Shown: piece by piece, positions 1 through 64,000 of the stretch | How the letters are laid out: each line of letters starts with the position of its first letter | How positions within the stretch are numbered: the stretch's first letter is position 1 | DNA from: Alphaproteobacteria bacterium | GTDB taxonomy: Bacteria > Pseudomonadota > Alphaproteobacteria > CBCXTS01 | Reading direction: 5' to 3' | DNA length: 64,000 bases | Assembly: GCA_965178085.1 (NCBI GenBank) | Contig: CBCXTS010000021.1 | Location: 322,048 to 386,047 of the forward strand | The notes under the pieces: model-generated | Told to the model about the DNA's origin: nothing | Databases searched by the model: none | The model's input: the letters and a program-made list of their open reading frames with translations, nothing else | Made by a program: the position numbers and the translations under genes

Positions 1-387
1 TGCTGTTTCTATAAGATTTTCAACCATCAATTTTTTACTACCTACAGCTTGATATCTACCATTGATAACCATTTGTGGAGTGTATATAAAAGGTTGATTT
101 AATGTGCGCGCATATTCTTTCTGGCGCAAAGTCATAATAGGTTGGGCAAAAGGATCACGCCATCCTATATAATCCCAATAATCTACATGCATTCCTAGTG
201 CAATAATACCTTTTTCCTGTGCAAGTTTACTTAACAACTCATCGGCAGGAGGACAAGAACTACACCCTTGCGATGTAAATAATTCTACAACAACTGGAGC
301 AACAGATTGGGCATACGCCGGCAATGTTAATTTACTATGAAGCATTATCAAAGCAGAAATAGTAAATATTATAATAAATCTATGCAT
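1..387 (-). CDS. DUF1223-family thioredoxin-like secreted protein; C-terminal end runs off the window
   Basis: Minus-strand translation from the ATG at 385-387 gives MHRFIIIFTISALIMLHSKLTLPAYAQSVAPVVVELFTSQGCSSCPP... This shows a signal peptide followed by a CxxC motif in the DUF1223 context. It is absent from the ORF track because it is truncated by the window edge. Confidence 0.55.
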   Translation of the reverse strand, partial: MHRFIIIFTISALIMLHSKLTLPAYAQSVAPVVVELFTSQGCSSCPPADELLSKLAQEKGIIALGMHVDYWDYIGWRDPFAQPIMTLRQKEYARTLNQPFIYTPQMVINGRYQAVGSKKLMVENLIETA

Positions 388-496
388 TCTAAAATTTCTA
401 AAACATTGTTTGCCAAATTTAATCATGACATTAAATATAAACAATATTGCTTACAAAAGATAATAACATTTCTGTCAATCAATGCATTTTCTTATT

Positions 497-1678
497 TTAT
501 TGAGATCTATGCAGCGAGAGCACTATCCCAAAGCTAGCAAATAAAGTGATCAACACTGTACCACCGTAAGATATAAGCGGCAACGGTACTCCAACTACAG
601 GAATTAGACCACTTACCATCGCAATATTAACAAATGCGTATAAAATAAAATTAACCATTACGCCTACTATAACAATACGTGCAAAAACACTATTTGATGA
701 AATAGCCATAATGATCATTTGTGCACACATTAACATATATAATACAATAACAATACTTGCACCTACAAAGCCCCATTCTTCGCCTATGAGAGCAAAGATA
801 AAGTCTGTTTGCTTTTCTGGTACAAAGTTTAAATCTCCATGACGCCCCTCGCCAAAACCTAACCCTGACCAGCCACCTGAGCCAAGAGCTATTTTTGATT
901 GTATAATCTGGTAGCCACTATCAAGAGGATCACTTTCTGGGTTGATAAAAGCAGTAATGCGTGCACGCTGATAGTCATGTAGCAACCAATTCCATGCAGG
1001 CCAAATAGACAAAATTGCTGCAAAACCTACACCTGCAAACAATTTCCAATCAATGCCTGCCATAAACATACAAACGATCCCAACACTAAGCATTAAAATA
1101 GCAGTCCCTAGGTCAGGTTGGCGTAAAACAAGCAATGTTGGAATAGCTATAATAACCATTGCTATCAATAAATAAAGAATATGATTTTTTATACTGTGTG
1201 TAGTTTTATGATAAAAATACGCTAACATCAATATCAAGCACACTCTCATTGGCTCTGAAGGCTGTAATCTTATTCCAGCTATATCTAACCATCGTTTAGC
1301 CCCTTTGCCCACATGCCCAAACAACTCAACACCTATTAATAAAAATAGGCACAATATATATAAAACCCATGATGCTTTTAGCCACGCTTCCATGCTCACT
1401 TGTGAAAAAACAAACATAACAATAAAAGCAACAGCAACGCGTATCATTTGTTTTTGTGCCCAAGGTTCCCAATTGCCAACTATAACGTCTTGAGTACCTG
1501 ACGATATGTTAGGTGAAGCTGAATACAAAGACAAAATGCCAATAGCAGTTGCTAATAGACATAATATTGGCAGAAATAGATTAATCCATTTAAAATCAAA
1601 TAGATGGACTTCCGACCTGTTTTTAAAATGCGTTAAATATATATTTTTAACCATTGCGCTTTTAAATAATACCTTCAA
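497..1678 (-). CDS. rodA: SEDS-family peptidoglycan glycosyltransferase RodA (rod shape-determining)
   Basis: Polytopic membrane protein of about 390 aa with FtsW/RodA-like conserved C-terminal segments. It lies immediately downstream of mrdA/PBP2 in the mreBCD-mrdA-rodA arrangement. The start codon is uncertain. Confidence 0.88.
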   Translation of the reverse strand: MKVLFKSAMVKNIYLTHFKNRSEVHLFDFKWINLFLPILCLLATAIGILSLYSASPNISSGTQDVIVGNWEPWAQKQMIRVAVAFIVMFVFSQVSMEAWLKASWVLYILCLFLLIGVELFGHVGKGAKRWLDIAGIRLQPSEPMRVCLILMLAYFYHKTTHSIKNHILYLLIAMVIIAIPTLLVLRQPDLGTAILMLSVGIVCMFMAGIDWKLFAGVGFAAILSIWPAWNWLLHDYQRARITAFINPESDPLDSGYQIIQSKIALGSGGWSGLGFGEGRHGDLNFVPEKQTDFIFALIGEEWGFVGASIVIVLYMLMCAQMIIMAISSNSVFARIVIVGVMVNFILYAFVNIAMVSGLIPVVGVPLPLISYGGTVLITLFASFGIVLSLHRSQ

Positions 1679-1768
1679 CTATGATTGCAACATAAAGTCG
1701 TAACCTTTATTGCACATCAATTTTAATCTACAATTGTAAAATCAACCTACTTTGCGATTTACACTTAC

Positions 1769-3631
1769 TTAATCATTTTGTCGCCGCTTTTGTACTGCAA
1801 GCAACAAGTCTCTTGCAATAGGTGCAGCAACGCTTGCACCACTAATACCATGTTCTATAATAACTGATACACAATATTTTGGATCGATTATCGGAGCATA
1901 ACCAACAAATAACGCATGATCACGCTGTGACCAAGGTAAGTGTTTTTGTTTAATAACGCCTAACTCGCGTTCTGATAATGTAATTCGACGAACTTGAGCG
2001 CTCCCTGTCTTTCCAGCCATTTCAAACGATGGGTTTCTAATTGCAGCTCCTCTTGCTGTACCCAGTTCACCTGTTATAGTCATTTCCATAGCCTTGCGTA
2101 TTAGCCCCAGTTTATAATTATCTGACAAGGAAACATTTGAAAATGCACTGTTGTTGGCTTGCTCGCTAGACAATTGCTTTAAAGTTACATCTGCATGCTG
2201 TGATGCATCCGTTTTGATTAAACGAGGTTCTAATGAAAAATTTCCACTGCCTATGCGTGCAACCATCACGCATAAATCAAGCGGTGTAGTCAAGACATAT
2301 CCTTGGCCTATAATTGAGTTAAGCGTATCACCAGTATACCATGGTTGATTTATTTTTCTTTGTTTCCAATTTTCATCTGGAATAATGCTTTGCTTACTTG
2401 GCAAGCCTAGATGCTTGCGTGGTTCTCCTAAACCGCAAATTTTTGCTACTTTTGCTATTGCATTAATACCAATCATACGCGCAACTTCATAAAACCAAAC
2501 ATCACATGATTGGGCTATTGCTTGAACAATGCCAACTTCTCCGTGGCCTTTTTTATGCCAACAATGAAACCTATGGCTTCCTACTTCTATATAACCTTTA
2601 CAATGAACTTTAAAATTTTCTGCTACTCCAGCTTGCATGGCTGCTAAAGCACTAACCAATTTAAAGGTTGACCCTGGAGAATAAAGACCGCTAGTGGCTC
2701 TGTTAAATAAAGGCATTGCAGGATCTCTTAATAAAGAATTCCAACTTTTCTGAAACGACGCACCTGAAAGATCGTTTGCATCATATGATGGTATATTTGC
2801 AAGAGCAAGTACATCGCCTTTAGATAAATCCATTAACACAACGCTAGCACGACGCTTATCTTTAATGGCATTCCAAGCAATTTTTTGCATTTCAATATCA
2901 ATGGTACTAGCAATATCTGTATTAATCTTAGCTTCAATCGTTGAAATAACACGAGCTCTACGGCCATCTGCCATTCTTTCTACTTCTTGCTGCTTGGCAA
3001 CACCTTGTAATCTACTATCTAAGCTTTTCTCAAACCCTGATCGCCCAAAAAGCTGTCCGGTCAGCGGTAATATATTTTTATCATCGCTTTTGGTTGTGAC
3101 ATATCCAATAATATGCGATGTCATATCTTTAAAAGGCCAAACACGTTTCCAGCTTTTTTCTACGTCAACATGTTGTAGATCATGCCAATTAACTTGTATT
3201 GTATTCAATTGCGCGCGCGTAAGGTCAGGGATAATAATAAGCTTGCTATAGCGGGGCTGAGATCTTGCAGTCAAAATTAAACCCTGAACATCCAGTGCTT
3301 CAAGCCCATCCAGTAATTGTACACGCTGTAACAATTGTTTTAACTGACTTAATCCCTTCAAACTTTGCATGTCAACAAACGCTTGATAGCGCGGTGCATT
3401 ATCAGCTAAAATAACACCATAGCGATCAGTAATGATAGCGCGCGGAGCTGCTTCGCGTTCAAGGCGGATATGGTTAGATTTCGCTATGTTGCGATATTTA
3501 TGCGCATGCTTTATTTGAATTTGAGCAAGGTTGAACAATAAGCCCGTCATTGTGAGTGTCCCTAAAGAACCTATTAATGCAAGGCGTAATCTATACTGAC
3601 TGATATCAGAGTGCTTAGATTTATTGTCCAT
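1769..3631 (-). CDS. mrdA: Penicillin-binding protein 2 (class B transpeptidase)
   Basis: 620 aa with an N-terminal TM helix, an SxxK motif (GSTFK), a KTG motif (AGKTGSA) and a PBP dimerisation domain. It sits between mreD and rodA. Confidence 0.9.
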   Translation of the reverse strand: MDNKSKHSDISQYRLRLALIGSLGTLTMTGLLFNLAQIQIKHAHKYRNIAKSNHIRLEREAAPRAIITDRYGVILADNAPRYQAFVDMQSLKGLSQLKQLLQRVQLLDGLEALDVQGLILTARSQPRYSKLIIIPDLTRAQLNTIQVNWHDLQHVDVEKSWKRVWPFKDMTSHIIGYVTTKSDDKNILPLTGQLFGRSGFEKSLDSRLQGVAKQQEVERMADGRRARVISTIEAKINTDIASTIDIEMQKIAWNAIKDKRRASVVLMDLSKGDVLALANIPSYDANDLSGASFQKSWNSLLRDPAMPLFNRATSGLYSPGSTFKLVSALAAMQAGVAENFKVHCKGYIEVGSHRFHCWHKKGHGEVGIVQAIAQSCDVWFYEVARMIGINAIAKVAKICGLGEPRKHLGLPSKQSIIPDENWKQRKINQPWYTGDTLNSIIGQGYVLTTPLDLCVMVARIGSGNFSLEPRLIKTDASQHADVTLKQLSSEQANNSAFSNVSLSDNYKLGLIRKAMEMTITGELGTARGAAIRNPSFEMAGKTGSAQVRRITLSERELGVIKQKHLPWSQRDHALFVGYAPIIDPKYCVSVIIEHGISGASVAAPIARDLLLAVQKRRQND

Positions 3632-3672
3632 TTTTATTTAAACCTATGCATCATAATATATACCAAATAGTA

Positions 3673-4236
3673 TTATATATTGCCAGAGGATACATTTACA
3701 GTACGGCGTGTTTTATCAAGCATAGGAATTCTGCGTGCAAAAGGTGCTAAGCTTAACCAAACAAGAGGCCAAATAAAAATAGTCAAAGTAGCCGTAAAAA
3801 GATAAGGAAACAGCGATAAAAATTGATCCGCAATAATGACGTCTATAAGCCATTGTGCAATACAAAATAACAATGTAGATACAACAATTGCCAGTGCAAA
3901 AAACGCAAAACCAAAGCTATAAAATTTTGACGAAATACTACGCAATAAAACCACAACAATTAGCATTAAAGCAATACCATAACCAAAATGATTTGCAATC
4001 ACCAAATCATGGATACAACCAAATACAAACACACCTGCCATACTTAAAAGATCAGGTCGATAAATAGCCCAAAAGCCTAAAGCGCAAAACCAAATTAAAG
4101 GTTTTACTCCATAAATAGCTATCGGCAGTGAAAGCGATATAATAAACAAAAAAACAAGGCTTAAAGGCGCAATTATTCGTGATATCAAATCAAATAAATT
4201 TTCGACAATAAATGTCTTCAATATAAAACCTTTCAA
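3673..4236 (-). CDS. mreD: Rod shape-determining protein MreD
   Basis: 187-aa highly hydrophobic polytopic protein located directly after mreC. Confidence 0.75.
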   Translation of the reverse strand: MKGFILKTFIVENLFDLISRIIAPLSLVFLFIISLSLPIAIYGVKPLIWFCALGFWAIYRPDLLSMAGVFVFGCIHDLVIANHFGYGIALMLIVVVLLRSISSKFYSFGFAFFALAIVVSTLLFCIAQWLIDVIIADQFLSLFPYLFTATLTIFIWPLVWLSLAPFARRIPMLDKTRRTVNVSSGNI

Positions 4237-4279
4237 ACAAAATTATATGAATTTTTTCAATATAATTTACAATTCCAGG

Positions 4280-5191
4280 TCACTTAATCTTAGCAACTGG
4301 TTCCATGATAGGCGTGTTTGCTATTATTTTAAAATAACTTGCAACGTCTGGGTTAGCAAAAGGATGAACATAAAACTCATCCCCATTTAAATCATTTTTT
4401 CCTTTTGCAACATCTGCAAAATCAGACAAAACACCTACAGGAAGCCCAGAAGGAAATACTCCACCTCCACCTGATGTAACAACCAGATCATTTGGCTCTA
4501 ACATCGCATGAGAATATATATAATCTAGCTTAAGAAATGGTGTGCCAGTGCCAATTACTATCCCTGGAACACGATTTTCTCCTACTTCAACTGGTATTCG
4601 ACTGGATATATCCGTAATTAATAACAAGCGCGAGCTATTTGTGCCTGCATTGATCACCCAACCAGCTAAACCACCGTTTAGCAATGCAACATCATAGCGA
4701 GTAATTCCATACTTTGTACCTGAGTCCAATAATAATGAATGAGCAAATGGACTACTTAAATCTGCTACAGATCGCGCAATATGGGTTACCGATAATGATG
4801 ATTCTTTGTTATCATGATCAACTAACGATTCATGATTGTTTTCTAGCAATTCTCGCAATCGATGGTTTTCATGCTCTAAGGCAATGGCTCTAGCTTGCAG
4901 ATGGTCAAGCTTTGTAATAGCAACTTGCATGGTTTGCAATTCATGGCGCATTTCAAAAAAAACATTAATTTCTCTGTTTAAATCTTGAAAAGTTTGCAAC
5001 GGAGATGACACAAAACGGTAAACTGGACTTAGTAAATCATCAATGGTAGCGCGCGCGCGCATTAATTCTGTTGGATTTAAATAACCTAACCCAACACTTA
5101 TACCGCCAAGTGCGATTGATGCAGCAACCATCAACATTGTGGCAAATACATGCGCGCGAGCGCGCGAAAGCACTTGAATCCGCAAAGCCAT
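4280..5191 (-). CDS. mreC: Rod shape-determining protein MreC
   Basis: 303 aa with an N-terminal TM helix, a coiled coil (LQARAIALEHENHRLRELLE) and a C-terminal beta domain. It follows mreB. Confidence 0.85.
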   Translation of the reverse strand: MALRIQVLSRARAHVFATMLMVAASIALGGISVGLGYLNPTELMRARATIDDLLSPVYRFVSSPLQTFQDLNREINVFFEMRHELQTMQVAITKLDHLQARAIALEHENHRLRELLENNHESLVDHDNKESSLSVTHIARSVADLSSPFAHSLLLDSGTKYGITRYDVALLNGGLAGWVINAGTNSSRLLLITDISSRIPVEVGENRVPGIVIGTGTPFLKLDYIYSHAMLEPNDLVVTSGGGGVFPSGLPVGVLSDFADVAKGKNDLNGDEFYVHPFANPDVASYFKIIANTPIMEPVAKIK

Positions 5192-5215
5192 ATCTTAATA
5201 CTCGTAGTTTAGCAC

Positions 5216-6319
<1,104 letters not shown>

Positions 6320-6555
6320 CTAGGTTATAAGTTGCATATAAAAATGTAGCTGTTCTATATTTCTCTATATTCTATATATTGTTTAAAATAGCTATCATGC
6401 AAAATTGATGTCTTTCTTAAATAATCTACATCAAAGAATATCAATTTAAATCTATAAGCATCAATATATGCCAAATATTTAGCATATATATATCCAATAC
6501 GTAATATATAATTATACATTATTGCAGATTATAAATATACCAGCTATTAAATACC

Positions 6556-7521
6556 ATGCAATACATTATCCAAGCAAACGATTTTAATGCAATTACGCAT
6601 GCTGTTGGGCAAATAAAGGCAGGAGAATTAGTTGTTTTTCCAACTGAAACTGTCTATGGCATTGGCGCTGATGCAACTAATTTAAGTGCATGTAGTAAAA
6701 TTTTTCAAATAAAAAACCGTCCAACTACAAACCCCATGATTGTTCACGTACACAATCTAGATTGTGTGGCATCTTTTGCTGAAATTAACAACACCGCTTA
6801 CAAATTGGCAGAGCGGTTTTGGCCAGGGCCGCTTTCTATCATTTTACCATTGCTGCCACAGCATCGTATTGCATCAAATGTATGTGCCAATTTGACAACA
6901 ATTGCAGTTCGCTCTCCCTCTCATCCGGTTGCCCAGAAATTATTACAACTTTGTGATTGTCCTATCGCTGCACCAAGCGCCAACCGCTCTGGACATTTAA
7001 GTCCAACTTGTGCAGAGCATGTTCAAAAAGATTTTCCAGATAAAGAAATATTGATACTAGACGCTGGTGAATGTGACCATGGTATAGAATCAACAATCAT
7101 TGGATTGCATACTGAAATCCCTGTACTTGCCAGACTTGGCGCAATCGCGCGCTACGAAATTGAAGATACTATTGGCCCTATCCAAGATATATATAACCAT
7201 GATGCAACGCATCATGCGATAGCCCCTGGAATGACGACGAGCCATTATGCTCCATCTATTCCATTGCGGTTAAATGCAACTGCTGCTTTAAAAAATGAAA
7301 CCTTAATTGGCTTTGGTGGTACAAAAGATGCAGAGTTTGATCTGTCGTTAACGAAAAATCTTAATGAAGCTGCACGTAACCTATTTGCAATTTTGCATCA
7401 AATAGAAAATAGCGGTGCTACTTCTATCGCGATTGTAACTATACCAAACACTGGCATAGGGGCAGCTATCAACGATCGTTTGCGCCGTGCTGCTGCTGGT
7501 TTCAAGTCTAAAACAACGTAA
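6556..7521 (+). CDS. tsaC: L-threonylcarbamoyladenylate synthase (Sua5/YciO/YrdC family with a Sua5 C-terminal domain)
   Basis: YrdC-domain motifs (VVFPTETVYGIGADATN, KNRPTTNPMIVHV) plus a C-terminal extension of about 130 aa. Confidence 0.85.
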   Translation: MQYIIQANDFNAITHAVGQIKAGELVVFPTETVYGIGADATNLSACSKIFQIKNRPTTNPMIVHVHNLDCVASFAEINNTAYKLAERFWPGPLSIILPLLPQHRIASNVCANLTTIAVRSPSHPVAQKLLQLCDCPIAAPSANRSGHLSPTCAEHVQKDFPDKEILILDAGECDHGIESTIIGLHTEIPVLARLGAIARYEIEDTIGPIQDIYNHDATHHAIAPGMTTSHYAPSIPLRLNATAALKNETLIGFGGTKDAEFDLSLTKNLNEAARNLFAILHQIENSGATSIAIVTIPNTGIGAAINDRLRRAAAGFKSKTT

Positions 7522-7526
7522 ATTTA

Positions 7527-7991
7527 TTGAATAATATGCCACAAAAAATATATTCCCTTTTTCACAACAAATTGGCAAACGTCTACTTCGTTTGTATTAT
7601 AATGTTAACTGGTTGTACACCTCACCAATCACTACATGGGCAGCTACCCAAAAATTATCAATTAGAAAAACTAATTATTGGAGAGGCCGTGCGCGAAGAC
7701 TTTTTAGCAGTTTTAGGATCACCGTCTACACTTGCAAGTTTTAATTCAGATATATGGTATTATTTTGGAGCACGTACACAAAGGTGGGCTTTCTTTGAAG
7801 AAGAAATATTAGAAATAAAAATATATGCATTTTCTTTTAACGCTGAAGGTGTTCTATCTGATATACGTCTCTATGATAAAGATAGTTTGAACGAAATAGA
7901 CTTTTCATCTAATAAAACACCAACCGCTGGGCATTCAATAGGTATCCTAGAACAGCTTCTGGGTAATTTTGGGCGATTTAATAAAGAGTAA
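7527..7991 (+). CDS. Outer-membrane lipoprotein, BamE/SmpA-OmlA-like
   Basis: Signal peptide with a lipobox (IIMLTGC). It is a small periplasmic protein of about 150 aa with a BamE-like LGSPS...W.YF segment. Confidence 0.5.
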   Translation: MNNMPQKIYSLFHNKLANVYFVCIIMLTGCTPHQSLHGQLPKNYQLEKLIIGEAVREDFLAVLGSPSTLASFNSDIWYYFGARTQRWAFFEEEILEIKIYAFSFNAEGVLSDIRLYDKDSLNEIDFSSNKTPTAGHSIGILEQLLGNFGRFNKE

Positions 7992-8547
7992 TAACGTAAA
8001 AATTAAAACTTCAATGATATATTCTCTTGCCAATAAAAAACCACAATGTAGTCCTGACGCGTGGATTGCACCCAGTGCTGTTATCATTGGCAATGTAACA
8101 TTGAAAGCAAATACAAGCATTTGGTGGAATGCTGTTTTACGTGGCGACGAAGACCTCATTAGTATTGATGAAGGATCCAATGTCCAAGATAATGCTGTTT
8201 TACATACTGACCCTGGTTACCCTTTGACGATAGGGTGCAATGTGACTATTGGGCATTTAGCAATGATACACGGATGCACTATCCAAGATCATTGCCTCAT
8301 TGGCATCGGAGCAGTCATCTTAAATGGCGCTGTCATTGGTGCTAATTCTATTGTTGGCGCTAGTGCATTGATTACTGAAAACCAAGTTTTTGAACCAAAC
8401 TCTTTGATCATAGGCCAACCTGCACGACGCATCAAAGAAGTCACCAGCACACAAAAGCAAGCTATCCTTGACAATGCATTAAGCTACCAAGCAAGGTTTC
8501 GTGATTACCAAAATCAACTACAAGAATTGACTAACGATATTGCCTGA
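7969..8547 (+). CDS. Gamma-class carbonic anhydrase / hexapeptide-repeat protein (PaaY/YrdA family)
   Basis: Left-handed beta-helix hexapeptide repeats with the His ligands typical of gamma-CA (VLHTD...TIGHLAMIHGCTI). Confidence 0.8.
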   Translation: MGDLIKSNNVKIKTSMIYSLANKKPQCSPDAWIAPSAVIIGNVTLKANTSIWWNAVLRGDEDLISIDEGSNVQDNAVLHTDPGYPLTIGCNVTIGHLAMIHGCTIQDHCLIGIGAVILNGAVIGANSIVGASALITENQVFEPNSLIIGQPARRIKEVTSTQKQAILDNALSYQARFRDYQNQLQELTNDIA

Positions 8548-8602
8548 ACCAATTACCCATTCATCGCAGCAATCTTTGAACAATAACAAAGTAAGGATCG
8601 CA

Positions 8603-10255
8603 ATGGTCCGCTCGTATAGTGGCATTATACTATGCGTATTTCTAGCAAGCCATATGCTCAATCATTGCTTGTTATTAATTTCTATTGAAGTAGCAGATTC
8701 AGGGCGAGATATCTTCAATCTAATTTGGCGCAATTTACCCGCTACCATATTACTATATACAGCAATGATAACTCATTTAATTGCTGGCTGCTATTTTATA
8801 GCCATTCGTCCGCTTAGAACTGCAACAGCTTTTGAGATTGCCCGAGCATTCATTGGAGTTCTTATTCCTTATGTCGTCATTGCACACGCCACTCTTACAC
8901 GTGGTGCCTTTGAAATTATTGGAATTGAAGATAGTTATTCTGCAATTATTCCAGCATTGTTTATTGTTGATCTTCAAGCAGGCATTAATCAAGTGATTAT
9001 TATGTTGTTGGCATGGTTCCATGGCATGCTTGGTATACATTTGTGGAAGCGCCATTTAAGTTGTTATCGCAATAATATTATCTTGTTGAGTATCTTGGCA
9101 ACATTATTACCAGTTTTTGCTTTATCGGGCATTATTTCATCGGCTGTTAATGTTCCTGATGAATATGTTGTACTCTTGCAGCAACGGTTTTCAAATATCG
9201 CATTGGCAAACGAAATGAAGCAATTAGCCCAACTAGCAGAATGGGCAGTGATCGCTTGGAGTTGCATCATCGTATCACCTTTTATCTTTAAAGCAGTCAA
9301 ACATGCTGCTAATTCTTTTAAACCAACAATCACCGTTCATTATAGCAATGGCGCTAAAACACATATACCACATGGATCATTACTACTTGATGCCCATTAT
9401 AAAGCTAAAATTGCCCATCTTTCTATTTGTGGTGGCCGTGTGCGTTGTTCAACTTGCAGGGTTAAAATTTTAGAAGGTCTTGAGCATGTTCCACAAGCTA
9501 AAAGCGATGAACAAAAACTTTTGAACAAATTCTCTTATGCTCATAATATTCGCCTTGCATGCCAGTTAAAGCCAACGTCCGATATCACTGTTGAACCTAT
9601 TGTACAACCTAAAGATTCTCATCAAGCTTTAAGTAAACGGACTTTAGAATCGCGCGAAATATCAACTATTGCAATGTTCACAGACCTTAGAGGTTTTACT
9701 CAATTTTCAGAAAGTCGCTTGCCCTTTGATGTTGTTGATATATTAAACCGTTATTGCACTATCGTTGGCGACGCAGTATCAAGCAATGGTGGTTACGTCG
9801 ACAAGTTTATTGGCGATGGATCAATGTCTCTATTTGGATTGCAAGGCAACATCCAAAAATCATCCCTCCAAGCTTTACAAGCTGCTACACAAATTGCTCG
9901 ATCAATGGATCTACTCAATAAAGAAATTGAAGCAGAAGGATACCCTAGCCTTAAAATCGGCATTGGCCTTCATCATGGCACAGCTATTGTTGGTAAGGTT
10001 GGTTATGCCCAAGACGCTCAATTGACAGCCATCGGCGACTGCGTGAATACTGCAAGCAGGCTTGAAAGCATGAATAAAGACTACAACAGCACAATCATCA
10101 TTTCCTATGATCTAGCCAAATGTGCAGATTTGCAAACAAAAACATTAAAACCAGAAAAAATTGCTGTTCGAGGGCGCAAACAAAAAATGCTTATTTATTA
10201 TTTTAAGTCTTGGAACGAATTAGATTCTTTATTAAGCGTCCCGACAAAAACTTAA
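8603..10255 (+). CDS. Class III adenylate/guanylate cyclase fused to a polytopic membrane domain and a 2Fe-2S ferredoxin-like domain
   Basis: The ORF track starts at a TTG at 8540, which overlaps the preceding gene. The ATG at 8603, preceded by AAGGA, is the more likely start. The N-terminal 250 aa are His-rich and hydrophobic. A CxxxxCxxC cluster follows (ICGGRVRCSTCRVKILEG...LACQL). The cyclase core is FTDLRGFTQFSE ... KFIGDGSMSLFG ... GLHHGTAIVGKVG. Confidence 0.8.
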   Translation: MVRSYSGIILCVFLASHMLNHCLLLISIEVADSGRDIFNLIWRNLPATILLYTAMITHLIAGCYFIAIRPLRTATAFEIARAFIGVLIPYVVIAHATLTRGAFEIIGIEDSYSAIIPALFIVDLQAGINQVIIMLLAWFHGMLGIHLWKRHLSCYRNNIILLSILATLLPVFALSGIISSAVNVPDEYVVLLQQRFSNIALANEMKQLAQLAEWAVIAWSCIIVSPFIFKAVKHAANSFKPTITVHYSNGAKTHIPHGSLLLDAHYKAKIAHLSICGGRVRCSTCRVKILEGLEHVPQAKSDEQKLLNKFSYAHNIRLACQLKPTSDITVEPIVQPKDSHQALSKRTLESREISTIAMFTDLRGFTQFSESRLPFDVVDILNRYCTIVGDAVSSNGGYVDKFIGDGSMSLFGLQGNIQKSSLQALQAATQIARSMDLLNKEIEAEGYPSLKIGIGLHHGTAIVGKVGYAQDAQLTAIGDCVNTASRLESMNKDYNSTIIISYDLAKCADLQTKTLKPEKIAVRGRKQKMLIYYFKSWNELDSLLSVPTKT

Positions 10256-10328
10256 AAATATTAAAGTTTTATCAATATTTTACGCGAGTTGCTTTTTAAA
10301 GGTTGTAAATGTTTGAAAAAGTAACTGA

Positions 10329-11381
10329 TCAAGCAAAGCGATCTACTAAGCGTGCAAGCAAAATATCCTGCCCTGTGATTTGGCGTGTACCAGTTGTGCC
10401 AACGTCGTTTGAAAACGATCTGCTGCCACTATCTGCTAACACAGGATCCCTATTAATAGCCGCCACATCTAGTACATTTAATTGATCTGTGGATACGCCT
10501 TGTTGTGCAATCGTAACATTTGAACTTGTGGCTTGATTCGGCAATTGCTCATTACCTGCAACATTGGTTGACGGAGTAATTTCTAGTTGCGGAGACTGCT
10601 CTATGGACAAATTATTCTGAATTGCTTGTCGACTTGCTATAGCAAGTCGAGCAGATCTAAAAAACTCAGGGCCGTTGGGACCAACTGGCCTAAATTGCGA
10701 AGCAGGAGATAACTCTTGTGCAATTAAAGTAGGCTGAATAGAGTTCCTACTACCAGCAGCAACAATCAAATTATTGTTCAAAACATCGCTAAGCTGTACG
10801 CTAGCATTCTCGAAAGCTTGACTGCGCTCAAATGTTATTGAATTTGCATCTGGTGTTGCTTGAGAAGCTGTTGGAGTTGACGAAATTTTTTGTGTTTGTT
10901 GTTCGCTTTGCAACTGCACGTTTTTAACACGCCCAGCATAAGCACTTAACTCATCAACATTTAATTCACTCGTAGAATTAATCCTTTCAAGTGAGCCTAA
11001 ATTGGTTCCATTGTCCACTTGAGAATTAATTGTATCTCTAAAGCGTGTACTATTATTTGTATCGCTATCATTTTGTACGTTGGTGTTTAAACCTTGCCTC
11101 AAAATAGGAAGGCTTGCATTGACATTCTCACGTTGGGTTAAAGACGTTGTCAATAATTGTGAGTCAACTCTTTGTGCGATTGCTCTATTTTGACTATTTA
11201 ATGCTTGCTGAGTACCCAAAATAGCATTTTGAGTTTGCGCGCTAACCTGCTGTTCTATTTGTTGAGATTGCACGTTCGATGCGCCGTTTCGCCGTTGTTG
11301 CTGCACATTATTCGAGTTGGCAAGAGCTTGCCTTATAGCAAAAGGCTGTGATTGTACGCTTGTTGATATTAAATCCGTCAT
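10329..11381 (-). CDS. Hypothetical Q/N/S/T-rich low-complexity protein with no TM helix or signal peptide
   Basis: 350-aa ORF with strongly biased, polar, repeat-poor composition. No recognisable catalytic motif. Confidence 0.45.
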   Translation of the reverse strand: MTDLISTSVQSQPFAIRQALANSNNVQQQRRNGASNVQSQQIEQQVSAQTQNAILGTQQALNSQNRAIAQRVDSQLLTTSLTQRENVNASLPILRQGLNTNVQNDSDTNNSTRFRDTINSQVDNGTNLGSLERINSTSELNVDELSAYAGRVKNVQLQSEQQTQKISSTPTASQATPDANSITFERSQAFENASVQLSDVLNNNLIVAAGSRNSIQPTLIAQELSPASQFRPVGPNGPEFFRSARLAIASRQAIQNNLSIEQSPQLEITPSTNVAGNEQLPNQATSSNVTIAQQGVSTDQLNVLDVAAINRDPVLADSGSRSFSNDVGTTGTRQITGQDILLARLVDRFA

Positions 11382-11732
11382 TGTAATCTAACTATTCTGC
11401 TGGCAACTGATGTCAAATGCTGCTGTAACACCTAAATTATAAACTTGATGTAGCTTGATTGATCGTCTTCATTAAATCTATAGGGCAAAGCTTATGCCAA
11501 AACTACAAATACCATCATTGTATTATATCTGTATGCAACTCTAACAATAGCACATCATCATATTTAAAGTCAAACACCTAGCTTTAGTATTAAGGCAACA
11601 ACTTTTAAAAACTACTTAAGTTAATGCATTTTATAAATATAGTTAGATATATAATTTGATATAAATATATTTGCTAAACATATCCGAATAAGGATATTGA
11701 AAGAAGTATTATAATGTTTATAAAGGAATATT

Positions 11733-12662
11733 TTGTTGAGACCTTTAGATTGGGATAAATTAAGAGTTTTTCAAGCTGTTGCACATGAAGGAAATTTAAC
11801 CCATGCAAGCAAAAAACTTCACATTAGCCAGTCTGCATTAAGCAGGCAGATTAGCTCACTGGAATACGCTTTAGGAATATCTTTGTTTCATCGTCATGCG
11901 CGCGGTCTTATTTTGACCGAACAAGGCGAAATACTATACAATACCACCCAGCAAGTTTTTCATGACCTAGAAGCATCCATAACCCGTGTCCAAGAAACCA
12001 ATCACGAGCCTTCAGGCCCTCTTATCATCAATGCAACTCTAGGTCTTGGTAGTATTTGGCTTTCTACAATATTAGATGAGTTCATTGATCAATTTCCTAA
12101 AATCGATCTTTCTCTTATTCTGTCTCCTCAAGCTAATATGGACATAGCAATGCGTGAAGCAGATTTGTCTATCCGATTATTTCCGCCAAAACAGTCAGAT
12201 CTAATCCAAACACGATTGATGACTTATCGACACGGTGTTTATGCTTCATCAAATTATCTAAAAAAATATGGAATACCAGAAAATTTAGACGATCTTGAAC
12301 AACATCGCATTTTAGCTTTCGGCAAGCATACAGACGATACACATCCCTACCCTGAAATAGATTGGCTCTTGCAATATGAACGCTCAAAAGATAATCCTCG
12401 CCAACCTGCTGTTGTTATCAATAGTGTGACTGCAATCATACAAGCAGTTTTGCATGATGTAGGCATAGCAAGCTTGCCCAAGTACCTTGTGAGAGAGGAA
12501 ACGGGTTTAATAGAAGTTTTACAAAATATTAAAGCCCCGCTAACAGATGTCTGGATGGTATATCCAGAAGAACTACGCAAGTCAAAACGCATATCAGTTT
12601 TTATTGCTTTTATGCGCCAAAAAACACAAGCATTCATTCAAAACAAAACAGCTATTATATAA
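11733..12662 (+). CDS. LysR-family transcriptional regulator
   Basis: N-terminal winged-helix signature (DWDKLRVFQAVAHEGNLTHASKKLHISQSALSRQISSLE) followed by a substrate-binding domain. The start codon is TTG. Confidence 0.9.
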   Translation: MLRPLDWDKLRVFQAVAHEGNLTHASKKLHISQSALSRQISSLEYALGISLFHRHARGLILTEQGEILYNTTQQVFHDLEASITRVQETNHEPSGPLIINATLGLGSIWLSTILDEFIDQFPKIDLSLILSPQANMDIAMREADLSIRLFPPKQSDLIQTRLMTYRHGVYASSNYLKKYGIPENLDDLEQHRILAFGKHTDDTHPYPEIDWLLQYERSKDNPRQPAVVINSVTAIIQAVLHDVGIASLPKYLVREETGLIEVLQNIKAPLTDVWMVYPEELRKSKRISVFIAFMRQKTQAFIQNKTAII

Positions 12663-12668
12663 TAACCC

Positions 12669-14501
12669 ATGATTACTCTTGAGATCCTTATAGTATTTGC
12701 AATTATTTGTGTAACACTTGTAAGTTATTTATACCAACGTCCAGGATTTATTTTCACCTCAATTTTAGCAATTATCGCTTTAATGTTGGTTAGTTCTTTT
12801 GCACAGTATTTTGGCCTTGATTGGCCGATCCCTGCCGAAAAGTTTTTATTAGGATTTGCTAACCAAGCTCTCATTACTGTGCTGGCACTTTTAATTATGG
12901 GCCATGCTTTAGTACGCACTGGAGCGCTCAATCGTGTCAGCGAGTTTGTTGATCAAATTAGCGTAGGCTCTATAAGCCATGCCATGCCTATTATTTTAAT
13001 AGTTATTATTATTACCAGTGCATTCATGAACAACATTCCTGTTGTTGTATTATTTATACCTGTTGTCCAAGCTATCATACGCAAAAACAAAACTTCACCA
13101 AGCAAATGGATGATGATGATCAGCTACGCGGCTATCCTTGGTGGCATGCTAACACTCATTGGTTCATCTACCAATGTTTTGGTATCAGAGACTATGGTTG
13201 CACAAGGCTTAAAGGGATTTTCTTTTTTCGACTTTACTATTCCTGGTTCTATTATGGTGATCATAGGGTTTTGTTACATTAAATGGATGATGCCTTATCT
13301 CTTACCTGCTCATTATCAAACAGCCATTGAACGCGCTCAACTAAAAAGCAATAATCACGATTATAGCGATGAACAAGAAAGTCTTTTCCAGTTTTTTATG
13401 ACAGTTGCACCTGGCGAGTTTCTTGAAGGACAAAACTCTCAGAATGGTTTTTTTCCAGACCTGAAACCATCTATTATCTTGTCAGTTACACGCAAAGGTA
13501 AGCATTTTGATGCTCCTTTTAACGATTTCACCCTACAAGTTGGTGATAAAGTGTTGCTTTCAACAACAGAAGAAAACCTCTTAGAACTCTACAGCCAACA
13601 AAAAGGGGCTCATTCAAACGATACTAACCGTACGCACCGTACATTTGCACAGGCTATTTTACGCCCTGAATCGTCTTTAATCGGGCGCCATATTGCACGT
13701 ATTACGCGCAATTATAACGGAGAGATTCAAGTGTTGGGTCTTGAACGCCGTCAAGGATTAAAACGCACTTCAATAGAATCAACGCGCACAGAACCAGGAG
13801 ATATTTTACTAATAAGAGGAAGCGAAAAAGCTATTAGCTCTTTACGTCATGATGATCATTTGTTGCTCTTAGAATGGTCTTCTCGCAAACTAACAAAACC
13901 GTTCCATGCCAAACGCGCAATCATAATCTTTGCCCTAACAGTGCTTGCATCTGCAACTGGCATTCTACCTATTGTAGTAGCAAGTCTTGTAGGTGCTGCT
14001 AGCATGATAATAACTCGAGTGATCACAATAGAAGAAGCAATCCATGCCCTTGATGCGAGCCTAATATTTCTCATTGCAGCTGCACTTTCACTAGGAATGG
14101 CAATGGAGGCCACCAATGGTGCCACATTTTTAGCCAATACATTACTAGATGCAACTCAAGATAGCAGCCCTGCTGTCATTTTAAGTTTGTTTTTTTTGCT
14201 AGTGTGCATTTGCGCTAATATTTTATCTACAAAAGCTACTGCCGTACTTTTTGTACCTGTTGCCATTTCCATTTCTGATAGTCTCAATATTCCACCTGAT
14301 AGTTTTGCTTTAGCTGTGATCATTGCTGCCAATTGTGCTTTTGCAAGCCCTACAGGCTATCAAACAAACTTGCTTGTAATGGCTTCAGGCCATTACCGAT
14401 TTGTAGATTTTATTAAAGCTGGCACGCCTTTGATTATTATATTGTGGATAACTTTTTCTATTTTTATTCCGTTTTGGTATAATATTCCATTTTATCTTTA
14501 A
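12669..14501 (+). CDS. SLC13/DASS-family anion permease with central TrkA-C domains
   Basis: 610 aa with two hydrophobic CitMHS-like halves separated by a soluble region of about 200 aa with the TrkA-C pattern. Confidence 0.8.
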   Translation: MITLEILIVFAIICVTLVSYLYQRPGFIFTSILAIIALMLVSSFAQYFGLDWPIPAEKFLLGFANQALITVLALLIMGHALVRTGALNRVSEFVDQISVGSISHAMPIILIVIIITSAFMNNIPVVVLFIPVVQAIIRKNKTSPSKWMMMISYAAILGGMLTLIGSSTNVLVSETMVAQGLKGFSFFDFTIPGSIMVIIGFCYIKWMMPYLLPAHYQTAIERAQLKSNNHDYSDEQESLFQFFMTVAPGEFLEGQNSQNGFFPDLKPSIILSVTRKGKHFDAPFNDFTLQVGDKVLLSTTEENLLELYSQQKGAHSNDTNRTHRTFAQAILRPESSLIGRHIARITRNYNGEIQVLGLERRQGLKRTSIESTRTEPGDILLIRGSEKAISSLRHDDHLLLLEWSSRKLTKPFHAKRAIIIFALTVLASATGILPIVVASLVGAASMIITRVITIEEAIHALDASLIFLIAAALSLGMAMEATNGATFLANTLLDATQDSSPAVILSLFFLLVCICANILSTKATAVLFVPVAISISDSLNIPPDSFALAVIIAANCAFASPTGYQTNLLVMASGHYRFVDFIKAGTPLIIILWITFSIFIPFWYNIPFYL

Positions 14502-14728
14502 ACAAAGTTATTCATATCTTTGTTAGCCTATTGTTTATAAAACTACCTCAACAACAATAAAACTCCCTCATATTATTGTCTCGTATTCATTGTATCTTAT
14601 ATGGATGGTGTATTTTATTTTGCATGGACGCGACGGAAATTTACCTTCTCAAGCGTTATTATAGTTAATACAGTTTTCTATTAACAACAAAGCACACTAC
14701 CATATACAAAATATTTCAATTATTTAAT

Positions 14729-15316
14729 ATGTATACAAATAAGCTTACCATGCAAATCAATACTGATCTTTCTGATGTCACAAGTGCTACAAACGATACA
14801 ATATTGCTAAACTTATTACATCAAGGCAATCAGCAAGCTTATCGTCAAATTGTCAATCGCTATAGCAAAGCTTGTTTTGCATATGCATGTAAAATTGGTT
14901 TGTCGCATGATCAAGCACAAGATATATTGCAAGATAGCTTTCTGCAACTGTGGCAAAAACCACCACAATTTGCGTTAAATGGCTCTGTAATCAATTGGTT
15001 ATTATGTGTTGTTCGAAACCGCTCTTTAGACTTGTATCGCGCAACAAAACGCAAATCACAACATAACCAGCTTGCATATTCTAGCCAACAAGACATTATG
15101 TGCTCTTCTAATCTATCCACCCAGATTGAAAATCGAATTTCAATCATTGAGACCTTATCGATGATACCTAAAAGACAAGAGCGAGTTATCTTACTTGTCT
15201 ACCTACAAGGCTTAAGCATCAAAGAAAGCGCACAAATTATCAATACTAGCGAGCATGCTGTAGAATCGCTGCTTGCACGTGCTCGTAAAACATTAAAAAA
15301 ACTATCACAAAGTTGA
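14729..15316 (+). CDS. ECF-type sigma-70 family RNA polymerase sigma factor
   Basis: 195 aa with region 2 (DILQDSFLQLW) and a region 4 helix-turn-helix (LSIKESAQIINTSEHAVESLLARARKTL). Confidence 0.85.
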   Translation: MYTNKLTMQINTDLSDVTSATNDTILLNLLHQGNQQAYRQIVNRYSKACFAYACKIGLSHDQAQDILQDSFLQLWQKPPQFALNGSVINWLLCVVRNRSLDLYRATKRKSQHNQLAYSSQQDIMCSSNLSTQIENRISIIETLSMIPKRQERVILLVYLQGLSIKESAQIINTSEHAVESLLARARKTLKKLSQS

Positions 15317-15325
15317 GAGATTATT

Positions 15326-15769
15326 ATGTCAAATAATAAATATAACTATCCTAGTAATTTTTATACTAAACAAACGATCTTTAAAAACTTTACCGATCCC
15401 AAAACTGAGCATTCCATGGATGAAGGCATGATGAATGCACTCCATCAATTATCAAAACAAAACCCACAAATAACTGCCCGATGTGTCATATTTAAAACTA
15501 TGTTTGAGTATACAAAAACAATCAAAGCGCGTTTCCTTTATGTCTCTGCTCTAGCTTGCTCTTTTGGCTTTGGTATACTCATTAGCCAAAACAATCCTGC
15601 CTTCGTTCTAGCTTATCTTAATAATCAGGATGTGTTTGCAAACTATGCAATAGTATTAACCAATCAAAATTTATCTTATCTTTCTACTCTTTCTACTCAA
15701 AATATTTTCATGCAAATATTGAGTAGCAAAGATTCTCTCGAGCTATTAACGCTCTTATCTCAAATCTAA
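15326..15769 (+). CDS. Putative anti-sigma factor; single-TM protein
   Basis: 147 aa starting 10 nt after the sigma factor gene. One central hydrophobic helix. No catalytic motif. Confidence 0.4.
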   Translation: MSNNKYNYPSNFYTKQTIFKNFTDPKTEHSMDEGMMNALHQLSKQNPQITARCVIFKTMFEYTKTIKARFLYVSALACSFGFGILISQNNPAFVLAYLNNQDVFANYAIVLTNQNLSYLSTLSTQNIFMQILSSKDSLELLTLLSQI

Positions 15770-15787
15770 ACCCTAAAAGGTGCTACA

Positions 15788-16252
15788 ATGTTATCTAAAT
15801 GGACTATGACATCAAAGAGAGTGAAGGTCTTATTCTTTATATCTCTTTTACTTAATATGATTGTAATTGGATCTGCTTTCACTATGCTTGGCGGATTTTT
15901 ATGGCATGCTAACTCATTCCATCAACTAGAAGAAATGGTTGAAGGCAACCCTCAACTCGAAGGTATGCGCGATAAGCATTTAACACAATTTAAATTATAC
16001 CGTAAGCAATTCCGTTCTGTTCGCTTGGATCTTAGCGAAGCTTTACAAGCCGAACCATTTAACGAGACAAAATATGATAGTGCTATCACTACAATGCGCA
16101 AGCTTGGCGACGATGTCTTTAATAGCATTGAAGAAATGGCTCAGCACATTAAAGCGCTTGAACCTGAACAGCGCAAGCAAATTGGCAAATGGATCAAACG
16201 TTCCAAGCGTCATCACGGCAAACACCATGATAATGACGACGATCATTATTGA
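15788..16252 (+). CDS. Periplasmic His-rich protein, possibly a Spy/CpxP/ZraP-like metal sensor or chaperone
   Basis: N-terminal signal/anchor, a helical periplasmic region and a C-terminal His-rich tail (KRHHGKHHDNDDDHY). It is the third gene of the ECF module. Confidence 0.4.
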   Translation: MLSKWTMTSKRVKVLFFISLLLNMIVIGSAFTMLGGFLWHANSFHQLEEMVEGNPQLEGMRDKHLTQFKLYRKQFRSVRLDLSEALQAEPFNETKYDSAITTMRKLGDDVFNSIEEMAQHIKALEPEQRKQIGKWIKRSKRHHGKHHDNDDDHY

Positions 16253-16432
16253 TAATAGTCAAAAGCATATGCAGCCTTACAAACAAATCAGTAAGGCTGC
16301 ATATTTACATTCAATTGATCTTTTGATTTTGATTAATTAACAAAAAAAATCACTTTATATTCATCGTATGGTTGACCTTCGCTTGGCTTCGGTTTAGAAA
16401 TATTTTTTTACTATGTGGTTTACACTCCATAT

Positions 16433-16509
16433 GGTGGCTGTAGCTCAGTTGGTTAGAGCGCCTGATTGTGGTTCAGGAGGTCGTCGGTTCAAGACCGATC
16501 AGCCACCCC
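16433..16509 (+). tRNA. tRNA-His (anticodon GTG)
   Basis: Cloverleaf read by eye. Acceptor stem GGTGGCT/AGCCACC, D-arm AGCTCAGTTGGTTAGAGC, anticodon stem-loop CCTGA-TTGTGGT-TCAGG with GTG at positions 34-36, T-arm GGTTCAAGACC, and a 3' CCA. Confidence 0.85.
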
Positions 16510-16708
16510 ATCAAGGGTAACTTTAAAAAACCATCAAAGGTAATGTCTCAAAAAGACTTTATGCAAACAATGTAAGCTCTATAAGCTATCAACAGGCTCC
16601 ATAAACTATTAAAAAGCCAGGATGCTGATACGTTCAACATTCAATTCCATGATGCAAGCTATGCTTCAATGATAATTGATTTTACACTTTAAAGAAATTT
16701 AATTAAAA

Positions 16709-18514
16709 ATGTCTAATAATATTACCCACCCTTATCGTACACATCATTGTAACTCCCTTAACAGTGAACATGAAAACCAAACAATACGCCTTTCTGGTTG
16801 GGTGCATCGTTTACGTGATCACGGTAATTTACTATTTCTTGATTTGCGCGATCATTACGGCATTACACAATGTGTTTGCGACATCGACAATCCTTGCTTT
16901 GAAAAATTCAATGAAATCACCATTGAGAGTGTTGTTAGTATAACTGGCAGTGTTGTAAAGCGGACCCAAGAAACCGTTAATTCTCAACTGGCAACTGGAG
17001 AAATTGAAGTAACTGTAGATGCATTTGAAGTTCTTTCAACAGCACAAAACCTACCAATGCCAGTTAATCAAGACGCAGGTTATCCTGAAGATATACGCCT
17101 TACATATCGTTTCCTAGATTTACGCAGAGAAAAGCTACAACGCAATATTGCTTTGCGCTCAGATATAATTTCTACTTTGCGCGAACAAATGATTGCACGT
17201 GGTTTTAGAGAGTTTCAAACACCAATCTTAACTGCTAGTAGTCCTGAAGGAGCGCGCGACTTTTTAGTTCCAAGCAGATTAAATCCAGGAAAATTTTATG
17301 CATTACCTCAAGCACCTCAACAATTTAAACAATTATTGATGATCGCTGGATTTGATAAATACTTTCAAATTGCTCCATGTTTTCGTGATGAAGACGCACG
17401 CTCTGATCGTAGCCCTGGTGAATTTTATCAACTTGACGTGGAAATGTCTTTTGCAACACAAGAAGATGTTTTGAAAGTCATTGAAGATGTTTTATCCAAT
17501 ATATTTGTAAAATTTTCAAACGGACGCAATGTTACCACAGCTCCTTTTCAGCGTATCACATATAAAGATTCAATGTTTTACTATGGCAGTGATAAACCTG
17601 ATTTACGCAACCCCATTAAAATAGCAGATGTTAGCGAGCAATTTAAAAACTCAAGCTTTAAAATATTTGCTAATAATGTACAAAAAGGTCAAGTTGTACG
17701 TGCTATTCCTGCTCCTGGAGCGGCATCTAAACCTCGCGCTTTTTTTGATAAACTCAACGCATGGGCGCAATCAGAAGGTCAAAAAGGATTAGGCTATATT
17801 ATACGACGTGAGGATGGTCCCAAAGGTCCCATCGCACAAAATTTAGCCACCGAAACATGCACAGCTATCTTTGAAGAAGCTGGTATCAAACAAGGTGATG
17901 GAGTATTTTTTGTATGCAACCATGAAAAAGATGCAGCTACATTTGCAGGTGCTGCACGCACCAAAATAGCACAAGATCTTGATCTTATACGCAAAGATTG
18001 CTTCGAGTTTTGCTGGATTGTTGATTACCCAATGTATGAATTTAATGAAAAAGAAAAACGGATTGACTTTTCACACAATCCATTCTCTATGCCTCAAGGT
18101 GGTATGGAAGCATTGCTAACAAAAGATCCTCTTGATATTCTTGCATGGCAATATGATATTGTATGTAATGGTATTGAACTTTCTTCAGGCGCTATCCGAA
18201 ATCATATTCCTGAAATTATGATTAAAGCGTTTGAGATAGCTGGATATGATCAATCTGTTGTTGAAGAGCGTTTTGGGGGCATGCTATCTGCCATGAAATA
18301 CGGCGCGCCTCCACATGGAGGCTCAGCACCAGGAATTGATCGTATCGTTATGCTTTTAGCAGACGAGCCAAACATTCGAGAGGTTATCGCATTTCCAATG
18401 AACCAAATGGGCCAAGATTTAATGATGAATGCTCCCTCACAATTAAGTGAACAACAGCTTAAAGATGTGTTCATTAAACTAGATGTTGAAGACTCTTGGA
18501 AAGAGAAAACGTAA
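16709..18514 (+). CDS. aspS: Aspartate--tRNA ligase
   Basis: 601 aa with an N-terminal OB-fold anticodon-binding domain, class II motifs ([14 protein letters not shown]) and a bacterial GAD insertion. Confidence 0.95.
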
Positions 18515-18635
18515 AGATTGTTCTCAACATTACTTTGCACTCTCACATTATATCATATACATATTGCTTATTGACATTTAAGCTCGATTCTAAAAATTTG
18601 AATCGCAAATTTTACAATCTTAAATTAATCAAAAT

Positions 18636-19427
18636 TTAATGATACAATTTTGATTTTATCTTAAAAAAACACAATGTCATTATCAAGCTAGCAAAAATTA
18701 CGGCAACTGCTAATCCATGCCAATCAAAATCAACATCACGTATTGCGCTCCTGAAACCCTTGATACATTGATATAAAGGATTCCATTGCATAATTTTAAT
18801 CCAAAAATCAGGTAGTACATTAATTGGAAAAAATACACCTGAAAGCAATAAAGCTGGCATAAAGACAAAGGTTTCTTTTGTTGATAATGAATCCCAAGTT
18901 TGTAAATAAAAAGCCGCTAATATTCCAATCCCAGAACAAATGATACATCCAAGCAATAACCATATCAAACATATAAAAAATTGACTTGGGACTAGCACTT
19001 CAAATGGTGATAGCAAAGCCCATATCATAGCCATAGCTACAATTGCATTAAGTTTTGCAAATAAAATCCAACCAGTTATAATCTCAAAACTACTCAACGG
19101 TGCACCAAGAAGGTTTTCTATTTCACGGTTGAGCTTTCCTTCCATAATAGAATGCGCGTTCGTTTCAAAACAACGCCGGATACTTGCAGATAGCAATATT
19201 CCAGGCAGAACAAATTCAAGTATCTCATCTCTTGCATGTGCAGGCATAGCCAAACTTAATGCCAACACAATCAATAATGCTTCAACCGCTGGTCCAAATA
19301 ATAAAAATCCTATATATTGGCGCGCAAGTACAAACTCACGACAAACAACATAATATATATGGCACAGATAAATGCCTCTAAAGCATTTAGGTTGATATAA
19401 GAACATGTGCCCAAAAACTTTATTCAA
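18636..19427 (-). CDS. ABC-2 type transporter permease
   Basis: 263-aa six-TM protein with an ABC-2 family topology and motif pattern. It is paired with a second permease. Confidence 0.7.
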   Translation of the reverse strand: MNKVFGHMFLYQPKCFRGIYLCHIYYVVCREFVLARQYIGFLLFGPAVEALLIVLALSLAMPAHARDEILEFVLPGILLSASIRRCFETNAHSIMEGKLNREIENLLGAPLSSFEIITGWILFAKLNAIVAMAMIWALLSPFEVLVPSQFFICLIWLLLGCIICSGIGILAAFYLQTWDSLSTKETFVFMPALLLSGVFFPINVLPDFWIKIMQWNPLYQCIKGFRSAIRDVDFDWHGLAVAVIFASLIMTLCFFKIKSKLYH

Positions 19428-19430
19428 GAA

Positions 19431-20228
19431 TTAACTCCTTAATTTATAACCACTCTTTAACATAAAGAATGCTATCACAAGCAAAACAATATCAACTAGT
19501 CCCAATAAAATAATGCCAAATGAAATTGATGCATCCGCAGTACCTATAAAACCAGATCGAAAACCATCTATCATATAAAAAAACGGATTATATTGGCTCA
19601 TCGTATAAAAGGGATCAGGCAAACGAGTAATAGAGTAAAAAGTTCCTGACAAAAAAGTCATAGGGGCAACTAAAAAATTGGTAACTGCAGCAATATGATC
19701 AAACTTCTCAGCCCATATACCTCCAATAATACCTAATATCCCTAAAAACACACTACCTAAAACGCTAAAGACTAAAATAACCCAAAGATCCACAATGGAT
19801 ATATCCACAGCAAAAAACATAATCACTGTTGTAATAAATCCAACAATTAATGCACGCGTCACCGCCGCAAAGATATAAGCAAGCAAAAACTCAAATGCCG
19901 TAATTGGCGGCATTAAAACATCTACAATATTGCCTTGAATTTTTGATACAACAATGGATGAACTTGTATTGGCAAACGCGCTTTGTGCCATTGCCATCAT
20001 AATAAGACCTGGCGCTAAAAAGGAACTGAACGGCACACCGTTAATATCATAAACAGCACGCCCTAAAGCTAAGGAAAAAATAAGTAGAAACATCAATGAT
20101 GTAATCGCTGGAGTTAATACAGTTTGTATATAAACATTCATAAAACGCATTACTTCTTTGCGATAAAGTGTTATAAATCCAACCGTATTAAATAAATTGA
20201 AATACTTAGGAAAAGAAAAATCACTCAT
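19431..20228 (-). CDS. ABC-2 type transporter permease
   Basis: 265-aa six-TM protein. Its N-terminal YRKEVMRFMNVYIQTVL segment is typical of ABC-2 permeases. Confidence 0.7.
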   Translation of the reverse strand: MSDFSFPKYFNLFNTVGFITLYRKEVMRFMNVYIQTVLTPAITSLMFLLIFSLALGRAVYDINGVPFSSFLAPGLIMMAMAQSAFANTSSSIVVSKIQGNIVDVLMPPITAFEFLLAYIFAAVTRALIVGFITTVIMFFAVDISIVDLWVILVFSVLGSVFLGILGIIGGIWAEKFDHIAAVTNFLVAPMTFLSGTFYSITRLPDPFYTMSQYNPFFYMIDGFRSGFIGTADASISFGIILLGLVDIVLLVIAFFMLKSGYKLRS

Positions 20229-20302
20229 CCATTTATCCTTTTAAAAAACATTATAACTTCTAACGTTGTTATAAAACACGTCTGTTAAAAATATACTAAC
20301 AA

Positions 20303-21772
20303 TTAAAGCTGATGCTTTAAAATAACACGGGTTAAATTTTCTGCTGCAATAGCAATAGGATCTTTCCAGTCATTATAATATTGTTGGCGTATGATTTTAA
20401 AATCATCATACCATGGCGAATGCGTGGCGCTTTTACCCCATCGCCAACACGTTGTTGAACGATTTAACATCCAGACTGGCATGCCCATAGCACCAGCCAT
20501 GTGTGCGATCGAAGCATCGACAGTAATTAATATATCCAATGCACTTAAAATACCTGCAGTGTCATCAAAGCTTTCTACCTCATCCATTAAATCTATCCAT
20601 TGACTATTGATAGCCACTGTAGGGATATAATCTAAGCGTCTATCAAACTGCATTGCAAAAAAGTTAACATTTTCTGTCATCAGTAATGGTGATAACTGAT
20701 TGGGATTGATAGAACGTGCTCCATCAATAGCCTGCAGCATAGCATGTTGTCTTGCAGCGCCAGCCCAAAATATGCCTACGCGTATTTTATTTGGTAGTGC
20801 TTCTTGTGCAACACGCGCTTGCCATTTGTGCTTAGCGTGATCTGTTGGTTTTATATAGGCTGTGTTATGGCTTTTTATAACGTTTTCACTGCTAATGCGC
20901 ATATGCCAACCAAGCGATAAAAAACCTACCAAATAATCTATTTTTGCAATATCTATTTGATTTGGAAGGTCAAAAATATCGGCTGCATTTAACCATTCTA
21001 CAGGCACATCTTGATAGTTGTGTTGCAAGATGTCTCTAATCTCATAATGAACAAATATCAAAACTTTACTTGCTTTTTTTTGTTTCATCAAATCATAAAA
21101 TTGTCCAATATACCGTGCAAACTGAATTGTATCACCTATTCCTTGATCTGAAAACAGTAGTACTGATTTCCCTTCAATATCCTGCCCTGACCAGAAAGGA
21201 GCTTTGAAAGCATCCTTATATGCCTGGTAAAAAGGCGCTGATATTCTTGATTCATAATATCGAAAACCTTCTTCTAATTTTCCTTGCTGCAATAACACCG
21301 TAGCCAACACATGCTCTAAACTATCTTTTAAAGAATGCTCACCTAAATAAGACTTCAGTAATTGAACGGCTTTATCTTCACTCCCCATCCAACGCTCTGT
21401 GAGACCATAATTATAAGCATTACTTAGCGTGTTGTTTAATTCATAAGCTTTTTTAAAACAAACATGAGCATCTTTGACCATATATGCTTGCATATAAAAA
21501 TTACCCTCGAGTCTTAGTACCTTATCTGATTGTGGATACCGTTTGCCCCATTGCTGACAAAGAGACAGACCTATTTCTGATTGATGAAGATTATGTAACA
21601 TGTTTAAAACTGCAAGTATTTTGTCCTCATCGAGGTCATGCGTATTCAACAGACTGCATAAAGCATCCATAGCATTTGTACCGTCTCCTTTTTGAATTAA
21701 GGATTCGATTTCCTTGACACCACTCAAAAACAAATTGTAGTCTTTATCAGGTTGGGTTATCACAGAGTCCAT
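20303..21772 (-). CDS. TPR-repeat protein with a C-terminal GT9-like (heptosyltransferase / O-GlcNAc-transferase-like) domain
   Basis: N-terminal TPR helices. The C-terminal half carries FSDQGIGDTIQFARYI and DASIAHMAGAMGMPVWML, resembling the GT-B fold of family 9/41 transferases. Confidence 0.6.
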   Translation of the reverse strand: MDSVITQPDKDYNLFLSGVKEIESLIQKGDGTNAMDALCSLLNTHDLDEDKILAVLNMLHNLHQSEIGLSLCQQWGKRYPQSDKVLRLEGNFYMQAYMVKDAHVCFKKAYELNNTLSNAYNYGLTERWMGSEDKAVQLLKSYLGEHSLKDSLEHVLATVLLQQGKLEEGFRYYESRISAPFYQAYKDAFKAPFWSGQDIEGKSVLLFSDQGIGDTIQFARYIGQFYDLMKQKKASKVLIFVHYEIRDILQHNYQDVPVEWLNAADIFDLPNQIDIAKIDYLVGFLSLGWHMRISSENVIKSHNTAYIKPTDHAKHKWQARVAQEALPNKIRVGIFWAGAARQHAMLQAIDGARSINPNQLSPLLMTENVNFFAMQFDRRLDYIPTVAINSQWIDLMDEVESFDDTAGILSALDILITVDASIAHMAGAMGMPVWMLNRSTTCWRWGKSATHSPWYDDFKIIRQQYYNDWKDPIAIAAENLTRVILKHQL

Positions 21773-21937
21773 TGGAACATTTACATCAATATATAATGTT
21801 ATTATCTAAACAACGCTTTATGATCGAGGTAATAATACACAAAAAATTGTCTTTGATACTAAATAAATTAGTTGCTATCTTTACTTAGACAGTCTCATTT
21901 TCTATCAAGTTAAAACAAAAAGATAAAGAAATAAAAT

Positions 21938-24403
21938 ATGAATTCTAACTCTATTCCTTCCAGCGCTTCTGCGATTATCATTGGTGGTGGTGTTATCGGT
22001 TGTTCGTTGGCATATCATCTGGCAAAAATCGGCTGGAAAGATGTCGTACTTCTTGAACGAAAACAACTAACAAGCGGTACTACGTGGCATGCTGCAGGAT
22101 TAGTAGGGCAATTGCGTGCTACGATGAACATGACACGCCTTGCCAAATATTCTTCTGAGTTATTTTCAAATCTTGAACAAGAAACCGAAATTGCAACCGG
22201 GTTTAGACAAAATGGATCCTTGGGCCTAGCTCTTACAACTGCACGTCTAGAAGAGTTTAATCGTGGGGTATCCATGGCTCGAACTTTCGGCCTAGAAGCA
22301 GAAATTCTTACACCGGCAGAATGCTTAAAGCTCTATCCTATGTTGAACATTGAAGATGTAAAAGGTGCTGTTTTTCTACCAAAAGACGGACAAGCAGATC
22401 CTACAAACATAGCCTTGGCATTAGCAAAAGGAGCGCGTGATCTAGGCGTACAAATTTTTGAACAACAAAAAGTTGACAATATTGTATATAAAAATGGATC
22501 CGTTGATGCTGTTGAGGGTGATTTTGGGCGTATCCAATGTAAGTATGCTGCTTTGTGCACTGGCATGTGGTCGCATACAATTGGTCAGAAAATTGGAATT
22601 AATATCCCCTTACATGCTGCAGAGCATTTCTATATTGTAACAGAGCCCATCAAAGATTTAGCGCGTGATTTACCAGTTTTACGCATTCCTGATGAGTGGG
22701 CATATTATAAAGAAGATGCAGGTAAAATATTACTTGGTGCCTTTGAGCCAAATGCAAAGCCATGGGGCATGGAAGGAATTTCAGAAGATTTTTGCTTTGA
22801 CCAATTGCCCGAAGATTTAGAACATTTTGGGCCAGTATTAGAAAAAGCAATTAACAGGCTTCCTATTTTAGCCGAAACTGGCATAGCCACTTTTTTTAAT
22901 GGACCCGAAAGCTTTACACCTGACGATCGTTATCTTTTGGGTGAAACGCCTGAGGTCAAAAACCTTTTTGTTGCCACAGGGTTTAACTCAATAGGTATAC
23001 AATCTTCAGGAGGTGTTGGCAAAGTGTTAGCACAATGGATGGATGCAGGAGAGCCTCCCATTGATTTGTGGGATGTGGATATACGCCGCATGATGCCTTT
23101 TCAAAATAATAAACGCTACTTGTTCGAGCGCACCAAAGAAAGTCTCGGCTTATTATATGCCGATCATTGGCCATATCGACAATTTGAAACTGCACGCGGC
23201 ATAAGGCGTTCTCCATTACATCGAGAACTGCAGGATCTTGGAGCATGCTTTGGAGAAACTGCGGGTTGGGAGCGAGCAAATTGGTTTCTACCCAACCAAG
23301 CCAAACATGCTGGACAAAAAGCGGAATATCAATATAGTTGGGGCAAGCAAAACTGGTTTGACTTTGCCAAGCAAGAGCATTATGCCATTCGCAATAATGT
23401 AGGTTTTTTTGACCTTACTTCTTTTGCAAAATTTAGAGTTGATGGAAGCCATGCTTTAGCGTTATTACAAAAATTATCTTGTGCAAATGTTGACGTTGCA
23501 CCTGGCCAAATTGTCTATACCGCATGGTTAAATAAACGTGGTTGCTTTGAAGCAGATTTAACCATTTCAAGACTCAGCGAAACAAGTTTTTTAGTGATCA
23601 GCGCTGGAGCTCATGCAACACGCGATCTTGCGTGGATGCACCGTCATATAGAACCAACATGGCAATGCAATATCATTGATATAACATCTGGTGAATCTGT
23701 TATTGCCGTTATGGGACCTAATTCTCGTAATTTATTACAAAAACTTACCAGCGAAAATCTAGATAACAACCATTTCCCATTTGGTTCATTTAAACAGATC
23801 GATTTTGGTTATGCATACGCAAGAGCACATCGTATATCTTACGTTGGTGAATTAGGCTGGGAGTTGTATATCCCTAGTGAAATGGCCGTTTCAGCATTTG
23901 AGTGCTTACTTGAAGAAGGCAAACCGTTTGGTATGTTGCCATGTGGTATGCATGTGCTTGATAGCTGTCGGTTAGAAAAAGGATTTCGCCATTTTGGACA
24001 TGATATTTCTGATGAGGACCACCTACTAGAAGCAGGAATGGGGTTCTTGGCCTCTAAAACCAAAAATAGTGATTATTTAGGAAAATCTGCCGTGCAAGAA
24101 AAACGCGATAAAGGAATTAATCGTACAATGATGCAATTTGCATTGCAAGATCCAGATGCCTTATTATACCATAACGAACCTATCATACGCGATGGAAAGA
24201 TGGTAAGTTATGTTACTTCTGGTGCATACGGTCATCATCTTGGTAGTGCTGTTGCAATGGGTTATATTCCGTTGCAAGGATCTGAAAAAACTGCTAATCT
24301 TATGAACAGTGAGTATGAAATTGAAATTGCTGGAAAGCGGTTTTTAGCACGAGCAAGCCTCAAAGGATTATACGATCCTGAAAATATTAAAATAAAAAGT
24401 TAA
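21938..24403 (+). CDS. FAD-dependent oxidoreductase fused to an aminomethyltransferase (GcvT-like) folate-binding domain; dimethylglycine/sarcosine dehydrogenase family
   Basis: N-terminal dinucleotide-binding motif (IIIGGGVIGCSLAYHLA), a DAO domain, and a C-terminal GcvT-like domain of about 400 aa. Total length 821 aa. Confidence 0.8.
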   Translation: MNSNSIPSSASAIIIGGGVIGCSLAYHLAKIGWKDVVLLERKQLTSGTTWHAAGLVGQLRATMNMTRLAKYSSELFSNLEQETEIATGFRQNGSLGLALTTARLEEFNRGVSMARTFGLEAEILTPAECLKLYPMLNIEDVKGAVFLPKDGQADPTNIALALAKGARDLGVQIFEQQKVDNIVYKNGSVDAVEGDFGRIQCKYAALCTGMWSHTIGQKIGINIPLHAAEHFYIVTEPIKDLARDLPVLRIPDEWAYYKEDAGKILLGAFEPNAKPWGMEGISEDFCFDQLPEDLEHFGPVLEKAINRLPILAETGIATFFNGPESFTPDDRYLLGETPEVKNLFVATGFNSIGIQSSGGVGKVLAQWMDAGEPPIDLWDVDIRRMMPFQNNKRYLFERTKESLGLLYADHWPYRQFETARGIRRSPLHRELQDLGACFGETAGWERANWFLPNQAKHAGQKAEYQYSWGKQNWFDFAKQEHYAIRNNVGFFDLTSFAKFRVDGSHALALLQKLSCANVDVAPGQIVYTAWLNKRGCFEADLTISRLSETSFLVISAGAHATRDLAWMHRHIEPTWQCNIIDITSGESVIAVMGPNSRNLLQKLTSENLDNNHFPFGSFKQIDFGYAYARAHRISYVGELGWELYIPSEMAVSAFECLLEEGKPFGMLPCGMHVLDSCRLEKGFRHFGHDISDEDHLLEAGMGFLASKTKNSDYLGKSAVQEKRDKGINRTMMQFALQDPDALLYHNEPIIRDGKMVSYVTSGAYGHHLGSAVAMGYIPLQGSEKTANLMNSEYEIEIAGKRFLARASLKGLYDPENIKIKS

Positions 24404-24414
24404 AGTATTTTATT

Positions 24415-25275
24415 ATGCCAGTTACATTTTTAGTTGTTGACGGATACTCACTTAAAGCACGCAATGATATGAAAAAAAACGGTGCTCCCTTAGGTGGAGA
24501 AACCTATGCAAATGCCATCCGTGAAAGCATGCCTAATTGCAATATCGATATCGTTTTTGCTGCTGATCCAGACACTCGCTTAGACCAATTTCGCCAATTA
24601 AAGGATTATACAGGCAGCGTTTGGACAGGTTCTAGCCTAATGGTTGACGATGACACTTCTGAAGTCCATCGCCAAATATCTCTAATGGGAGAGCTGTTTA
24701 AAAATGCTGTTCCTATTTTTGGTAGTTGTTGGGCATTGCAAATAGCTGCAATAGCTTCAGGAGGTAGCGTTAAACGTGTAACAGCTGGACCTGAATTTGG
24801 TATTGCAAGGCGGATATCATTAACACGTGCAGGACGTGCACACCCTATGTATGCAGGAATACCCGATATTTTTGAAAACTTTACGATTCATCGCGATGAA
24901 GTTGATGGCTTACCTCCTTCATCATTAATACTTGCCACCAATTCACACACGCGTGTGCAATCAGCACAAATCACACATCTCAACAGCAGCTTCTGGGGAG
25001 TTCAATACCACCCAGAATTTGATTTTGGGTACATGTACAACTTGACATTACGTCGCAAAGATAATCTTGTTCGTGATGGCTTTTTTCATACTGAGCAAGA
25101 TTGTATGAATTGGGCACAGCACTTTACTAACTTAGATCAAAACCCAGACAGTAAACCAGATTTATGGGCTTTAGGTCTCGATAAGCATCTGTTTAATCCA
25201 AGCGGCAGAATGCGTGAATTTCGTAATTGGGCAAGGCATATTTTAGCTACAGATCATATTTTTAAATATTTATAG
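24415..25275 (+). CDS. Class I glutamine amidotransferase-like protein
   Basis: Catalytic Cys context (FGSCWALQI) and His near the C-terminus (VQYHPEF). Confidence 0.7.
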   Translation: MPVTFLVVDGYSLKARNDMKKNGAPLGGETYANAIRESMPNCNIDIVFAADPDTRLDQFRQLKDYTGSVWTGSSLMVDDDTSEVHRQISLMGELFKNAVPIFGSCWALQIAAIASGGSVKRVTAGPEFGIARRISLTRAGRAHPMYAGIPDIFENFTIHRDEVDGLPPSSLILATNSHTRVQSAQITHLNSSFWGVQYHPEFDFGYMYNLTLRRKDNLVRDGFFHTEQDCMNWAQHFTNLDQNPDSKPDLWALGLDKHLFNPSGRMREFRNWARHILATDHIFKYL

Positions 25276-25418
25276 TAATATAATAAATTCTTTGAAATGA
25301 TGCATTTAAAAAGCAAAATAATAAACTCAAATATTCTACTAAAAATGAGTTCATGATTGGCTTTTAGATTGAGGTTATCACCTCCTATTTTACACAATAA
25401 ACCATGTCAACTATCTCC

Positions 25419-28325
25419 TTATTGCTCTGTGGAAGGACTATCGGGTATAATATTTTTTAATATACCTGGCAAAAGCAATGTGCTGGTATAGACTTCAATG
25501 TCTGGATTATCAACCAATCCTACAGCGCTAAAATCAGCTGCAAGCAGTGGTTGTAAACCTTTCTGCGTCGTTATATCACCAATGAATGGCACTGATCCTA
25601 ATAAATTATTTAACAAATAAAACGGCGCTACATTACCATCAATAGCAATCCAATCTGTACGTCTGTTATACTCACCACTAAAATTAACACCCAGTGTCAA
25701 ACTACTAGTGCGCCAATTTTCTATCTTAACAACATCGCCTTGATAATGTGCACTGCCTGTTGCTTTTGAAAAGCTAATACCATCATTTACTAACAAATCA
25801 ATAGGTGCAGACAACGACAAATGACTTAATAACGACAATAAAAATGGAGCATCACGAAGCGAATAATCTTCAAGGATAAAATCTAACCGCAGGCCATCAG
25901 AACTGTTTTGAGATACATTTTTACCTTTAAAAACTCCCCTATATAATGATTGACTAAAGTCAAAAGCGCGCAAGAAAAAACCAAGGTTTTGAATATTAAT
26001 ATTAAGATTTTGCTTGCCATCACCACTTGAATTCCAAATAAATTCTAGATTTGGTATATCGCTTACATTGAGATGATCTAATCCATCCTCTACCCCTTGT
26101 GCCATAAGGTATAATGTATCAAATTGTGCATTGTGCTTATCATAAATCAGGCGAATATCATGCATCATATTTTGATTAATGCTAATCTGATCCAAGGCAG
26201 CTAGTATTTTACCATCTGGTAGTATTTCTTCTAACAATTGATTAGAAAACATATCCTTTGCATTTGAGGATAAACCTGCTTGGTTTTTATTACTAATCAT
26301 CTTCAAATTTTTACTAGCAATACCAATTTCTAAACCTTCAGATTGTGTTTTTTTTATAAAACCCGATATTTGATTTTCTCCAAATTGTAAGTTTTCAATC
26401 TGCCAATCAAACCTACTGCTTTTATCAATTGTCATGCTAGAATCAAGAAAACTATCCAACGCCTCTACGCTCAATGTGTTTGCTTTTATGCTATAGGGCT
26501 TTATATATCCGCTGGAGTGAATGATAAAAGATTCTTCTAATTTTTTTGACCAACCAAAAAACGGTAAATCAAATTTAGCCTCAGTTAAGTCAATACTTAA
26601 ATCATAATTATTTTTGACATTATCTGCTATCGCTTTTGTAATTGTAATATCTAAATCACCCATACCTTCAACATAACCCGATATGATAGAATGCTTGATG
26701 AGAGACAAATCAATTGGCCCAGCAAAATGTATGATCGTTGGTATATTATCTTGATGAGGTAGCGCATGCTCTATTGAGACAATACCCTTAATGTCGCCTA
26801 TTTGCATATCTCCAGCAATACTATAGCCATCATTCAAGATATCACCGATTGTATGTTTGCTGATTGTAAGTTTTTTACCATGTAATATAAATGGAATTTG
26901 TCGGTGCTTTAATTGATAATGATTGATACTACCTTCAATAGTAAGTTCAGCCTGCTCATGAGAATCTAAAGAAGTCTCCAGTGGCAACAAAATTGTTAAT
27001 TTGCTTTTAACTTCACCACGCATGGCACTAACATCAAAAGATTTAAAGTTTGGATTGGAGACAATAAAAGCACTAAAAATATCAACAATACGTTTTACAT
27101 CACTATCAATATCTAACAAAATTTGTATTTGATTTTTTCCATCAACTTCAATAATATTACCTTGCAAATGGGTAGCTTTAAAGCCTTGACTGTTGCTTAC
27201 TGCATTAAAGGTTATCTTATTATTACTAAGAGTTATCTTGCCTTCAATATCAGATATTTCTTTTGCTGATTGATGCATTATTACAGAGGCATCTTTGACT
27301 TCAAGCACAGAGCTAAAATCTATTTGCGTAAAAACTCCATCACCACCGACCTTACCTTCAAAATCAAATGTAGCTTCCGTTAGATTACCAATTCCCATAT
27401 GAGTAGATAACCATACATAGACATTACTTTTAATTTGTTGTGGCCATTGCGCGTACACATCTGCAAAACTCACTTCCTTTATAAAATCTGAGTGGAAAAC
27501 CACTTTCCAACTTTTTTGATGTTCCTTTTTTTTAGAGCCATCTACATCTTGATTAGCAATTTCATCAATTCTAATGTAGCCTTTGCTCTCTAAATTACCT
27601 CGATGAAATTTAAGGTTTTTAATTTCCAAACTCTTCCCGTTACGCAAGGACAAATCGCCACTAGCTTGATCAATTAAAACTTCTTTATTATCAGCCAATG
27701 CAATATTAATATCCTTACCTTGAACGGGACCATCAAGCTCAAAATCATATGTTTTTTGATTAATCGTAAAATCAAAGCTACCAGAAAACAAACCATCAAC
27801 ACTGTTCAGCGTGTTTTCTAATAGAACAGAAGGCATCAAATGTTTGATATTTAATTTGCCTTTAAGAATATGATTATTTTCAATATCATACGATCTCAAA
27901 GAAACATGTGATTGAGCAAACTTCAAATCCCCTTCAATAAAGAAAACATTGCCTGAAAAATAAAAGCCAACCTGCAAAAATCCTGATACTCTAGCTGAGT
28001 TTTTTAAGCTTAAATCATACCCTATTGATTTTAAGACATGCGACAGAGACTGCATTTCAGCATCATTAAATCTTATATCAGCAACAAACCCAGAGCCCGT
28101 ATAATAATCAATATTATCAGTGCCCAAAAGCTGAACGGACACTCCAGATGGTACTGTATTTAAAAATAACTGCGAAAACTGTGCATAAGAGGTATCTACA
28201 GCAATCCAATTGAAGGTGCTTATAAGAAGTAATAGCTTTAGTCCAATACTTGCTAGAGCTCGTGTGGATATCTTCAATATATCAAACATGATTGTTGCAT
28301 AGGGTTGCAATATTATTAAGGCCAA
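25419..28325 (-). CDS. Large membrane-anchored periplasmic protein, AsmA/YhdP/TamB-like
   Basis: 968 aa with an N-terminal TM helix and then a long, repeat-poor, beta-rich sequence. The size and topology fit the AsmA-like family. Confidence 0.45.
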   Translation of the reverse strand: MALIILQPYATIMFDILKISTRALASIGLKLLLLISTFNWIAVDTSYAQFSQLFLNTVPSGVSVQLLGTDNIDYYTGSGFVADIRFNDAEMQSLSHVLKSIGYDLSLKNSARVSGFLQVGFYFSGNVFFIEGDLKFAQSHVSLRSYDIENNHILKGKLNIKHLMPSVLLENTLNSVDGLFSGSFDFTINQKTYDFELDGPVQGKDINIALADNKEVLIDQASGDLSLRNGKSLEIKNLKFHRGNLESKGYIRIDEIANQDVDGSKKKEHQKSWKVVFHSDFIKEVSFADVYAQWPQQIKSNVYVWLSTHMGIGNLTEATFDFEGKVGGDGVFTQIDFSSVLEVKDASVIMHQSAKEISDIEGKITLSNNKITFNAVSNSQGFKATHLQGNIIEVDGKNQIQILLDIDSDVKRIVDIFSAFIVSNPNFKSFDVSAMRGEVKSKLTILLPLETSLDSHEQAELTIEGSINHYQLKHRQIPFILHGKKLTISKHTIGDILNDGYSIAGDMQIGDIKGIVSIEHALPHQDNIPTIIHFAGPIDLSLIKHSIISGYVEGMGDLDITITKAIADNVKNNYDLSIDLTEAKFDLPFFGWSKKLEESFIIHSSGYIKPYSIKANTLSVEALDSFLDSSMTIDKSSRFDWQIENLQFGENQISGFIKKTQSEGLEIGIASKNLKMISNKNQAGLSSNAKDMFSNQLLEEILPDGKILAALDQISINQNMMHDIRLIYDKHNAQFDTLYLMAQGVEDGLDHLNVSDIPNLEFIWNSSGDGKQNLNINIQNLGFFLRAFDFSQSLYRGVFKGKNVSQNSSDGLRLDFILEDYSLRDAPFLLSLLSHLSLSAPIDLLVNDGISFSKATGSAHYQGDVVKIENWRTSSLTLGVNFSGEYNRRTDWIAIDGNVAPFYLLNNLLGSVPFIGDITTQKGLQPLLAADFSAVGLVDNPDIEVYTSTLLLPGILKNIIPDSPSTEQ

Positions 28326-28542
28326 TATTCTAGGATATAGATCAATTGTTTAAGAAACGCCGATTATATAATGAATCGTTGAATTGTAATTAAATTTTAA
28401 TTGAGTTGCCAAAACCTACAATGTGATATTAATAATATTAGCATAGGTATTTTATATATTAATAATCGCTACATAGCCTATAAATATTATCTCGTGATTG
28501 TTTAACATTTGCAACACACATTTTGAGACAAAAATATTTAAT

Positions 28543-31422
28543 ATGCATCTACAAACAAAGCTCCATTTACCAAAATTTATACTCACTAATCCTAAGCAAC
28601 GGCGCCATTTCCTTGCGCATTGTCAATTGCATAGTCCTTGGCTTGCAAGATTAACGCAACGCTATTATGATTTAGAAGAACATTTTATTGAAAATGACCC
28701 CAAAAGTGTTTTGAATAACATCTTGAAGCAACAAGAAAATGAATTTTGTACTAATATCAATCCATTTTCTGACATAGACACACTCCAACAACAATTATGC
28801 GTTGCTAAGCAGCGACTCTCTTTAGTGCTTGCATGGAACGAAGTTTCTGGAGCTGTATCAATCAAAGATACAATCAAAATATGGTCTGACTTTGCACAAA
28901 AAACTATCCAATGCAGTATTGTATCTGCCATCTATGCTCTATGCAAGCGTAAGAAATACGCTCTGCCAGATATGCCAAATTCACAAACTTTATGCCAAGG
29001 CATTACTGTACTTGCTATGGGAAAACTTGGCGAACAACTACTTAACTATTCAAGCGATGTCGATCTTATCATCTTGTACGATCTCAATAATACCACATAT
29101 CCTTTTACAAGCGAAGATATCATCAGAGCAGTAAAAACATTCGCTTATATTATGCACAATGAAACAGCAAAAGGATACATATTTAGGGTAGATTTTCGTT
29201 TGCGCCCTGATCCAGCTTCAACACCTATTGCTGTTAAGCTTGCCTCTGCTGAAATCTACTATGAAAGTGCAGCGAGGACCTGGGAGCGCGCTGCCATGAT
29301 AAAAGCACGCCCAGTTGCAGGTGACATCACCATGGGTAATCATTTTATCAAGCATATCCAATCTTTTATATGGAAAAAGTATCTTGATTTTTATGCGCTA
29401 GAAGAAATCGGGGCAATGGTCCGATCTAGCGTCCATCCAAAACATTTAAACCATATTGAAAACCTTGAAGGCTTTGACCTTAAACGTAGTTACGGTACAA
29501 TCAGAACAATAGAATTTTTTGTGCAAGCCTTACAATTAGTTTGGGGTGGTAGAGTACATTCTTTACGTACAGATTCAACACTTCTTTCATTAAATGCTTT
29601 ATCTAAAAATAAAATTATTCATAAAACGCAAGCCCGCAATTTAACCCAGGGCTATTATTTTCTGCGCTTATTAGAACATCGCGTACAAATGATTAACGAT
29701 CAGCAAACCCATAAAATACCTATCGGAGTAGATAAACTTGAGAGCTTTACCAAGTTTTGTGGATTAAATGACAAAACTGAATTATTTGCACGATTGCAAA
29801 TAGCAAATACTGAAATTTTAAAAACTACGTCTATTTTAAAATCTTCCAAAGGCAAAATGCAAATACAAATACTCAACCCAGCAACGAATATGCAAAATAA
29901 ACATGCCTTTGAAAACAACAGCACTGATACAAAAATTGTTCAGCAATGGTTTATAGACAGCGGATTTAAAAACGCAGAACAGGCATATGCCATTATCCAA
30001 CAATGGAAAAAATGTACATACAACGCATTACAAAATAATGAGGCAGCACGTGTTTTCCACAAGCTTGTCCCGACATTACTAGAAACAATCAGTCAGTCAT
30101 ACGATAAAGATATTGCGTTACGTAACTTTGATCTCTTTTTACAAAAATTACCAACTGGCGTGCAACTACTTTCAGCGCTCTCAGCAAATGCCAGTCTTTT
30201 GCGCCAACTAACAACAATCATCGCCAATGTCCCAAGAATGGCGCATATTCTTGCAAGACGCCCTGAGCGCTTAGATATGTTTTTTACCCCACATATCCAG
30301 CAATTATCTTTTCGACATATTACCAATAGTTTTAAAGCTGAAATACACCCTAGACTACCTTATGAAATATCACTTTCTGCTGCACGGAAATGGCTAAATG
30401 AAAGTATCTTTTTAATTGATAACCTACTTTTAGAAGGGCATCTGTCACTTGAGCAGTGGCAACTTGGCCACACCAATCTATGCGAATGCTGCATTAGACA
30501 GCTAATCCCAATCATTGGCAAAGAATATTTTGGAGAGAATGCTACAAAGATGTTGCAAAATTTTGCTATCTTGAGCTTTGGAAGAACTGCCACAAAATCC
30601 TTAACATGCAATTCTGATATTGATGGTGTTTTTATCTGGAAAGATAAAGGAGATACAAAAAAATTTGTTGCTTATAATCGATTTGCACAACGCATTATAA
30701 CTGCATTTGAGTTTGGTCATTCTGAAGGAATTTTATATACATTTGACACAAGGTTACGCCCTGATGGTACTAAATCAGCACTCGCAACATCATTATCACG
30801 CTTGTTGAATTACTACGAAAAACAAGAAGCATGGGGATGGGAAATATTAGCTCTGGCGTCTTCTAGGCCAATATTTGGCAATTCAACTATGAAGCAAAAA
30901 ATAAATTTAATGCGAAAGCAGACACTCACAGCAGCCAGCACCAATTCAAAAGCATTGTGTGACTCTCTTATCCATATTCGCAATCATCATATTAAATCGC
31001 ACCTTCAAACACATGCTAACAAAACTTTTAGCCTTAAGCATCAAAGCGGATGCTTGCTAGACCTTGAACTACTCACGCAGTATTTATTAATTGTATATTC
31101 AAACCAGCTTGAAACTCCGTATTCATTTCCAGCAGAAAAAAGTAAAAAATGGCAAATATTGACAACCGATCCCATATTCAAGCAATTTGCTCCTCAACAA
31201 TTGCAAAAAGCATATCAATTATTTGAAGCAGCAATTGCAATAACCCGCATAAGCGGCCGTCAATTGGATGAACTCGTTGAAGAGCAAGGTAAACTTGCTA
31301 AAAGACTAAACCAGCTAGCTGGTTTAGATGAAAATGAATCTTTTTTTTCATCGCTTGATCTTGCACGCAGTTATGTCCATAATGCCTATGACATAATCTA
31401 TAACAAATCAGCTCATCACTAA
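28543..31422 (+). CDS. glnE: Bifunctional glutamine synthetase adenylyltransferase/adenylyl-removing enzyme
   Basis: Two nucleotidyltransferase modules (GKLGEQLLNYSSDVDLIILYD, and LSFGRTATKSLTCNSDIDGVFIW) in a protein of about 960 aa. The ORF track starts at a TTG at 28498. The ATG at 28543 is more likely. Confidence 0.85.
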   Translation: MHLQTKLHLPKFILTNPKQRRHFLAHCQLHSPWLARLTQRYYDLEEHFIENDPKSVLNNILKQQENEFCTNINPFSDIDTLQQQLCVAKQRLSLVLAWNEVSGAVSIKDTIKIWSDFAQKTIQCSIVSAIYALCKRKKYALPDMPNSQTLCQGITVLAMGKLGEQLLNYSSDVDLIILYDLNNTTYPFTSEDIIRAVKTFAYIMHNETAKGYIFRVDFRLRPDPASTPIAVKLASAEIYYESAARTWERAAMIKARPVAGDITMGNHFIKHIQSFIWKKYLDFYALEEIGAMVRSSVHPKHLNHIENLEGFDLKRSYGTIRTIEFFVQALQLVWGGRVHSLRTDSTLLSLNALSKNKIIHKTQARNLTQGYYFLRLLEHRVQMINDQQTHKIPIGVDKLESFTKFCGLNDKTELFARLQIANTEILKTTSILKSSKGKMQIQILNPATNMQNKHAFENNSTDTKIVQQWFIDSGFKNAEQAYAIIQQWKKCTYNALQNNEAARVFHKLVPTLLETISQSYDKDIALRNFDLFLQKLPTGVQLLSALSANASLLRQLTTIIANVPRMAHILARRPERLDMFFTPHIQQLSFRHITNSFKAEIHPRLPYEISLSAARKWLNESIFLIDNLLLEGHLSLEQWQLGHTNLCECCIRQLIPIIGKEYFGENATKMLQNFAILSFGRTATKSLTCNSDIDGVFIWKDKGDTKKFVAYNRFAQRIITAFEFGHSEGILYTFDTRLRPDGTKSALATSLSRLLNYYEKQEAWGWEILALASSRPIFGNSTMKQKINLMRKQTLTAASTNSKALCDSLIHIRNHHIKSHLQTHANKTFSLKHQSGCLLDLELLTQYLLIVYSNQLETPYSFPAEKSKKWQILTTDPIFKQFAPQQLQKAYQLFEAAIAITRISGRQLDELVEEQGKLAKRLNQLAGLDENESFFSSLDLARSYVHNAYDIIYNKSAHH

Positions 31423-31434
31423 CGAGGAAGTACA

Positions 31435-31914
31435 ATGTTGCAAATTAATAGCCTAGCGCCTGATTTTTCTTTAGGTGCAATCGATGCACTAGGCAACGAT
31501 ATGCAAGCAATCTTAAGCCAAGTCCAAACACGATTGCTTGTAGTGTATTTCTATCCCAAAGATAATACTAGTGGATGCACGCAACAAGCATGTGATTTCC
31601 GTTCGCAGATAAAAAACTTGCAAAACTTAGATACAACTATATGGGGCATATCACCAGATAATATCAAAAGTCATATCAAGTTTCAGCAAAAATATGACCT
31701 GCCTTTTTCTTTACTAAGCGACCCGGATCATACTGCATGCTACGCATACCAATGCTGGGTAGAAAAAAGTATGTATGGGCGTAAATATTTTGGTGTTGAA
31801 CGTTCAACTTTTTTGATCGATATTAAAAAACTTACAATTTTGGCGCTATGGCGTAAAGTCAAAGTTAAAGACCACGTTCAAGAAGTGGTTGAAACCATTC
31901 AAAACTCACTTTAG
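31435..31914 (+). CDS. bcp: Thioredoxin-dependent peroxiredoxin Bcp
   Basis: 159 aa with a peroxidatic Cys motif (DNTSGCTQQACDFR). Confidence 0.85.
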   Translation: MLQINSLAPDFSLGAIDALGNDMQAILSQVQTRLLVVYFYPKDNTSGCTQQACDFRSQIKNLQNLDTTIWGISPDNIKSHIKFQQKYDLPFSLLSDPDHTACYAYQCWVEKSMYGRKYFGVERSTFLIDIKKLTILALWRKVKVKDHVQEVVETIQNSL

Positions 31915-31931
31915 CAAATATATTTTCAACA

Positions 31932-32600
31932 GTGTCTAATACACCTGCTATTAATCTACCATATATCGTTACTTTCTTAGTACTGGTTAATATCGCATGC
32001 TATATTCTATTATCGCTAGTTCCTAGTTATATTTATCACAATATTATCATAAATTTTTCTCTTTTTCCTGATCGATATGAAACGCCAACATGGATGTTCG
32101 ATAATTGGTTTGTCGCTCTTATCTCGCTAATAAGTTATGCTTTCTTACATGGCGGATGGCTACATCTTATTGCCAACATGATATTTCTTGCAGTTTTTGG
32201 TAATGCTATCACCCGCGTTTGTGGGACACGGGTTACATTGTTTATTTATGTGACAGGTATTATTATCCCTGCCCTTGCTGTTTGTTTTTTAATACCATCC
32301 CAAGGCCGTTTTATTATTGGTGCATCTGGGGCAATAATGGCTCTTGCAGGTGCTATGACCAACATTGCCTTTGATTTTAAACTTGCGATGTATTTACCAC
32401 ATCCCTTCAACAATAAACGTAATGCTATCGCATTTTCTGTTATATTTTTGATATCTTCACTTATAATGTACGTGCTACCCATGCTCAACCATAACAGTTC
32501 GATGCATTCTGCAATAGCAGTTGATGTGCATTTACTTGGTTTTATAAGTGGAGCAATGACAATGTCACTTGTAAAGCATCAACCAAGGGGTCACTTGTAA
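31932..32600 (+). CDS. Rhomboid-family intramembrane serine protease
   Basis: Six-TM protein with GxSG (GASGAIMALAG) and a downstream His in a TM helix (HLLGFISGA). Its last 12 codons and stop codon lie inside the 26-bp tandem repeat array. Confidence 0.75.
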   Translation: MSNTPAINLPYIVTFLVLVNIACYILLSLVPSYIYHNIIINFSLFPDRYETPTWMFDNWFVALISLISYAFLHGGWLHLIANMIFLAVFGNAITRVCGTRVTLFIYVTGIIIPALAVCFLIPSQGRFIIGASGAIMALAGAMTNIAFDFKLAMYLPHPFNNKRNAIAFSVIFLISSLIMYVLPMLNHNSSMHSAIAVDVHLLGFISGAMTMSLVKHQPRGHL

Positions 32601-32720
32601 AGCATCAACCAAGGGGTCACTTGTAAAGCATCAACCAAGGGGGTCACTTGTAAAGCATCACCCAAGGGGTCACTTGTAAAGCATCAACCAAGGGGTCACT
32701 TGTAAAGCATCACCCAAGGG
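32564..32720. repeat. Six copies of a 26-bp direct tandem repeat (GTCACTTGTAAAGCATCAACCAAGGG, with CAACC/CACCC variants and one unit carrying an extra G)
   Basis: Read directly in the sequence. The units are contiguous with no spacers, so this is not a CRISPR array. The array bridges the convergent 3' ends of the rhomboid gene and ubiG. Confidence 0.9.
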
Positions 32721-33474
32721 TATCACTGTTATTTTTATAGAATGCCGCAATATAGTTAACCGCTAGATCGTGCTCACTAGTGCGCCATTGATCCGTGAAA
32801 GGGTTATATATCAAACCTTCCATTTTGCTTAAATGCATTCCTTGCGATCGTAATGCACTTACCATTTCATGCGGTTTTACAAATTTTTGCCAATCATGTG
32901 TCCCACGTGGTAACCATCTTAGGACATACTCTGCACCTACAATTGCTAATGCAAAAGACTTCAATGTTCGATTTAATGTCGCTGCTATTAATAACCCGCA
33001 AGGTTTGACTAGTTTTGCACTTGTACATAAAAATTGATTGACGTTGGGTACATGTTCAACAATCTCAAGGTTCAATACAACATCAAACTGCTTATTTTCA
33101 TGAATAAGGTCTTCTATCAAACATTTTCTATAGTTTAAACTAAGCTCTGATTCACGCATGTGCGATTGTGCAACACGTATCGTTGTTTCACTGGCATCAA
33201 TACCTAGCACTTCTGCGCCTAAGCGCGCCATTGGCTCTGATATTAAGCCTCCCCCGCAACCTACATCAAGTAACGTAAGACCTTTTAAAGGTTTTACGTT
33301 GCTTGCTTGCAAGCCAAAATGCTTAATCATAGCTTCACGCATAAATTTAATCCTAATTGGGTTGAATTGATGCAGTGGCTTAAATTTACCATTAATGTCC
33401 CACCATTCCAAAGCCATTGAATCAAACTTTGCTATTTCTTCTTCAAGCAACATTGGATTTTCTATTTTCTTCAA
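32710..33474 (-). CDS. ubiG: Ubiquinone biosynthesis O-methyltransferase
   Basis: SAM-binding motif (LDVGCGGGLISEPMARLGAEVLGIDAS) in a typical UbiG of about 250 aa. Its stop codon lies in the last repeat unit. Confidence 0.85.
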   Translation of the reverse strand: MKKIENPMLLEEEIAKFDSMALEWWDINGKFKPLHQFNPIRIKFMREAMIKHFGLQASNVKPLKGLTLLDVGCGGGLISEPMARLGAEVLGIDASETTIRVAQSHMRESELSLNYRKCLIEDLIHENKQFDVVLNLEIVEHVPNVNQFLCTSAKLVKPCGLLIAATLNRTLKSFALAIVGAEYVLRWLPRGTHDWQKFVKPHEMVSALRSQGMHLSKMEGLIYNPFTDQWRTSEHDLAVNYIAAFYKNNSDTLG

Positions 33475-33610
33475 ACCTTACTCCGTCGTTATGTTTAATT
33501 TTCCAACAGCATAAAATAGACTTTATATACGTTATCATATTTATGTATTTTGCCATATTTTATAATTTAAGATATAGTCTTATTTCCATTTAAAAAAACA
33601 TACAATAATA

Positions 33611-34612
33611 ATGAAGAAAACAAACAATCACAATATATCGACGCTTGTAAAGCAAATCTGTAGCGGTTCAAGGAATGCACTCGCGCGCGCCATCACACTT
33701 GTCGAATCAACTAAAGCTGAGCATCAATGTGATGCGATAGAGTTAATGAAGCTTGCAAATGCACATGTCAAACAAGATGACATCACACGTATTGCTTTAA
33801 CTGGCCCTCCTGGGGCTGGTAAATCAACCCTCATCGAAACCATCGGTTTGCACTTAATAAAAAAAGGAAAGCGTATTGCAGTATTAGCTTTTGATCCATC
33901 TTCCACGCGCGACGGTGGCGCAATTTTAGGTGATAAAACACGCATGGAAGACTTAGCTAAACACACAGATGCATTTATCCGTCCCAGTGCAAGCGCACAT
34001 GCTAATGGCGGCGTTAATCATAACACCAATGACATCGCCACATTATGTGCATGTGCTAAATACGATACTATTTTCATTGAAACTGTTGGAGTTGGACAAA
34101 GTGAAACAAGTATTTCTAACCTCTGCGACATCATGGTACTTGTTGCCTCTCCCACTGGAGGCGATAGCCTGCAAGGTATTAAACGCGGCATCACTGAGTT
34201 AGTTGATATGATATGGGTTAATAAAAGTGACGGAATATTGCAAAAAGCTGCCAACATTCAAATGGCAGAGCTAAAACATTCACTACAATTAATGCAAGCA
34301 CGTGCTAAAGATTGGAAAGTGCCTGTTATCACTCTATCTGCTTTACAAAACACAGGCATTGAAGACGCCTGCATTTTAATTGATACCTTTAAAGCCCACC
34401 AACTAAAAACACAAGATTGGCATCATAGACACCACAAACAAAATCGCATCACATTAGTAGAGCGTGCAAGCTGGATGCTAACTCAAATGTTTAAAGAATC
34501 TATTCATGAGACAAAAGATTTACACGATACAGTTGAAGAGCTTGCAAAATCCAATAACAGCTCTACCGAGGATTCTGCAAAACTTATCAAGGCTTTTCTA
34601 GACCATCATTGA
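33611..34612 (+). CDS. meaB: Methylmalonyl-CoA mutase-associated G-protein MeaB/ArgK (LAO/AO transport ATPase family)
   Basis: P-loop (GPPGAGKSTLIE), switch regions and a C-terminal dimerisation helix. Confidence 0.85.
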   Translation: MKKTNNHNISTLVKQICSGSRNALARAITLVESTKAEHQCDAIELMKLANAHVKQDDITRIALTGPPGAGKSTLIETIGLHLIKKGKRIAVLAFDPSSTRDGGAILGDKTRMEDLAKHTDAFIRPSASAHANGGVNHNTNDIATLCACAKYDTIFIETVGVGQSETSISNLCDIMVLVASPTGGDSLQGIKRGITELVDMIWVNKSDGILQKAANIQMAELKHSLQLMQARAKDWKVPVITLSALQNTGIEDACILIDTFKAHQLKTQDWHHRHHKQNRITLVERASWMLTQMFKESIHETKDLHDTVEELAKSNNSSTEDSAKLIKAFLDHH

Positions 34613-35183
34613 TCATCTCTTTTAGCAAGCTAGCAATAATATCTAATGTTATCAGATATCCAGCACTTACAAAATTTATACAAGCGATCAAGGTTGTTAC
34701 GTCCAGTAAACGATCCAACAAAAGCTGAATACGTTATGGCTTTAACATTCGTGTTCAAATTATTCTAAAAATTGGCTATACACAGCTTTGGATTGAGCAC
34801 TGGAAAACTCAAGCAGAAACAGTACTTTCTTTTGTCTATCAAGAGGATATATTTTGATTTTAACTCCATCAACAAAATAATATAATATATGTAGGGGAGA
34901 TGATTTATTGGCATTGGCTGATATCTCGCTTGAGCGCATGCTACTTAGCACATATTGTTGAACATAGCTCGCTTGAGCTTGAGTTGCTTAATGAAGCTTA
35001 GCGAGTTTTAAATGGCACTGGTTGATTAATTGCTCTCGACGATTAATTGTTATTGTACCTGCGCATACTTGTTAATGGGTTAGCAAGTATTTTTAAGTCA
35101 CTGTTTCCAGTGGTCAAACAATAAAAATTCAATCACAAATGCAAACTAAATAACAAGCCTTAATAAGCTGTCTTAAAGTTTTA

Positions 35184-36407
35184 TTATCTCTTTATTTTGA
35201 GTGAGTTAGCAGTTTCATTCGCTACCCAACTTAAAAAACAGCGTGTTGACATTTCCATTGCTGGGGTTAATGTTCCACCATTTAAATACATGCCGCGGCG
35301 GCCTTTTTGCATGCTTTCAACAGGGCCTATATCTTCAGAGAATACGCTCCTCCATAATTCTTTATTAGCCCGCCTAAGCTCTCCCATATGATCTTCACAT
35401 ATTGATGGGTCAAAATAAAAAATCTCTACACGCTCTCGAACCTTATCAACACCTAAAGGCTCAAGCCATATAACATAAAAATGATCGCGGTGTATCCCTA
35501 AAAGCACATTGGGATAGAGCGCTATATACTCACCGCGTTTTTTCCACCTTGCTGGCAAACTTGCAGCATCAGCAAAAGCAAGTCCATTCGATAACAAGTT
35601 AGGATTATAAACTGTTGTACCTTGTCCAGAATAAAGATTTTTTGATAAAATATCATAATGGTCTTCAAGCTTAGAATACTCATTTAAGCTTGGATGTACC
35701 ATTGGCAGATGGTAGCTTTCACAATAATTTTCTACTGCCAGTTTCCAATTACAATTAAGTTCAAACAAAATTGTTGAATCTTCACCGCAATGGTATAATT
35801 TTTTATCTCCAAATACTTCCCATCGTTTGATTAAATCTGAATAGTGATCGGCAAAATCAGTAGCAGTACCTGATAGATTAACAAAAATCATACCCATCCA
35901 TTCATAATGTCTGATGGATGTAAGTTGTACATTTTCTAAATCAAAGCGTAAATCATGATTGCAATTTGCACCTCCTATATGGGGTGTTTTACGTAACTTT
36001 CCTTGTAAATCATAGCACCATGCATGATAAGGACATGTTAATAAATTGCTTTTTAAGCGTCTTGGTTCTTCTACAAGTATAGCTCCACGATGTTTGCATA
36101 TATTTTCAAAAACTTGCAGTTTACCTTCTAAGTCACGCACAAGCACAATAGGCCTGTCAAATAGTACAACTGGCTTAACTGTTCCTTTGTCAGAAATTTC
36201 ATGCGAAAAAGCTGCAATGGTCCATTTTTTTTCAAAAAGGGCATCTTGTTCAAGCTTGTACCATTCATCATCAATATAGCAAGTATCAAAAAGACCTGGC
36301 GATGGTTTTTCACGATCGTTTAACAAACGTACTAAATTTGCTAATGCAGCACGATCATCTGAGCACGCATGATTAGTTTTACCTGTAGCATTAAAACGAG
36401 TTAACAT
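35184..36407 (-). CDS. Rieske non-heme iron oxygenase alpha subunit (GbcA/CntA-like)
   Basis: Rieske motif CKHRG...CPYHAWCYD and a mononuclear iron motif ENYCESYHLPMVHP in a 407-aa protein. Confidence 0.8.
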   Translation of the reverse strand: MLTRFNATGKTNHACSDDRAALANLVRLLNDREKPSPGLFDTCYIDDEWYKLEQDALFEKKWTIAAFSHEISDKGTVKPVVLFDRPIVLVRDLEGKLQVFENICKHRGAILVEEPRRLKSNLLTCPYHAWCYDLQGKLRKTPHIGGANCNHDLRFDLENVQLTSIRHYEWMGMIFVNLSGTATDFADHYSDLIKRWEVFGDKKLYHCGEDSTILFELNCNWKLAVENYCESYHLPMVHPSLNEYSKLEDHYDILSKNLYSGQGTTVYNPNLLSNGLAFADAASLPARWKKRGEYIALYPNVLLGIHRDHFYVIWLEPLGVDKVRERVEIFYFDPSICEDHMGELRRANKELWRSVFSEDIGPVESMQKGRRGMYLNGGTLTPAMEMSTRCFLSWVANETANSLKIKR

Positions 36408-36533
36408 TGTCTCCCCCTAACCGGCAATAATATAAAACTACCCTAATAGTATAAAACTATTCGTACACAAGCTTTATTTCACGTCAATTGTTTTTTGATC
36501 TTAGGCACTTTTAAAATCAACATCACTAGAGCG

Positions 36534-39440
36534 TTAAGACGCTCTAAAAGGATTTCCTATGATAACACGTAAATAACCTTTTTTATTACTAACACTACGA
36601 AGTTTTAGTTGTAAGTACACAGGATGGCGTTTCTTATCATCAGACCAAAAGCTTGAATATGTTGCCATTTGTACTTCCGGCAATAAAGCTTGAAACAACG
36701 GAATTCCTTCTGTTTCTTGGCGATTAACAAAACTTTTCTGTTGATCTGGAAGTGCTGCACTGATTTTACTTAATGTTCTATCAAAAGCAAACCGCGCTTG
36801 CTCTGGATTATCAAGTAAATAACTGTCTATTTGTAAAGCAACTAACTTGCTATCTATCGTTTTATCAAACTGTAAAATGACATTAACAGGAGACATTTCA
36901 AGCCATTTATTAGCATTTAATTTGCACGCAACAAATTCATTTGCCAATTCTTGACACTTTCCAAGCTTTGATTTTAAGCTATCATATGTATCACGCCAAC
37001 TTAGTCCAAGCATTAAATGATGATAATCACTTTCATATGCAGATAAAACTAATATTTCCTGCATTTCAAGATTGCCAGAAAGCGATGCAAAATATGCTGC
37101 GTTCTGTCCTTGCTTATTTTTAGTTCTAGGATCAGCACCTGCTGCTAAAAGCGTACGTATTTCACTCGTTCTATTAAGAGCTGCTGCGCGCATTAGAGGT
37201 GTATAATCATCATATACCGAGTCTGGATTACTGCCATTTTGTAGTAAATGCTCTAAAAGTCCTCTATATCGCTGATCATTTGCATGATCAATACTAAAAT
37301 GAAGTGCCCTTATTGATGGTTGTAGCCCTGCAGCAACTAAAGCATTTGTCATGTCCCATTGATTTTCAAGAGCAACAAAATCTACTAAATTAAGTCTATT
37401 ATTTCCAAAACTATCCGGTCTATCTAATTGTATATGATCAAGAATTACTCCTTCTGGTCTTTCTTCAATCAATTCACGCAATTTTGTTACGTTGCCATTT
37501 CTTACTGCACGCTCAACTGCACCAGCAAAATCAGCTAGTAATGCACTCCCAGCTCCCGATGGGATTATGCCGGCAAGCTTTTGTCCTGCTTCTAATTTTT
37601 GTATTCGCTTTGGAGAATAGTTATTTGCATATTGATTGTTTATTTCAGATTCAGGGCCAAGTTCAAGGCTTGATTCTGTTCGCGTTATTAAAATTCTATC
37701 TAACTGTGCTTGAATTTTTGGCAACCCATCAGCTACATCCAGAGGTCCCGTTGCACAACCAGGCGATGGGTCTAGCGATGCTCCATAATTTGCTAAAACT
37801 TCAACTACTTCTCTTTGTTCATAGGCAATTGCTGCAGCAATTGGTGTCCAGCAACCTTGTGCTCCACCAGGTACTTCACTAGGAGCGCCTAATTTTAAAA
37901 GACGCTCTAATGCCTTCATCTGCCCTTCAATAGCAAGACGATGCATAATAGAGCGACCATCTCCACTATCAATAGACACATCAGCGCCGCCTTTGATTAA
38001 AAAACTTAACGTGGTTAAGTCTCCTAAATTTGCTGCAATCAGTAACGCTGGTTTTCCATATTTATCTCTTACATTGGGATCAGTTCCTGTCTCAAGTAAA
38101 CCTTTTACTTCAAGAGAGTTTCTAGCTCGTACCGCTTTAATTAAATCTGATTCCGGTAACATTTTACGCGCATCCCGCTCAAGGGAAAACACAACCCTTG
38201 TAGCCACATCTGGATTTGCTACAGTAATGGCCATTCCTGCTGCAATCACACCAACAATCAATCCGCTTGCAAGCGCTGTTCGATTACCTCTAACCTTAGC
38301 AGCACGGCGCTGTCTGGAACGCTGCACTCTTGAATTTGCTGGCAACGGTGCACGCGTACCATTGCGTATAAAAGATTCCCTACTTCGTGACTTTATGTCT
38401 GAGTTTTCTGGGCTGCTACCAAGAGGGTAACCTATTGTTTCATCATTTTTAGATGATTGCCCTTCATACATCGCTCCGCTATCAATGAGTTGCATTTTAT
38501 CGCGCATATTTTGCTGCAAATTATTGCTATCTTGCTCTTGGGGTTGATTAACTTGAGGCTCATGATTGATGTTATTCTTAATAATATCCTTTGACTTTTG
38601 CTCTAAATCATCTTGCTCTTGTTCTGTTAGGACGTTTTCTTTAAGTGAATGATTATCTAACTGCGTGTATTTTTTAATAGTCGCATTGGTATCGAAGTCA
38701 CTATTTAAAGTGTCAGAATCTTCTTGAGACAGTTTGTTTTCTGTCTTTTGTGCATTCTCAACAAGGTTAGAAAGCAATAGCGGCTCAACAGTAGATTGAT
38801 ATGATGGAACAAGGGGGGGGAGGTCAACACGTGTTTTATCTACCAAATCTATATGTACAGCTTGAGTATGATGATTTAGCGTGTTTCTGTACTCATCGTG
38901 CTCTGTAGCTTGTTCTAGATAAACTTCATGCTCTAAAGCTTCTGGTCTATAGCCTTTTCCAGTTAAACTTCTACGCTTGACATAACCGCGATAATCTAGT
39001 TGATCTGTAAATAACTCTTTATCACTCCATAACGACGGTTGGTTTAAGTTTTGATCGTTATTTAGTAATGATAATTGTGGATCAGATCGTACTTCATTGC
39101 TGCTTAGTAGATTTTGTTGCCCGTCTTGAAGAGAACTATCTTTTAAAATTGCAGATGAATTCTGATTGCCAAATGTGCTGATGTTGTTATTATCACTTTG
39201 CAATAAAACCTGTTGGGTCTTGACACCAGTAATACGCGATCTACTTTCTTCAATCAATCGTAACACATCATGCGTATTATCTTGTGTATTAAATGCAATA
39301 TAGCGCTGTGCATTAGCGCTATCATCAAAGCGAATTAAATTAACCCACTGACCAGCCTTGCGTCCTTGCACCAGATATGAGATATTTGCTGTAAAATGAC
39401 GAAACCCTTGTCCGTAACGTTTCAGCGCTTTTTTTACCAT
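36534..39440 (-). CDS. Large ankyrin-repeat protein with a central TM helix
   Basis: 968 aa. The N-terminal 370 aa are polar and low-complexity. A hydrophobic segment (ALASGLIVGVIAAGMAITVANP) is preceded by a basic cluster (RSRQRRAAKVRGNR). At least six ankyrin repeats follow (for example ALLIAANLGDLTTLSFLIKGGADVS and TPLMRAAALNRTSEIRTLLAAGADPRTKNKQGQNAAYFAS). The C-terminus is basic. Confidence 0.75.
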   Translation of the reverse strand: MVKKALKRYGQGFRHFTANISYLVQGRKAGQWVNLIRFDDSANAQRYIAFNTQDNTHDVLRLIEESRSRITGVKTQQVLLQSDNNNISTFGNQNSSAILKDSSLQDGQQNLLSSNEVRSDPQLSLLNNDQNLNQPSLWSDKELFTDQLDYRGYVKRRSLTGKGYRPEALEHEVYLEQATEHDEYRNTLNHHTQAVHIDLVDKTRVDLPPLVPSYQSTVEPLLLSNLVENAQKTENKLSQEDSDTLNSDFDTNATIKKYTQLDNHSLKENVLTEQEQDDLEQKSKDIIKNNINHEPQVNQPQEQDSNNLQQNMRDKMQLIDSGAMYEGQSSKNDETIGYPLGSSPENSDIKSRSRESFIRNGTRAPLPANSRVQRSRQRRAAKVRGNRTALASGLIVGVIAAGMAITVANPDVATRVVFSLERDARKMLPESDLIKAVRARNSLEVKGLLETGTDPNVRDKYGKPALLIAANLGDLTTLSFLIKGGADVSIDSGDGRSIMHRLAIEGQMKALERLLKLGAPSEVPGGAQGCWTPIAAAIAYEQREVVEVLANYGASLDPSPGCATGPLDVADGLPKIQAQLDRILITRTESSLELGPESEINNQYANNYSPKRIQKLEAGQKLAGIIPSGAGSALLADFAGAVERAVRNGNVTKLRELIEERPEGVILDHIQLDRPDSFGNNRLNLVDFVALENQWDMTNALVAAGLQPSIRALHFSIDHANDQRYRGLLEHLLQNGSNPDSVYDDYTPLMRAAALNRTSEIRTLLAAGADPRTKNKQGQNAAYFASLSGNLEMQEILVLSAYESDYHHLMLGLSWRDTYDSLKSKLGKCQELANEFVACKLNANKWLEMSPVNVILQFDKTIDSKLVALQIDSYLLDNPEQARFAFDRTLSKISAALPDQQKSFVNRQETEGIPLFQALLPEVQMATYSSFWSDDKKRHPVYLQLKLRSVSNKKGYLRVIIGNPFRAS

Positions 39441-39685
39441 GGATTAACCAACATGAATGCATTCGAAATTGTATACGAAAACTTTATATTCAAAAAGATA
39501 CAATTTCAGCCCAACTGAATGATCGTAATATCCAGTATTTAAATAACCAGAAAATATGATCTATTTTGCAGGCAAACTACGTTTCTATATATAAAGAAAT
39601 AAGCAAATGATGTGCCAATCAAATCGCAATAAATTTTAGAACAATACGGTTCATAAAATTTATCAAATTTACTATTAAAAGCAGT

Positions 39686-40051
39686 TTATATTTTTGAAGA
39701 AAAACCTATCACAATAATACCCCCTACAATCAGCAAAACACCTATCAAATACAATGTAGGATAACGCTGCGCAAACAAAAACCAATCAGCCAAAGGTACT
39801 AGAACAAATCCTAATGCCATAAAGCTATATCCTATTCCTAGGGGTACAGTTTGTAAAATATGAACCCACAGCAATGTAGCAATAGCATAAAGTACAATTG
39901 CTAATAAAAAAAAGGGCGTCAAAAAAAGCTTAACAATATTTTCAATAATATTTTGCTGACCCATTGATATAGCTGTATACTTGAATAGAATCTGCCCACA
40001 AGCCATCAAGAAAACAAAACCAATCAGCTTTAAAAATATCGTTATCGTCAT
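39686..40051 (-). CDS. Small four-TM EamA/SMR-like protein (ArnE/ArnF-like flippase subunit family)
   Basis: 121-aa ORF that is hydrophobic throughout, with four predicted helices and a Gly-rich last helix (IGVLLIVGGIIVIGF). Confidence 0.5.
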   Translation of the reverse strand: MTITIFLKLIGFVFLMACGQILFKYTAISMGQQNIIENIVKLFLTPFFLLAIVLYAIATLLWVHILQTVPLGIGYSFMALGFVLVPLADWFLFAQRYPTLYLIGVLLIVGGIIVIGFSSKI

Positions 40052-40348
40052 TATACAAATTCACCTATAAGTAGCTAATTAATGATATTAGAGACAGTTA
40101 CCATACTGTATATGATAGATGAACCCATCAAAATAAATTCAAGCCAGCTATGTTGTTTTATACATTATTGTTGAAATTTAAAATGCTAATATTGACAATT
40201 AATAAATCATAAAAGCTATTAAAACAACCCAAGCAAGCAATCAAACCAATCTTGACAAGAATGTCTATTTGAGTGTTATAAAGGCATTAAATTTTAAATT
40301 GACATGATAACAAAAGCAATGCAATGTTTGTTTTAAAATGATGACTAT

Positions 40349-40404
40349 CAGTTAAACTAGATTCCTTAAATTACTTCAGTTAAACTAGATTCCTTAAATT
40401 ACTT
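40349..40404. repeat. Perfect tandem duplication of a 28-bp unit (CAGTTAAACTAGATTCCTTAAATTACTT x2) immediately upstream of the PagL-like gene
   Basis: Read directly in the sequence. The duplication ends 16 nt before the ATG at 40421. Confidence 0.85.
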
Positions 40405-40420
40405 TAGTAAGTGCTATGCC

Positions 40421-40948
40421 ATGAAGCTTTTTCGATTTTATTATGTCTTTTTACTTGCTGCTATTAGCGTTTTTATTGCACCGGCATATGGTCAAACTGT
40501 ACAACAAAACCAAGACCCTAAAACTCTTCTAAGGGTTGCGGCGGGATCTTTTAATGAGTTTAAAAGTAAGCGCAATGGTGCTGTTACAGTTGATCTTACC
40601 TTGCCTTATAGCATCGATTTACCTTATGATTGGTGGTTTGTTCAACCTTTTGTAGGTGCAATGATTACATCAAAAAATGCTGCATACGGATATGCAGGAT
40701 TTAAGCTTGACTACCCTATGAATGAAAACATCTATCTTACCCCTTCATTTGCCCCGGGGCTATTTTCACATGGTGATGGCAAAGATTTGGGTTATTGGAT
40801 TGAGTTTAGAAGTGGCATGGAAGTTTCTTGGAAATTTGACAATAATAATAGACTTGGACTTGAAGTAGCACATATATCAAATGCTGGTTTATCCAATAAA
40901 AACCCGGGCGTTGAATTATTGACGTTAAGCTGGACATATCCTCTTTAA
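40421..40948 (+). CDS. Outer-membrane lipid A deacylase, PagL-like (acyloxyacyl hydrolase)
   Basis: Signal peptide, a beta-barrel of about 150 aa with aromatic girdles, and a C-terminal HxSNAG motif (VAHISNAGLS) as in the PagL His/Ser site. Confidence 0.6.
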   Translation: MKLFRFYYVFLLAAISVFIAPAYGQTVQQNQDPKTLLRVAAGSFNEFKSKRNGAVTVDLTLPYSIDLPYDWWFVQPFVGAMITSKNAAYGYAGFKLDYPMNENIYLTPSFAPGLFSHGDGKDLGYWIEFRSGMEVSWKFDNNNRLGLEVAHISNAGLSNKNPGVELLTLSWTYPL

Positions 40949-41296
40949 AAACTAACATGATAAATTGATCTATTGAGAGATTATCATTTTTAAAGCTCAA
41001 GGCAAATGAGTTATTTTGAACTTATTCTTTGGAATATATTATCTAAAAGTGATAGATAAATCCTCCCCTCACGACAATTCTTTCTAAAAGCACAGTAACT
41101 CTTTTTAAAAGATGTTTGCAAGAGGCAATCAAATGTACAAAAGATCATCGTTGCATAAACTTAGCCAACGCTCAAACATAAATCATACTCCATAGCAACT
41201 ACGACCGAGGACTAAGTCAGCAATTAGCTTTCATAGTTGTTAGAAAGTATATTGATCTTTATTTAAAAATAAAACTAGCTATAGAACAAGCTTAAA

Positions 41297-41620
41297 TTAG
41301 CTTGCAATAGCACTATTGCTTGTATCAAGCTTGCCTATAGCTGCACTTCTAGCTGCAATGCGCTTTTTAAGTTTGCGCGCTTGTAACGACAACGCACGGT
41401 CAGGTGTATTCATCAAATATGTATCCAACCCACCTCGAGCATCAATTGTACGCATTGTACTAATTGCTATCTTCAAAGATATAGATTGCTTAAGAATATC
41501 CGAGATAAGGCTCATTTTTTGAAGATTGGGTAAAAAACGACGTCGCGTCCTATTCACAGCATGTGAAACATTATTACCGCTCATGACACCTTTTCCAGTA
41601 ATATCACAACGTTTTGCCAT
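41297..41620 (-). CDS. rpmB: 50S ribosomal protein L28
   Basis: MAKRCDITGKGVMSGNNVSHAVNRTRRRFLPNLQ is the canonical L28 N-terminus. Confidence 0.9.
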   Translation of the reverse strand: MAKRCDITGKGVMSGNNVSHAVNRTRRRFLPNLQKMSLISDILKQSISLKIAISTMRTIDARGGLDTYLMNTPDRALSLQARKLKKRIAARSAAIGKLDTSNSAIAS

Positions 41621-41809
41621 TGATAGCTACTCCATTTAAAATCAAAATATTAGAGTGTCTTTTTATACATAAATTAGTTAAAATACAAGCTTCAATTTGT
41701 TTTGCCAACATATTTTATTTGAAACAATCACTACTATGCTACTACAAATACTAAAAATAGCTAAATCATCAACAAAAATCATATGAAACATCAATTTTAG
41801 ATACTACAA

Positions 41810-42637
41810 TCACTTCAAACTTAATCTTGCGTGACGATTGACATCTTTATACAAAAGATATTTGAACAGTTCAGGACCGCCAGCATAACAAGCTTGCGGG
41901 CAAAAAGCACGCAACCACATATAGTCGCCTGCTTCTACTTCAACCCAATCTTGATTCAACCTATAAACCCCTTTTCCTTGTAAAACATACAACCCATGTT
42001 CCATCACATGCGTTTCAGCAAATGGAATCACAGCTCCAGGGGCAAATGTCACAATATTAACATGCATATCATGGCGCATGTCATCAATATCTACAAATCG
42101 TGTTGTAGTCCATTGCCCCTTTTTACAATTAGGCATTTCAATAGGCTCTAAATCCTCCTCATTAGTAATAAAAGCTTGTGGTATATCAATACCTTCTTCT
42201 TGCTGATACAGTTTTCTAATCCAATGAAACACCGCTTTGCTCGTTGTATTATTTTTAATACTCCAATCGCATCCTGGGGGTATAAATGCATAACCACCTT
42301 TTTGCATTTCATATAAATGACCTTCTATCGTAACTTCGATAGAACCTTGAACCACAAACAGTACTGCTTCTGCCAGAGCATCGTTTTCAGGATCATTGCT
42401 GCCACCACCTGGACTTAACTCGACAATATATTGTGAAAATGTTTCTGCAAAACCGCTCAATGGCCTAGACAACACCCAAAAGCGCATCTTATCCCATTTA
42501 GGCAGAAAGCTTACGACAATATCGCGTAAAACACCTTTGGGTATAACTGCATAGGCTTGCGTAAAGACAGCGCGATCTGTCACCAGATCGCTTTGTTGTG
42601 GTAATCCGCCATTTGGTACATAATATTCGTCACCCAT
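41810..42637 (-). CDS. Bicupin, (S)-ureidoglycine aminohydrolase (AllE)-like
   Basis: Two cupin modules (LFVVQGSIEVTIEGHLYEMQKGGYAFIPPG, and VTFAPGAVIPFAETHVMEHGLYVLQGKGVYRLNQDWVEVEAGDYMW) and a C-terminal YLLYKDVNR. Confidence 0.65.
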   Translation of the reverse strand: MGDEYYVPNGGLPQQSDLVTDRAVFTQAYAVIPKGVLRDIVVSFLPKWDKMRFWVLSRPLSGFAETFSQYIVELSPGGGSNDPENDALAEAVLFVVQGSIEVTIEGHLYEMQKGGYAFIPPGCDWSIKNNTTSKAVFHWIRKLYQQEEGIDIPQAFITNEEDLEPIEMPNCKKGQWTTTRFVDIDDMRHDMHVNIVTFAPGAVIPFAETHVMEHGLYVLQGKGVYRLNQDWVEVEAGDYMWLRAFCPQACYAGGPELFKYLLYKDVNRHARLSLK

Positions 42638-42840
42638 GGAATACTCCTTCCTATGTTGACTATGTCAGCCAGATGCATAAAAACAATCTAAGTTAAAAAC
42701 CCTGCCATTAACAATAATAGAACAGCCATTGCTATAATAGTAAAAGTAATCAATTTAATAACTAGCGACCATGTTTGTAGTTTTTCTAATGGTGCATTTT
42801 TAAATTCAAGCTCATTATTGCTACTCATCAAACTATCCTT

Positions 42841-43266
42841 CTATGAAATATATACTGGGTTTTGATATGCATTAAGCAATTCTTCGGCAACATTTAGAGC
42901 ATGTTCAGCTTTTTGGCGCTCTTGATCATCACGCGCTGATGATAAACTATCTCTAGCGTTTGCACATCTTTTTTCTATTTCTTCTAATTGAACACTATCA
43001 AACTGACATGCACTATCGGCAAGAACACGGCAAATTGAACCAGAAATTTCAACAAAACCTCCTGATACAAAAAATCTATCGATCGCTTTACCATGATCAA
43101 ACACAACAATTGATCCTAAACGCAAAGCAGACATAAAAGGAGCACATCCTGGCAAAACACCAAAGTCGCCCTCGCTTCCTGGAATAACCACCATGTCAAC
43201 TTCACCAGCAAACAAACTCTTGCTTGGTTCAATAATTTCAAGTGTTGTAGAATTTTTAGCCATCAT
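42841..43266 (-). CDS. atpC: F1 ATP synthase epsilon subunit
   Basis: 141 aa with a beta-sandwich and helical hairpin. Last gene of the F1 operon. Confidence 0.9.
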   Translation of the reverse strand: MMAKNSTTLEIIEPSKSLFAGEVDMVVIPGSEGDFGVLPGCAPFMSALRLGSIVVFDHGKAIDRFFVSGGFVEISGSICRVLADSACQFDSVQLEEIEKRCANARDSLSSARDDQERQKAEHALNVAEELLNAYQNPVYIS

Positions 43267-43298
43267 ATTAAGCTCATACAGTTCCAGAAATATTTAAA

Positions 43299-44738
<1,440 letters not shown>

Positions 44739-44759
44739 TTAGTCAATTTTTTGAATAAA

Positions 44760-45680
44760 TCAGAGCGCCTCAGCACCTGAAATAATTTCAATTAGTTCTT
44801 TTGTAATTTGCGCTTGTCGAGTTCTATTATAGGTAATCTGTAATTTGTGAATCATATCGCCAGCATTACGAGTTGCATTGTCCATCGCAGTCATGCGCGC
44901 ACCTTGCTCTGATGCAAAGCTTTCAAGCAAAGCTCTAAACAATTGTACCGAAATATTTTTAGGCAAAATCTGTTTAAGAATTTCATTCTCATCAGGCTCA
45001 AACTCATATACCGCATTCTGTGATGCATCTATTTTTTCGTAATTGTTTTGCTTATCATCTTGTTCGTCATTGTCTTGTAACGTCACACCTGTAAAAGGAA
45101 TTAACCCAAGTAGAGTAACCGTTTGTGTTAGCACTGAAATAAAACGATTATAAACCAAGCTACAAACATCAAACTCCCCATTATCGTAAAGATGATGTAT
45201 TCTTTCAGCTATCTTTTCAGCATGCTCAAATGCAGGAGTAGGTTTGCATAAATCTTCATAAACCTCAACAAATCGATCGCTATATTGACGCCTCAATTGT
45301 ACCGAAGCTTTACGCCCTATAATAAAAAGCTTAACTTGCTTGTCTTGTGATTCAAGCATTTCGATTCTTGCTTTAACATCGCGCACGATTGACCCATTAA
45401 AGCCACCACATAATCCTCTATCGGATGAGATAACAATCAATAAATGAATGCGATCTTTGCCATTTCCTACCAACAAACCTGGCCCGTTGCCTGACTCACC
45501 TACTCCTTGAGAAAGGGCCGATATCATAGATTCCATTGCCACAGCATAAGGTCTTGCGCTCTCTGCATTCTCTTGTGCACGGCGCAATTTTGCAGCTGCT
45601 ACCATTTTCATTGCGGATGTAATCCGTTTGGTAGACTGTACACTTGAAATTCTAACACGCAGTTCTTTCAAACTAGCCAT
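44760..45680 (-). CDS. atpG: F1 ATP synthase gamma subunit
   Basis: 306 aa with characteristic N- and C-terminal helices (ITKELIEIISGAEAL). Confidence 0.95.
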   Translation of the reverse strand: MASLKELRVRISSVQSTKRITSAMKMVAAAKLRRAQENAESARPYAVAMESMISALSQGVGESGNGPGLLVGNGKDRIHLLIVISSDRGLCGGFNGSIVRDVKARIEMLESQDKQVKLFIIGRKASVQLRRQYSDRFVEVYEDLCKPTPAFEHAEKIAERIHHLYDNGEFDVCSLVYNRFISVLTQTVTLLGLIPFTGVTLQDNDEQDDKQNNYEKIDASQNAVYEFEPDENEILKQILPKNISVQLFRALLESFASEQGARMTAMDNATRNAGDMIHKLQITYNRTRQAQITKELIEIISGAEAL

Positions 45681-45757
45681 TGATATCTTCCGCCATTTAC
45701 ATTCTTCATTGCATTATAGAGCCAATAATCATTGTTATACCTAAAGCAGTCACTTTC

Positions 45758-47287
45758 TTAAGAGAAATTCTTAATAAAACCTTCTAAGATTTTCTCTATT
45801 TGTTGTATCGAATCATCTGACAATTCTGATGTACTGTCAATCGTATCTAACAACTGTGAATGTTCTGATCGTAGTGCATTTAGCAAATCACTTTCAAACT
45901 TACGCACATCTCCAATCGCAACTGTATCAAGATATCCTTTCGTTCCAGCATAAATAACAATCACCTGCTCAGAAACTTTAAGTGGGCTATATTGTGGTTG
46001 CTTTAATAATTCTGTCAGCCTAGCACCTCGTGCCAATAACCTCTGCGTAGCTGCGTCAAGATCAGATGCAAATTGTGAAAAAGCTTCCATTTCGCGATAT
46101 TGCGCGAGTTCGAGTTTAACCGAACCTGCTACCTTTTTCATAGCTTTTGTTTGTGCTGCAGAACCTACACGGCTAACCGATAACCCTACATTAATAGCAG
46201 GTCGAACGCCTTTATAAAACAAATCTGTTTCTAGAAAAATCTGTCCATCGGTAATTGAAATAACGTTCGTTGGAATATACGCCGACACATCATTAGCTTG
46301 AGTTTCGATAATAGGCAGCGCCGTTAAAGATCCAGATCCATTGTCTTTATTAAGCTTTGCAGCGCGTTCAAGTAAACGTGAATGAATATAAAACACATCT
46401 CCTGGATACGCTTCGCGCCCTGGAGGACGGCGCAATAACAAAGACATTTGCCTATATGACACTGCTTGTTTAGAAAGATCGTCATAAATGATCAATGCAT
46501 GCATGCCATTATCTCTAAAATATTCACCCATTGCGCACCCTATATAAGGCGCTAAAAATTGTAATGGTGCAGGATCAGAAGCTGTTGCAGCAACAACAAT
46601 AGTATATTCCATTGCTCCGCGTTCTTCTAATGTTTTTACAACTTGTGCAACGGTCGAGCGCTTTTGGCCAATTGCGACATAAATGCAATAAAGCTTTTTG
46701 CTTTCATCTGTTCCAGCATTAATTGGCTTTTGGTTCAAAATTGCATCAATTGCAACGGCTGTTTTGCCAGTTTGACGATCACCAATAATCAATTCACGCT
46801 GCCCGCGACCAATCGGCACTAGAGCATCAAGTGCCTTTAAACCTGTTTGCACAGGTTCATGCACAGACTGTCTTGGGATAATGCCAGGAGCTTTAACTTC
46901 AGCTAATCTGCGTTCTGTATTTTTTAACGCTCCTTTACCATCAATAGGATTTCCAAGTCCATCAACAACGCGACCCAATAACGATTTTCCAGTGGGCACA
47001 TCAACAAGTGACCCTGTGCGTTTAACTGTATCGCCTTCTTTGATATCTCGATCAGAGCCAAAAATAACAACACCTACATTGTCATCTTCTAAATTGAGTG
47101 CCATCCCTTTAACATTATCAGGAAACTCAAGCATCTCTCCTGCTTGCACATTATCTAGACCATAAACACGAGCAACACCGTCTCCAACAGATATAACCTG
47201 TCCGACTTCTGCCATGTCAGTTTCATTGCCAAAATTGGCAATGCGTTCTTTTAGTAAAGAAGAAATTTCTGCGGCGCGCAGTTCCAT
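45758..47287 (-). CDS. atpA: F1 ATP synthase alpha subunit
   Basis: P-loop GDRQTGKT. 509 aa. Confidence 0.97.
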
Positions 47288-47290
47288 ACC

Positions 47291-47842
47291 TCAGTTTCCT
47301 TTCATTGATAATTCAATTTTCTTTAGCTGTGTTCCAACGGATGCATCAATCATTTTGCTTGCAAAACGTATAATGATACCACCCAATATTTCTGGATTTA
47401 CCTTATAGGCAATATCCAACTTATCACCTAAAACACTCGTCAGTGAATCTGCTGTTTGCTTTTTTGTTTTGTCATCAAACAGAAAAGCGCTAGTGATTTC
47501 TGCACGTATGATGCCACGAGAATCTGCAATCTTATCCTCAAATCGCTCAATAATAGCACGCACATTTGTTAATCTTCTATTAACACAAAGATATTTTATA
47601 AAATGAACTGTTAATTCATCACAATTAAGCTTTTCTAGCAATAATCCCATAACATCTTCTACTAGCTTACGATTGACGATTGGATTGCTAAGTAATCTGC
47701 GCAAATCTTGTGAATCGTCTAATACCTGCAACAAAGCAGCAAAGTCTCTTGAAATGATGTCTTGCTGAGCGTTGTCTTTACAAAGCTCAAATAACGCATT
47801 TGCGTATCGCCTTGCAATGATACTTTCTTTTGAACTTGCCAA
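47291..47842 (-). CDS. atpH: F1 ATP synthase delta (OSCP) subunit
   Basis: 183 aa in the position of delta at the head of atpHAGDC, 3 nt before atpA. Confidence 0.85.
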   Translation of the reverse strand: MASSKESIIARRYANALFELCKDNAQQDIISRDFAALLQVLDDSQDLRRLLSNPIVNRKLVEDVMGLLLEKLNCDELTVHFIKYLCVNRRLTNVRAIIERFEDKIADSRGIIRAEITSAFLFDDKTKKQTADSLTSVLGDKLDIAYKVNPEILGGIIIRFASKMIDASVGTQLKKIELSMKGN

Positions 47843-48295
47843 ATTAAAACCCTACCAAAAGTATGAACAAAATAGAACAATATTCTATTTCATTTTTAAA
47901 AACAATTTTTAAAAACAAAAGCAAACTTTATGTGTTATACTACCTTAATCAACGCTTAATCAATACAAAGCATCACCAACATAATATCGTACCTTTGAAA
48001 CCCTGCCAGCTATGATCATTAGATCGTATGTGTGTCGTTTAGCATAGCCAACATCACATCGCAATAACGAGCTGCATTTTTATAGTAGAATATTGCATAT
48101 TTTTGTTTTTTTATGCACAAAGCATTAAATTGCACAAAACATAACCATATTATACCACAACAATTATCAGCTTTTTATAATCTGCTAAACATTCTTTTAT
48201 TATTTACCAAATAGCAGCATTATTTGCTAACTGCTTGAATAAAAATGGTTAAGCTAAATTTAATTCAACAAAGCAGCCCAATGATATTGCTGTAC

Positions 48296-49819
48296 TTATC
48301 TAGTGCTACCAGACATAATATCATCACAATCATTTGTTGCCACGATCGTTGCTTTAATAGCACGTTTCCATGCTGAGTACTTTTGCAGTCTAATTGCTTC
48401 TGGCATATTAGGAATAAAGCTTGCTTCAATGGATCGATTGTTCATAAACTCTTCTTGGCTAGGGTACACTCCTGCATGCATCCCTGCAACCCACGCAACC
48501 CCTAGCGCAGTTGCATCAAGCATCGCAGGGCGATCTACAATCAAGTTTGTAATGTCTGATAAAAACTGCATTGTATAACCAGACAAGCACATGCCACCAT
48601 CAACACGCAATCTGCCATCAGCACTTGAGCTCCAATCCATTTGCATTGCTTCAAGAAGGTCTCGGGTTTGAAAGCCTATGGATTCAAGAGCTGCTCGGGC
48701 AAACTCCTCTCTTCTTGATCCACGTGTTATACCAAATATTGCTCCACGGCATTCTGGTTTCCAATAAGGAGATCCCAATCCGGTAAACGCTGGTACAAAA
48801 ACAAGCTCTTGCTTATCATCGCTAGACAAAGCCAAATCTTGTGCCTGTGATGCGATGTTAATAATTTTTAGTCCATCGCGTAACCATTGTACAGATGCAC
48901 CTGCAACAAAAATTGATCCTTCTAATGCATACGTTGTTTTTCCATCAAATTGATATGCAATAGTTGTAAGAAGGCGATGTCGCGACTTTACTGCTTGACT
49001 GCCTGTATTAAGCAATACAAAGCAACCAGTGCCATAAGTAGATTTCATCATTCCAGGTTGAAAGCAAGCATGACCAATCGTTGCAGCATGTTGATCTCCT
49101 AGCACTGCAAAGATAGGAATCTGTGAGCCAAGTATATCTGAAGATGTCACTCCAAAATCATCAGCACAATTATTTACCTTTGGCAACATTTGCTCTGGAA
49201 TAGCTAATAATGCGCAAAGTTGTGATGACCATTCCCCTTGATGAATATCATAAAGCATCGTGCGGGCAGCATTTGTTGCATCCGTACAATGTACTTTGCC
49301 TTTTGTAAATTTCCAAATTAGATAACTATCAACCGTGCCAAACAGCAGGTCTCCTTGTTGAGCTTTTTGCATTGCGCCATCAATATGGGTTAATAACCAG
49401 TGAAGTTTTGTCGCGCAAAAATAAGGATCAATCAGCAAGCCTGTTACATCTGTTATAAGTTTTTCATGTCCTTGTGCTTTAAGCGATTCACAGTAATCTG
49501 CGGTGCGCCTATCTTGCCACACAATCGCATTGCTAATGGGTAATCCTGTATTTTTATCCCAAACCAATGTTGTTTCGCGTTGGTTGGCAATGCCAATTGC
49601 AGTTATTTGTGATGCATCAATTTTAGCCTTTGCTATTGCTTCGCGACAAGTTGCAACTACTGTTGACCAAATGTCAGCTGGATCGTGTTCAACCCATCCT
49701 GAAGCAGGAAAATATTGCTTGAACTCTTTATGTGAAGAAACAATTGGGGTAATATTTTTATCAAAAATAATCGCTCGGCTAGAAGTTGTACCTTGATCAA
49801 TTGCAAGCACGTAAGTCAC
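48296..49819 (-). CDS. glpK: Glycerol kinase
   Basis: N-terminal FGGY motif (AIDQGTTSSRAIIFD). 507 aa. Confidence 0.95.
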   Translation of the reverse strand: MTYVLAIDQGTTSSRAIIFDKNITPIVSSHKEFKQYFPASGWVEHDPADIWSTVVATCREAIAKAKIDASQITAIGIANQRETTLVWDKNTGLPISNAIVWQDRRTADYCESLKAQGHEKLITDVTGLLIDPYFCATKLHWLLTHIDGAMQKAQQGDLLFGTVDSYLIWKFTKGKVHCTDATNAARTMLYDIHQGEWSSQLCALLAIPEQMLPKVNNCADDFGVTSSDILGSQIPIFAVLGDQHAATIGHACFQPGMMKSTYGTGCFVLLNTGSQAVKSRHRLLTTIAYQFDGKTTYALEGSIFVAGASVQWLRDGLKIINIASQAQDLALSSDDKQELVFVPAFTGLGSPYWKPECRGAIFGITRGSRREEFARAALESIGFQTRDLLEAMQMDWSSSADGRLRVDGGMCLSGYTMQFLSDITNLIVDRPAMLDATALGVAWVAGMHAGVYPSQEEFMNNRSIEASFIPNMPEAIRLQKYSAWKRAIKATIVATNDCDDIMSGSTR

Positions 49820-51369
49820 TGCCTTATCTCCTTGATATAAGAGCTTATTTGCTCGATTGCATCCTCATCAAGATACAAACCTAATTTTGTGCGCCTCCAA
49901 ATAATATCTTCAACCGTTTGGGCAAATTCAAATTTTATTAAATAATTAATCTCATGAGTTGTTAAGTTTGGAAAAAAAAATTGACCCATATCTTCTTTCC
50001 TTGTTAAATCACCAAGCAAACTCCATGCATCAGTTCCATAACTTTTAAATAATCTTTTAGCCCACATATCATCTAGAAATGTATAATCGCAAAGTAATTG
50101 TTTAACCCATTTTTCTTCTGTACCAACAATAAAATTGCCACCTGGCAATGGCTTATCTGCAGTCCATTTATTGCCCATTGTAAAAAAAGGTAACAACATC
50201 TCAAGAGCATCTTCAGCAAGCTTGCGATGTGTTGTGATTTTGCCCCCAAATATGTTTAAAAGCGGAGCGCCTTTTTGTGTATTCAGCTCAATAATATAAT
50301 CACGTGAAGCTGCTGTTGGAGATTTCAATCCATCATCATAAAGCGGGCGCACACCAGAATAACTTGAAATCACATCAGATGGTTGAATAGTACGCTTAAA
50401 ATATTGGTTCACACAAGCACATAAATAGCTAACCTCTTCTTGTGAACATGTTGGAGTAGCATGGACATTATTATGCTCTACATCTGTCGTTCCTATTAAC
50501 GTAAAGTCATTTTCATATGGAATAGCAAAAATAATGCGGCTATCTTTTCCTTGAAAAAAATAACATTTACTATGCTCATATATTTTTTTTACTATAATAT
50601 GGCTACCTTTAATCAAACGTATTTTCTTTTGCATATCTACGTCTATTACATTACAAATAACATCTTCTACCCATGGGCCAGCTGCATTAATAAGCGCGCG
50701 CGCATACAGCACTTCTTGATCGGTTGTAATTTCCCATATGCCATTTGTACATATTGCTTTTATAACATTATTGCGCGTTGTAATATTCCCACCTAAACGC
50801 GCTGCGTCACACGCATTGAGTACAACAAGACGTGAGTCATCTACCCAACAATCTGAATATTCATATGCCTTTAAAAATTGATCTTGTAACGGTGCACCTT
50901 CCACGGTATTTTTTAATGCTATTGTTTTTGTTTTTGGTAGTATATTTCTATTGCCTATATGATCATATAAAAATAACCCAAGCCAAATAAGCCAAGCTGG
51001 GCGAGATCTACCTTGCCAGGGTAACAACATTGAAATAAGCTTTGATACTGGTGTTTGCGCTTCAAATTGCATATCCTTATAATAAGGCAAAATAAAGCGC
51101 ATAGGCCACGAAATATGTGGCATGTTTTTTAAGAGAATTTCTTGCTCTTTTAAAGAATTACGTACAAGCCTAAACTCAAAATACTCAAGATAACGCAACC
51201 CACCATGAAATAGCTTTGTTGAGTTAGAAGATGTTGCCGAAGCAAGATCGTTTTTTTCAGCAAGATAAACTTGTAAACCTCGCCCTGCTGCATCGCGCGC
51301 TATGCTAACACCGTTAATACCGCCACCAACGATAAAAAGATCATATATTTTTGAACTCGATTGAGACAT
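49816..51369 (-). CDS. glpD: Glycerol-3-phosphate dehydrogenase (FAD-dependent)
   Basis: FAD motif (DLFIVGGGINGVSIARDAAGRGL). 517 aa. Overlaps glpK by 4 nt. Confidence 0.9.
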   Translation of the reverse strand: MSQSSSKIYDLFIVGGGINGVSIARDAAGRGLQVYLAEKNDLASATSSNSTKLFHGGLRYLEYFEFRLVRNSLKEQEILLKNMPHISWPMRFILPYYKDMQFEAQTPVSKLISMLLPWQGRSRPAWLIWLGLFLYDHIGNRNILPKTKTIALKNTVEGAPLQDQFLKAYEYSDCWVDDSRLVVLNACDAARLGGNITTRNNVIKAICTNGIWEITTDQEVLYARALINAAGPWVEDVICNVIDVDMQKKIRLIKGSHIIVKKIYEHSKCYFFQGKDSRIIFAIPYENDFTLIGTTDVEHNNVHATPTCSQEEVSYLCACVNQYFKRTIQPSDVISSYSGVRPLYDDGLKSPTAASRDYIIELNTQKGAPLLNIFGGKITTHRKLAEDALEMLLPFFTMGNKWTADKPLPGGNFIVGTEEKWVKQLLCDYTFLDDMWAKRLFKSYGTDAWSLLGDLTRKEDMGQFFFPNLTTHEINYLIKFEFAQTVEDIIWRRTKLGLYLDEDAIEQISSYIKEIRQ

Positions 51370-51503
51370 TTTTATGACAATCTGATTTTTGATATAGATA
51401 TTAAGCTAATCAGCAATATCGCTCAACATCTAGGATATAGTAAAAAGACAGTCCAAGCTTTATATATCCAAGTCAATAATACAACACTATGATGTGCTTT
51501 ATA

Positions 51504-52604
51504 CTATTGTTTTTGAATTAAAGCATCCCATCTAGCAAAAAACTTTTCTGGACTATAATCAATAACAATCTGCTGAGCTGCTTTTGATAAACTTACTCTT
51601 TGTTGTTCATCATCTAATAATTTTTTTATCAAATTGCTTAGCATCCCTACATCGCCTATATTAAAAACCCTACCATTTACCCCGTCATTTATAATGCTTA
51701 TATTGCCACGACAATTACTTGCTATTGTTGGAATACCTGCTGCCAATGCCTCACATAAAGCATTCGAAAATCCTTCATAGAACGATGGAAAAACAAATAA
51801 ATCTGCTTGCGCCAAATGCTGCGCAACACAATTGCTTTGCCCTGGCAAAAAAACGCGCGCCTCTAATTGAGAACTAGCGATCAATTTTTTGAGTTTTGTC
51901 CGCTCTGGTCCTTCTCCATAAATCGTTAATGTTATGTCAGGATATGATTGGGCAATTCTTGTAAATGACTTAATCAACGTTTGATGATCTTTATACCACA
52001 TCAATCTTCCAACACTAACAATATGCTTTGGAAACTTTGATATTTTTTTTACTGCAAATGAAGACGGATAAACACCATTGGGAATGATTTTAATACGCCT
52101 TTGGCATGCATCAGTAAAATAATCCTGATAATGCTCAGATTGCAAAACAATATAATCTGCTAAAGGATAAAGTTTTAGTCGTAGCCATTGATACAATGTA
52201 GGTAATTTGTGCATATAAGGATCAGTACGCTCTGTAACAATCGTTGTCTTGCGTAACCCAAACGCAGCAATTAACATTGCTATATTGACTGTATCCATAA
52301 AGGATATGATGACATCAGGGTTTTGAAACTTTAATTCCTTTCTTAAAAGGATAAGACGCTTTAAAATACTCAAAATCTGCATATAAAATCGTGTAGATTG
52401 AACAAGACAGTTCAATTGTACTAATTTAATATCAGCTGTAAGGTCATAAATAGGTAAGTCGCTAGGACCTGCAAATGTTATAATAGTGATCTCATGCTTT
52501 TTGCTAGCATAGTAGTTAGCGAGTTTTGCTAAAACCGTTTCTGCACCACCAATGAAAGAAAGGTGTGGAATGATCAATATAATACGCATACACAATACTA
52601 ACAC
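51504..52604 (-). CDS. Family 4 (GT-B, group 1) glycosyltransferase
   Basis: The C-terminal EX7E-type region (FVFPSFYEGFSNALCEALAAGIPTIASN) marks a retaining GT4. It lies immediately downstream of the candidate system. Confidence 0.8.
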   Translation of the reverse strand: MLVLCMRIILIIPHLSFIGGAETVLAKLANYYASKKHEITIITFAGPSDLPIYDLTADIKLVQLNCLVQSTRFYMQILSILKRLILLRKELKFQNPDVIISFMDTVNIAMLIAAFGLRKTTIVTERTDPYMHKLPTLYQWLRLKLYPLADYIVLQSEHYQDYFTDACQRRIKIIPNGVYPSSFAVKKISKFPKHIVSVGRLMWYKDHQTLIKSFTRIAQSYPDITLTIYGEGPERTKLKKLIASSQLEARVFLPGQSNCVAQHLAQADLFVFPSFYEGFSNALCEALAAGIPTIASNCRGNISIINDGVNGRVFNIGDVGMLSNLIKKLLDDEQQRVSLSKAAQQIVIDYSPEKFFARWDALIQKQ

Positions 52605-52695
52605 AAATGACTAAAACTGCAAAAATCAACTACCATATATGTCACTATTTATATTATCCACAATTTATAATCTGCCTATATCAATAGTAATTATT

Positions 52696-53700
52696 TTATG
52701 GCGAAAGGCCAATAAATGTTCCACTATTTTTATTTGTAATCTCGCGCATTAAAATAGAATAACGTTCAGAACCACCAAATCCTATACCATGTACTTTAGC
52801 TTTTGGTTTGCCTGTAATGACATCACGATTTAACATGTTAAGCGTTTGAACAACTTGGTCATAAGACACCCTATCATTAAAATCATCTCCAAATATATAA
52901 ATTGATAAACTTACACCAGGCTTTGCATAAGTTTTCAGTGCAGTTACAAGTCCCTCGACAGGTGAACTGTTAGAATCAGGCGTCCATCTTGACAAAAAAT
53001 TAAGTGCATTTTTACGCCGCGCTTTCGAATCTTTTATCCACTTACCCTTAGTGTTACTTACCAAATAGCGACCATTATCATTCATGATTTGAAAACCTTT
53101 TACAATTGGATGCGCAGTTAAAATATTATCAAGAAGCCGCAAAAGTGTAGGTTTAAATTTATCCATACTGCCTGAGGTGTCTACAATAAAAATAATGTAC
53201 TCGCTATCAACAGGTATCCCTCCAATTTCTTTAATTGGCTTATCAGTTGGTTTGTTGGCTTTTAAAATACCAGCTTTTTGAACAGCATTAGAATCGGCCA
53301 TACTAACCGATGAAAGCTTTTGTTGTTGGCGTATAATATCTTCATTTGCTCGATCAAGTGTATCTAGTTGTTGGTTGAGTTCTTCTAATGTTTGTTCTAA
53401 ATTTGGTAAAGATTGCTGAGTATTAGCGTGAGTTTGCTGTTGGCTATTTAATTTACTCTTAGCTTTAGAAATTTTATGGCTTAATTGGTTAACATGTTTT
53501 TCCAATGCAATAACTTCTGATAGCAATTCTGTTATCACCGCTACATCAGTACTTGCAACGACCTCAGTTGAATCAGATTGAATTGGTTGTGAATTGCCCT
53601 TCGAGATTAAAACCAATAACACCACGGCACCAAATCCACACGATATAATATCTAGAAAAGATAGACTAAAAATTTCAAGAACAGTGCGTTTTTTTTTCAT
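52696..53700 (-). CDS. Single-pass membrane protein with an ExbD/TolR-like Asp-containing TM helix, a coiled coil, and a periplasmic vWA domain with MIDAS (paralogue 2)
   Basis: TM helix LEIFSLSFLDIISCGFGAVVLLVLI, compared with TolR PLLDVLLVLLLIF. The TM helix is followed by about 100 aa of heptad-rich sequence. The vWA MIDAS is FIVDTSGSMD (DxSxS), with a Thr in GLVTAL and an Asp in IFGDDFND. Confidence 0.7.
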   Translation of the reverse strand: MKKKRTVLEIFSLSFLDIISCGFGAVVLLVLISKGNSQPIQSDSTEVVASTDVAVITELLSEVIALEKHVNQLSHKISKAKSKLNSQQQTHANTQQSLPNLEQTLEELNQQLDTLDRANEDIIRQQQKLSSVSMADSNAVQKAGILKANKPTDKPIKEIGGIPVDSEYIIFIVDTSGSMDKFKPTLLRLLDNILTAHPIVKGFQIMNDNGRYLVSNTKGKWIKDSKARRKNALNFLSRWTPDSNSSPVEGLVTALKTYAKPGVSLSIYIFGDDFNDRVSYDQVVQTLNMLNRDVITGKPKAKVHGIGFGGSERYSILMREITNKNSGTFIGLSP

Positions 53701-53713
53701 AAAATTTTATCAC

Positions 53714-54832
53714 TCATGGCCAACTTGGCGCAGGTGTCATTAATATACCTTGCGTTTTAAATGCCCATTGCCAATACATATTAGCAGCTTGAGGGTCGCC
53801 CTCCATTGGAAGCAAGACAATGCTCACTGGGACATTAGCACCAAAACTTTCCTTAACAGCGCTTTGTAATAATTGCTGTCGGCATTCCCCTGATATTGTT
53901 TTACGGTTTAATACACACCGTGAAAACACAGTGCTTGAACCTTGCGTTGGCAAACCATCTGTTACAATGTAAAGGTTTGTAATAGCAGGGTTAATCTCTT
54001 TCATTTTTCTTAATCCTGCTGCTAAGTTTGTAGCGTTTTCAGGAATAAAATCATCAATATTTTTTTGCAGTGCAGCAATATCTTGTGCTTGTGTTGTGCG
54101 CATTAACTGCTTTGGTCCCATCATATGCGCTTCTTGATTATAAAATACTACTGAAAACTCTGAACTTTCTGGTATGTTTGACAAAAGCCAATTTATAATG
54201 CGCTTCGTTCTGATCCATTTGGGACCTGCTTTTTTATCACTAGATTTTTTAATTTTACGTGCAATAATATCAATTAACTTTTCATCTGTCATTGAAGCAC
54301 TAGCATCTATTAGCAAACCAATGCGTTTTCCTTCTACAGAAAGACCAAGTAAATACTGCTCTGTTTCTTTGCCTTTTGTTTGAATATTATTTTTTGCTAA
54401 TTTTTGGCTTTCAGATTGCTGTTTTATTTTTTTTTCAATAAATTCTACACGCTGTTTTGTAAGTTCTTCAAGTTTTGTACGCGATTGATCAATATTTTGC
54501 TGTTTTTGAGAAAGCGTTGCTTGTTTTGCTTGAACATCTAAACGCAGTTTTTGAACCTTTTGCTCTGTTACAATATGCTGCTTCAACTGCTTTTCATACT
54601 GAGCATCTAAATCTATCAATGTCTGTTGTAAATTTGTAGCATGTTCAGATAATGATTTGATGTCCAAACGCAATTGTTGCGTTTGAGTTGACACTACTTC
54701 TTCTGGGGCATTAAGGTCTATCTCTGGATCAAACTTTACCAACATTAAAATTAATATAACCGCGCCCAATCCGCATGACATAATATCTAAAAAAGCTAAA
54801 TTAAAACTCTCAATAATTTTTCTTGAGCGCAT
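53714..54832 (-). CDS. Single-pass membrane protein with an ExbD/TolR-like Asp-containing TM helix, a coiled coil, and a periplasmic vWA domain with MIDAS (paralogue 1)
   Basis: TM helix IESFNLAFLDIMSCGLGAVILILMLV, about 65% identical to its paralogue's TM helix. A coiled coil of about 120 aa follows. The vWA MIDAS is LLIDASASMTD, with NATNLAAGL and YIVTDGLPTQ. Confidence 0.7.
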   Translation of the reverse strand: MRSRKIIESFNLAFLDIMSCGLGAVILILMLVKFDPEIDLNAPEEVVSTQTQQLRLDIKSLSEHATNLQQTLIDLDAQYEKQLKQHIVTEQKVQKLRLDVQAKQATLSQKQQNIDQSRTKLEELTKQRVEFIEKKIKQQSESQKLAKNNIQTKGKETEQYLLGLSVEGKRIGLLIDASASMTDEKLIDIIARKIKKSSDKKAGPKWIRTKRIINWLLSNIPESSEFSVVFYNQEAHMMGPKQLMRTTQAQDIAALQKNIDDFIPENATNLAAGLRKMKEINPAITNLYIVTDGLPTQGSSTVFSRCVLNRKTISGECRQQLLQSAVKESFGANVPVSIVLLPMEGDPQAANMYWQWAFKTQGILMTPAPSWP

Positions 54833-54841
54833 TAGATTTTA

Positions 54842-55585
54842 TTAAACCCTAATTTTTGTCAAAAGATTCCGTTCGCAATATTCTTGAATGGCTACTAGAG
54901 TTTTTTCTTGTTCTTTTTGTAATTGATACAATAAAAACATTAAAATTAAGCTGATAAACAACGCAACGAGCGTTGAATTAAATGCCAATCCTAAGCTTTG
55001 TGTCATCCCGGATATATTTCCAGATAATGCTTGATCTGCCTGAGCAAGTGCTTGGCCTATGCCGCGTACTGTACCTATAAACCCAATAGATGGAACTGCC
55101 CAAATAATATAACGTATCATTGCATTATCTGAATCTTGCTCAAGCGATACATCTTCAATTGTAGAGCGCACGCACTCGCTGGTGTTATGGACATTTTTTG
55201 TGCTTTTAAAATGCCTAAGACTTGATATAACAACCCGCATCAGTGGAGTTTCACGCTCACGATGCTCAAGCGATTCAAGCCTATTCAACAATTGATCAAT
55301 GTTTTGAGTATCTTCTATAACATTGACATAATATTGATGTTTATTGCTCGATATTTGTAAAATTTTTGATAAAATAAGATAACTTCCCCATAAAAGCCCA
55401 ATCAAACATATCTCTTGTTCTAGATCTTTTAAAATAACAAATATATTTCGTGGCGCCGAAAGGCCTTCAGCATATGCGGCTTGTATCGCACTGTCTGCAT
55501 TAGGATGGATAAACCCTAAATAAACCACATGTACTAAAACGATTGAAAGTGCTAAAGCAATAAGGCTTTTCACCATTGCTAACAT
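54842..55585 (-). CDS. MotA/TolQ/ExbB-family proton channel protein
   Basis: 247 aa. The conserved C-terminal helices AVPSIGFIGTVRGIGQALAQ...GMTQSLGLAFNSTLVALFISLILMFLLY are diagnostic of the family. Confidence 0.85.
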   Translation of the reverse strand: MLAMVKSLIALALSIVLVHVVYLGFIHPNADSAIQAAYAEGLSAPRNIFVILKDLEQEICLIGLLWGSYLILSKILQISSNKHQYYVNVIEDTQNIDQLLNRLESLEHRERETPLMRVVISSLRHFKSTKNVHNTSECVRSTIEDVSLEQDSDNAMIRYIIWAVPSIGFIGTVRGIGQALAQADQALSGNISGMTQSLGLAFNSTLVALFISLILMFLLYQLQKEQEKTLVAIQEYCERNLLTKIRV

Positions 55586-55599
55586 GTTAACTGTCTCCT

Positions 55600-55743
55600 T
55601 TAAATATCAATGGGAAATGAAACTGGCGCGTCAATACTAATCACTTCTTGTCCATATGCAAGAACAGCGGTTATCAATAAAATTAAAACAAACAAAAACA
55701 AATAAAACTTCTGTTTTTTATTATTTTTCAATAATTGCATCAT
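55600..55743 (-). CDS. Unannotated 47-aa single-TM peptide between the FGE-fold gene and the MotA-like gene
   Basis: Manual minus-strand translation gives MMQLLKNNKKQKFYLFLFVLILLITAVLAYGQEVISIDAPVSFPIDI*. It is below the ORF-track length cut-off. It lies 14 nt upstream of the MotA-like start and is on the same strand as the operon. Confidence 0.35.
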   Translation of the reverse strand: MMQLLKNNKKQKFYLFLFVLILLITAVLAYGQEVISIDAPVSFPIDI

Positions 55744-55796
55744 CTCTATGTCACTACCAAACAATCATTACTATAAAAGAATATCTATATCTGTTT

Positions 55797-57842
55797 TCAT
55801 TGAACATTCATCACTGATCTTGCAATACGAAAGCCAATCTTATCACTTGGATTGCGACCAGCTTTACGATAACTGGCTCGAAGTTCTCTCAGTGTAGCGC
55901 TTGCCCAACTTGAACCTTTCACAACATGTTTAAGAGAATTGCTATGATTTGGTTGAGGGCCCATCGGATCAGTATATACTTTTTGATTAGGTTTAGCAAA
56001 ACTATACAAATCATGTGTCCACTCACTAACATTACCAATCAAGTCATAAATTCCAAGAATATTTTGCTTGAAACTTCCTACTGGGGCAGTTTTGATATAC
56101 CCGTCTTGATAGTTTGGGATCATACGCTTTGTTGTACCTTGAGCTGAAGCATCTGCTAAATTGCCTGCCTGCTTTGGAACGGTACTATCATCGCCCCAAA
56201 TGAATTTTGTTGTAGTGTCTTTTCCTGCTTTACGCGCTAACCATTCCCATTCTGCTTCCGTTGGCAATCTGTATCCATTGGCCTTAGCATTATAGCCTTC
56301 ATATTTCCCATCAGCATTAAATCGATAGAATTGTTGCAAACCTTCTTTTTGACTAAGCCAATTGCAAAATTCTGCTGCTTGATTCCAAGTAATATTAGTA
56401 ACTGGCAATTGATCTAGTGATGCGTGTTCTATATTAAAAGCTTGATATTGTTTATTAGTAATTTCATATTTGCTAATTGCTAATTGCTTTGTAAACTGTA
56501 TCTGGCGCAAATGTTCATTCCTAATGCGTCCTTTTTCATTAGCAGGGCTTCCAATTGTTATTGCATCAGGCATAACATTAAGCATTACAATGCCAAGTTT
56601 ACTGGCAAAATGTTGATCCGCTTGATCTTGTAATATTTCAGACAAGCTTTTTAGTTCTATATTGAGCGCAAGCGCTTTGTTGTAACTTAACTCTATTTCT
56701 TGCTTAAATACCTGATAACCTGGAGCTTTTGCTTGTATTGTATATGTTGCCGCTGGGATGTCTATTGATATTGGAGTTTTAGCAAATAGTTGACCATCGA
56801 TATAAATATTTGCTCTTGGTTTACTTGTAATCGCCAAAGAACCTATTGCTTGTTTAAGGTCAAATTCAATAACTTTTAATTCACCAGGTAAAAGTTTAAT
56901 ATTGTTTGTTGCCTTTATATAACCATCTTTTTCATAGTTAATTTCAAGGGCTTTATTCGATACAAAAGACTGAGCTTCAGAACCATCTACAAGCTTGTTA
57001 TTAACCAGCAACTGCCCTCCTTCAGGGTATAATATAAAATCTATATATGCCTTTTTAGGATTTAAAATATAATGGCGTTCAATCACTGATTGGTCCACAG
57101 TGATATCAATTAAGTCATATCTCGTATCATATCCTTTAGATTCTATTGAGAGTTGATGCTTTCCTGGTTTCATTTTCAAATTCTGTGGCGTTGTTCCAAC
57201 TACATTTCCTTCAATATATAAAGTCTGCCCTGTTGGTTTTGAAGTCACTTTTAATGACCCTTCAACGGCTTTTAGCTGAAAAAACAAACGATGCACTCCA
57301 CCTCGTTTGGTGACTATCTTTTCACTGATTGGTTGATAGTGCGGATGGCTAACTGATATGGTTTGCTCTCCAACATCTATTGCTTTTGAAAAGCTTACTC
57401 CTTGATGCAGTTGCTCTCCATTAACAAACCATTGCAAACTTGAATCATCTATATTAGTGCTGGCAGTTACTATAGGAGCAATGGGCTCCATATTAATGCG
57501 AAGAGTCTCATCTAAATGTTCATCTAACCTTATTGTTTTTACTACAAAGCCATCTGCTGCAATTTGTATTGTTGTAGGAATAGCACCAATAAAATAAAAA
57601 CCCTTTTCATAAGATATTGCAAAGCCTTCAATTGTATCTATTTCGATATCAATGCTTGCATCATTAGGCTGGATATCTAAATTGACTGAACGCAATAAAA
57701 ACAACCAAACACTAAAAACCAATACAGCAAAAAGCAATACTAAACCATACAACAATGTTGATAGGCCAAACCTCACTTTAGCTTGTTTGAACTGCTTAGT
57801 TATAGGATCAGATGGATGAGAGTGATCAAACTGGCTCATCAC
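55797..57842 (-). CDS. Membrane-anchored protein with tandem PEGA-like beta domains and a C-terminal FGE/SUMF1-fold domain that lacks the catalytic cysteines
   Basis: N-terminal TM helix (FGLSTLLYGLVLLFAVLVFSVWLFLL). At least four PEGA-like repeats (for example GSLKVTSKPTGQTLYIEGNVVGTTPQNLKMKPGKHQLSIESKGYDTRY). The FGE domain is NITWNQAAEFCNWL...YRLPTEAEWEWLA...GNVSEWTHD...VKGSSWASATLRELRASYR...IGFRIA. No Cys occurs where FGE carries its catalytic Cys pair. Confidence 0.8.
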   Translation of the reverse strand: MMSQFDHSHPSDPITKQFKQAKVRFGLSTLLYGLVLLFAVLVFSVWLFLLRSVNLDIQPNDASIDIEIDTIEGFAISYEKGFYFIGAIPTTIQIAADGFVVKTIRLDEHLDETLRINMEPIAPIVTASTNIDDSSLQWFVNGEQLHQGVSFSKAIDVGEQTISVSHPHYQPISEKIVTKRGGVHRLFFQLKAVEGSLKVTSKPTGQTLYIEGNVVGTTPQNLKMKPGKHQLSIESKGYDTRYDLIDITVDQSVIERHYILNPKKAYIDFILYPEGGQLLVNNKLVDGSEAQSFVSNKALEINYEKDGYIKATNNIKLLPGELKVIEFDLKQAIGSLAITSKPRANIYIDGQLFAKTPISIDIPAATYTIQAKAPGYQVFKQEIELSYNKALALNIELKSLSEILQDQADQHFASKLGIVMLNVMPDAITIGSPANEKGRIRNEHLRQIQFTKQLAISKYEITNKQYQAFNIEHASLDQLPVTNITWNQAAEFCNWLSQKEGLQQFYRFNADGKYEGYNAKANGYRLPTEAEWEWLARKAGKDTTTKFIWGDDSTVPKQAGNLADASAQGTTKRMIPNYQDGYIKTAPVGSFKQNILGIYDLIGNVSEWTHDLYSFAKPNQKVYTDPMGPQPNHSNSLKHVVKGSSWASATLRELRASYRKAGRNPSDKIGFRIARSVMNVQ

Positions 57843-59418
57843 AAATTACCGTAACTGACAAATGATCCATCTCAATGTCAATTTTTATTGTTTTGCGTAC
57901 CGTCTTATATTTTTTTTTGCTTCCTTCTAAAATATATGTCCCGGGTTTTAACGTGATTTGCTTTTCATCTATGACACCAACATGGCCTACACCTACAACT
58001 TTGACATAAGTCTCATTATCAGAAATAACTGTAATATTAACATTTGCATCATAAGATTTAATAAGAGATTGGAGTCTTTCTAGCCGCTTCGATAATGAAA
58101 GACTTAGCACATTCAAATGCAAAAGTTGATCGTGCGTTTTTTGCGCTTTGCTTCTGATCTTAAAGTCTGTCAAGCGCTCGTGATCAATATCATATCGTCC
58201 TATTTGAGAAAAAGCTGATAGCAGTGTTGTAATTATTTCATCAAATTTTATAAAACGCTCATCGCTACCATAACGTGTGAGAGCATCTTGTGATACTTCT
58301 TTAGCATTAATCCAATGATCATTTTCTATGAATTGTTCAATCTTTTTTAGCTTTTCATCAATGTCTCTATCTTTTAAAAACGTATTAATTTTCTGGTGCA
58401 GATTTTCTGTTTCAATCCGATTAGCCCCAATCATTCGTGCCTTTTCGTATAATTTTACTGCTTCAGCAACATCTTGTTTTTGCAACGCATTTGTGCCTTG
58501 TTTAATGAAACGTTGATATTTTTCTTCTATTATTTGCTGATGTAGTTTTTGTATTTTTATTTGGATACCATCTATCTCAGGATCAAGATTTGATAATGCT
58601 TTCAATAAACTATGTTCTAATTTTATGTCATCATTGTCGCGGGCTTTTACTATTTGATGCTGTAGATCTTGAATTTTTGGTAAATTTTTAATCCGCTGCT
58701 GCAATACTAAAGCTTCTTGCGATTGAGGGTTGGTAGTAAGTGCATAATCAATTGCTTCTACGGCTTGCTTATAATTTCTTGACTGGAAATTTTGCTGCGC
58801 TGATAAAAAAGCATCATCATATGTTTTATTCCATAAAAAGCGTATATTTTTGATTTTCTGTAAAGCTTGAGTAAGCAATTCTTTGCCAGAGGTGTAATCA
58901 CCTTGCGTGAACATTGCTAGTGCTTGATCATACATTTGCAAAACTTCGTTATATTGGACGTTTTGATATTGAACTGCCCATTGGAGCAAACTTGCATGTT
59001 GTGACAAACTATTCCAATGTTCTTCAAATTTTGCCAATTCCTTTTTAAATTCTGCACTATCTAACTTAGATTGCAACACAGATTGACTGACTTTATTGTC
59101 ATTTGCATCAATATTTGTTTGAATGTCGTCAGGGTATGTATGTGACTTAACAGATGATAAGCCTACTTGGTTTGCCTCAGCCGATGACCTAGATTTTATA
59201 CCATCACCAGTAGAGCCTTCATTATCAGACTTTTCTAATTGGGATGGTGCTCTATTATCTGTTGTATCAGCTTGATTTTCAAAACTAAAATCATCAGCAA
59301 ATCGAATAAAAAAAAGTAACACGAAGGCAAAAACTGTAAAAATAACGCCTACAATCAGCATATGTTTTCTTCTGGCGTTACGCGCTTGTTTGAAATCAGT
59401 AAATTTATTGTCCATCAA
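57826..59418 (-). CDS. Single-pass membrane protein with TPR-like/helical repeats and a C-terminal PEGA-like beta domain
   Basis: TM helix MLIVGVIFTVFAFVLLFFIRF. About 350 aa of helical repeats follow. The C-terminal QITLKPGTYILEGSKKKYKTVRKTIKIDIEMD matches a PEGA-type fold. The 3' end overlaps the FGE-fold gene by 17 nt. Confidence 0.6.
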   Translation of the reverse strand: MMDNKFTDFKQARNARRKHMLIVGVIFTVFAFVLLFFIRFADDFSFENQADTTDNRAPSQLEKSDNEGSTGDGIKSRSSAEANQVGLSSVKSHTYPDDIQTNIDANDNKVSQSVLQSKLDSAEFKKELAKFEEHWNSLSQHASLLQWAVQYQNVQYNEVLQMYDQALAMFTQGDYTSGKELLTQALQKIKNIRFLWNKTYDDAFLSAQQNFQSRNYKQAVEAIDYALTTNPQSQEALVLQQRIKNLPKIQDLQHQIVKARDNDDIKLEHSLLKALSNLDPEIDGIQIKIQKLHQQIIEEKYQRFIKQGTNALQKQDVAEAVKLYEKARMIGANRIETENLHQKINTFLKDRDIDEKLKKIEQFIENDHWINAKEVSQDALTRYGSDERFIKFDEIITTLLSAFSQIGRYDIDHERLTDFKIRSKAQKTHDQLLHLNVLSLSLSKRLERLQSLIKSYDANVNITVISDNETYVKVVGVGHVGVIDEKQITLKPGTYILEGSKKKYKTVRKTIKIDIEMDHLSVTVICDEPV

Positions 59419-59474
59419 TCATTCCTTGAAAAACAATAATCAAACATTCTACATTAAACAGATAAATATAGCTA

Positions 59475-60740
59475 TTATAAGACAACATCAGGCGTTGTTT
59501 CAGCATCAAATATTCGTTTAAGGTGCGTTCTCCATTGCATATATTGTTCTTTGGCACTGCCTTGCAACTCAACAACTGTATCTTCTAACGTAACAACTTG
59601 CTTGCCAAGGCTAAGTTGTAGAGAATCTCCTAATTCATGAAGATTATCACGATGATATTCGCTTTGTGCACTCAAATTTTGTCCTTCATTCCATGTATAA
59701 ACAGCTGCTCCACCCAACCCTATTGCAAACATTGATGTGTCAACATTGGTATTCGCACCAGCTATAATACTAGCAACAGCGCCCGCAACAGACAAAATGC
59801 TTAATCCTTTTTGTATCATGGCGTCGCGCTCTGCCTCTTGTCTTGCTATATGTTCTAAAAGGGCTTCTTTTTGCCATAAATGATAGGACTCATTCATTGC
59901 TAAAGTGAAGTCTTTATAATTGCTTTGCAGCTTATCAATAAAGGCATTATCATGCTCTCTTAGTCTCTCAATGCGTGCATACATCGGATCATTGTCTGCT
60001 GGCAGACCTAGCAATTCAATTTTTTCATTTTTATCTTTGCCAAGATATTGCCCAAAAGTTTCTTGCGAAAACGCACTGGCAAATTTAATATTTGTAACAT
60101 GCTTGATATTTGTAAGCTCTTGTTTGGAATGCTTCTTTAAAAGCCTAACAATATGTTGAGCGGCTTCATCAAAAGCAGGTTGATATGAATCTTTATGGTC
60201 ATTCCTTGGATCTTGATGAAAGCTTTCTTCTATTTCATGTTCAAATATTTTTTTATCCCAAACATTTCCAAGACTATCTCTGATATCAAGCTCAAACTTG
60301 ATCTCTTTAGCGTTTGATTGCAGTATTTTTCCAAAAACATACAACTCTCCTGCTACTTGATCATTTGGCACTACACGTACTGCGCCGAATGCGCTGGTGT
60401 TTTCTAGAGATTCTTTTAACTTAAGCGGAAATCTATTTGCTTCAGCGCGTCGCAACTCAGGCCAAATATTTTCTTCTTTATAGCTTTGACTATCTTCAGG
60501 CAAACCAGGATCAAACGTTATCAACATGACATCAAGAAAAACTGATGAAGGATCTTCTTGTATCTCAGGCTTTTTTTTATCAAACAAAAGTCCTAAGTTG
60601 CTTCCTAGACTACCCGACGAACTATCCTTAGAGTTGCTCGATAATGATGATGTTTGACACCCTGATAAAAGCATCAATAGTAATATTGCTACAACAGTAG
60701 TTGCAACGCTAAATTTATTTTTATTGCATAGATGTATCAT
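59475..60740 (-). CDS. Lipoprotein of unknown function
   Basis: Lipobox LLLMLLSGCQTS. 421 aa of mixed alpha/beta sequence with a hydrophobic segment near residue 330 (LSILSVAGAVASIIAGA). Confidence 0.6.
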   Translation of the reverse strand: MIHLCNKNKFSVATTVVAILLLMLLSGCQTSSLSSNSKDSSSGSLGSNLGLLFDKKKPEIQEDPSSVFLDVMLITFDPGLPEDSQSYKEENIWPELRRAEANRFPLKLKESLENTSAFGAVRVVPNDQVAGELYVFGKILQSNAKEIKFELDIRDSLGNVWDKKIFEHEIEESFHQDPRNDHKDSYQPAFDEAAQHIVRLLKKHSKQELTNIKHVTNIKFASAFSQETFGQYLGKDKNEKIELLGLPADNDPMYARIERLREHDNAFIDKLQSNYKDFTLAMNESYHLWQKEALLEHIARQEAERDAMIQKGLSILSVAGAVASIIAGANTNVDTSMFAIGLGGAAVYTWNEGQNLSAQSEYHRDNLHELGDSLQLSLGKQVVTLEDTVVELQGSAKEQYMQWRTHLKRIFDAETTPDVVL

Positions 60741-60762
60741 ATGTAAACCGCTAAAATATTAT

Positions 60763-61395
60763 TTAATATTTTCTATATTCTTCCCATAATTTTTTTTGCA
60801 AATCAGGATCTGGTTCATTAAGGGCTTTATTATAAATGATTTTCTTAATAACTTCATCATTATTTGGAGCAACGATATCTTGAGGCACTATCTTTGATGC
60901 CGATGCTTTCCCTTGCCTATCTGTAGAGCCTTGATTCTGCTGGCTTATTTGTTCATCATCCAAACCCGCTTGTATTGCTTCATCACCAGATAAAGTTGGT
61001 GCATCTTGTACAGACAAATCATTCTGTGAAAAATCCGATTGCTGCGTTCCTGAAACATCATCTACTGCAACTGTTGAAACATTTTGACCTGTTTGTGATT
61101 CAAAAGCATCGCTTTGTAAGGCACTATCTCCATTTACATCCCCAGACAAATTAGCAGCTGCTTGCGTATTATCTTGTTGACAATCATCTCTTGCATCAAT
61201 GGATGCAAATAGAGCATCTTCTAATAGTTGTATCCGTTCTTGCGTTGTCAAAGCATCATCATCGATATTACTTAATATATTAACCTCGCAGTTACTGGCA
61301 TATGCACTGTCTTGCATTAGCACTACTTGACTAAACAAATAGATGGCAATAGCAAAGATTAACATTATCAATAAATGAAGCAAATTAATTACCAT
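60763..61395 (-). CDS. Membrane-anchored acidic D/Q/S-rich protein of unknown function
   Basis: An N-terminal signal peptide or anchor (LLHLLIMLIFAIAIYLFSQVVLM) followed by a strongly acidic low-complexity region. It is the first gene of the tight string. Confidence 0.45.
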   Translation of the reverse strand: MVINLLHLLIMLIFAIAIYLFSQVVLMQDSAYASNCEVNILSNIDDDALTTQERIQLLEDALFASIDARDDCQQDNTQAAANLSGDVNGDSALQSDAFESQTGQNVSTVAVDDVSGTQQSDFSQNDLSVQDAPTLSGDEAIQAGLDDEQISQQNQGSTDRQGKASASKIVPQDIVAPNNDEVIKKIIYNKALNEPDPDLQKKLWEEYRKY

Positions 61396-61478
61396 GACGA
61401 TACCCTTTAGATAGCAAGTATAATTGCATTAAGTACAACTAAAACGATACATTGTTTTTTTTAAAATTCAGCTTAGTT

Positions 61479-62711
61479 TTAAACAATATCTAGCTTTGGA
61501 GATACAATAACAAACTGGCAACCCCACTCGCGAACATGCTGAAGCGTTGCTATAATTTCATCTTTAATATTCCAAGGTAAAATAACAATATAATCTGGTT
61601 GGATGGTGTCTATTACAGTTGGAGATGCAATTGGTATATGGCTTCCTGGGGCTAATTTATTTTGCTTATGTATATTTAAATCTACAATATATGAAATATC
61701 ATCACAGCTCATTTTACAGTAATTCAATAATGTATTGCCTTTTGCAGCAGCACCATAGGCAATAATTTTTTTATTATTTGCGCGTGCCTGTTCAACAAAC
61801 TCAATAAAAGCATCACTTGTTGTAGCAACTCTAGAGGCAAAACTTAAATAAGCTTCTTCACAATCCAATTTTGCATCCATTTCTCTTTCAATGAAGTTAT
61901 GTACTGCTGGTAGCTGTATATGTGCGCTATTTTCATGGCAAACCCACACACGATAAGACCCTCCATGGGTTGCTAATTCTTCGACATCAAAAATTCGTAA
62001 ATCATATTTTTTAAAAAAACCTTGCAAAAACAGCAACGATAAATATGAAAAATGCTCATGATAAATTGTATCAAATTGTGTATAATTTATCAAATTGAGT
62101 AAACTAGGAAACTCAAAGCTAATGACGCCTTGTGTAGCAAGCATTACCTTGAAACCCGCCATAAAACTATGCAAATCGGGAACATGCGCCAACACATTAT
62201 TAGCAATCATTAAGTCTGCTTTAGGGTATTTCTTTAGCAATTCCTTGGCAGTGCTTTCGTTAAAAAAAACACCTTCTGTTGGAATAGATTGATTGCGAGC
62301 TATTTCTGCAACATTTTTTGCAGGTTCAACACCTAAAATAGGTATGTCGTATCCAATAAAATGGCGCAATAGATAACCGTCATTTGAGGCAATTTCAACA
62401 ATAAAATTTGAACGATTAAGCTTGAACCTTTCTACAACATAATGGGTATAGTCTTCTGCATGCTTAAGCCATGTCGATGAATATGATGAAAAATACGCGT
62501 AATGGCTAAATATCGATGATACTGGCACTACATCATCAACCTGTACAAGCAAGCATTGCTTACAAAAGCGTGCGTGCAAAGGATAGTACGTATTTTTTCT
62601 ATCAGCGTATGCAGTCTCAACAAATGCGTTGGCCAAAGGCATTTGGCCTAAATCGACAACTGTTGTAAGCGGACGAGTACCGCAATTTCTACATTGTGGG
62701 TTCATTTTCAT
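61479..62711 (-). CDS. Class I SAM-dependent methyltransferase with an N-terminal Zn-ribbon (sugar C-methyltransferase-like)
   Basis: CxxC...C Zn-ribbon (CRNCGTRP...CKQCLL), a methyltransferase core and a C-terminal C-methyltransferase-type domain. The architecture is that of NDP-hexose C-methyltransferases. Confidence 0.7.
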   Translation of the reverse strand: MKMNPQCRNCGTRPLTTVVDLGQMPLANAFVETAYADRKNTYYPLHARFCKQCLLVQVDDVVPVSSIFSHYAYFSSYSSTWLKHAEDYTHYVVERFKLNRSNFIVEIASNDGYLLRHFIGYDIPILGVEPAKNVAEIARNQSIPTEGVFFNESTAKELLKKYPKADLMIANNVLAHVPDLHSFMAGFKVMLATQGVISFEFPSLLNLINYTQFDTIYHEHFSYLSLLFLQGFFKKYDLRIFDVEELATHGGSYRVWVCHENSAHIQLPAVHNFIEREMDAKLDCEEAYLSFASRVATTSDAFIEFVEQARANNKKIIAYGAAAKGNTLLNYCKMSCDDISYIVDLNIHKQNKLAPGSHIPIASPTVIDTIQPDYIVILPWNIKDEIIATLQHVREWGCQFVIVSPKLDIV

Positions 62712-62883
62712 GGCAGCAAAATTTACGTATGTTCTTACAAGTGATCATGGTGTTTTTTATAAATAATAGTAAATTCATTCATTGAACTTATATCAATCAT
62801 TATATAACAATGTTTAAAAATTTTTGTTTAAAAGTTTTAAAATATATTAAACTATGATCTCCATCAAAGTAATGATTGAATGA

Positions 62884-63801
62884 TCAATGATTGCTAGAAT
62901 GATTTGGTTCCAGAGCTTTTCTACCTATTAAAAAGGCAATACTTCCAAATAAACGGGCACAATCTCGCCAAGATTTTATGAAATTTAGCACTATTAAATA
63001 TCCTACAGACTTTGCAAAAAATTTACATATGTTTCTTGAAGCTAGTATCTGAGCTGATTTTTTTCCTTTATATTTACACTCAATATATAGTCGTGACCAA
63101 GCTATGTGCCAAAACTTTTCCCAATAATACATCTTGCTAGGGCGCACAGACCCTCCCCCAGTATGTTTGGCAATGGCATTGGGTATTAGCATTAATGAAA
63201 AGCCTTTCTCACGCAAGCGCATGCAAAGATCATCATCTTCATAATATAAAAAAATATTCTTATCAAAAAAACTGATTGAACGTAGATACTCTACTCTTAC
63301 CAAAACTATAGCACCTGAAATAAACTCAGCGCAAAGTGGGCCTACAGGAAATATCTTTTGCTTATCTTCTCGTGGCAATCGATGCCTTTTAAATAAGCCC
63401 ACATCATGAGAATATTCAAACAAATTCTTATCATTCTGCAAACTAGGTCCCAACAATGCTGCATTTGAAAAACGATCTGCAGATTCAACCAATTTTTGCA
63501 AAGTTTCTCGTGTAATCAAACTATCAGGATTGATTAATAGAGCATATTGGGTTGTAATGCTTTTTAATCCTATATTCATAGCATTGCCATAACCAACACC
63601 AACTTTATTGCATATTAATTTGGCACTTGGCATTTTTGTATTAATAATATCGCGTGTATCATCATCTGACCCGTTATCAACAATAACAATCGGAAGATCA
63701 CTAGGTAAGCTATCAAGTAAATTTGTAATCACCATACCTGAATTATGTGTAACGCTTAATAATGTAACGCGCGCTTGATTCTGTGCATATAAAATATCCA
63801 A
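62884..63801 (-). CDS. Family 2 glycosyltransferase
   Basis: N-terminal GT-A signature LSVTHNSG...IVIVDNGSDDDT and a DxD-type motif. The start is a TTG. An in-frame stop lies 5 codons upstream. Confidence 0.75.
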   Translation of the reverse strand: MDILYAQNQARVTLLSVTHNSGMVITNLLDSLPSDLPIVIVDNGSDDDTRDIINTKMPSAKLICNKVGVGYGNAMNIGLKSITTQYALLINPDSLITRETLQKLVESADRFSNAALLGPSLQNDKNLFEYSHDVGLFKRHRLPREDKQKIFPVGPLCAEFISGAIVLVRVEYLRSISFFDKNIFLYYEDDDLCMRLREKGFSLMLIPNAIAKHTGGGSVRPSKMYYWEKFWHIAWSRLYIECKYKGKKSAQILASRNICKFFAKSVGYLIVLNFIKSWRDCARLFGSIAFLIGRKALEPNHSSNH

Positions 63802-64000
63802 TGTTTTTCCAATTCTTTAAAAGGATTATCTTGATGATCCTAATTCTTAATCATATATAATCTATCGTTAAATTTGTAAGACCACCTTGACATTATTTGA
63901 TCAATAGATTGGCTGCTTAGCAACTCAACTATCGAGTTTTTTTGATAACCCACATTTTTGTAACATATGCTGAAAAACGTCATCCAATGGCGCTTTATAC

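Follow-up and report, generated by a model that had tools for sequence, protein, structure and literature searches.

The locus between a rhomboid protease gene and ubiG raises the question of what a tandem repeat does when it forms the 3′ ends of two convergent genes at once, and whether it acts as a switch of the two proteins, as a terminator between the genes, or as neither. We analysed this locus within the whole surrounding stretch of DNA of 64,000 nt, hereafter the window. An earlier note on this DNA had described the repeat and had predicted consequences for both genes, and its claims are taken up below where the results bear on them.

Anatomy of the array and of the two gene ends

We found that 32564-32720 forms a tandem array with a period of 26, 6.0 copies, 96% matches and a score of 291 in Tandem Repeats Finder, while the next-best array in the 64-kb window scored only 115; an additional 79-nt row in the same output represents the same 26-bp array. 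Searching the window with the consensus 26-mer at up to one mismatch returned six matches, against 0.00 expected from 100 shuffles. The start-to-start distances of the units are 26, 26, 27, 26 and 26, and the units abut, with the whole array in perfect register. Its GC content is 48%, compared with 37% in the window. The earlier description, namely six 26-bp copies at this position with one A/C site and one extra G, was thus confirmed in every detail. The features of the locus are as follows.

31932-32600, plus strand: rhomboid-family intramembrane serine protease gene, 222 aa (open reading frame, Pfam, homologue alignment)
32564-32720, unstranded: tandem array with consensus GTCACTTGTAAAGCATCAMCCAAGGG, six units of 26 bp, unit 3 being 27 bp
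32564-32589, plus strand: unit 1, which is the rhomboid gene's own 3′ coding end (alignment; the Pfam match ends at residue 212)
32598-32600, plus strand: stop of the rhomboid gene (TAA), within unit 2 and 37 nt from the near edge of the array
32601-32709, unstranded: spacer of 109 nt between the stop codons, made wholly of repeat units (sequence)
32642, unstranded: extra G (GGGGG run) that makes unit 3 27 nt long, in the non-coding part
32710-32712, minus strand: ubiG stop codon TGA (tca on the plus strand), in unit 6, 11 nt from the far edge of the array
32710-33453, minus strand: ubiG gene, 247 aa, with the ATG at 33453 and the longest open reading frame reaching 33474 (open reading frame, NCBIfam)
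32721-32740, plus strand: unique sequence past the array, which would carry the rhomboid frame in a single-unit state (sequence)

The units fall into two types. Units 1, 2, 3 and 5 end in ...CATCAACCAAGGG (CAACC type, with A at the variant site), and units 4 and 6 end in ...CATCACCCAAGGG (CACCC type, with C at the variant site), giving the order A A A(+G) C A C along the array. The flanking T at 32563 and T at 32721 break the unit, and no partial seventh copy in register was seen at the array edges; there are therefore exactly six copies. All six reading frames are closed inside the array, with two stops in each plus-strand frame and four in each minus-strand frame, and stops for every frame occur within a stretch of three units.

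We considered it improbable that the repeat is real but that its copy number, the extra G or both stem from mis-assembly or homopolymer error. Copy counts of short tandem arrays are often wrong, and the extra G turns a G4 into a G5 homopolymer, which is a typical error site. However, an ordinary read is longer than the 157 nt of the array, the two unit types follow one another in an orderly pattern (AAACAC), and the rhomboid stop, which is also present in the public protein model, requires at least two units.

The plus-strand gene was identified by the Pfam Rhomboid family (PF01694, 71 bits, residues 64-212 of 222), and both the GASG serine and the TM6 histidine are present. The protein ends in ...MSLVKHQPRGHL, as does a public protein model of the same length (P0001, 222 aa). 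The final 11 codons of the gene (S212-L222), together with the stop, are contributed by unit 1 plus 11 nt at the start of unit 2. In an alignment with 58 rhomboid homologues, the residues SLVKHQPR (S212-R219) encoded by unit 1 aligned with RLFxPRxx, the segment that follows the catalytic-His helix TM6. Since this post-TM6 segment is conserved, unit 1 belongs to the gene itself instead of being an insertion, and units 2-6 are probably young copies for which unit 1 served as the template. Read in the rhomboid frame, the A/C variant would give Q218H.

The minus-strand gene matched NCBIfam TIGR01983 (UbiG, 283 bits, residues 6-235 of 247). The protein ends in ...NNSDTLG, and the public protein model P0121 (247 aa) has the same C-terminus. 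Unit 6 gives ubiG only part of the T245 codon, L246, G247 and the stop, and the A/C variant hits the Gly247 codon, where it is synonymous (GGT or GGG). Among 50 UbiG homologues, conservation extends through ...VNY and is followed by variable tails of 2-20 aa. Judging from the two family models and the UbiG alignment, the conserved cores of both proteins finish before or at the array edge. As the earlier note had stated, the array supplies both stop codons; these are the TAA in unit 2 and the TGA in unit 6. No function of the array has been demonstrated other than providing these stops and two short tails that are not conserved.

Coding effect of gaining and losing units

The unit length of 26 bp is indeed not divisible by 3, and on this ground it had been claimed that any change in copy number would alter the rhomboid tail and stop, and that the ubiG stop could be displaced as well. 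We simulated all contiguous whole-unit deletions and duplications, 41 events altogether. Both proteins remained unchanged in 36 of these 41 events, including all 21 duplications. The exceptions were the collapse to one unit, which produced a rhomboid of 225 aa ending in ...PRVSLLFL, and deletions that moved the 27-nt unit or a C-type unit to an edge of the array. In a second simulation, exchange was allowed wherever two positions had 12 or more identical nt in common, and 24 distinct products resulted. Both proteins were identical to the present ones in 21 of them (all 12 duplications and 9 of the 12 deletions), and the remaining three deletions altered the rhomboid tail.

These results overturned the first claim, as 36/41 and 21/24 simulated changes were coding-neutral. 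The second fared no better, with UbiG altered in a single whole-unit event (1/41) and in none of the homology-mediated products (0/24). As each gene has its stop in the unit closest to it, the units that are gained or lost lie downstream of both stops. Copy gain or loss would almost never change either protein. The locus also cautions against a common reading of such repeats, in that a unit not divisible by 3 need not be frameshifting when the stops occupy the gene-proximal units.

The same simulations bear on whether the array is a contingency locus, at which 26-nt slippage would switch the C-terminus and stop of the rhomboid and perhaps of UbiG. We regard this as highly improbable. The unit is indivisible by 3, the array overlaps both coding ends, and the three rare deletions do give altered rhomboids (Q218H, a 231-aa form and a 225-aa form). 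However, the stops sit in the gene-proximal units, all duplications and 9/12 deletions are neutral, UbiG is affected in 0/24 products, and the affected residues lie outside the conserved domains of both proteins. Moreover, all frames are closed in the array, and the locus is therefore no frameshift switch. Known contingency loci have units of 1-7 nt and lie early in open reading frames or in promoters. Compared with such phase-variable simple-sequence loci, the array is alike in having a unit not divisible by 3 and a tract that touches coding sequence, whereas its unit is 26 nt rather than 1-7 nt, it is placed beyond both stops at the very 3′ ends, and its copy changes are coding-neutral. As a candidate phase-variable contingency locus it was consequently rejected: the unit length fits, but the simulations did not show the shift of frame.

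Search for termination and binding signals

The earlier note had further suggested that the repeat could function as a terminator of convergent transcription. No terminator-like site was found in or beside the array, which has neither a GC-rich hairpin nor a T/U run, and no promoter-like sites were found in the array. The RNA fold of 32540-32760 was less stable than that of shuffled sequences on the two strands (z +1.15 and +1.03). Unit dimers folded as RNA gave z +0.84 and +0.50, and the array folded as DNA gave z +1.32. Rfam returned no match at the gathering threshold in the window and none at E≤1 in 32400-32900. The suggestion was therefore not borne out, there being no hairpin and no T-run, and both strands folding less stably than shuffled sequence. 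An intrinsic terminator, defined by a stem-loop plus a T/U run, was rejected on the same observations, with fold z values of +0.5 to +1.3. Intrinsic bidirectional terminators occupy the same position between convergent genes, whereas the array is without a stem-loop or U-tract and its folding is weaker than in shuffled controls.

A bidirectional terminator or insulator of another kind, being Rho-dependent, a protein roadblock, or a plain spacer that limits antisense overlap, was also weighed, and we hold it to be unlikely. The array does lie exactly between the convergent genes. Five other convergent pairs of open reading frames of at least 120 aa occur in the window, with gaps of 73, 121, 143, 571 and 861 nt, of which the 571- and 861-nt gaps may contain smaller open reading frames; the 109-nt spacer is inside the 73-143 nt range of the three shortest. 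Sites with a hairpin plus a T-run in window positions 1-40000 numbered 20 against 15.4±4.5 and 11 against 12.6±4.0 expected from shuffles. Canonical terminators are thus not enriched in the window, so other means of termination may be in use, and the organism may make little use of canonical intrinsic termination. In the same 40,000 positions, a single weak terminator-like site was seen at a convergent junction (25371-25384). Such a role of the array is opposed by the lack of a hairpin, of a T/U tract and of any Rfam match even at E≤1. The unit contains 6 C and 6 G on either strand and hence shows no C>G bias, so that it is not rut-like, and the units copy coding sequence instead of forming a dedicated element.

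We also assigned a very low probability to the possibility that the array is an actively variable spacer, selected for resolving a 31-nt overlap of the two genes (see below), with the copy number tuning antisense overlap or with the array acting as a non-hairpin terminator or roadblock.

Six phased 26-bp direct repeats are superficially iteron-like, which raises the idea of a protein-binding array (iteron- or operator-like) or of a dispersed or mobile repeat. This idea appears extremely unlikely to us. Other genomic copies of the 26-mer, which the earlier note had brought up, were absent from the 64-kb window at up to three mismatches, and a 23-mer of the unit had no exact match in three public DNA collections (GTDB species-representative genomes, JGI metagenome contigs and IMG/VR). 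The array has no inverted or terminal repeats, and its unit derives from coding sequence. GC skew is negative in each 4-kb bin, and the cumulative skew falls monotonically across window positions 1-64000, indicating that the whole window lies on one replichore and has no origin or terminus. The iteron reading is opposed by this skew and by the housekeeping neighbours glnE, peroxiredoxin, ubiG and meaB.

Three named repeat classes were rejected in turn. A CRISPR array was rejected because the units abut and leave no spacers. Iterons were rejected on the absence of a replication initiator among the neighbours (glnE, peroxiredoxin, rhomboid, ubiG and meaB) and of a GC-skew switch, and a REP/MITE-like dispersed repeat on the absence of both a further copy in the 64 kb at up to three mismatches and inverted arms. 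Elsewhere in the window, a 22-nt motif, TATAATGTATCAAATTGTGCAT, was observed at 26110-26131, 62062-62083 and 62081-62102 with 82-86% identity. Two of these three sites stand in tandem with 19-nt spacing, and they could be a regulatory site or a chance occurrence.

Origin, lineage and comparison with known repeats

Taken together, we consider it likely that the array is a young, lineage-specific minisatellite made by slippage and probably neutral. In the proposed course of events, a 26-bp segment at the rhomboid/ubiG 3′ junction would have been duplicated in tandem by replication slippage or unequal exchange. When we reconstructed the locus with one unit, the rhomboid frame ran on to a TAG at 32738-32740 (...PRVSLLFL before the stop) and overlapped ubiG by 31 nt. 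In this reconstruction a second unit turns the overlap into a gap of 4 nt, and with the present six units the gap measures 109 nt. With the first duplication, an in-frame TAA would have come to lie 11 nt into unit 2, so that the two genes no longer overlapped and the rhomboid ended in ...PRGHL instead of approximately ...PRVSLLFL. Each later unit would merely have added 26 nt of non-coding spacer.

Several observations in the units bear on this course. The variants among units are consistent with slippage, as the earlier note had proposed, and their pattern fits several recent slippage or unequal-exchange events. The order A A A(+G) C A C indicates that, after the A-to-C change, two units (52-53 bp) were duplicated together on at least one occasion. 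The units are near-identical even though coding sequence is confined to unit 1 and small portions of units 2 and 6, which suggests that the events were recent. No in-register microhomology that would mark the first slippage was found at the array borders. The only similarity at the borders is a weak one, between TCACTGT at 32723-32729 and the unit start TCACTTGT; it is shifted by one base from the register, and this TCACT match may be due to chance. Based on these features, a slippage origin, a single-copy ancestor and a recent age are each probable, and the absence of signals suggests that the array is most likely neutral or nearly so.

A second tandem duplication was observed in the window. 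It consists of two exact copies of a 28-bp sequence at 40348-40403 (TCAGTTAAACTAGATTCCTTAAATTACT), with 5 nt of a third copy to 40408, indicating that this genome generates tandem duplications of 26-28 bp. Some 13-18 nt separate its end from the downstream ATG of an open reading frame at 40421-40948, in which Pfam recognised a PagL lipid A 3-O-deacylase domain (59.9 bits). As the 28-bp duplication lies in the 5′ leader or ribosome-binding region, it could affect expression, unlike the 26-bp array. Both the array and this duplication could be used as PCR length markers for strain typing, if variation exists.

We then turned to the lineage, since the earlier note had spoken of Bartonella-like genomes. 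Among 5.8 billion clusters, the rhomboid and UbiG each stand alone as a singleton, and both come from one NCBI contig of 955,272 bp. Their closest relatives share 36-40% (rhomboid) and 57-60% (UbiG) identity. For a comparison of the junction, we used the best 80 ubiG loci among GTDB species representatives, none of which exceeds 57% identity; the search succeeded for the positive control, ubiG. These 80 loci span many alphaproteobacterial families, including Kiloniellaceae, Ferrovibrio, Parvibaculaceae, Pelagibacteraceae, Devosia and others. None of them carries rhomboid, peroxiredoxin, meaB or glnE within 3 kb of ubiG. As no rhomboid lies near ubiG in these best 80 loci, the rhomboid-ubiG junction is lineage-specific. 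The link to Bartonella did not hold, given that there was no Bartonella among the best 80 ubiG loci and that the nearest UbiG and rhomboid sequences are so distant. By these protein comparisons, the organism is best described as an orphan alphaproteobacterium and not a Bartonella.

The 37% GC, an ankyrin-repeat protein of 968 aa and a contig of about 1 Mb suggest a host-associated organism with a reduced genome. This protein is encoded at 36534-39440 on the minus strand. Its ankyrin repeats lie at about residues 727-798 (Pfam Ank_2, 77 bits), and no NCBIfam family was found for it at E≤1e-20. It looks like a candidate eukaryote-like effector, which would be consistent with a host-associated lifestyle. 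Another minus-strand open reading frame of 968 aa, at 25419-28325, had no Pfam match at E≤1e-3 and no NCBIfam match at E≤1e-20, and is unrelated to the equally long ankyrin protein (BLASTP E=1.3). In a minus-strand open reading frame of 681 aa at 55797-57842, PEGA domains are joined by an FGE-sulfatase domain at the C-terminus (GldK/PorK-like, 106 bits, below cutoff), an architecture that is unexpected in a small alphaproteobacterial genome.

The locus is of minor mechanistic importance. It shows how a tandem duplication at a convergent junction can re-terminate a gene, remove an overlap, and then grow without coding effect.

The array has the properties by which minisatellites are defined, namely head-to-tail units of about 10-100 bp with high identity, and by analogy it resembles intergenic minisatellites of other small alphaproteobacterial genomes. 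In Bartonella henselae, the MLVA typing loci BHV-A to BHV-E comprise one intergenic and four intragenic loci (PMC3428342). The array shares with them that it is a tandem repeat in an alphaproteobacterium, whereas the window is not Bartonella and there is no sequence relationship. It was therefore rejected as a Bartonella BHV locus: the best relatives of UbiG, which do not exceed 60% identity, belong to diverse alphaproteobacterial families and include no Bartonella, and those of the rhomboid reach no more than 40%. In Wolbachia, the wMel genome contains 93 tandem-repeat loci, and VNTR-105 and VNTR-141 have been described (PMC3287509). The repeats of Ehrlichia ruminantium expand and contract in non-coding regions (PMC10710844). 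With these systems the array shares head-to-tail, near-identical units, a genome of about 1 Mb and a presumed origin by slipped-strand mispairing. Strain variability has been shown for the Wolbachia and Ehrlichia loci, whereas the 26-bp array is known from one genome. With 105 and 141 bp, the Wolbachia periods exceed that of the array, and they contain hairpins, whereas the 26-bp unit has none. The array has one slightly unusual feature, in that the 3′ ends of two convergent genes meet in its unit and the array hence holds both stops; unlike the Wolbachia and Ehrlichia repeats, the 26-bp unit copies a gene 3′ end and carries the stop codons of two genes.

Follow-up and report, generated by a model that had tools for sequence, protein, structure and literature searches.

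An ankyrin-repeat membrane protein family of marine Rhodospirillales-like bacteria, with a probable role in the bacterium's own envelope

Background

Ankyrin repeats in a bacterial protein are by default read as the mark of an effector delivered to a host, and the locus described here raises the question of whether this reading holds for a 968-residue protein in which the repeats follow a central hydrophobic helix. The gene lies in a window of 64,000 nucleotides (the whole stretch of DNA that was analysed) from an uncultured alphaproteobacterium. An earlier, sequence-only reading had taken the product for a possible T4SS or T1SS effector of a host-associated alphaproteobacterium. The protein, its relatives and its surroundings were therefore compared with sequence, domain and structure collections, and the evidence points instead to the bacterium's own periplasm.

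Results

The gene and its surroundings

The positions below are those of the window, and the residue numbers are those of the encoded protein.

36534..39440, minus strand: ankyrin-repeat gene, 968 codons and a stop, ATG start (ORF list)
39189..39395, minus strand: conserved N-terminal module, residues 16-84 (MAFFT alignments, 30-32 family members)
38334..39188, minus strand: polar, probably disordered linker, residues 85-369 (composition)
38277..38333, minus strand: basic cluster SRVQRSRQRRAAKVRGNRT, residues 370-388, eight K/R, kept in the homologue P0002
38214..38276, minus strand: predicted transmembrane helix ALASGLIVGVIAAGMAITVAN, residues 389-409, the sole strongly hydrophobic segment
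37743..38153, minus strand: ankyrin block 1, residues 430-566, four repeats (Pfam, NCBIfam, consensus scan, PDB matches)
37851-37853, minus strand: C530, of the block 1 cysteine pair, one repeat length from C562
37755-37757, minus strand: C562, of the block 1 cysteine pair
37548..37742, minus strand: inter-block linker, residues 567-631 (modelled with low pLDDT and little regular structure)
37026..37547, minus strand: ankyrin block 2, residues 632-805, about five repeats, two of them degenerate (Pfam, scan, model)
36537..37025, minus strand: C-terminal alpha/beta domain, residues 806-968, ending IIGNPFRAS (exhaustive HMMER search)
36954-36956, minus strand: C829, invariant cysteine paired with C839
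36924-36926, minus strand: C839, invariant cysteine paired with C829
35184-36407: Rieske/ring-hydroxylating oxygenase gene, neighbour of the ankyrin gene
39686-40051: gene of an ArnE/SMR-like protein of 121 aa, neighbour of the ankyrin gene
14729-15316: ECF sigma gene, 21 kb from the ankyrin gene, with its own downstream ORFs

The reading frame can be taken as real, since it has an ATG start on the minus strand and its product is collinear with other family members. An identical protein (P0001) is encoded on an NCBI contig of 955,272 bp, and the source genome, a single 955-kb contig, may be reduced to about 1 Mb. As for the affiliation of the source, its AtpD reaches no more than 82-83% identity with those of marine Rhodospirillales-like MAGs and SAGs, and 76% with that of a Bartonella sp. 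locus, so that a Bartonella, Rickettsia or Anaplasma relative was rejected. A recent horizontal acquisition was also discarded, the GC content of the gene (38.6%) being near that of the window (36.7%).

Both flanking genes had been correctly recognised from the sequence, the Rieske oxygenase gene on one side and, on the other, a small flippase-like gene that corresponds to the ArnE/SMR-like protein. Of the long AT-rich gaps of 250 and 240 bp that had been described around the gene, the upstream one was confirmed (245 bp, 27% GC), but the downstream gap measures only 126 bp, with 34% GC. A conserved operon with either neighbour was rejected, as it is missing in 80 AtpD loci and in all the family contexts. 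A rhomboid gene lies in the window, 4 kb from the ankyrin gene. A second ORF of 968 aa, at 25419-28325, was considered as a paralogue and dismissed, since its product shows no similarity to the ankyrin protein.

A conserved protein family

The non-ankyrin C-terminal 178 residues (791-968) were searched exhaustively with phmmer against 1.84 billion representative sequences. At least 46 cluster representatives (at 50% identity) were obtained, 41 of them with E<1e-10, and the match was always C-terminal. BLASTP showed the homologues to be collinear over residues ~370-968, with 27-33% identity and E-values of 1e-57 to 1e-98. Their common layout consists of an N-terminal module of about 70 aa, a disordered linker, a K/R cluster with one transmembrane helix, ankyrin blocks, and a C-terminal domain named here GNPFR after its final motif. 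Ankyrin blocks 1 and 2, with the linker between them, are optional across the family, and the minimal members (P0039, P0045, P0046 and P0048) possess only the N-terminal module, the helix, a spacer and the C-terminal domain. The window protein is one member of this family, which had not been described before, is conserved on the chromosome and consists of single-pass inner-membrane proteins from marine Rhodospirillales-like bacteria.

Concerning the other searches, a k-mer-prefiltered search with the whole protein returned only the protein itself, one partial homologue of 65% identity and generic ankyrin matches; the family was under-reported, its candidates being crowded out by ankyrin words. 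Scanning the ankyrin protein against genome contigs gave no match, a metagenome scan with a two-sequence alignment gave generic ankyrin proteins only, and tblastn of the C-terminal domain against plasmids gave nothing.

Family members come from Rhodospirillaceae MAGs, from the 0.22-0.45 um fractions of TARA Oceans and from one contig of 5.1 Mb, and the GC content of the carrier genomes spans 38-64%. In six genomes the gene adjoins folP-folK, while MlaC, EamA-type, OEP and lipid-A genes adjoin it in only one or two genomes each, and no conserved neighbour hints at a pathway.

The N-terminal module and the linker

The N-terminal half had been described as polar and of low complexity. This is correct for residues 71-370, rich in L/S/N/Q/D and with a net charge of -18, but not for residues ~16-84, which form a module conserved in the family. 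Its consensus is YWIQGR.G..W.NLE....A...L..L....DELRL.EA, where the window protein has SYLVQGRKAGQWVNLIRF...HDVLRLIEE, and the invariant tryptophan is W32 (39345-39347). In BLASTP, the module aligns with residues 40-100 of member P0020 (E=3.7e-5). No match to it was found in Pfam, NCBIfam or the PDB, the profile search giving one weak PDB lead below significance (6h48, 'Orf20', E=0.02), and the first 80 residues of the protein, used as query in the k-mer-prefiltered homologue search, returned nothing.

The linker that follows (residues 85-369) is also E-rich and net negative, and it cannot be aligned even with that of P0002, the homologue of 65% identity. Across the family, the linkers differ in length and composition, those of high-GC members being P/A-rich. 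The linker is probably disordered, and both it and the N-terminal module are predicted to be cytoplasmic.

The transmembrane helix and its orientation

A central transmembrane helix after a basic cluster, as initially proposed, was borne out: with a Kyte-Doolittle score of 2.21, residues 389-409 are the only strongly hydrophobic segment, the next best (1.52) lying within an ankyrin repeat, and eight K/R are present in residues 370-388. The helix is Gly/Ala-rich with small-xxx-small spacing and only moderately hydrophobic, a crude Hessa-scale sum over 19-21 residues giving ~0 to +0.8 kcal/mol. It is almost identical in P0002, and together with the juxtamembrane region it is the part best conserved between the two proteins. 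A helix motif, SG..AG....G, is common to a subfamily (8/33). That the segment could be a buried ankyrin helix was rejected, as it lies 20-40 residues ahead of the first repeat and is kept in members devoid of ankyrin repeats.

A strong hydrophobic segment occurs once, and only once, in every full-length family member, and an N-terminal signal-like segment was found in none of the members. In the window protein, the 15-residue flanks hold 7 K/R on the N-side vs. 4 or 2 on the C-side, depending on the helix end chosen. At the family level, the 20-residue flanks contain on average 5.1 K+R on the N-side vs. 1.5 on the C-side, the N-side count exceeding the C-side count in 30 of the 32 members and never falling below it (Wilcoxon p=1.5e-6). 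A single helix, no cleavable signal and a positive-inside bias are the attributes of bitopic type II (N-in/C-out) inner-membrane proteins, to which the protein is assigned on these sequence features, and the helix is predicted to be an uncleaved signal-anchor. The earlier placement of the ankyrin repeats across the membrane accordingly appears sound as a prediction, with a helix outside the ankyrin blocks in every full-length member and a family-wide positive-inside bias.

The ankyrin blocks and their cysteines

The repeats belong to the Pfam Ank clan, several models of which matched above their gathering scores: Ank_2 (76.9 bits, cut-off 27.3, E=1.8e-21), Ank_4 (64.5 bits, 8e-18), Ank (53.5 bits, 1.8e-14), Ank_3 (51.2 bits) and Ank_5 (37.2 bits), with Ank_2, Ank and Ank_5 matching block 2 at residues 727-800. 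A consensus scan located four repeats at 428-561 and three others at 637-669, 744-776 and 777-809, four of the seven scoring above the 95th percentile of shuffles. An AlphaFold2 model of residues 370-968 shows two further degenerate helix pairs; it was built from a two-sequence alignment and is of low confidence (pLDDT 47), too poor to be used. The "six or more" repeats initially counted thus amount to about 7-9, in two blocks. DARPin and ankyrin structures of the PDB match residues 63-201 of the 370-968 fragment, with E-values down to 2e-37. The inter-block linker is short in the window protein; elsewhere in the family it is P/A-rich and up to about 230 residues long.

Conserved, even-numbered cysteine pairs are found on the C-side of the helix only. 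Members carry four cysteines on this side, or two where ankyrin block 1 is missing, and half of the members have none on the N-side. The motif C.[TS]P...[GA]C, which corresponds to a pair of the C530/C562 type, is present in 20 of the 32 members.

The C-terminal domain

The C829/C839 pair is present in all 36 aligned sequences of the C-terminal domain, whose invariant residues are W, C, C, F, D, P, W and P. AlphaFold2 modelled the domain with a pLDDT of 95.7 and a pTM of 0.90, placing C829 and C839 at cross-strand positions of a predicted beta-hairpin (model strands 36-42 and 46-51). Conserved even-numbered cysteines, two of them on adjacent antiparallel strands in the model, are what would be expected of an extracytoplasmic, disulfide-bonded domain. 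The basic C-terminus of the earlier description is basic indeed, with a net charge of +6 in the last 30 residues, but it is not a free tail: in the model these residues form the last conserved strands of the folded domain (pLDDT about 89-98).

No significant match to the domain was found among Pfam, NCBIfam and PDB sequences, and its alignment gave only scattered single matches in PHROGs (E>0.01). At the structural level, the best fold match of the model is an Erwinia phage lipoprotein (A0A5Q2F5G3; E=4.6e-7, TM 0.62, rmsd 3.9 A over 167 columns); the model also has another phage lipoprotein among its best structural neighbours. Foldseek returned nothing significant in the PDB; the weak neighbours there, DcrB, PsbP, PA1624 and Tsi3 (DcrB E=0.04, TM 0.36-0.44), are below significance. 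Like the C-terminal domain in its model, DcrB/PsbP-type proteins and the phage lipoproteins have an antiparallel sheet packed on helices, and the known ones are exported. The phage lipoproteins are lipid-anchored, whereas the C-terminal domain forms part of a protein with a membrane anchor and lacks sequence similarity to PDB and PHROGs entries.

Because of the K/R bias, the C-side cysteine pairs and the likeness of the C-terminal domain model to phage lipoproteins, the ankyrin blocks and the C-terminal domain most likely reside in the bacterium's own periplasm. A point against this placement is that a periplasmic location is far rarer for ankyrin repeats than a cytoplasmic or a secreted one.

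Discussion

Effector, cytoplasmic protein or sensor?

If the protein were a secreted T4SS or T1SS substrate, its helix would enter a host membrane and its ankyrins would bind host proteins, as for the Ank proteins of Legionella, Coxiella, Rickettsia and Orientia. Several traits fit this picture, namely the ankyrin repeats themselves, the charge of +6 in the last 30 residues, the long disordered region, an AT-rich upstream region (27% GC), a possibly small source genome, and a TolC-like OEP gene located 3 bp upstream of the gene in member L095. The moderate hydrophobicity of the helix fits as well, the same range having been assigned to many T4SS membrane effectors by a 2026 review (PMC12981334). 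However, homologues in free-living relatives, named beforehand as an argument against an effector, were found in the Rhodospirillaceae MAGs and the free-living plankton fractions, as well as on the 5.1-Mb contig, and six genomes share the folP-folK position. The C-terminus is, in the model, a beta-strand of a folded domain rather than a flexible signal, and the C-side bears invariant and conserved cysteine pairs. As for dedicated effector models of NCBIfam, those of Legionella are matched through the repeats only, at 20-43 bits vs. cut-offs of 450-1400, as in other family members; AnkY/LegA9 reaches 36.9 bits (cut-off 600), AnkH/LegA3 25.7 (600) and AnkX/LegA8 22.6 (1400), and no full-length match above an equivalog cut-off places the protein among the Dot/Icm Ank effectors. 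The absence of FIC and BID domains, already remarked from the sequence, was confirmed at E<=0.1 and, with an AtpD nearer to Rhodospirillales-like MAGs, sets the protein apart from the Bartonella Beps, in which a FIC and/or BID domain precedes a positively charged tail. No secretion-system genes were found within the 64-kb window, and the gene composition is not anomalous. Taken with these results, the effector reading is very improbable.

A cytoplasmic location of the ankyrins and the C-terminal domain, with the helix anchoring the protein at the inner face or inserted N-out, would agree with the reducing environment in which the majority of the characterised bacterial ankyrin proteins fold, with the absence of a cleavable signal peptide, and with the demanding export of about 560 residues behind an internal signal-anchor at 389. 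Against it stand the positive-inside bias in 30/32 members, never reversed, the even-numbered conserved cysteine pairs restricted to the C-side, and the resemblance of the modelled C-terminal domain to exported lipoproteins. In many members, the P/A-rich spacers after the helix also resemble periplasm-spanning linkers, such as those of TonB and TolA, and an N-out insertion would need the signal-less export of 388 mostly acidic, polar residues; such an arrangement is thus quite unlikely. With the topology left as predicted, the protein could instead be a transmembrane signalling device, in which the periplasmic ankyrins or C-terminal domain would sense a ligand or the state of the envelope and the N-terminal module would sequester or release a regulator, perhaps by way of regulated proteolysis in the manner of anti-sigma factors. 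The four minimal members are laid out like one-component transmembrane sensors, and the conservation of the juxtamembrane region and helix, the helix motif of the subfamily and, weakly, the rhomboid gene in the window could be read in the same sense. Yet the N-terminal module resembles neither anti-sigma and HTH domains nor those of other regulators, the conserved neighbours include no sigma factor or regulator, and the ECF sigma gene of the window is remote and has downstream ORFs of its own. We regard a signalling function as unlikely.

Proposed role

The reading that we favour, and hold to be somewhat probable, is that of a bitopic envelope protein with a periplasmic ankyrin and C-terminal region, acting as a scaffold or tether in its own envelope and not translocated to a host; the scaffold or tether role is our best guess, drawn from the architecture. 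The N-terminal module and linker would stay in the cytoplasm, while the uncleaved signal-anchor helix would export the ankyrin blocks and the C-terminal domain to the periplasm, where two disulfides, C530-C562 and C829-C839, may stabilise the exported part. The ankyrin solenoids would dock envelope proteins, the lipoprotein-like C-terminal domain could contact a partner further out, and the cytoplasmic module would couple these envelope contacts to a cytoplasmic partner. The retention of the gene in a seemingly strongly reduced genome suggests that what it does is important to the cell itself. A more specific version, which we put forward tentatively and consider doubtful, is a trans-envelope landmark or tether particular to marine Rhodospirillales-like Alphaproteobacteria, a functional analogue of the PodJ/TolA type made up of two domains absent from the databases and of periplasmic ankyrin solenoids, in which the YWIQGR module and linker would reach a cytoplasmic partner and the disulfide-stapled GNPFR domain the outer envelope, and which would be retained in a reduced genome of ~1 Mb within a minimal envelope-organising machinery.

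These results call for caution in the default reading of bacterial ankyrin proteins as effectors, the evidence pointing here to the producer's own periplasm, as with RARP-1 of Rickettsia. They also define an unannotated conserved family with two new domains, the YWIQGR module and the GNPFR alpha/beta domain with its invariant cysteine pair, and the carriers of this family are abundant uncultured marine Alphaproteobacteria. Should the trans-envelope scaffold prove true, periplasmic ankyrin solenoids would join the known modes of Gram-negative envelope organisation, and annotators would gain two new domain models.

Comparison with known systems

In its layout, the protein can be set beside PodJ of Caulobacter, TonB and TolA, which share a cytoplasmic part with disorder, one transmembrane helix, periplasmic repeats or a proline-rich spacer, and a C-terminal globular domain reaching outward. 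Coiled coils, Sel1/TPR repeats and a peptidoglycan-binding domain are found in PodJ; TonB and TolA are anchored by their N-termini and cooperate with ExbBD or TolQR. To our knowledge, none of the three has ankyrin repeats, the domains of the window protein or a sequence relationship to it.

T4SS transmembrane effectors and Legionella proteins such as AnkY, AnkH and AnkX share one or two moderately hydrophobic transmembrane segments, sometimes ankyrins, and long extramembranous C-terminal parts (PMC12981334). Unlike them, the present family is chromosomal, stands in housekeeping synteny, occurs in free-living plankton and has a folded C-terminus with an invariant cysteine pair.

Closer to the proposed role are two periplasmic ankyrin proteins cited in 10.1101/2022.02.23.481736, AnkB of Pseudomonas aeruginosa and Bd3460 of Bdellovibrio bacteriovorus (for the latter, PMC4686830), which act by binding proteins in the producer's own periplasm. 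Both are small, with a single ankyrin block and a specific partner (the KatB catalase operon and DD-endopeptidase immunity, respectively), and are not known to have a cytoplasmic module, a second ankyrin block or a C-terminal alpha/beta domain; neither a katB nor an endopeptidase gene is adjacent to the window gene.

RARP-1 of Rickettsia was first assumed to be secreted and then shown to be periplasmic and to bind envelope proteins (10.1101/2022.02.23.481736). Its description, as a protein conserved in Rickettsia, mentions neither an N-terminal module nor a GNPFR C-terminal domain. By that description the window family is set apart from it, having no N-terminal signal-like segment and no Rickettsia homologue among the matches of the whole-protein homologue search or the C-terminal phmmer search. 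Like the window protein, RARP-1 is alphaproteobacterial and combines a large disordered region with ankyrin repeats located C-terminal to it. The two differ in how they would reach the periplasm: RARP-1 has a cleavable N-terminal Sec signal, which leaves it soluble in the periplasm with its disordered region, whereas the window protein has an internal signal-anchor at 389 that is predicted to keep the N-terminal module and the disordered linker in the cytoplasm.

The ankyrin-repeat gene and its setting

The gene is an uninterrupted, ATG-initiated open reading frame of 968 codons, set as follows:

36534-39440 (-), 968-aa ankyrin-repeat protein
Flanking gene, Rieske ring-hydroxylating oxygenase
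Other flanking gene, 121-aa ArnE/SMR-like membrane protein, then a PagL gene farther out

An ORF of such length cannot be due to chance in 37%-GC DNA; an identical protein record (P0001) lies on a 955,272-bp NCBI contig, and Pfam matches are well over threshold (Ank_2, 1.8e-21; Ank_4, 8e-18). The ankyrin-repeat gene proposed by the sequence-only reading is therefore real. Its GC content (38.6%) is near that of the window (36.7%). Both flanking genes had been correctly described, as had the upstream gap (245 bp, 27% GC), whereas the downstream gap is 126 bp and not about 240 bp.

A consensus scan placed four ankyrin repeats at residues 428-561 and three at 637-669, 744-776 and 777-809, between which a low-confidence structure model suggests two degenerate helix pairs. 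Residues 389-409 (ALASGLIVGVIAAGMAITVAN) form by far the most hydrophobic segment and are immediately preceded by SRVQRSRQRRAAKVRGNRT, with 8 K/R, in agreement with the single helix and basic cluster noted earlier. As for the N-terminal half, said to be polar and of low complexity, this holds for residues 71-370, net negative and rich in L/S/N/Q/D, but not for the first ~85 residues, which carry a conserved module.

Family members and common architecture

A word-indexed search with the whole protein matched only itself and the partial MAG protein P0002 (MEM7071465.1). The latter shares 65% identity with the window protein over the part running from the basic cluster to the point where P0002 is truncated; ahead of the cluster the two do not align. 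This near-orphan appearance, which arose because ankyrin words saturated the candidate list, was rejected: an exhaustive phmmer search of 1.84 billion cluster representatives with the non-ankyrin C-terminal 178 residues gave 46 matches (41 below 1e-10), in each case at the very C-terminal end of the matched protein; most of these proteins measure 600-1030 aa. Derived from a single-sequence search, this family size is a lower bound. In BLASTP, the window protein is collinear with the family over ~370-968 (27-33% identity, E 1e-57 to 1e-98), separate matches covering the N-terminal module.

This N-module of ~70 residues has the consensus YWIQGR.G..W.NLE....A...L..L....DELRL.EA; the window protein carries it at residues ~16-84 (SYLVQGRKAGQWVNLIRF...HDVLRLIEE), W32 being invariant in the family. 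It is followed by linker 1, of about 100-280 residues, whose composition tracks genome GC (P/A-rich in high-GC members, Q/N/S/D-rich in the window protein and other low-GC members) and which, being unalignable even between close relatives, is most likely disordered. Across the family there follow a K/R cluster and a single hydrophobic helix. In ankyrin block 1, a cysteine stands just ahead of a TPL motif and a second one repeat on (C530 and C562 in the window protein), a motif found in 20 of 32 members. Linker 2, short in the window protein and elsewhere up to about 230 P/A-rich residues, separates this block from ankyrin block 2, after which the C-domain ends in G[FY]YR.[IV]IGNPFR.

Block 1 is absent from P0024, P0028, P0035 and P0037, block 2 from P0034, P0044, P0047, P0051 and P0053, while P0039, P0045, P0046, P0048 and P0050 have no ankyrin repeats at all. 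Since both blocks are optional, the family core consists of N-module and linker, then helix and spacer, then C-domain. The two terminal domains gave no match in Pfam, NCBIfam, PHROGs or PDB sequences. The N-module profile gave a borderline match, which may be due to chance, to PDB 6h48 chain A (96-residue 'Orf20'; E=0.02, 44 columns).

Membrane topology

Charge, cysteines and fold, three independent family-wide signals, concordantly point to an N-in/C-out topology. Within 20 residues of the helix, K+R averages 5.1 on the N-side vs. 1.5 on the C-side, the N-side exceeding the C-side in 30 of 32 members and never falling below it (Wilcoxon p=1.5e-6). C-side cysteines number four, or two in members without block 1, and are arranged as conserved pairs; in half of the members the N-side is free of cysteine. 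This asymmetry is typical of disulfide-bonded extracytoplasmic domains. The lipoprotein-like fold predicted for the C-domain is the third signal. Since no member checked has an N-terminal signal-like segment, the internal helix would serve as an uncleaved signal-anchor. The reverse, N-out orientation would need signal-less export of 388 mostly acidic residues.

That the hydrophobic segment could be a buried ankyrin helix is excluded, because it precedes the first repeat and is kept in ankyrin-free members; the transmembrane assignment thus stands. A crude sum on the Hessa scale, about 0 to +0.8 kcal/mol over 19-21 residues, makes the helix only moderately hydrophobic.

The C-terminal domain

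The AlphaFold2 model of the C-domain, built on a 36-sequence alignment (pLDDT 95.7, pTM 0.90), predicts about eight strands in an antiparallel sheet, with one long helix (89-106) and two short helices packed on it. In this alignment eight positions never vary; two of them are cysteines (C829 and C839 of the window protein), which in the model face each other on the first beta-hairpin (model strands 36-42 and 46-51), with the geometry of a putative cross-strand disulfide.

Foldseek found no significant match to this model in the PDB. The best non-significant one was DcrB (E=0.04, TM 0.36-0.44), followed by weak neighbours PsbP, PA1624, TiME and Tsi3, all of them, like DcrB, periplasmic or lumenal. 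Among predicted viral structures, the two best matches were phage lipoproteins, the first of them from an Erwinia phage (E=4.6e-7, TM 0.62, rmsd 3.9 A over 167 columns). From these DcrB-type and phage lipoprotein matches, the nearest structural relatives of the domain would be exported proteins.

Source organism, distribution and gene neighbourhoods

A Bartonella, Rickettsia or Anaplasma origin was rejected on AtpD comparison. The window AtpD has at most 82-83% identity to species representatives, its best matches being MAGs and single-cell genomes of marine Rhodospirillales, Rhodospirillaceae, Thalassospiraceae and unclassified Alphaproteobacteria; for AtpC, identity to the nearest GTDB species representatives is no more than about 40%, and no synteny past atpC was found in the 80 AtpD loci compared. 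Among 5.8 billion clusters, close relatives of the organism's proteins are almost lacking, and GC is about 37% throughout the window. The source is apparently a deep-branching, Rhodospirillales-like alphaproteobacterium with a reduced genome (955,272-bp contig, about 37% GC).

The window's gene content is that of ordinary envelope and metabolic functions (RodA, PBP2, MreBC, BamE, ATP synthase, GlnE, dimethylglycine dehydrogenase, glycerol kinase with GlpD, an ECF sigma factor, a LysR regulator), and no secretion-system genes occur within the 64 kb. Other genes observed were:

3673-4236 (-), ORF in the expected mreD place, between mreC and the PBP2 gene
8540-10255 (+), 571-aa fusion of a 2Fe-2S ferredoxin domain and a class III adenylate/guanylate cyclase domain
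25419-28325 (-), second ORF of exactly 968 aa, divergent from glnE (28498-31422)
51504-59418 (-), same-strand run of unusual combination: GT4 glycosyltransferase, coiled-coil ORF, VWA-domain protein, MotA/ExbB-like channel protein, 681-aa FGE-sulfatase and PEGA-domain protein, 530-aa TPR protein

The second 968-aa ORF lacks a Pfam match and does not resemble the ankyrin protein; our guess is a divergent AsmA/YhdP-like envelope protein. Five sizeable ORFs also lacked Pfam matches at the thresholds used: 3673-4236, 10329-11381, 20303-21772, 59475-60740 and 60763-61395, all (-).

Concerning the family, its genomes range from 38 to 64% GC. Members were found in Rhodospirillaceae MAGs (HAT35457.1; MBL22467.1, GCA_002722095.1), an Alphaproteobacteria MAG (MDJ0684706.1), TARA Oceans station 124 sequences (0.22-0.45, 0.45-0.8 and 0.22-3 um fractions) and on a 5.1-Mb contig.

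In six independent genomes (loci L089, L092, L093, L094, L096 and L097; 44-64% GC), the family gene adjoins a divergent folP-folK pair, often with folB or an MlaC-domain gene directly upstream and, farther upstream, Sua5, an FAD-linked oxidase and an acyl-CoA dehydrogenase. The conserved block reads Sua5, FAD-linked oxidase, acyl-CoA dehydrogenase, (VWA), folK-folP, (folB or MlaC), family gene. Such a constant position amounts to positional orthology within a housekeeping region. The window itself has Sua5 (6556-7521) at a distance of 30 kb from the ankyrin gene, and the ORFs scanned there included no folP or folK. Elsewhere, the context includes flagellar and purine-catabolism genes (L088), and at L091 an Elm1-like gene precedes the family gene and a GATase follows it. 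Envelope-lipid or outer-membrane neighbours were located at (coordinates of each locus):

Window, 39686-40948
L089, 12873-13784
L093, 7094-7738
L094, 7060-7680
L095, 4965-6998

Across all contexts, such neighbours comprise two MlaC, two EamA-type transporters, one OEP and, in the window, ArnE-like and PagL genes. The TolC-like OEP gene of L095 lies 3 bp upstream of the family gene, and at one locus an EamA transporter gene lies 2 bp downstream. Such recurrence is suggestive of an envelope role, although too scattered to count as association, and none of these neighbours is conserved enough for pathway assignment.

Envelope protein or effector

The sequence-only reading had suggested that the protein may be a T4SS/T1SS effector. 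The moderate hydrophobicity of the helix falls in a range assigned to many T4SS membrane effectors (2026 review, PMC12981334) and alone does not discriminate between envelope and effector models. The basic C-terminus does exist (net charge +6 over the final 30 residues), but it lies in a conserved domain predicted to be folded and is probably no flexible secretion signal; the family is conserved in free-living relatives, which the sequence-only reading had named in advance as evidence against an effector role, and Legionella Ank effector models match through the repeats only, far under their cut-offs. From these three observations, we infer that the window protein is probably not a secreted host-targeting effector but a bitopic inner-membrane protein whose ankyrin solenoids and putatively disulfide-stabilised C-domain would be periplasmic.

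Its layout would comprise a cytoplasmic module with a disordered linker, one helix, a periplasmic spacer with repeats, and a distal globular domain. PodJ, TolA and TonB are envelope-spanning organisers of comparable layout, and by analogy the protein most likely acts as a trans-envelope scaffold or tether, a transmembrane sensor being the main variant of this bitopic reading.

The periplasmic ankyrin theme has precedents. Rickettsia RARP-1, with a Sec signal, a disordered region and C-terminal ankyrin repeats, was once thought to be secreted but later proved to reside in the periplasm and to interact with envelope proteins; the same source names AnkB (P. aeruginosa) and Bd3460 (Bdellovibrio) as other cases (10.1101/2022.02.23.481736). 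The window family probably shares this theme with all three and differs from them by its predicted internal signal-anchor in the membrane, its predicted cytoplasmic module and linker, its two ankyrin blocks and its distinctive C-domain. It would thus extend the periplasmic ankyrin scaffold theme with two domains absent from current libraries.

Follow-up and report, generated by a model that had tools for sequence, protein, structure and literature searches.

In the window, the whole 64,000-nucleotide stretch of DNA that we analysed, eight open reading frames lie co-directionally on the minus strand at 52696-61395. We number them g1 to g8 in reading direction, and the intergenic gaps in this order are 22, 56, −17 (an overlap), 32, 14, 9, and 13 nt. 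The gap count takes in a 47-54-aa ORF at 55600-55764 (g5) as the eighth gene. A preliminary description of the locus listed eight co-directional genes that overlap once by 17 nt and are otherwise 9-56 nt apart; its coordinates and gaps were reproduced exactly and its parts list for the cassette was correct, while the mini-peptide g5 had no description in it. The GC content of the window is 36%, and no test that we ran places the window in Rhizobiales, which that description had mentioned.

The gene g6 (54842..55585, 247 aa) encodes a channel subunit of the ExbB/TolQ fold, presumably a pentamer. Its score for MotA_ExbB (PF01618) was 48.3 bits (cut-off 22.9). When its AF2 model (pLDDT 90.6) was compared with the PDB by Foldseek, ExbB and TolQ were the best matches (TM-score 0.55-0.66), with ZorA, PomA, and MotA well behind, in agreement with the MotA/TolQ/ExbB family named before. 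Two residues, Thr172 (55070-55072) and Thr205 (54971-54973), are invariant and 33 residues apart. The Thr pair of ExbB and TolQ has the same 33-residue spacing. More than 7000 homologues of g6 were found, and its subfamily is present in at least 597 species representatives.

The two genes that follow encode paralogous proteins, each with a TM helix, a stalk, and a vWA head. In g7 (vWA1, 53714..54832, 372 aa), the single N-in TM helix carries Asp16 (54785-54787) in the context AFLDIMSC, and a stalk of about 160 residues separates this Asp from a canonical MIDAS motif, D176-A-S-A-S180 (54293-54307) with T268 and D292. A C-terminal WP is conserved among the orthologues. In g8 (vWA2, 52696..53700, 334 aa), the corresponding residue is Asp17 (53650-53652) in SFLDIISC, the stalk has about 157 residues, and the MIDAS motif consists of D174-T-S-G-S178 (53167-53181) and D272, with the Thr position replaced by S243/S245 (SNSSP). 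The direct Pfam vWA match is weak for g7 (VWA_2, E = 7e-5; VWA, E = 8e-4) and very weak for g8. The assignment of g8 as a vWA protein is based on its paralogy to g7 (hhalign of the two families, 99.8%, E = 4e-28) and on the shared motifs, not on a strong HMM match. A threshold of E ≤ 1e-30 gives 157 clusters for the g8 family. The TM Asp and DxSxS are invariant in both paralogues among 25 selected orthologues, and a wider set of about 80 orthologues agrees, with the g7 TM motif just under 95%. The TM motifs share the form FLD[IV][MI]xC and differ by paralogue, FLD[IV]M in g7 and FLD[IV]I in g8. Thus, the claim of two paralogous Asp-bearing single-pass vWA proteins stands, but a complete MIDAS in both does not, since vWA2 reads DxSxS...S...D. 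The stalks resemble coiled coils, and that of g7 matches coiled-coil PDB entries. Their lengths co-vary across species (median 137 and 136 residues for g7 and g8, r = 0.76) over a family span of about 135-160 residues, and the pair in the window (160 and 157) is the longest.

An ExbB/TolQ-type channel in which two Asp-bearing single-pass vWA proteins replace ExbD/TolR is supported by these data. No ExbD/TolR/MotB gene was found in the cassette, either by the domain search of the window or in those loci whose genes had been called. Alternatively, the vWA proteins could be anchored scaffold or adhesion proteins of the Bat-like vWA/TPR kind, with the TolQ-like protein acting alone or with a TolR/ExbD encoded elsewhere. 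Bat operons encode vWA and TPR membrane complexes without motors, and neither g7 nor g8 has an ExbD Pfam match. We consider this arrangement rather improbable, however, because the buried TM acidic residue is invariant in both paralogues across phyla and g6, g7, and g8 adjoin in 82/83 related loci (gaps of 9-13 nt in the window). MoxR and DUF58 partners were also found neither in the window nor in the loci with called genes. In addition, an AF3 model of a TolQ-like pentamer holding two Asp-bearing vWA helices places such helices in the pore (PMC12204202).

This model belongs to a published family, TPH-vWA (seed Idiomarina loihiensis), in which TM-tethered vWA proteins occur as heterologous pairs beside a tolQ homologue (Mol Biol Evol 2025;42:msaf138; PMC12204202, section 8, Fig. 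4c-d). The published pairs have a conserved trans-pore Asp and no tolR/exbD beside them, and their function was given as unknown. As in our cassette, two different genes for TM-tethered vWA proteins come directly after a tolQ/exbB-like gene, without tolR/exbD/motB, the Asp of the trans-pore helix faces a Thr ring, and the carriers are mainly Proteobacteria. From the description in that paper, we infer that the present cassette belongs to the same family; our survey includes the order of its seed. The machine is thus not wholly undescribed, as had been proposed, because its motor core was already predicted. The text of that paper, however, does not include FGE/PEGA, TPR, lipoprotein, acidic protein, or mini-peptide genes or the stalk co-variation. 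The five partner genes are new relative to it, and the job of the machine has no description.

The largest partner, g4 (55797..57842, 681 aa), begins with a short cytoplasmic segment and a single TM helix and continues through PEGA/Ig-like repeats (about 56643-57260 and upstream) to an FGE-fold domain at its C-terminus (55818-56555). Pfam matches to FGE-sulfatase (E = 2e-41) and to PEGA (two matches, E = 5e-27) are in line with the FGE-fold PEGA protein lacking catalytic cysteines that had been proposed. In the alignment with human FGE, the C336 and C341 positions are both non-Cys, and no conserved Cys occupies the catalytic positions across 80 g4 orthologues. As a single sequence, g4 ranked PorK/GldK first in the PDB (E = 1e-16). 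With the family profile, true FGEs rank above PorK, and the PorK-like affinity suggested earlier for this domain disappears.

The final 17 nt of g3 (57826..59418, 530 aa) overlap the start of g4. This protein consists of an N-terminal TM anchor, a disordered spacer, a TPR array (TPR_2, E = 1e-6), and a conserved PEGA-like C-terminal beta domain of about 70 residues (57829-58044). Among 26 orthologues, 12 matched TPR_2 and none matched PEGA. The TPR part of the preliminary assignment is firm, as the family profile matches consensus TPR structures with E = 7e-21. Its PEGA-type end is only moderately supported, with hhalign probabilities of 68-78% (E = 2-5e-5) against the g4 PEGA repeats.

Upstream, g2 (59475..60740, 421 aa) has the lipobox LLSG-C28 (60657-60659) with Gln at +2, and it is a conserved lipoprotein among the orthologues, as the lipoprotein of the string had been described. 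Its alpha/beta domain is of the PelC/CsgG/FlgT/TolB-N/LptE type, the fold of ring-forming outer-membrane lipoproteins. This domain is followed by a long helical hairpin around a Gly-rich hydrophobic segment and then by a small C-terminal domain. The +2 rule, the basis for placing g2, predicts a location at the outer membrane. The first gene, g1 (60763..61395, 210 aa), has orthologues heading the cassette in 58/83 loci. It contains an N-terminal signal/anchor segment, a helical module with conserved cysteines (C36...C72), an acidic and Ser-rich low-complexity middle, and a conserved C-terminal helix, DPxLxxKLWEEYRKY; it had no Pfam match. The protein had been called acidic and anchored. It is acidic, but it looks secreted, and comparison of the N-termini showed a lipobox in the Cellvibrionales-type subgroup.

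The g5 ORF (55600..55764) encodes a secreted mini-peptide, whose length is 54 aa if translation starts at TTG and 47 aa if it starts at the ATG at 55743. A signal peptide precedes about 18 mature residues, QEVISIDAPVSFPIDI, and the C-terminus is [FL]PxDI throughout the family. Almost every locus has an equivalent ORF directly before the channel gene. The tail reads FPVDI in 55 loci, and it fits [FIL]Px[DN]I in 72/72 loci with an ORF found.

The survey proposed for the gene string showed identical cassette order and strand in some 80 species; these come from the Alpha-, Gamma-, and Zetaproteobacteria, Desulfobacterota, and Binatia, several phyla in all, and include members of Alteromonadaceae, Pseudoalteromonas, and Opacimonas. 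Microbulbifer, Pseudoalteromonas xiamenensis, and Methylophaga are among the carriers that can be cultivated. Among 83 related loci, g7 and g8 were each found in 82, g4 in 80, g2 in 71, and g3 in 67, and the missing genes are mostly from loci on cut contigs. The co-conservation of the cassette genes is far beyond chance. The flanks, in contrast, vary. In the window, a GT4 gene flanks the cassette on one side and C-methyltransferase and GT2 genes flank it on the other, all on the same strand, with flank gaps of 83 and 91 nt and no minus-strand terminator predicted. The PelC-like fold of g2 and the likeness of g3 to the TPR part of PelB also fit a machine that is coupled to these neighbours and exports or assembles a surface polysaccharide or glycoconjugate, the role that had been read from the flanking genes. 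However, relatives of the flanking GT4 were found in one other locus and those of the methyltransferase and GT2 in none, and elsewhere the cassette is bordered by housekeeping genes (pntAB, rpsU, opp, and tRNA synthetase genes, among others). The domain search of the cassette found no polymerase, flippase, Wza/Wzc, ABC exporter, or outer-membrane barrel. Since the flanking glycosyltransferase and methyltransferase genes are not conserved elsewhere, a link to glycan synthesis is unsupported, and we regard glycan export as quite unlikely. The cassette encodes no outer-membrane barrel, adhesin, or cargo. Our best reading is that the cargo or substrate is encoded outside the cassette and that there is no tie to glycan synthesis.

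We consider it probable that the eight genes form a self-contained, PMF-driven trans-envelope force transducer with a PorKLMN-like layout. Among known systems, ExbB-ExbD-TonB and TolQ-TolR-TolA share with the cassette the best-superposing channel, the Thr pair, and a single-pass Asp partner, and conveying PMF to the outer membrane is counted as shared. The cassette differs in that its B subunits would be heterodimeric, with a long coiled coil and vWA heads replacing the ExbD/TolR periplasmic domain. It also has no third subunit like TonB/TolA, and the TM helices of g3 and g4 lack a conserved SHLS-like motif. In the T9SS PorKLMN/GldKLMN system, as in the cassette, the gene for an FGE-fold protein without catalytic cysteines immediately precedes those for a channel of the MotA/ExbB superfamily and for a dimeric partner that spans the periplasm. 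The cassette does not belong to that system: g4 scored 106 bits against the GldK model TIGR03525 (cut-off 350), it has a TM anchor and PEGA repeats and is not a lipoprotein, and its family profile puts true FGEs ahead of PorK. Furthermore, the g6 fold is that of ExbB/TolQ and not GldL, relatives of GldM, GldN, and SprA are absent, and the phyla differ. The Myxococcus AglRQS-Glt machinery likewise combines one TolQ-like channel protein with two TolR-like partners that are not identical, and it includes TPR proteins and the vWA protein CglB. As accounts of how the cassette might operate, the PorKLMN and Agl analogies drawn in the preliminary description are reasonable.

These resemblances could indicate an Agl-Glt- or GldLM-type motor that drives gliding or moves adhesins, with adhesion through the vWA heads or a partner that they move. 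The combination of one TolQ-like and two different B-type subunits is that of AglRQS (PMC12204202), the FGE-fold protein adjoins the motor as in gldKLMN, and the gliding adhesin CglB has a vWA fold (PMC9946355). The Glt vWA protein, however, is an outer-membrane lipoprotein adhesin and not a motor B subunit, whereas the vWA heads here are inner-membrane-tethered and not surface-exposed. Family searches of the cassette found no matches to Glt, SprA, SprB, or GldN, and no outer-membrane conduit is encoded in it. Many carriers are planktonic marine lineages, and another carrier genome is small, low-GC, and possibly host-associated. A gliding role is therefore unlikely.

Zorya ZorAB shares the 5:2-motor superfamily and a long coiled-coil extension, and a defence or envelope-surveillance role analogous to Zorya had been mentioned as a possibility. 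In PADLOC, g6 matched the ZorA model weakly (E = 1e-4, 19 bits), but this match is limited to the generic MotA/ExbB core, and the g6 fold is nearer to ExbB/TolQ than to ZorA. Of the other seven proteins, five had no match and the two vWA proteins gave coiled-coil noise (E above 5e-4). The long tail of Zorya is on the A subunit and cytoplasmic, and Zorya requires ZorC/ZorD or ZorE effectors; neither these nor a nuclease or other effector was found in the cassette. There are no plasmid copies, and the eight-gene composition is stable in housekeeping surroundings across phyla. We regard a defence role as very unlikely.

For the force transducer that we favor, family knowledge and sequence suggest a motor in which five copies of g6 would ring a g7/g8 (vWA1/vWA2) heterodimer, with the N-terminal helices of g7 and g8 inside the ring. 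The 5:1:1 stoichiometry and the docking come from the literature model of another species, matched to the present family by description. The invariant Asp residues of g7 and g8 would load and unload protons against the conserved Thr ring, as in ExbBD, TolQR, and MotAB. Both proteins would then extend as a parallel coiled coil, for which the matched stalk lengths are partial evidence. With at least about 100 helical residues, the shaft would measure some 15-20 nm and could thus span most of the periplasm, and its tip would carry two metal-binding, adhesion-type vWA heads. The output is the weakest step. Proton flow may turn or pull the shaft relative to the g6 pentamer, so that the heads act on an assembly near the outer membrane. 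The FGE-fold head of g4, extended from the inner membrane on its PEGA/Ig repeats, would make up this assembly together with the ring-type lipoprotein g2. By analogy, g2 may form a ring with g4, and the TPR protein g3 may be the scaffold. The secreted, acidic g1 and g5 are candidate ligands of the MIDAS sites or the TPR groove. An equivalent of g5 is annotated as a 51-aa gene in two of the related loci (L002 and L003).

The cassette consists of eight minus-strand genes, numbered here g1 to g8 in the order of transcription. The first is g1 (60763-61395, 210 aa), which encodes an acidic protein, followed by g2 (59475-60740, 421 aa; a lipoprotein), g3 (57826-59418, 530 aa; a TPR protein), and g4 (55797-57842, 681 aa; a PEGA/FGE-fold protein). 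The small gene g5 (55600-55764) encodes a mini-peptide of 54 aa, or of 47 aa if translation starts at the ATG at position 55743. The ExbB/TolQ-like channel subunit g6 (54842-55585, 247 aa) comes next, and the vWA proteins vWA1 (g7, 53714-54832, 372 aa) and vWA2 (g8, 52696-53700, 334 aa) are the last in the order. The spacings recomputed from g1 to g8 are 22, 56, −17, 32, 14, 9, and 13 nt, in agreement with the gaps of 9-56 nt and the one 17-nt overlap of the preliminary description. The GT4, GT2, and C-methyltransferase neighbours that it named were also found in the window: the GT4 gene lies 91 nt downstream of the cassette, and the C-methyltransferase gene lies 83 nt upstream with the GT2 gene further out. 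The terminator scan found no terminator-like sites on the minus strand within the cassette region. The counts of the promoter and terminator scans did not exceed those of shuffled sequence, and the scans do not define the transcript of the cassette.

The channel subunit g6 is a member of the MotA_ExbB family PF01618 (48.3 bits over residues 112-230, with the cut-off at 22.9) and has more than 7000 relatives at ~50% identity. Its AlphaFold2 model has a pLDDT of 90.6. The Foldseek search with this model placed ExbB and TolQ chains on top with TM-scores of 0.55-0.66, and ZorA, PomA, and MotA scored far lower. Besides the ExbB/TolQ-type helical fold, g6 has a conserved Thr in each of the last two TM helices. 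Thr172 and Thr205 show no variation in 65 sequences and are 33 residues apart, the spacing that the pore threonines have in ExbB and TolQ. A Zorya-like defence role, which had been considered for the locus, was not supported; Zorya combines a ZorA that has a long cytoplasmic tail with ZorB and either ZorC/ZorD or ZorE. PADLOC gave a sole ZorA match of 19 bits, covering positions 45-126 of the 505-position model, and found no ZorB, no ZorC/ZorD or ZorE effectors, and no other defence genes in the cassette. We rejected membership in Zorya, as the match is confined to the generic ZorA core.

The vWA proteins g7 and g8 are paralogous (profile-profile probability 99.8%, E 4e-28) and share one plan, in which a short basic N-terminus is followed by one TM helix, a coiled-coil stretch, and a C-terminal vWA-like domain. 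Both show the hallmark of B subunits, an N-in single TM helix with a protonatable Asp. This Asp lies in AFLD16IMSC of g7 and SFLD17IISC of g8 and is invariant or nearly so across orthologues. The motif FLD[IV][MI]xC is present in 68 of 81 g7 and 77 of 81 g8 orthologues, some of the misses being explained by over-extended ORF starts. Neither PF02472, the periplasmic domain of ExbD/TolR, nor an OmpA-like peptidoglycan-binding domain was found in g7 or g8 with Pfam and NCBIfam at E ≤ 0.1. Their periplasmic part is instead a coiled coil with a vWA domain. A stretch of ~100 residues matches coiled-coil structures only, and the C-terminal domain gives weak vWA matches with an invariant DxSxS. The MIDAS motif of g7 is complete, with D176, S178, S180, and D292 invariant and T268 conserved at ~90%. 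In g8, D174, S176, S178, and D272 are invariant, and Ser (S243/S245) stands at the position of the expected Thr.

We compared the stalk lengths of the two paralogues across species, taking as length the number of residues that separate the TM Asp and the MIDAS Asp. The medians are 137 (g7) and 136 (g8) residues, and the lengths correlate between the paralogues with a Pearson coefficient of 0.76, a value inflated by shared ancestry. The longest pair is that of the window, with 160 residues in g7 and 157 in g8. Since a parallel two-chain coiled coil requires matched lengths, this result agrees with a heterodimeric shaft. A search of 1.84 billion representatives at E ≤ 1e-30 gave 157 clusters (50% identity) of the vWA2 family, whose length is steady at ~310-345 aa. 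We also considered the cassette as part of a mobile element and rejected this reading because tblastn found no plasmid copy of vWA2.

A published family resembles this three-gene core closely. In section 8 of PMC12204202 (Mol Biol Evol 2025;42:msaf138), TM-tethered vWA genes were reported to co-occur tightly with tolQ homologues, as heterologous pairs without tolR or exbD. The vWA proteins have a conserved Asp in the trans-pore helix, and an AF3 model sets that helix inside a TolQ-like pentamer; the function of the TolQ-like/TPH-vWA family was stated as unknown (PMC12204202). Compared by the published description, this TolQ-like/paired TPH-vWA family agrees with g6-g8 feature for feature, and we infer on that basis that g6-g8 and the family, whose seed is Idiomarina loihiensis, are one and the same. 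The text of PMC12204202 names no FGE, PEGA, TPR protein, lipoprotein, or peptide for its TolQ/vWA family. Further literature searches turned up neither an account of the eight-gene cassette nor any phenotype, and an mBio 2025 survey of MotAB relatives has no mention of vWA partners (0 occurrences of 'vWA'). The domain matches and conserved residues bear out the composition proposed in the preliminary description, that is, a channel, two Asp-bearing vWA proteins, and partners, together with its idea of a motor. Its view of the locus as an undescribed machine stands for the five partner genes and goes too far for the three-gene core. Our analysis extends the 2025 prediction, which took in only the three motor genes.

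Among the partners, the g1 protein is acidic and secreted, and both its N-module, which is bracketed by Cys, and its C-terminal helix are conserved. The fold matches of the g2 domain include PqiC, the TolB N-domain, LptE, and TraT, and in the structure model a long helical hairpin comes after this domain, with a Gly-rich segment of low confidence at its centre. g3 is a TM-anchored TPR protein. A word-indexed search found 5 relatives of g3, and locus-derived orthologues and profile methods were used instead; judged from these alignments, its conserved C-terminal beta domain is PEGA-like with moderate confidence. The combination of vWA and TPR proteins also occurs in the Bat-type aerotolerance operon, where MoxR ATPase and DUF58 genes accompany the vWA proteins BatA/BatB; we rejected this assignment because no MoxR, DUF58, or BatA is present in the cassette or the gene tables of related loci.

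The g4 protein combines a single TM helix with PEGA repeats and a domain of the FGE-sulfatase family (PF03781, E 2e-41); a search with its family profile gave human FGE at E 1e-27. Neither position aligned to the catalytic Cys pair of human FGE (C336/C341) is occupied by Cys, whether in the window or in the family consensus, and g4 as a catalytic formylglycine-generating enzyme was rejected, the fold being present and both catalytic Cys missing. A Cys-less FGE-fold protein next to a channel and a periplasm-spanning dimer, in the same gene order, is the layout of PorKLMN in the T9SS, and PorK ranks first when the single g4 sequence is used. This ranking is reversed with the family profile. The match of PorK/GldK (TIGR03525) to g4 reaches 106 bits, whereas the equivalog cut-off is 350, and it covers only the C-terminal FGE part. 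In addition, PorK/GldK is a lipoprotein, whereas g4 has a TM anchor without a lipobox, and no matches to the partners GldL, GldM, and GldN were found in the cassette. On these grounds the cassette was rejected as a T9SS PorKLMN member, and the specific homology of g4 to PorK was dropped and kept as an analogy only.

The mini-peptide gene g5 had been left without a description. Its product has a signal peptide and then ~18 residues with the end ...SFPIDI. An equivalent ORF lies directly upstream of the channel gene in nearly all related loci. The ORF was found in 72 loci; its tail fits [FIL]Px[DN]I in each of them and is FPVDI in 55. Co-variation of this tail with the MIDAS motifs gave no signal, as the MIDAS motifs are normal in both loci whose tails end in ...NI.

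A survey of other genomes for this gene string, as had been suggested, found it in 83 fetched loci with the same order and strand of the eight genes, the missing genes being mostly at contig ends. The g6-type channel is carried by at least 597 species (scan with one genome per species), from marine Alpha- and Gammaproteobacteria to Binatia. The alphaproteobacterial carriers include Magnetovibrio, Sneathiella, and Rhodospirillales, and the gammaproteobacterial ones include Methylophaga, Alteromonadaceae, Pseudoalteromonas, Microbulbifer, Porticoccaceae, Woeseiaceae, and Arenicellales. Zetaproteobacteria, Nitrosomonadaceae, and Desulfobacterota were also among the carriers. The flanks of this widespread, compact, and self-contained cassette are unrelated from lineage to lineage: relatives of the window's GT4 occur in one of the other loci, and those of its methyltransferase and GT2 in none. 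The cassette is thus an autonomous module and its setting among glycan genes is peculiar to this genome, which leaves the glycan role suggested from the neighbouring genes unsupported.

The class of 5:2 motors drives flagella, Ton uptake, Tol-Pal, gliding/T9SS, and Zorya defence, and its newly understood members each showed a new route of energy to the otherwise unenergised outer membrane. The cassette is a variant within this class; its core was already flagged in silico, and five conserved partner genes are now added, with a conserved secreted peptide among them. In this variant the usual B subunit is replaced by a predicted shaft tipped with integrin-like metal-binding heads. The list of parts is established, as are the topology signals and conservation of the parts, the fact that g7 and g8 are paralogues with stalks of matched length, and the pore-type residues. 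If the cassette follows the ExbBD/TolQR/MotAB paradigm and the AF3 model from the literature, a g6 pentamer would hold one vWA1 and one vWA2 in a 5:1:1 complex. Proton transfer through Asp16 and Asp17 would make the pentamer and the vWA1-vWA2 axle rotate against each other. The further steps are drawn by analogy only: the coiled coil would bring both MIDAS heads close to the outer membrane, where they would meet an assembly. Its components may be the lipoprotein g2 and the FGE-fold head of g4; g3 would be a putative scaffold, and g1 and g5 candidate acidic ligands. We consider this reading as a motor and trans-envelope transducer fairly probable as a whole, with higher confidence in the motor core and lower confidence in the outer-membrane ring.

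We regard as unlikely, but worth stating, a complete trans-envelope rotary machine of Proteobacteria that would be the functional counterpart of PorKLMN. The TolQ-like pentamer would spin the heterodimeric shaft, and the MIDAS heads would grip a coupling pin, either the secreted peptide of 15-20 residues (...FPVDI-COOH) or the acidic protein. The shaft would thereby drive a ring at the outer membrane that is formed by the PelC/CsgG-like lipoprotein together with the FGE-fold protein. If true, the cassette would stand for a new class of outer-membrane processes powered by the PMF; secretion, the handling of lipoproteins or surface proteins, and envelope remodelling are examples. With all eight parts known, including the tiny secreted peptide with the conserved C-terminus, the system is directly testable in cultivable carriers.

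Several related loci deviate from the common layout. L022, from a MAG of 'Rickettsiales bacterium' SP101, is the sole locus with g1-g3 inverted against g4-g8 (8924-11229 versus 2877-7800), which shows that the cassette is separable into two blocks, g1-g3 and g4-g8. An extra gene of ~434 aa lies between the TolQ-like gene and vWA1 in the Microbulbifer harenosus locus L079 (10818-12122) and at the same position in loci L054-L083, and its carriers are a Cellvibrionales/Pseudomonadales-type subgroup. Sequence searches against Pfam, NCBIfam, and PDB gave no match to this gene, and no signal peptide or TM segment is visible in its translation. Two lipoprotein-like genes without an NCBIfam match lie downstream of the cassette in ~18 loci (14207-14899 and 14917-15654 in L079), and a ~417-aa gene lies upstream in a similar number. 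The loci with these genes appear to belong to the same subgroup, and the genes may be lineage-specific accessory parts.

Some features of the window hint at a low-GC, possibly host-associated alphaproteobacterium as the source. The GC content is 36%, and the best cassette matches are alphaproteobacterial. Pfam identified ATP synthase alpha, gamma, and beta genes at 43299-47287 (minus), preceded by a 183-aa ORF (47291-47842) that may be the delta-subunit gene. Directly upstream there are no F0 genes and glpK is found instead; the separation from F0 is usual in Alphaproteobacteria. A 968-aa protein (36534-39440, minus) has ankyrin repeats at residues ~727-798, and such proteins are typical of host-associated bacteria. 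A second 968-aa ORF (25419-28325, minus) matched none of the Pfam families at E ≤ 1e-5 and gave nothing meaningful in NCBIfam. A gene-poor stretch of ~2.4 kb (39441-41809) contains a lone ORF of at least 150 aa at 40421-40948. The sole Rfam match of the window is a tRNA gene on the plus strand at 16434-16507.

Follow-up and report, generated by a model that had tools for sequence, protein, structure and literature searches.

Introduction

Flagella, TonB-dependent uptake, Tol-Pal envelope maintenance, gliding and the T9SS, and Zorya defence all run on ion motors of 5:2 stoichiometry, and each raises the question of how the turning of a motor in the inner membrane is converted into useful work elsewhere. 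The B subunits ExbD, TolR and MotB are homodimers that carry an essential Asp near their cytoplasmic end (D25, D23 and D32, respectively). In the gliding motor of Myxococcus, the TolR-like AglQ and AglS are short and have neither a coiled coil nor a vWA domain, and in Zorya it is the A subunit, ZorA, that has a long coiled coil, on its cytoplasmic side.

The closest described proteins were reported in a computational study (Mol Biol Evol, 2025; msaf138, Figure 4c,d; PMC12204202) as TolQ-linked "trans-pore helix"-vWA (TPH-vWA) proteins occurring in heterologous pairs, and AlphaFold 3 models in that work place both Asp residues inside the Thr ring of a TolQ-like pentamer. TPH-vWA proteins were defined there by a tolQ-like neighbour in the absence of tolR or exbD, by a transmembrane (TM) Asp without an SHLS motif and by a C-terminal vWA domain; they are mostly heterologous pairs from Proteobacteria whose partner has the Thr ring, and the seeds came from Idiomarina loihiensis. 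The same paper describes another vWA family, characterized by an SHLS motif with a TM His, a Pro-rich or disordered linker and tolR-like genes alongside.

In this work, we analyzed a stretch of 64,000 nucleotides of alphaproteobacterial DNA (hereafter, the window) that contains an eight-gene operon, g1 to g8. Its last two genes encode VwaA and VwaB, which are probably the two inner, axle-forming B-type subunits of a 5:2 motor of the ExbB/TolQ/MotA type, with the product of g6 as the predicted outer pentamer; all the computational tests that we ran agree with a B-type role for both proteins. The features listed for TPH-vWA proteins were found here as well, namely a MotA-type neighbour, no tolR, exbD or motB, a TM Asp, a vWA fold, a pair of genes and a Thr ring, and by definition VwaA and VwaB do not differ from that family, the comparison having been made with its published description. 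The motor-subunit reading is thus already in print, reached computationally and by the same reasoning (PMC12204202). An initial annotation of the window had known of no characterised example, which holds as far as experiments are concerned and no longer holds for the idea, published in 2025. Absent from the text of that paper are the eight-gene operon with its PEGA/FGE, TPR, lipoprotein and small-peptide genes (the words "sulfatase", "PEGA" and "GldK" do not occur in it), the near-equal stalk spacing of the paralogues, the Ser that replaces the MIDAS Thr in VwaB and the vWA-vWA-MotA gene order of one distant relative.

Results

VwaA and VwaB are paralogues with heptad-rich stalks and predicted vWA heads

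The two ORFs lie exactly where the initial annotation had placed them (Table 1), and every string quoted in it was recovered, that is, both TM segments, IDASASM in VwaA and VDTSGSM in VwaB. The claimed paralogy was borne out by hhalign, which aligned the proteins across 269 columns covering TM helix, stalk and vWA core with 99.6% probability (E 4e-24), and by BLASTP (E 4e-14). The identity of the TM helices had been overestimated at about 65%, since the quoted strings share 14 of 25 residues (56%).

Table 1. Position of the operon genes and of the predicted functional elements of g6, VwaA and VwaB in the window.
Feature	Coordinates	Strand	Description or basis
g1	60763..61395	minus	210 aa; hydrophobic N-terminus, two conserved Cys
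g2	59475..60740	minus	421-aa lipoprotein; lipobox LSGC
g3	57826..59418	minus	530 aa; N-terminal TM anchor, TPR-like repeats, conserved C-terminal beta region
g4	55797..57842	minus	681 aa; N-terminal TM anchor, PEGA domains, C-terminal FGE-sulfatase-fold domain
g5	55600..55743	minus	Small ORF, 47 aa from ATG; signal-peptide-like or TM N-terminus
g6	54842..55585	minus	247 aa; MotA/ExbB/TolQ-family channel protein (Pfam PF01618)
g6 T172 codon	55070-55072	minus	Predicted pore Thr
g6 T205 codon	54971-54973	minus	Predicted pore Thr
VwaA (g7)	53714..54832	minus	372 aa; ORF
VwaA putative trans-pore TM helix, SFNLAFLDIMSCGLGAVILILMLVK	54734..54808	minus	Residues 9-33; checked by translation
VwaA Asp16 codon	54785-54787	minus	Within TM helix
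VwaA predicted MIDAS motif DASAS (D176-x-S-x-S180)	54293..54307	minus	Homologue alignment and translation
VwaB (g8)	52696..53700	minus	334 aa; ORF
VwaB putative trans-pore TM helix, IFSLSFLDIISCGFGAVVLLVLISK	53599..53673	minus	Translation and N-terminus comparison
VwaB Asp17 codon	53650-53652	minus	Within TM helix
VwaB predicted MIDAS motif DTSGS (D174-x-S-x-S178)	53167..53181	minus	Homologue alignments and translation

VwaA comprises a basic N-terminus, the TM helix, a heptad-rich stalk (residues 48 to 150, approximately) and a vWA domain (about 165-372). The AF2 model of VwaB (mean pLDDT 78) has its TM helix at residues 14-34 and one long helix at 53-136, and residues 160-334 form a domain of vWA fold (pLDDT about 90). 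When the VwaB model was compared with the PDB by Foldseek, the best 50 matches were overwhelmingly vWA domains, including 4fx5 (5.7e-8), ITIH1, CMG2/ANTXR2 and BatB, whereas the Pfam vWA match was sub-threshold (E 0.02); the predicted vWA fold of VwaB is therefore based on the model and its structural matches. That of VwaA follows from the hhalign alignment to VwaB across the vWA core, from a Pfam VWA_2 match below the cut-off (23.9 bits against 27, E 7e-5) and from PF13519, which is precomputed on most VwaA homologues. The presence of a vWA domain in both proteins, as initially annotated, is thus upheld by different evidence for each.

In an alignment of 33 VwaA homologues, the canonical MIDAS is complete and invariant (D176-x-S178-x-S180, T268 and D292). 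Likewise, D174-x-S176-x-S178 and D272 of VwaB are invariant in alignments of 32 and 85 homologues, in which an invariant SNSSPxEG motif occupies the position of the MIDAS Thr; the equivalent of this Thr is S245 by the register of an "xxGL" helix cap, and hhalign puts E249 there. Hence, a MIDAS made of DxSxS, Thr and Asp, which had been assigned to both proteins, is found as such in VwaA, and in VwaB with the exception of the Thr; a lack of conservation of these residues in orthologues had been named there as a possible refutation, and the residues proved invariant in the alignments of both proteins. One distant member of the family (P0469) has a degenerate MIDAS (NSSAT). The two MIDAS are predicted metal sites, with Ser replacing Thr in VwaB. 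Among the 33 VwaA homologues, the Cys pair C306/C317 is invariant too, as is the WP at the C-terminus (W371, P372), and the Cys pair is compatible with a periplasmic location of the VwaA head.

The stalk measures about 103 residues in VwaA and 84 residues, as one helix, in VwaB. Hydrophobic occupancy of heptad a/d positions was 0.55 in VwaA against 0.39 in shuffled sequences (p 0.003), and 0.71 against 0.46 in VwaB (p <0.0005). The heptad-rich linker of about 100-120 aa that had been described for both proteins was thus confirmed regarding heptads, and regarding length for VwaA but not for VwaB. The spacing from the TM Asp to the MIDAS is nearly equal in the two paralogue families (about 137 versus 138) and is longer in both proteins of the window (162 in VwaA, 159 in VwaB). 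Since the extra residues of the window VwaB lie mainly in low-confidence segments on either side of the helix, while about 15 of those of VwaA lie inside the coil, and since this concerns one lineage, the argument for matched stalks is suggestive only.

This spacing bears on how the two proteins assemble. Like ExbD, TolR and MotB, VwaA and VwaB could each form homodimers, giving two populations of motors (five g6 with two VwaA, and five g6 with two VwaB) that act on different periplasmic ligands. Differences between the heads fit such a division, as in VwaA the MIDAS loop is followed by an insertion and the head has the Cys pair and the WP tail, and VwaB has the Ser at the Thr position. We nevertheless regard two homodimeric motors as unlikely, given that vwaA and vwaB occurred together in all of the 83 related loci that, with 10-kb flanks, served as the sample for co-occurrence and gene order, their coding ranges usually abutting or overlapping; that the TM-to-MIDAS spacing is near identical and has lengthened in both proteins in the window lineage; that the TM helices differ consistently between paralogues (GLGA versus GFGA, AFLD versus SFLD), as expected of complementary packing; and that pairs of this kind were noted as heterologous in PMC12204202.

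An invariant Asp in the TM helix and a conserved, probable channel partner

The Asp of the TM helix (D16 in VwaA, D17 in VwaB) was present, as FLD, in 59 of 59 distinct VwaA and 72 of 72 distinct VwaB N-termini, so it is invariant in a set of about 130 distinct sequences whose positions differ to around one half overall, and it is kept in more distant members (E about 1e-61). In both proteins it lies only four residues into the helix, which is N-in and follows a basic N-terminus, and thus near the cytoplasmic end, where a stator-type Asp had been initially proposed. N11, A13, F14, L15 and D16 are near-invariant in the alignment of 33 VwaA homologues. Neither a TM His nor an SHLS motif was found in any of the 59 and 72 N-termini.

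The motif N-[LV]-x-x-[FL]-[LI]-D-[IV]-[ML] of VwaA and VwaB resembles the corresponding segments of Escherichia coli ExbD (INVTPFIDVM) and TolR (INIVPLLDVL). A profile of VwaA and VwaB N-termini retrieved no match at E<=10 from PDB sequences with HMMER, a Pfam scan of 23 N-termini gave neither an ExbD nor a MotB family at E<=10, and full-length VwaA and VwaB had no Pfam match to ExbD, MotB_plug or OmpA at E<=0.1, in line with the annotated lack of an ExbD periplasmic or OmpA-like domain. The suggested alignment with the ExbD, TolR and MotB helices therefore yields a local likeness of motif and no statistically detectable match, and the link depends on motif, position and context. VwaA and VwaB are predicted to act like B subunits, yet they lie outside the ExbD/TolR (PF02472) and MotB families.

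That context is provided by g6, directly upstream of vwaA, its stop codon 9 nt ahead of the vwaA start. The g6 protein matches Pfam MotA_ExbB above the cut-off (E 1.1e-12), with weak matches to the NCBIfam models for TolQ, MotA and ExbB. T172 and T205 are Thr in 79 of 79 family members, in an alignment that includes E. coli ExbB and TolQ; they align with T148 and T181 of ExbB, equivalent to T145 and T178 of TolQ. A MotA-like gene was detected in 81 of the 83 loci, and the remaining two loci start at or beside the vwaA gene. In one distant relative the trio is ordered vWA-vWA-MotA, with all motifs intact. A conventional B subunit was searched for by tblastn: with the threshold relaxed to E<=10, E. 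coli ExbD matched nothing in the window and TolR gave a single match of 24 residues outside the operon (E 0.33), and neither had a match at E<=1e-3 in the 83 loci with their flanks. These loci were drawn from Alpha-, Gamma- and Zetaproteobacteria, Nitrosomonadaceae, Desulfobacterota and Binatia. Similarly, Pfam ExbD was not found on any operon protein.

In a mirror-tree analysis, all six large genes of the operon co-varied (r 0.77-0.95), and partial correlations with the others controlled were 0.07 for MotA-VwaA and 0.25 for MotA-VwaB. This indicates that the operon is co-inherited as a whole, without a signal specific to MotA and the Vwa proteins; of the anticipated co-evolution with the adjacent MotA-like protein, only the operon-wide component was thus observed.

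Taken without their context, the TM helices might be ordinary signal anchors with a structural or fortuitous Asp, as in BatA/BatB, and the MotA-like protein might use an ExbD or TolR encoded elsewhere or act alone. The missing statistical match to known B-subunit helices and the unspecific mirror-tree would agree with this, the ExbD/TolR search within this genome was that of the 64-kb window, so that a trans-acting gene may lie elsewhere, and the VwaB head has BatB (3ibs) as one of its fold matches; BatA and BatB, moreover, also combine an N-terminal TM anchor with a vWA domain and are paralogues encoded side by side. We consider passive anchors improbable, however, because a charged TM residue that is invariant in two families, in those 130 or so sequences and in several phyla, is unlike a passive anchor, the entire helix is among the most conserved stretches of both proteins, and the genes strictly adjoin a MotA_ExbB gene whose Thr ring is intact, no gene for a B subunit having been detected in the 83 loci and their 10-kb flanks. 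In addition, BatA/BatB differ from VwaA/VwaB in that the latter combine the invariant helix Asp with a coiled-coil stalk and have a MotA-like partner, and the MoxR ATPase and DUF58 genes of the Bat operon are absent from the operon described here and from three related loci (L001-L003). It is very improbable that VwaA and VwaB are instead TonB/TolA-like force transducers at the periphery of the pentamer, like the other vWA family of PMC12204202, with which they share a TM helix, a long linker, a globular vWA head and a tolQ-like neighbour, as their helix has Asp and no His, their linker is a heptad helix and no tolR-like gene was found in the window or in the 83 loci with their flanks.

Read as B subunits, VwaA and VwaB can be set against the known motors. 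With ExbB-ExbD and TolQ-TolR they share a MotA_ExbB-type A subunit with both pore Thr and an N-in single-pass B subunit with an Asp, but they lack the periplasmic ExbD/TolR domain and are encoded by two different B genes; moreover, no separate transducer of the TonB/TolA type is present here, stalk and binding head being part of the B subunit itself. The 5:2 logic, the Asp of the B helix and a periplasmic extension for binding or anchoring to a partner recall MotA-MotB and PomA-PomB, from which the locus differs by having neither an OmpA-like peptidoglycan-binding domain nor flagellar genes in the operon. One MotA/TolQ-like A gene with two different B genes is also the arrangement of AglR-AglQ/AglS, an analogy drawn in the initial annotation, although none of the Glt genes was found at this locus.

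A strictly conserved operon of predicted envelope proteins

The order g1-g8 is retained in related loci wherever the contig is long enough, and likewise in L001 and L002; the eight genes thus form a strictly conserved operon. Besides the motor trio, the products are predicted envelope proteins. The g1 protein, which had no match in a Pfam search, has a low-complexity, acidic and Ser-rich middle, and its C-terminal part contains a conserved motif (..PeDIP.adND...aqIR.aA..E.DP...LWnEYRKY), and tblastn matches to it were found in 57 of the 83 loci. The folded core of g2 has a PelC / CsgG / TolB-N / LptE-type fold; outside it there is a long helix, as well as a hydrophobic segment rich in Gly (Gly-zipper), named SlyB in some JGI records. 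Genes g3 and g4 overlap by 17 nt. The C-terminus of the small g5 is near-invariant, with ISLNSPVSFPVDI as the family consensus and ISIDAPVSFPIDI in the window. A strict pattern search recovered g5 from 59 of 73 loci, each time between g4 and g6, and in L001 and L002 the gene calls at this position are ORFs of 41-44 aa.

The g4 protein matches Pfam FGE-sulfatase (2e-41) and PEGA (4.6e-27). Among proteins of solved structure, PorK/GldK come closest to it (E 1e-16), ahead of genuine FGEs (1e-11). As members of the g4 family have 0-1 Cys within the last 260 aa, the FGE-type domain would lack the catalytic Cys pair and is termed non-catalytic. We also considered g4 as a PorK/GldK of the T9SS and rejected this assignment, since the NCBIfam GldK model (TIGR03525) scored 106 bits against a cut-off of 350 and the protein has a TM anchor without a lipobox, so that only the FGE-fold domain is PorK-like. 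GldL, GldM and GldN were not found among the operon proteins with Pfam or NCBIfam.

The operon context points to a layout like that of PorLM-PorKN, which is not discussed in PMC12204202. PorL-PorM (GldL-GldM) with PorK-PorN likewise combine a 5:2 motor, a dimeric B subunit that forms a long periplasm-spanning rod and, in the same cluster, a protein whose FGE fold is predicted to be non-catalytic. The differences are that g6 matches MotA_ExbB and not GldL, that the carrier Asp is on the B helix in place of a Glu on the A subunit, that the rod consists of a coiled coil and vWA domains and not of PorM domains, that g4 is TM-anchored and not a lipoprotein, that no PorN was found and that the hosts belong to other phyla.

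A Zorya-like anti-phage system with the 5:2 motor as envelope sensor, for which one could invoke a weak PADLOC match of g6 to ZorA (E 1.3e-4, confined to the shared channel region) and the IS3-type transposase genes (HTH_Tnp_1, rve) that in L001 and L002 lie downstream, a few kb away from the operon, is extremely doubtful, because PADLOC gave no match to ZorB, ZorC, ZorD or ZorE and only coiled-coil noise for the other six proteins, the operon contains no nuclease, helicase or other effector, the long coiled coil belongs to the B subunit and is periplasmic, unlike that of ZorA, which belongs to the A subunit and is cytoplasmic, all the other products appear to be envelope proteins, and the co-variation of the six large genes fits a vertically co-inherited, housekeeping-type operon.

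Discussion

Proposed mechanism and distribution

If VwaA and VwaB are B-type axle subunits, their helices would sit together as a heterodimer in the pore of the g6 pentamer, and the flow of protons (or Na+) by way of the Asp and Thr residues would turn the pentamer relative to the axle. A parallel coiled-coil stalk could then carry the movement some 12-15 nm into the periplasm, roughly the length that a stalk helix of about 85-100 residues has if fully helical. There, a metal-bridged carboxylate would link the two vWA heads to the partner that they hold. The likeliest partners may be operon products, namely g4, g3, g2, g1 with its acidic tail or g5, which ends in ...FPVDI. Together, these proteins would make up a transducer of force or torque that spans the envelope and is powered by PMF, following a logic like that of Tol-Pal, Ton and PorLM-PorKN.

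More tentatively, VwaA and VwaB may be the rotating axle of an unrecognised eight-gene trans-envelope machine, in which an ExbB-type 5:2 motor would spin or pull the heterodimeric coiled-coil stalk, g4, g3 and g2, the last as an outer-membrane lipoprotein, would make up the outer assembly engaged by the two MIDAS heads, and the invariant C-terminus of g5 as a small secreted peptide (...SFPVDI-COOH) or the acidic tail of g1 would be the metal-bridged MIDAS ligand. As part of the same tentative reading, this machine would be distinct from Ton, Tol-Pal, the flagellar stator, Agl-Glt gliding, the T9SS and Zorya.

The conserved eight-gene context supplies concrete candidates for the outer partners of VwaA and VwaB. 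Because the presumed axle subunit itself bears a rigid-looking stalk and a MIDAS that can be mutated, coupling could be open to dissection by simple point mutants and pull-downs. The family forms 315 clusters at 50% identity (E<=1e-30), with at least 591 matches in species-representative genomes, and its hosts are found among the Alpha-, Gamma- and Zetaproteobacteria, the Nitrosomonadaceae, the Desulfobacterota and the Binatia, including culturable strains of Methylophaga, Sneathiella and Denitrobaculum.

Paralogy and anatomy of VwaA and VwaB

The initial annotation had placed two adjacent genes for TM-helix/stalk/vWA proteins here, VwaA (g7) and VwaB (g8), and both ORFs were recovered with exactly those limits on the minus strand, separated by 13 nucleotides; the quoted TM strings and the motifs IDASASM and VDTSGSM were all found in their translations. 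Paralogy of the two proteins was borne out by BLASTP (E 4e-14) and by a profile alignment of VwaA (33 homologues) with VwaB (32 homologues), which begins at the TM helix and extends across the vWA core (99.6% probability, E 4e-24). The identity between the TM strings, put at about 65%, was counted as 14/25 (56%) and is slightly lower.

Both proteins open with a basic stretch (MRSRK, MKKKR), after which comes a single hydrophobic helix. The AF2 model of VwaB places the TM helix at residues 14-34, with the Asp as helix residue 4. A short linker of low confidence connects the TM helix to the stalk, which in VwaB is a single helix (residues 53-136) with a counterpart at about 48-150 in VwaA. Hydrophobic occupancy of the heptad a/d positions was 0.71 in VwaB compared to 0.46 in shuffled sequence (p<0.0005), and 0.55 compared to 0.39 in VwaA (p 0.003).

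Pfam gave only sub-threshold support for the head domain (VWA_2 with 23.9 bits, cut-off 27, in VwaA; best E of only 0.02 in VwaB), and a search of PDB sequences with the full VwaA profile returned coiled-coil noise and did not find the vWA domain. Because the VwaA head has diverged beyond the reach of sequence searches, the vWA assignment was based on fold prediction. The C-terminal 175 residues of VwaB were modelled with a pLDDT of about 90, and the top 50 Foldseek matches of this head in the PDB were overwhelmingly vWA domains, among them 4fx5 (5.7e-8), ITIH1, CMG2/ANTXR2 and BatB.

Features of the operon, its surroundings and related loci (positions refer to the window unless a locus is named)
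Feature	Position	Strand	Length	Typical size in related loci	Description
g1	60763-61395	-		~210 aa	First operon gene; hydrophobic N-terminus, two conserved Cys
g2		-		~415 aa	Lipoprotein
g3		-		~485 aa	TM anchor and TPR-like repeats
g4	55797-57842	-		~670 aa	TM-anchored, PEGA repeats, C-terminal FGE-sulfatase fold (Pfam 2e-41)
g5	55600-55743	-	47 aa	41-50 aa	Small ORF between g4 (PEGA/FGE) and g6 (MotA-like)
g6	54842-55585	-	247 aa		MotA-like; Pfam MotA_ExbB E 1.1e-12, above cut-off
g7 (VwaA)	53714-54832	-	372 aa		ORF
g8 (VwaB)	52696-53700	-	334 aa		ORF
Flank, one side	51504-52604	-			GT4 glycosyltransferase
Flank, other side	61479-62711	-			Sugar C-methyltransferase-type protein
Flank, other side	62884-63801	-			GT2 glycosyltransferase
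Housekeeping genes	45758-51369	-			Beside the operon; read from translations
Transposase genes	L001:12377-13866				IS3 type (HTH_Tnp_1, rve)
Transposase genes	L002:15822-16987				IS3 type (HTH_Tnp_1, rve)
Distant relative	L084:1-3769				VwaA-like, VwaB-like and MotA-like genes, in this order

Conservation of the TM aspartate and of the MIDAS

Across the 33 VwaA homologues aligned (37-47% identity to the query), the MIDAS residues D176, S178, S180, T268 (in TNL) and D292 (in TDGLPT) were invariant, as were C306, C317 and a C-terminal WP, and the TM helix was 90-100% conserved at N11, A13, F14, L15, D16, C20, G21, L22, G23 and A24. Alignments of 32 and 85 VwaB homologues showed invariant F15, L16 and D17 in the TM helix, D174, T175, S176, S178 and M179 together with G271-D272 in the head, and the invariant motif S243-x-S245-S246-P247-x-E249-G250. 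The proposal that a Thr belongs to the predicted metal site of both proteins therefore holds for VwaA (T268) and fails for VwaB, where the Thr is replaced; its equivalent is S245 when the helix-cap registers are compared (T-x-x-x-x-G-L in VwaA, S-S-P-V-E-G-L in VwaB) and E249 according to hhalign.

The TM Asp was present in 59/59 (VwaA) and 72/72 (VwaB) distinct N-termini from the related loci, and was kept in ten members that are far more remote (E about 1e-61 to 1e-91). P0469, a distant VwaA-like protein of 374 aa, has kept the FLD of the TM helix and carries a degenerate MIDAS with NSSAT in place of DxSxS; the MIDAS is therefore not universal across the wider family.

Candidate axle subunits of a MotA/ExbB/TolQ-type channel

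The stop codon of g6, which encodes the MotA/ExbB/TolQ-type channel protein, lies 9 nucleotides ahead of VwaA. The protein is divergent: NCBIfam models of TolQ, MotA and ExbB matched only weakly, phmmer found no match to it in the PDB, and tblastn of the window with E. coli ExbB or TolQ did not pick it up. T172 and T205 of g6 were Thr in 79/79 family members, and align with T148/T181 of E. coli ExbB and T145/T178 of E. coli TolQ.

The TM helix of VwaA and VwaB has no significant statistical similarity to ExbD, TolR or MotB in PDB and Pfam searches. A 45-column profile of the helix gave zero matches among all PDB sequences at E<=10, so homology to these subunits is not demonstrable by sequence statistics, and 23 N-termini searched against Pfam at E<=10 matched spurious TM families only. 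The likeness to these subunits lies in a short motif (FNLAFLDIM compared to INVTPFIDVM in ExbD), in where the Asp is placed, and in topology and gene context. Canonical partners were not found either: tblastn with E. coli ExbD found nothing in the 64-kb window at E<=10, TolR produced at the same threshold only a 24-residue match outside the operon (E 0.33), and neither query had a match at E<=1e-3 in 83 related loci, flanks of up to 10 kb included. VwaA and VwaB would act like axle subunits of the ExbD/TolR/MotB type but fall outside those families, since the defining periplasmic domains are absent.

In a full-text search, a single paper proved to bear directly on these proteins (Mol Biol Evol 2025;42(6):msaf138; PMC12204202). 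The second vWA family that it describes, the trans-pore helix-vWA (TPH-vWA) class, is TM-tethered, co-occurs "extremely tightly" with tolQ homologues without tolR/exbD, and is "predominantly found in heterologous pairs" in Proteobacteria and Verrucomicrobia (PMC12204202). The published AF3 models place an Asp pair within a Thr ring, and the authors state that the function of TPH-vWA proteins is unknown and deletion phenotypes are unreported (PMC12204202). Point by point, VwaA and VwaB agree with this description in every testable feature. The central idea of the initial annotation is therefore not new, as it is already in print as a prediction (PMC12204202). Its observation of paired TM/stalk/vWA proteins is confirmed, and the computational evidence, as far as it reaches, supports its stator/axle interpretation.

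Co-inheritance and proposed pairing of VwaA and VwaB

Across 63 loci, FLD and DxSxSM were spaced similarly in the two proteins (VwaA, about 137-143 residues; VwaB, about 134-141), and in the window the distance was longer in both (162 and 159, respectively). This fits two stalks that would be of equal reach, in one lineage only and with the extra residues at non-equivalent places. Two homodimeric motors would be the alternative to a VwaA-VwaB heterodimer; the heterodimer is tentatively favoured because of the matched spacing, the strict 1:1 co-occurrence and coding ranges that usually abut or overlap.

In a mirror-tree comparison, the six large genes of the operon all had correlated distance matrices (r 0.77-0.95). 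Once the common signal was removed, partial correlations were 0.07 for g6-g7 and 0.25 for g6-g8. Co-evolution with the MotA-like protein, which the initial annotation set as a check, is thus seen only as co-inheritance; the comparison speaks neither for nor against a signal specific to g6 and VwaA/VwaB.

A conserved eight-gene operon

A scan of species-representative genomes identified at least 591 relatives. The best 80 of these included Gammaproteobacteria (Methylophaga, Endobugula, Granulosicoccus, Amphritea, Glaciecola, Arenicellales, Thiotrichaceae), Alphaproteobacteria (Sneathiella, Rhodospirillales, Denitrobaculum), Zetaproteobacteria (Mariprofundus), Nitrosomonadaceae, Binatia and Desulfobacterota (Desulfocapsaceae, Desulforhopalus, Desulfobacteraceae). 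Culturable carriers include Methylophaga muralis Bur 1, M. sulfidovorans DSM 11578, Sneathiella sp. HT1-7 and Denitrobaculum tricleocarpae R148. When 1.84 billion cluster representatives were searched with a profile, there were 315 matches at E<=1e-30, 926 at E<=1e-10 and 2569 at E<=1e-3, the full-length members being nearly all of 340-375 aa.

Every related locus with sufficient contig carried eight genes in the constant order g1-g8. By tblastn in 83 loci, g7 and g8 were each present in 83, g6 in 81, g4 in 75, g3 in 70, g2 in 68 and g1 in 57, the lower counts following contig ends. In the window, the genes are separated by gaps of 9-56 nucleotides, with one 17-nucleotide overlap, and were therefore read as one operon. 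Promoter-like sites in this AT-rich DNA barely exceeded the shuffle expectation, and a scan of the operon did not find a minus-strand terminator.

Gene neighbourhoods were also inspected for four remote members of the family; three lie on short contigs, and L084 was informative. All motifs are intact in its VwaA-like, VwaB-like and MotA-like proteins, and these genes are followed by one for a lipoprotein that combines a Gly-zipper and a coiled coil with an OmpA-like peptidoglycan-binding domain. The trio is retained in L084 and its outer partners are different.

Other products of the operon

The nearest solved relatives of g4 were PorK/GldK, ring lipoproteins of the type IX secretion system (E about 1e-16); true formylglycine-generating enzymes scored less well (about 1e-11), and its top NCBIfam model was GldK (106 bits, cut-off 350). 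Members of the g4 family have 0-1 Cys within the last 260 residues; the catalytic Cys pair is thus absent, and a true FGE enzyme was rejected. An FGE-fold gene adjoining a 5:2 motor recalls the porKLMN/gldKLMN cluster, here in Proteobacteria.

The lipoprotein g2 has a PelC/CsgG/TolB-N/LptE-type fold, several proteins of which form outer-membrane-associated rings, and contains a Gly-rich hydrophobic segment labelled SlyB in some JGI records. The g5 product, matched by a strict pattern in 59/73 related loci and by no Pfam family, has a signal-peptide-like N-terminus, frequently with an AxA-type site, and an almost invariant C-terminus (mostly ISLNSPVSFPVDI among relatives, ISIDAPVSFPIDI in the window). 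If cleaved, it would leave a periplasmic peptide of 13-20 residues ending in Asp-Ile-COOH. The g1 product, which matched no known family, has a long low-complexity region rich in Ser, Asp and Gln and a conserved acidic/helical C-terminal motif (PeDIP.adND...aqIR.aA..E.DP...LWnEYRKY).

Our best-supported guess is that the machine would be a PMF-driven force transducer of the envelope, working on an outer-membrane-associated assembly encoded by the same operon. The words sulfatase, PEGA and GldK have zero occurrences in the text of PMC12204202, and combinations of PEGA, FGE, GldK, MotA and vWA turned up no pertinent work in the literature; the conserved eight-gene context seems not to have been treated before. 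The family is widespread and mechanistically attractive, although the idea itself is no longer new.

Genomic surroundings of the operon

An anti-phage reading was rejected after a PADLOC search. A function tied to the glycosyltransferases and the methyltransferase encoded on either side was likewise rejected, as the flanks are not conserved and vary from genome to genome. These genes of the window are missing from three related loci (L001-L003), and are therefore probably part of a polysaccharide locus of their own. The housekeeping genes beside the operon encode proteins resembling the F1 ATP synthase alpha subunit, glycerol kinase and glycerol-3-phosphate dehydrogenase, together with a short protein at the position of the delta subunit. 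GC content is about 36% throughout the window. In two unrelated genomes (L001 and L002), the IS3-type transposase genes are located directly downstream or a few kb downstream of the operon.
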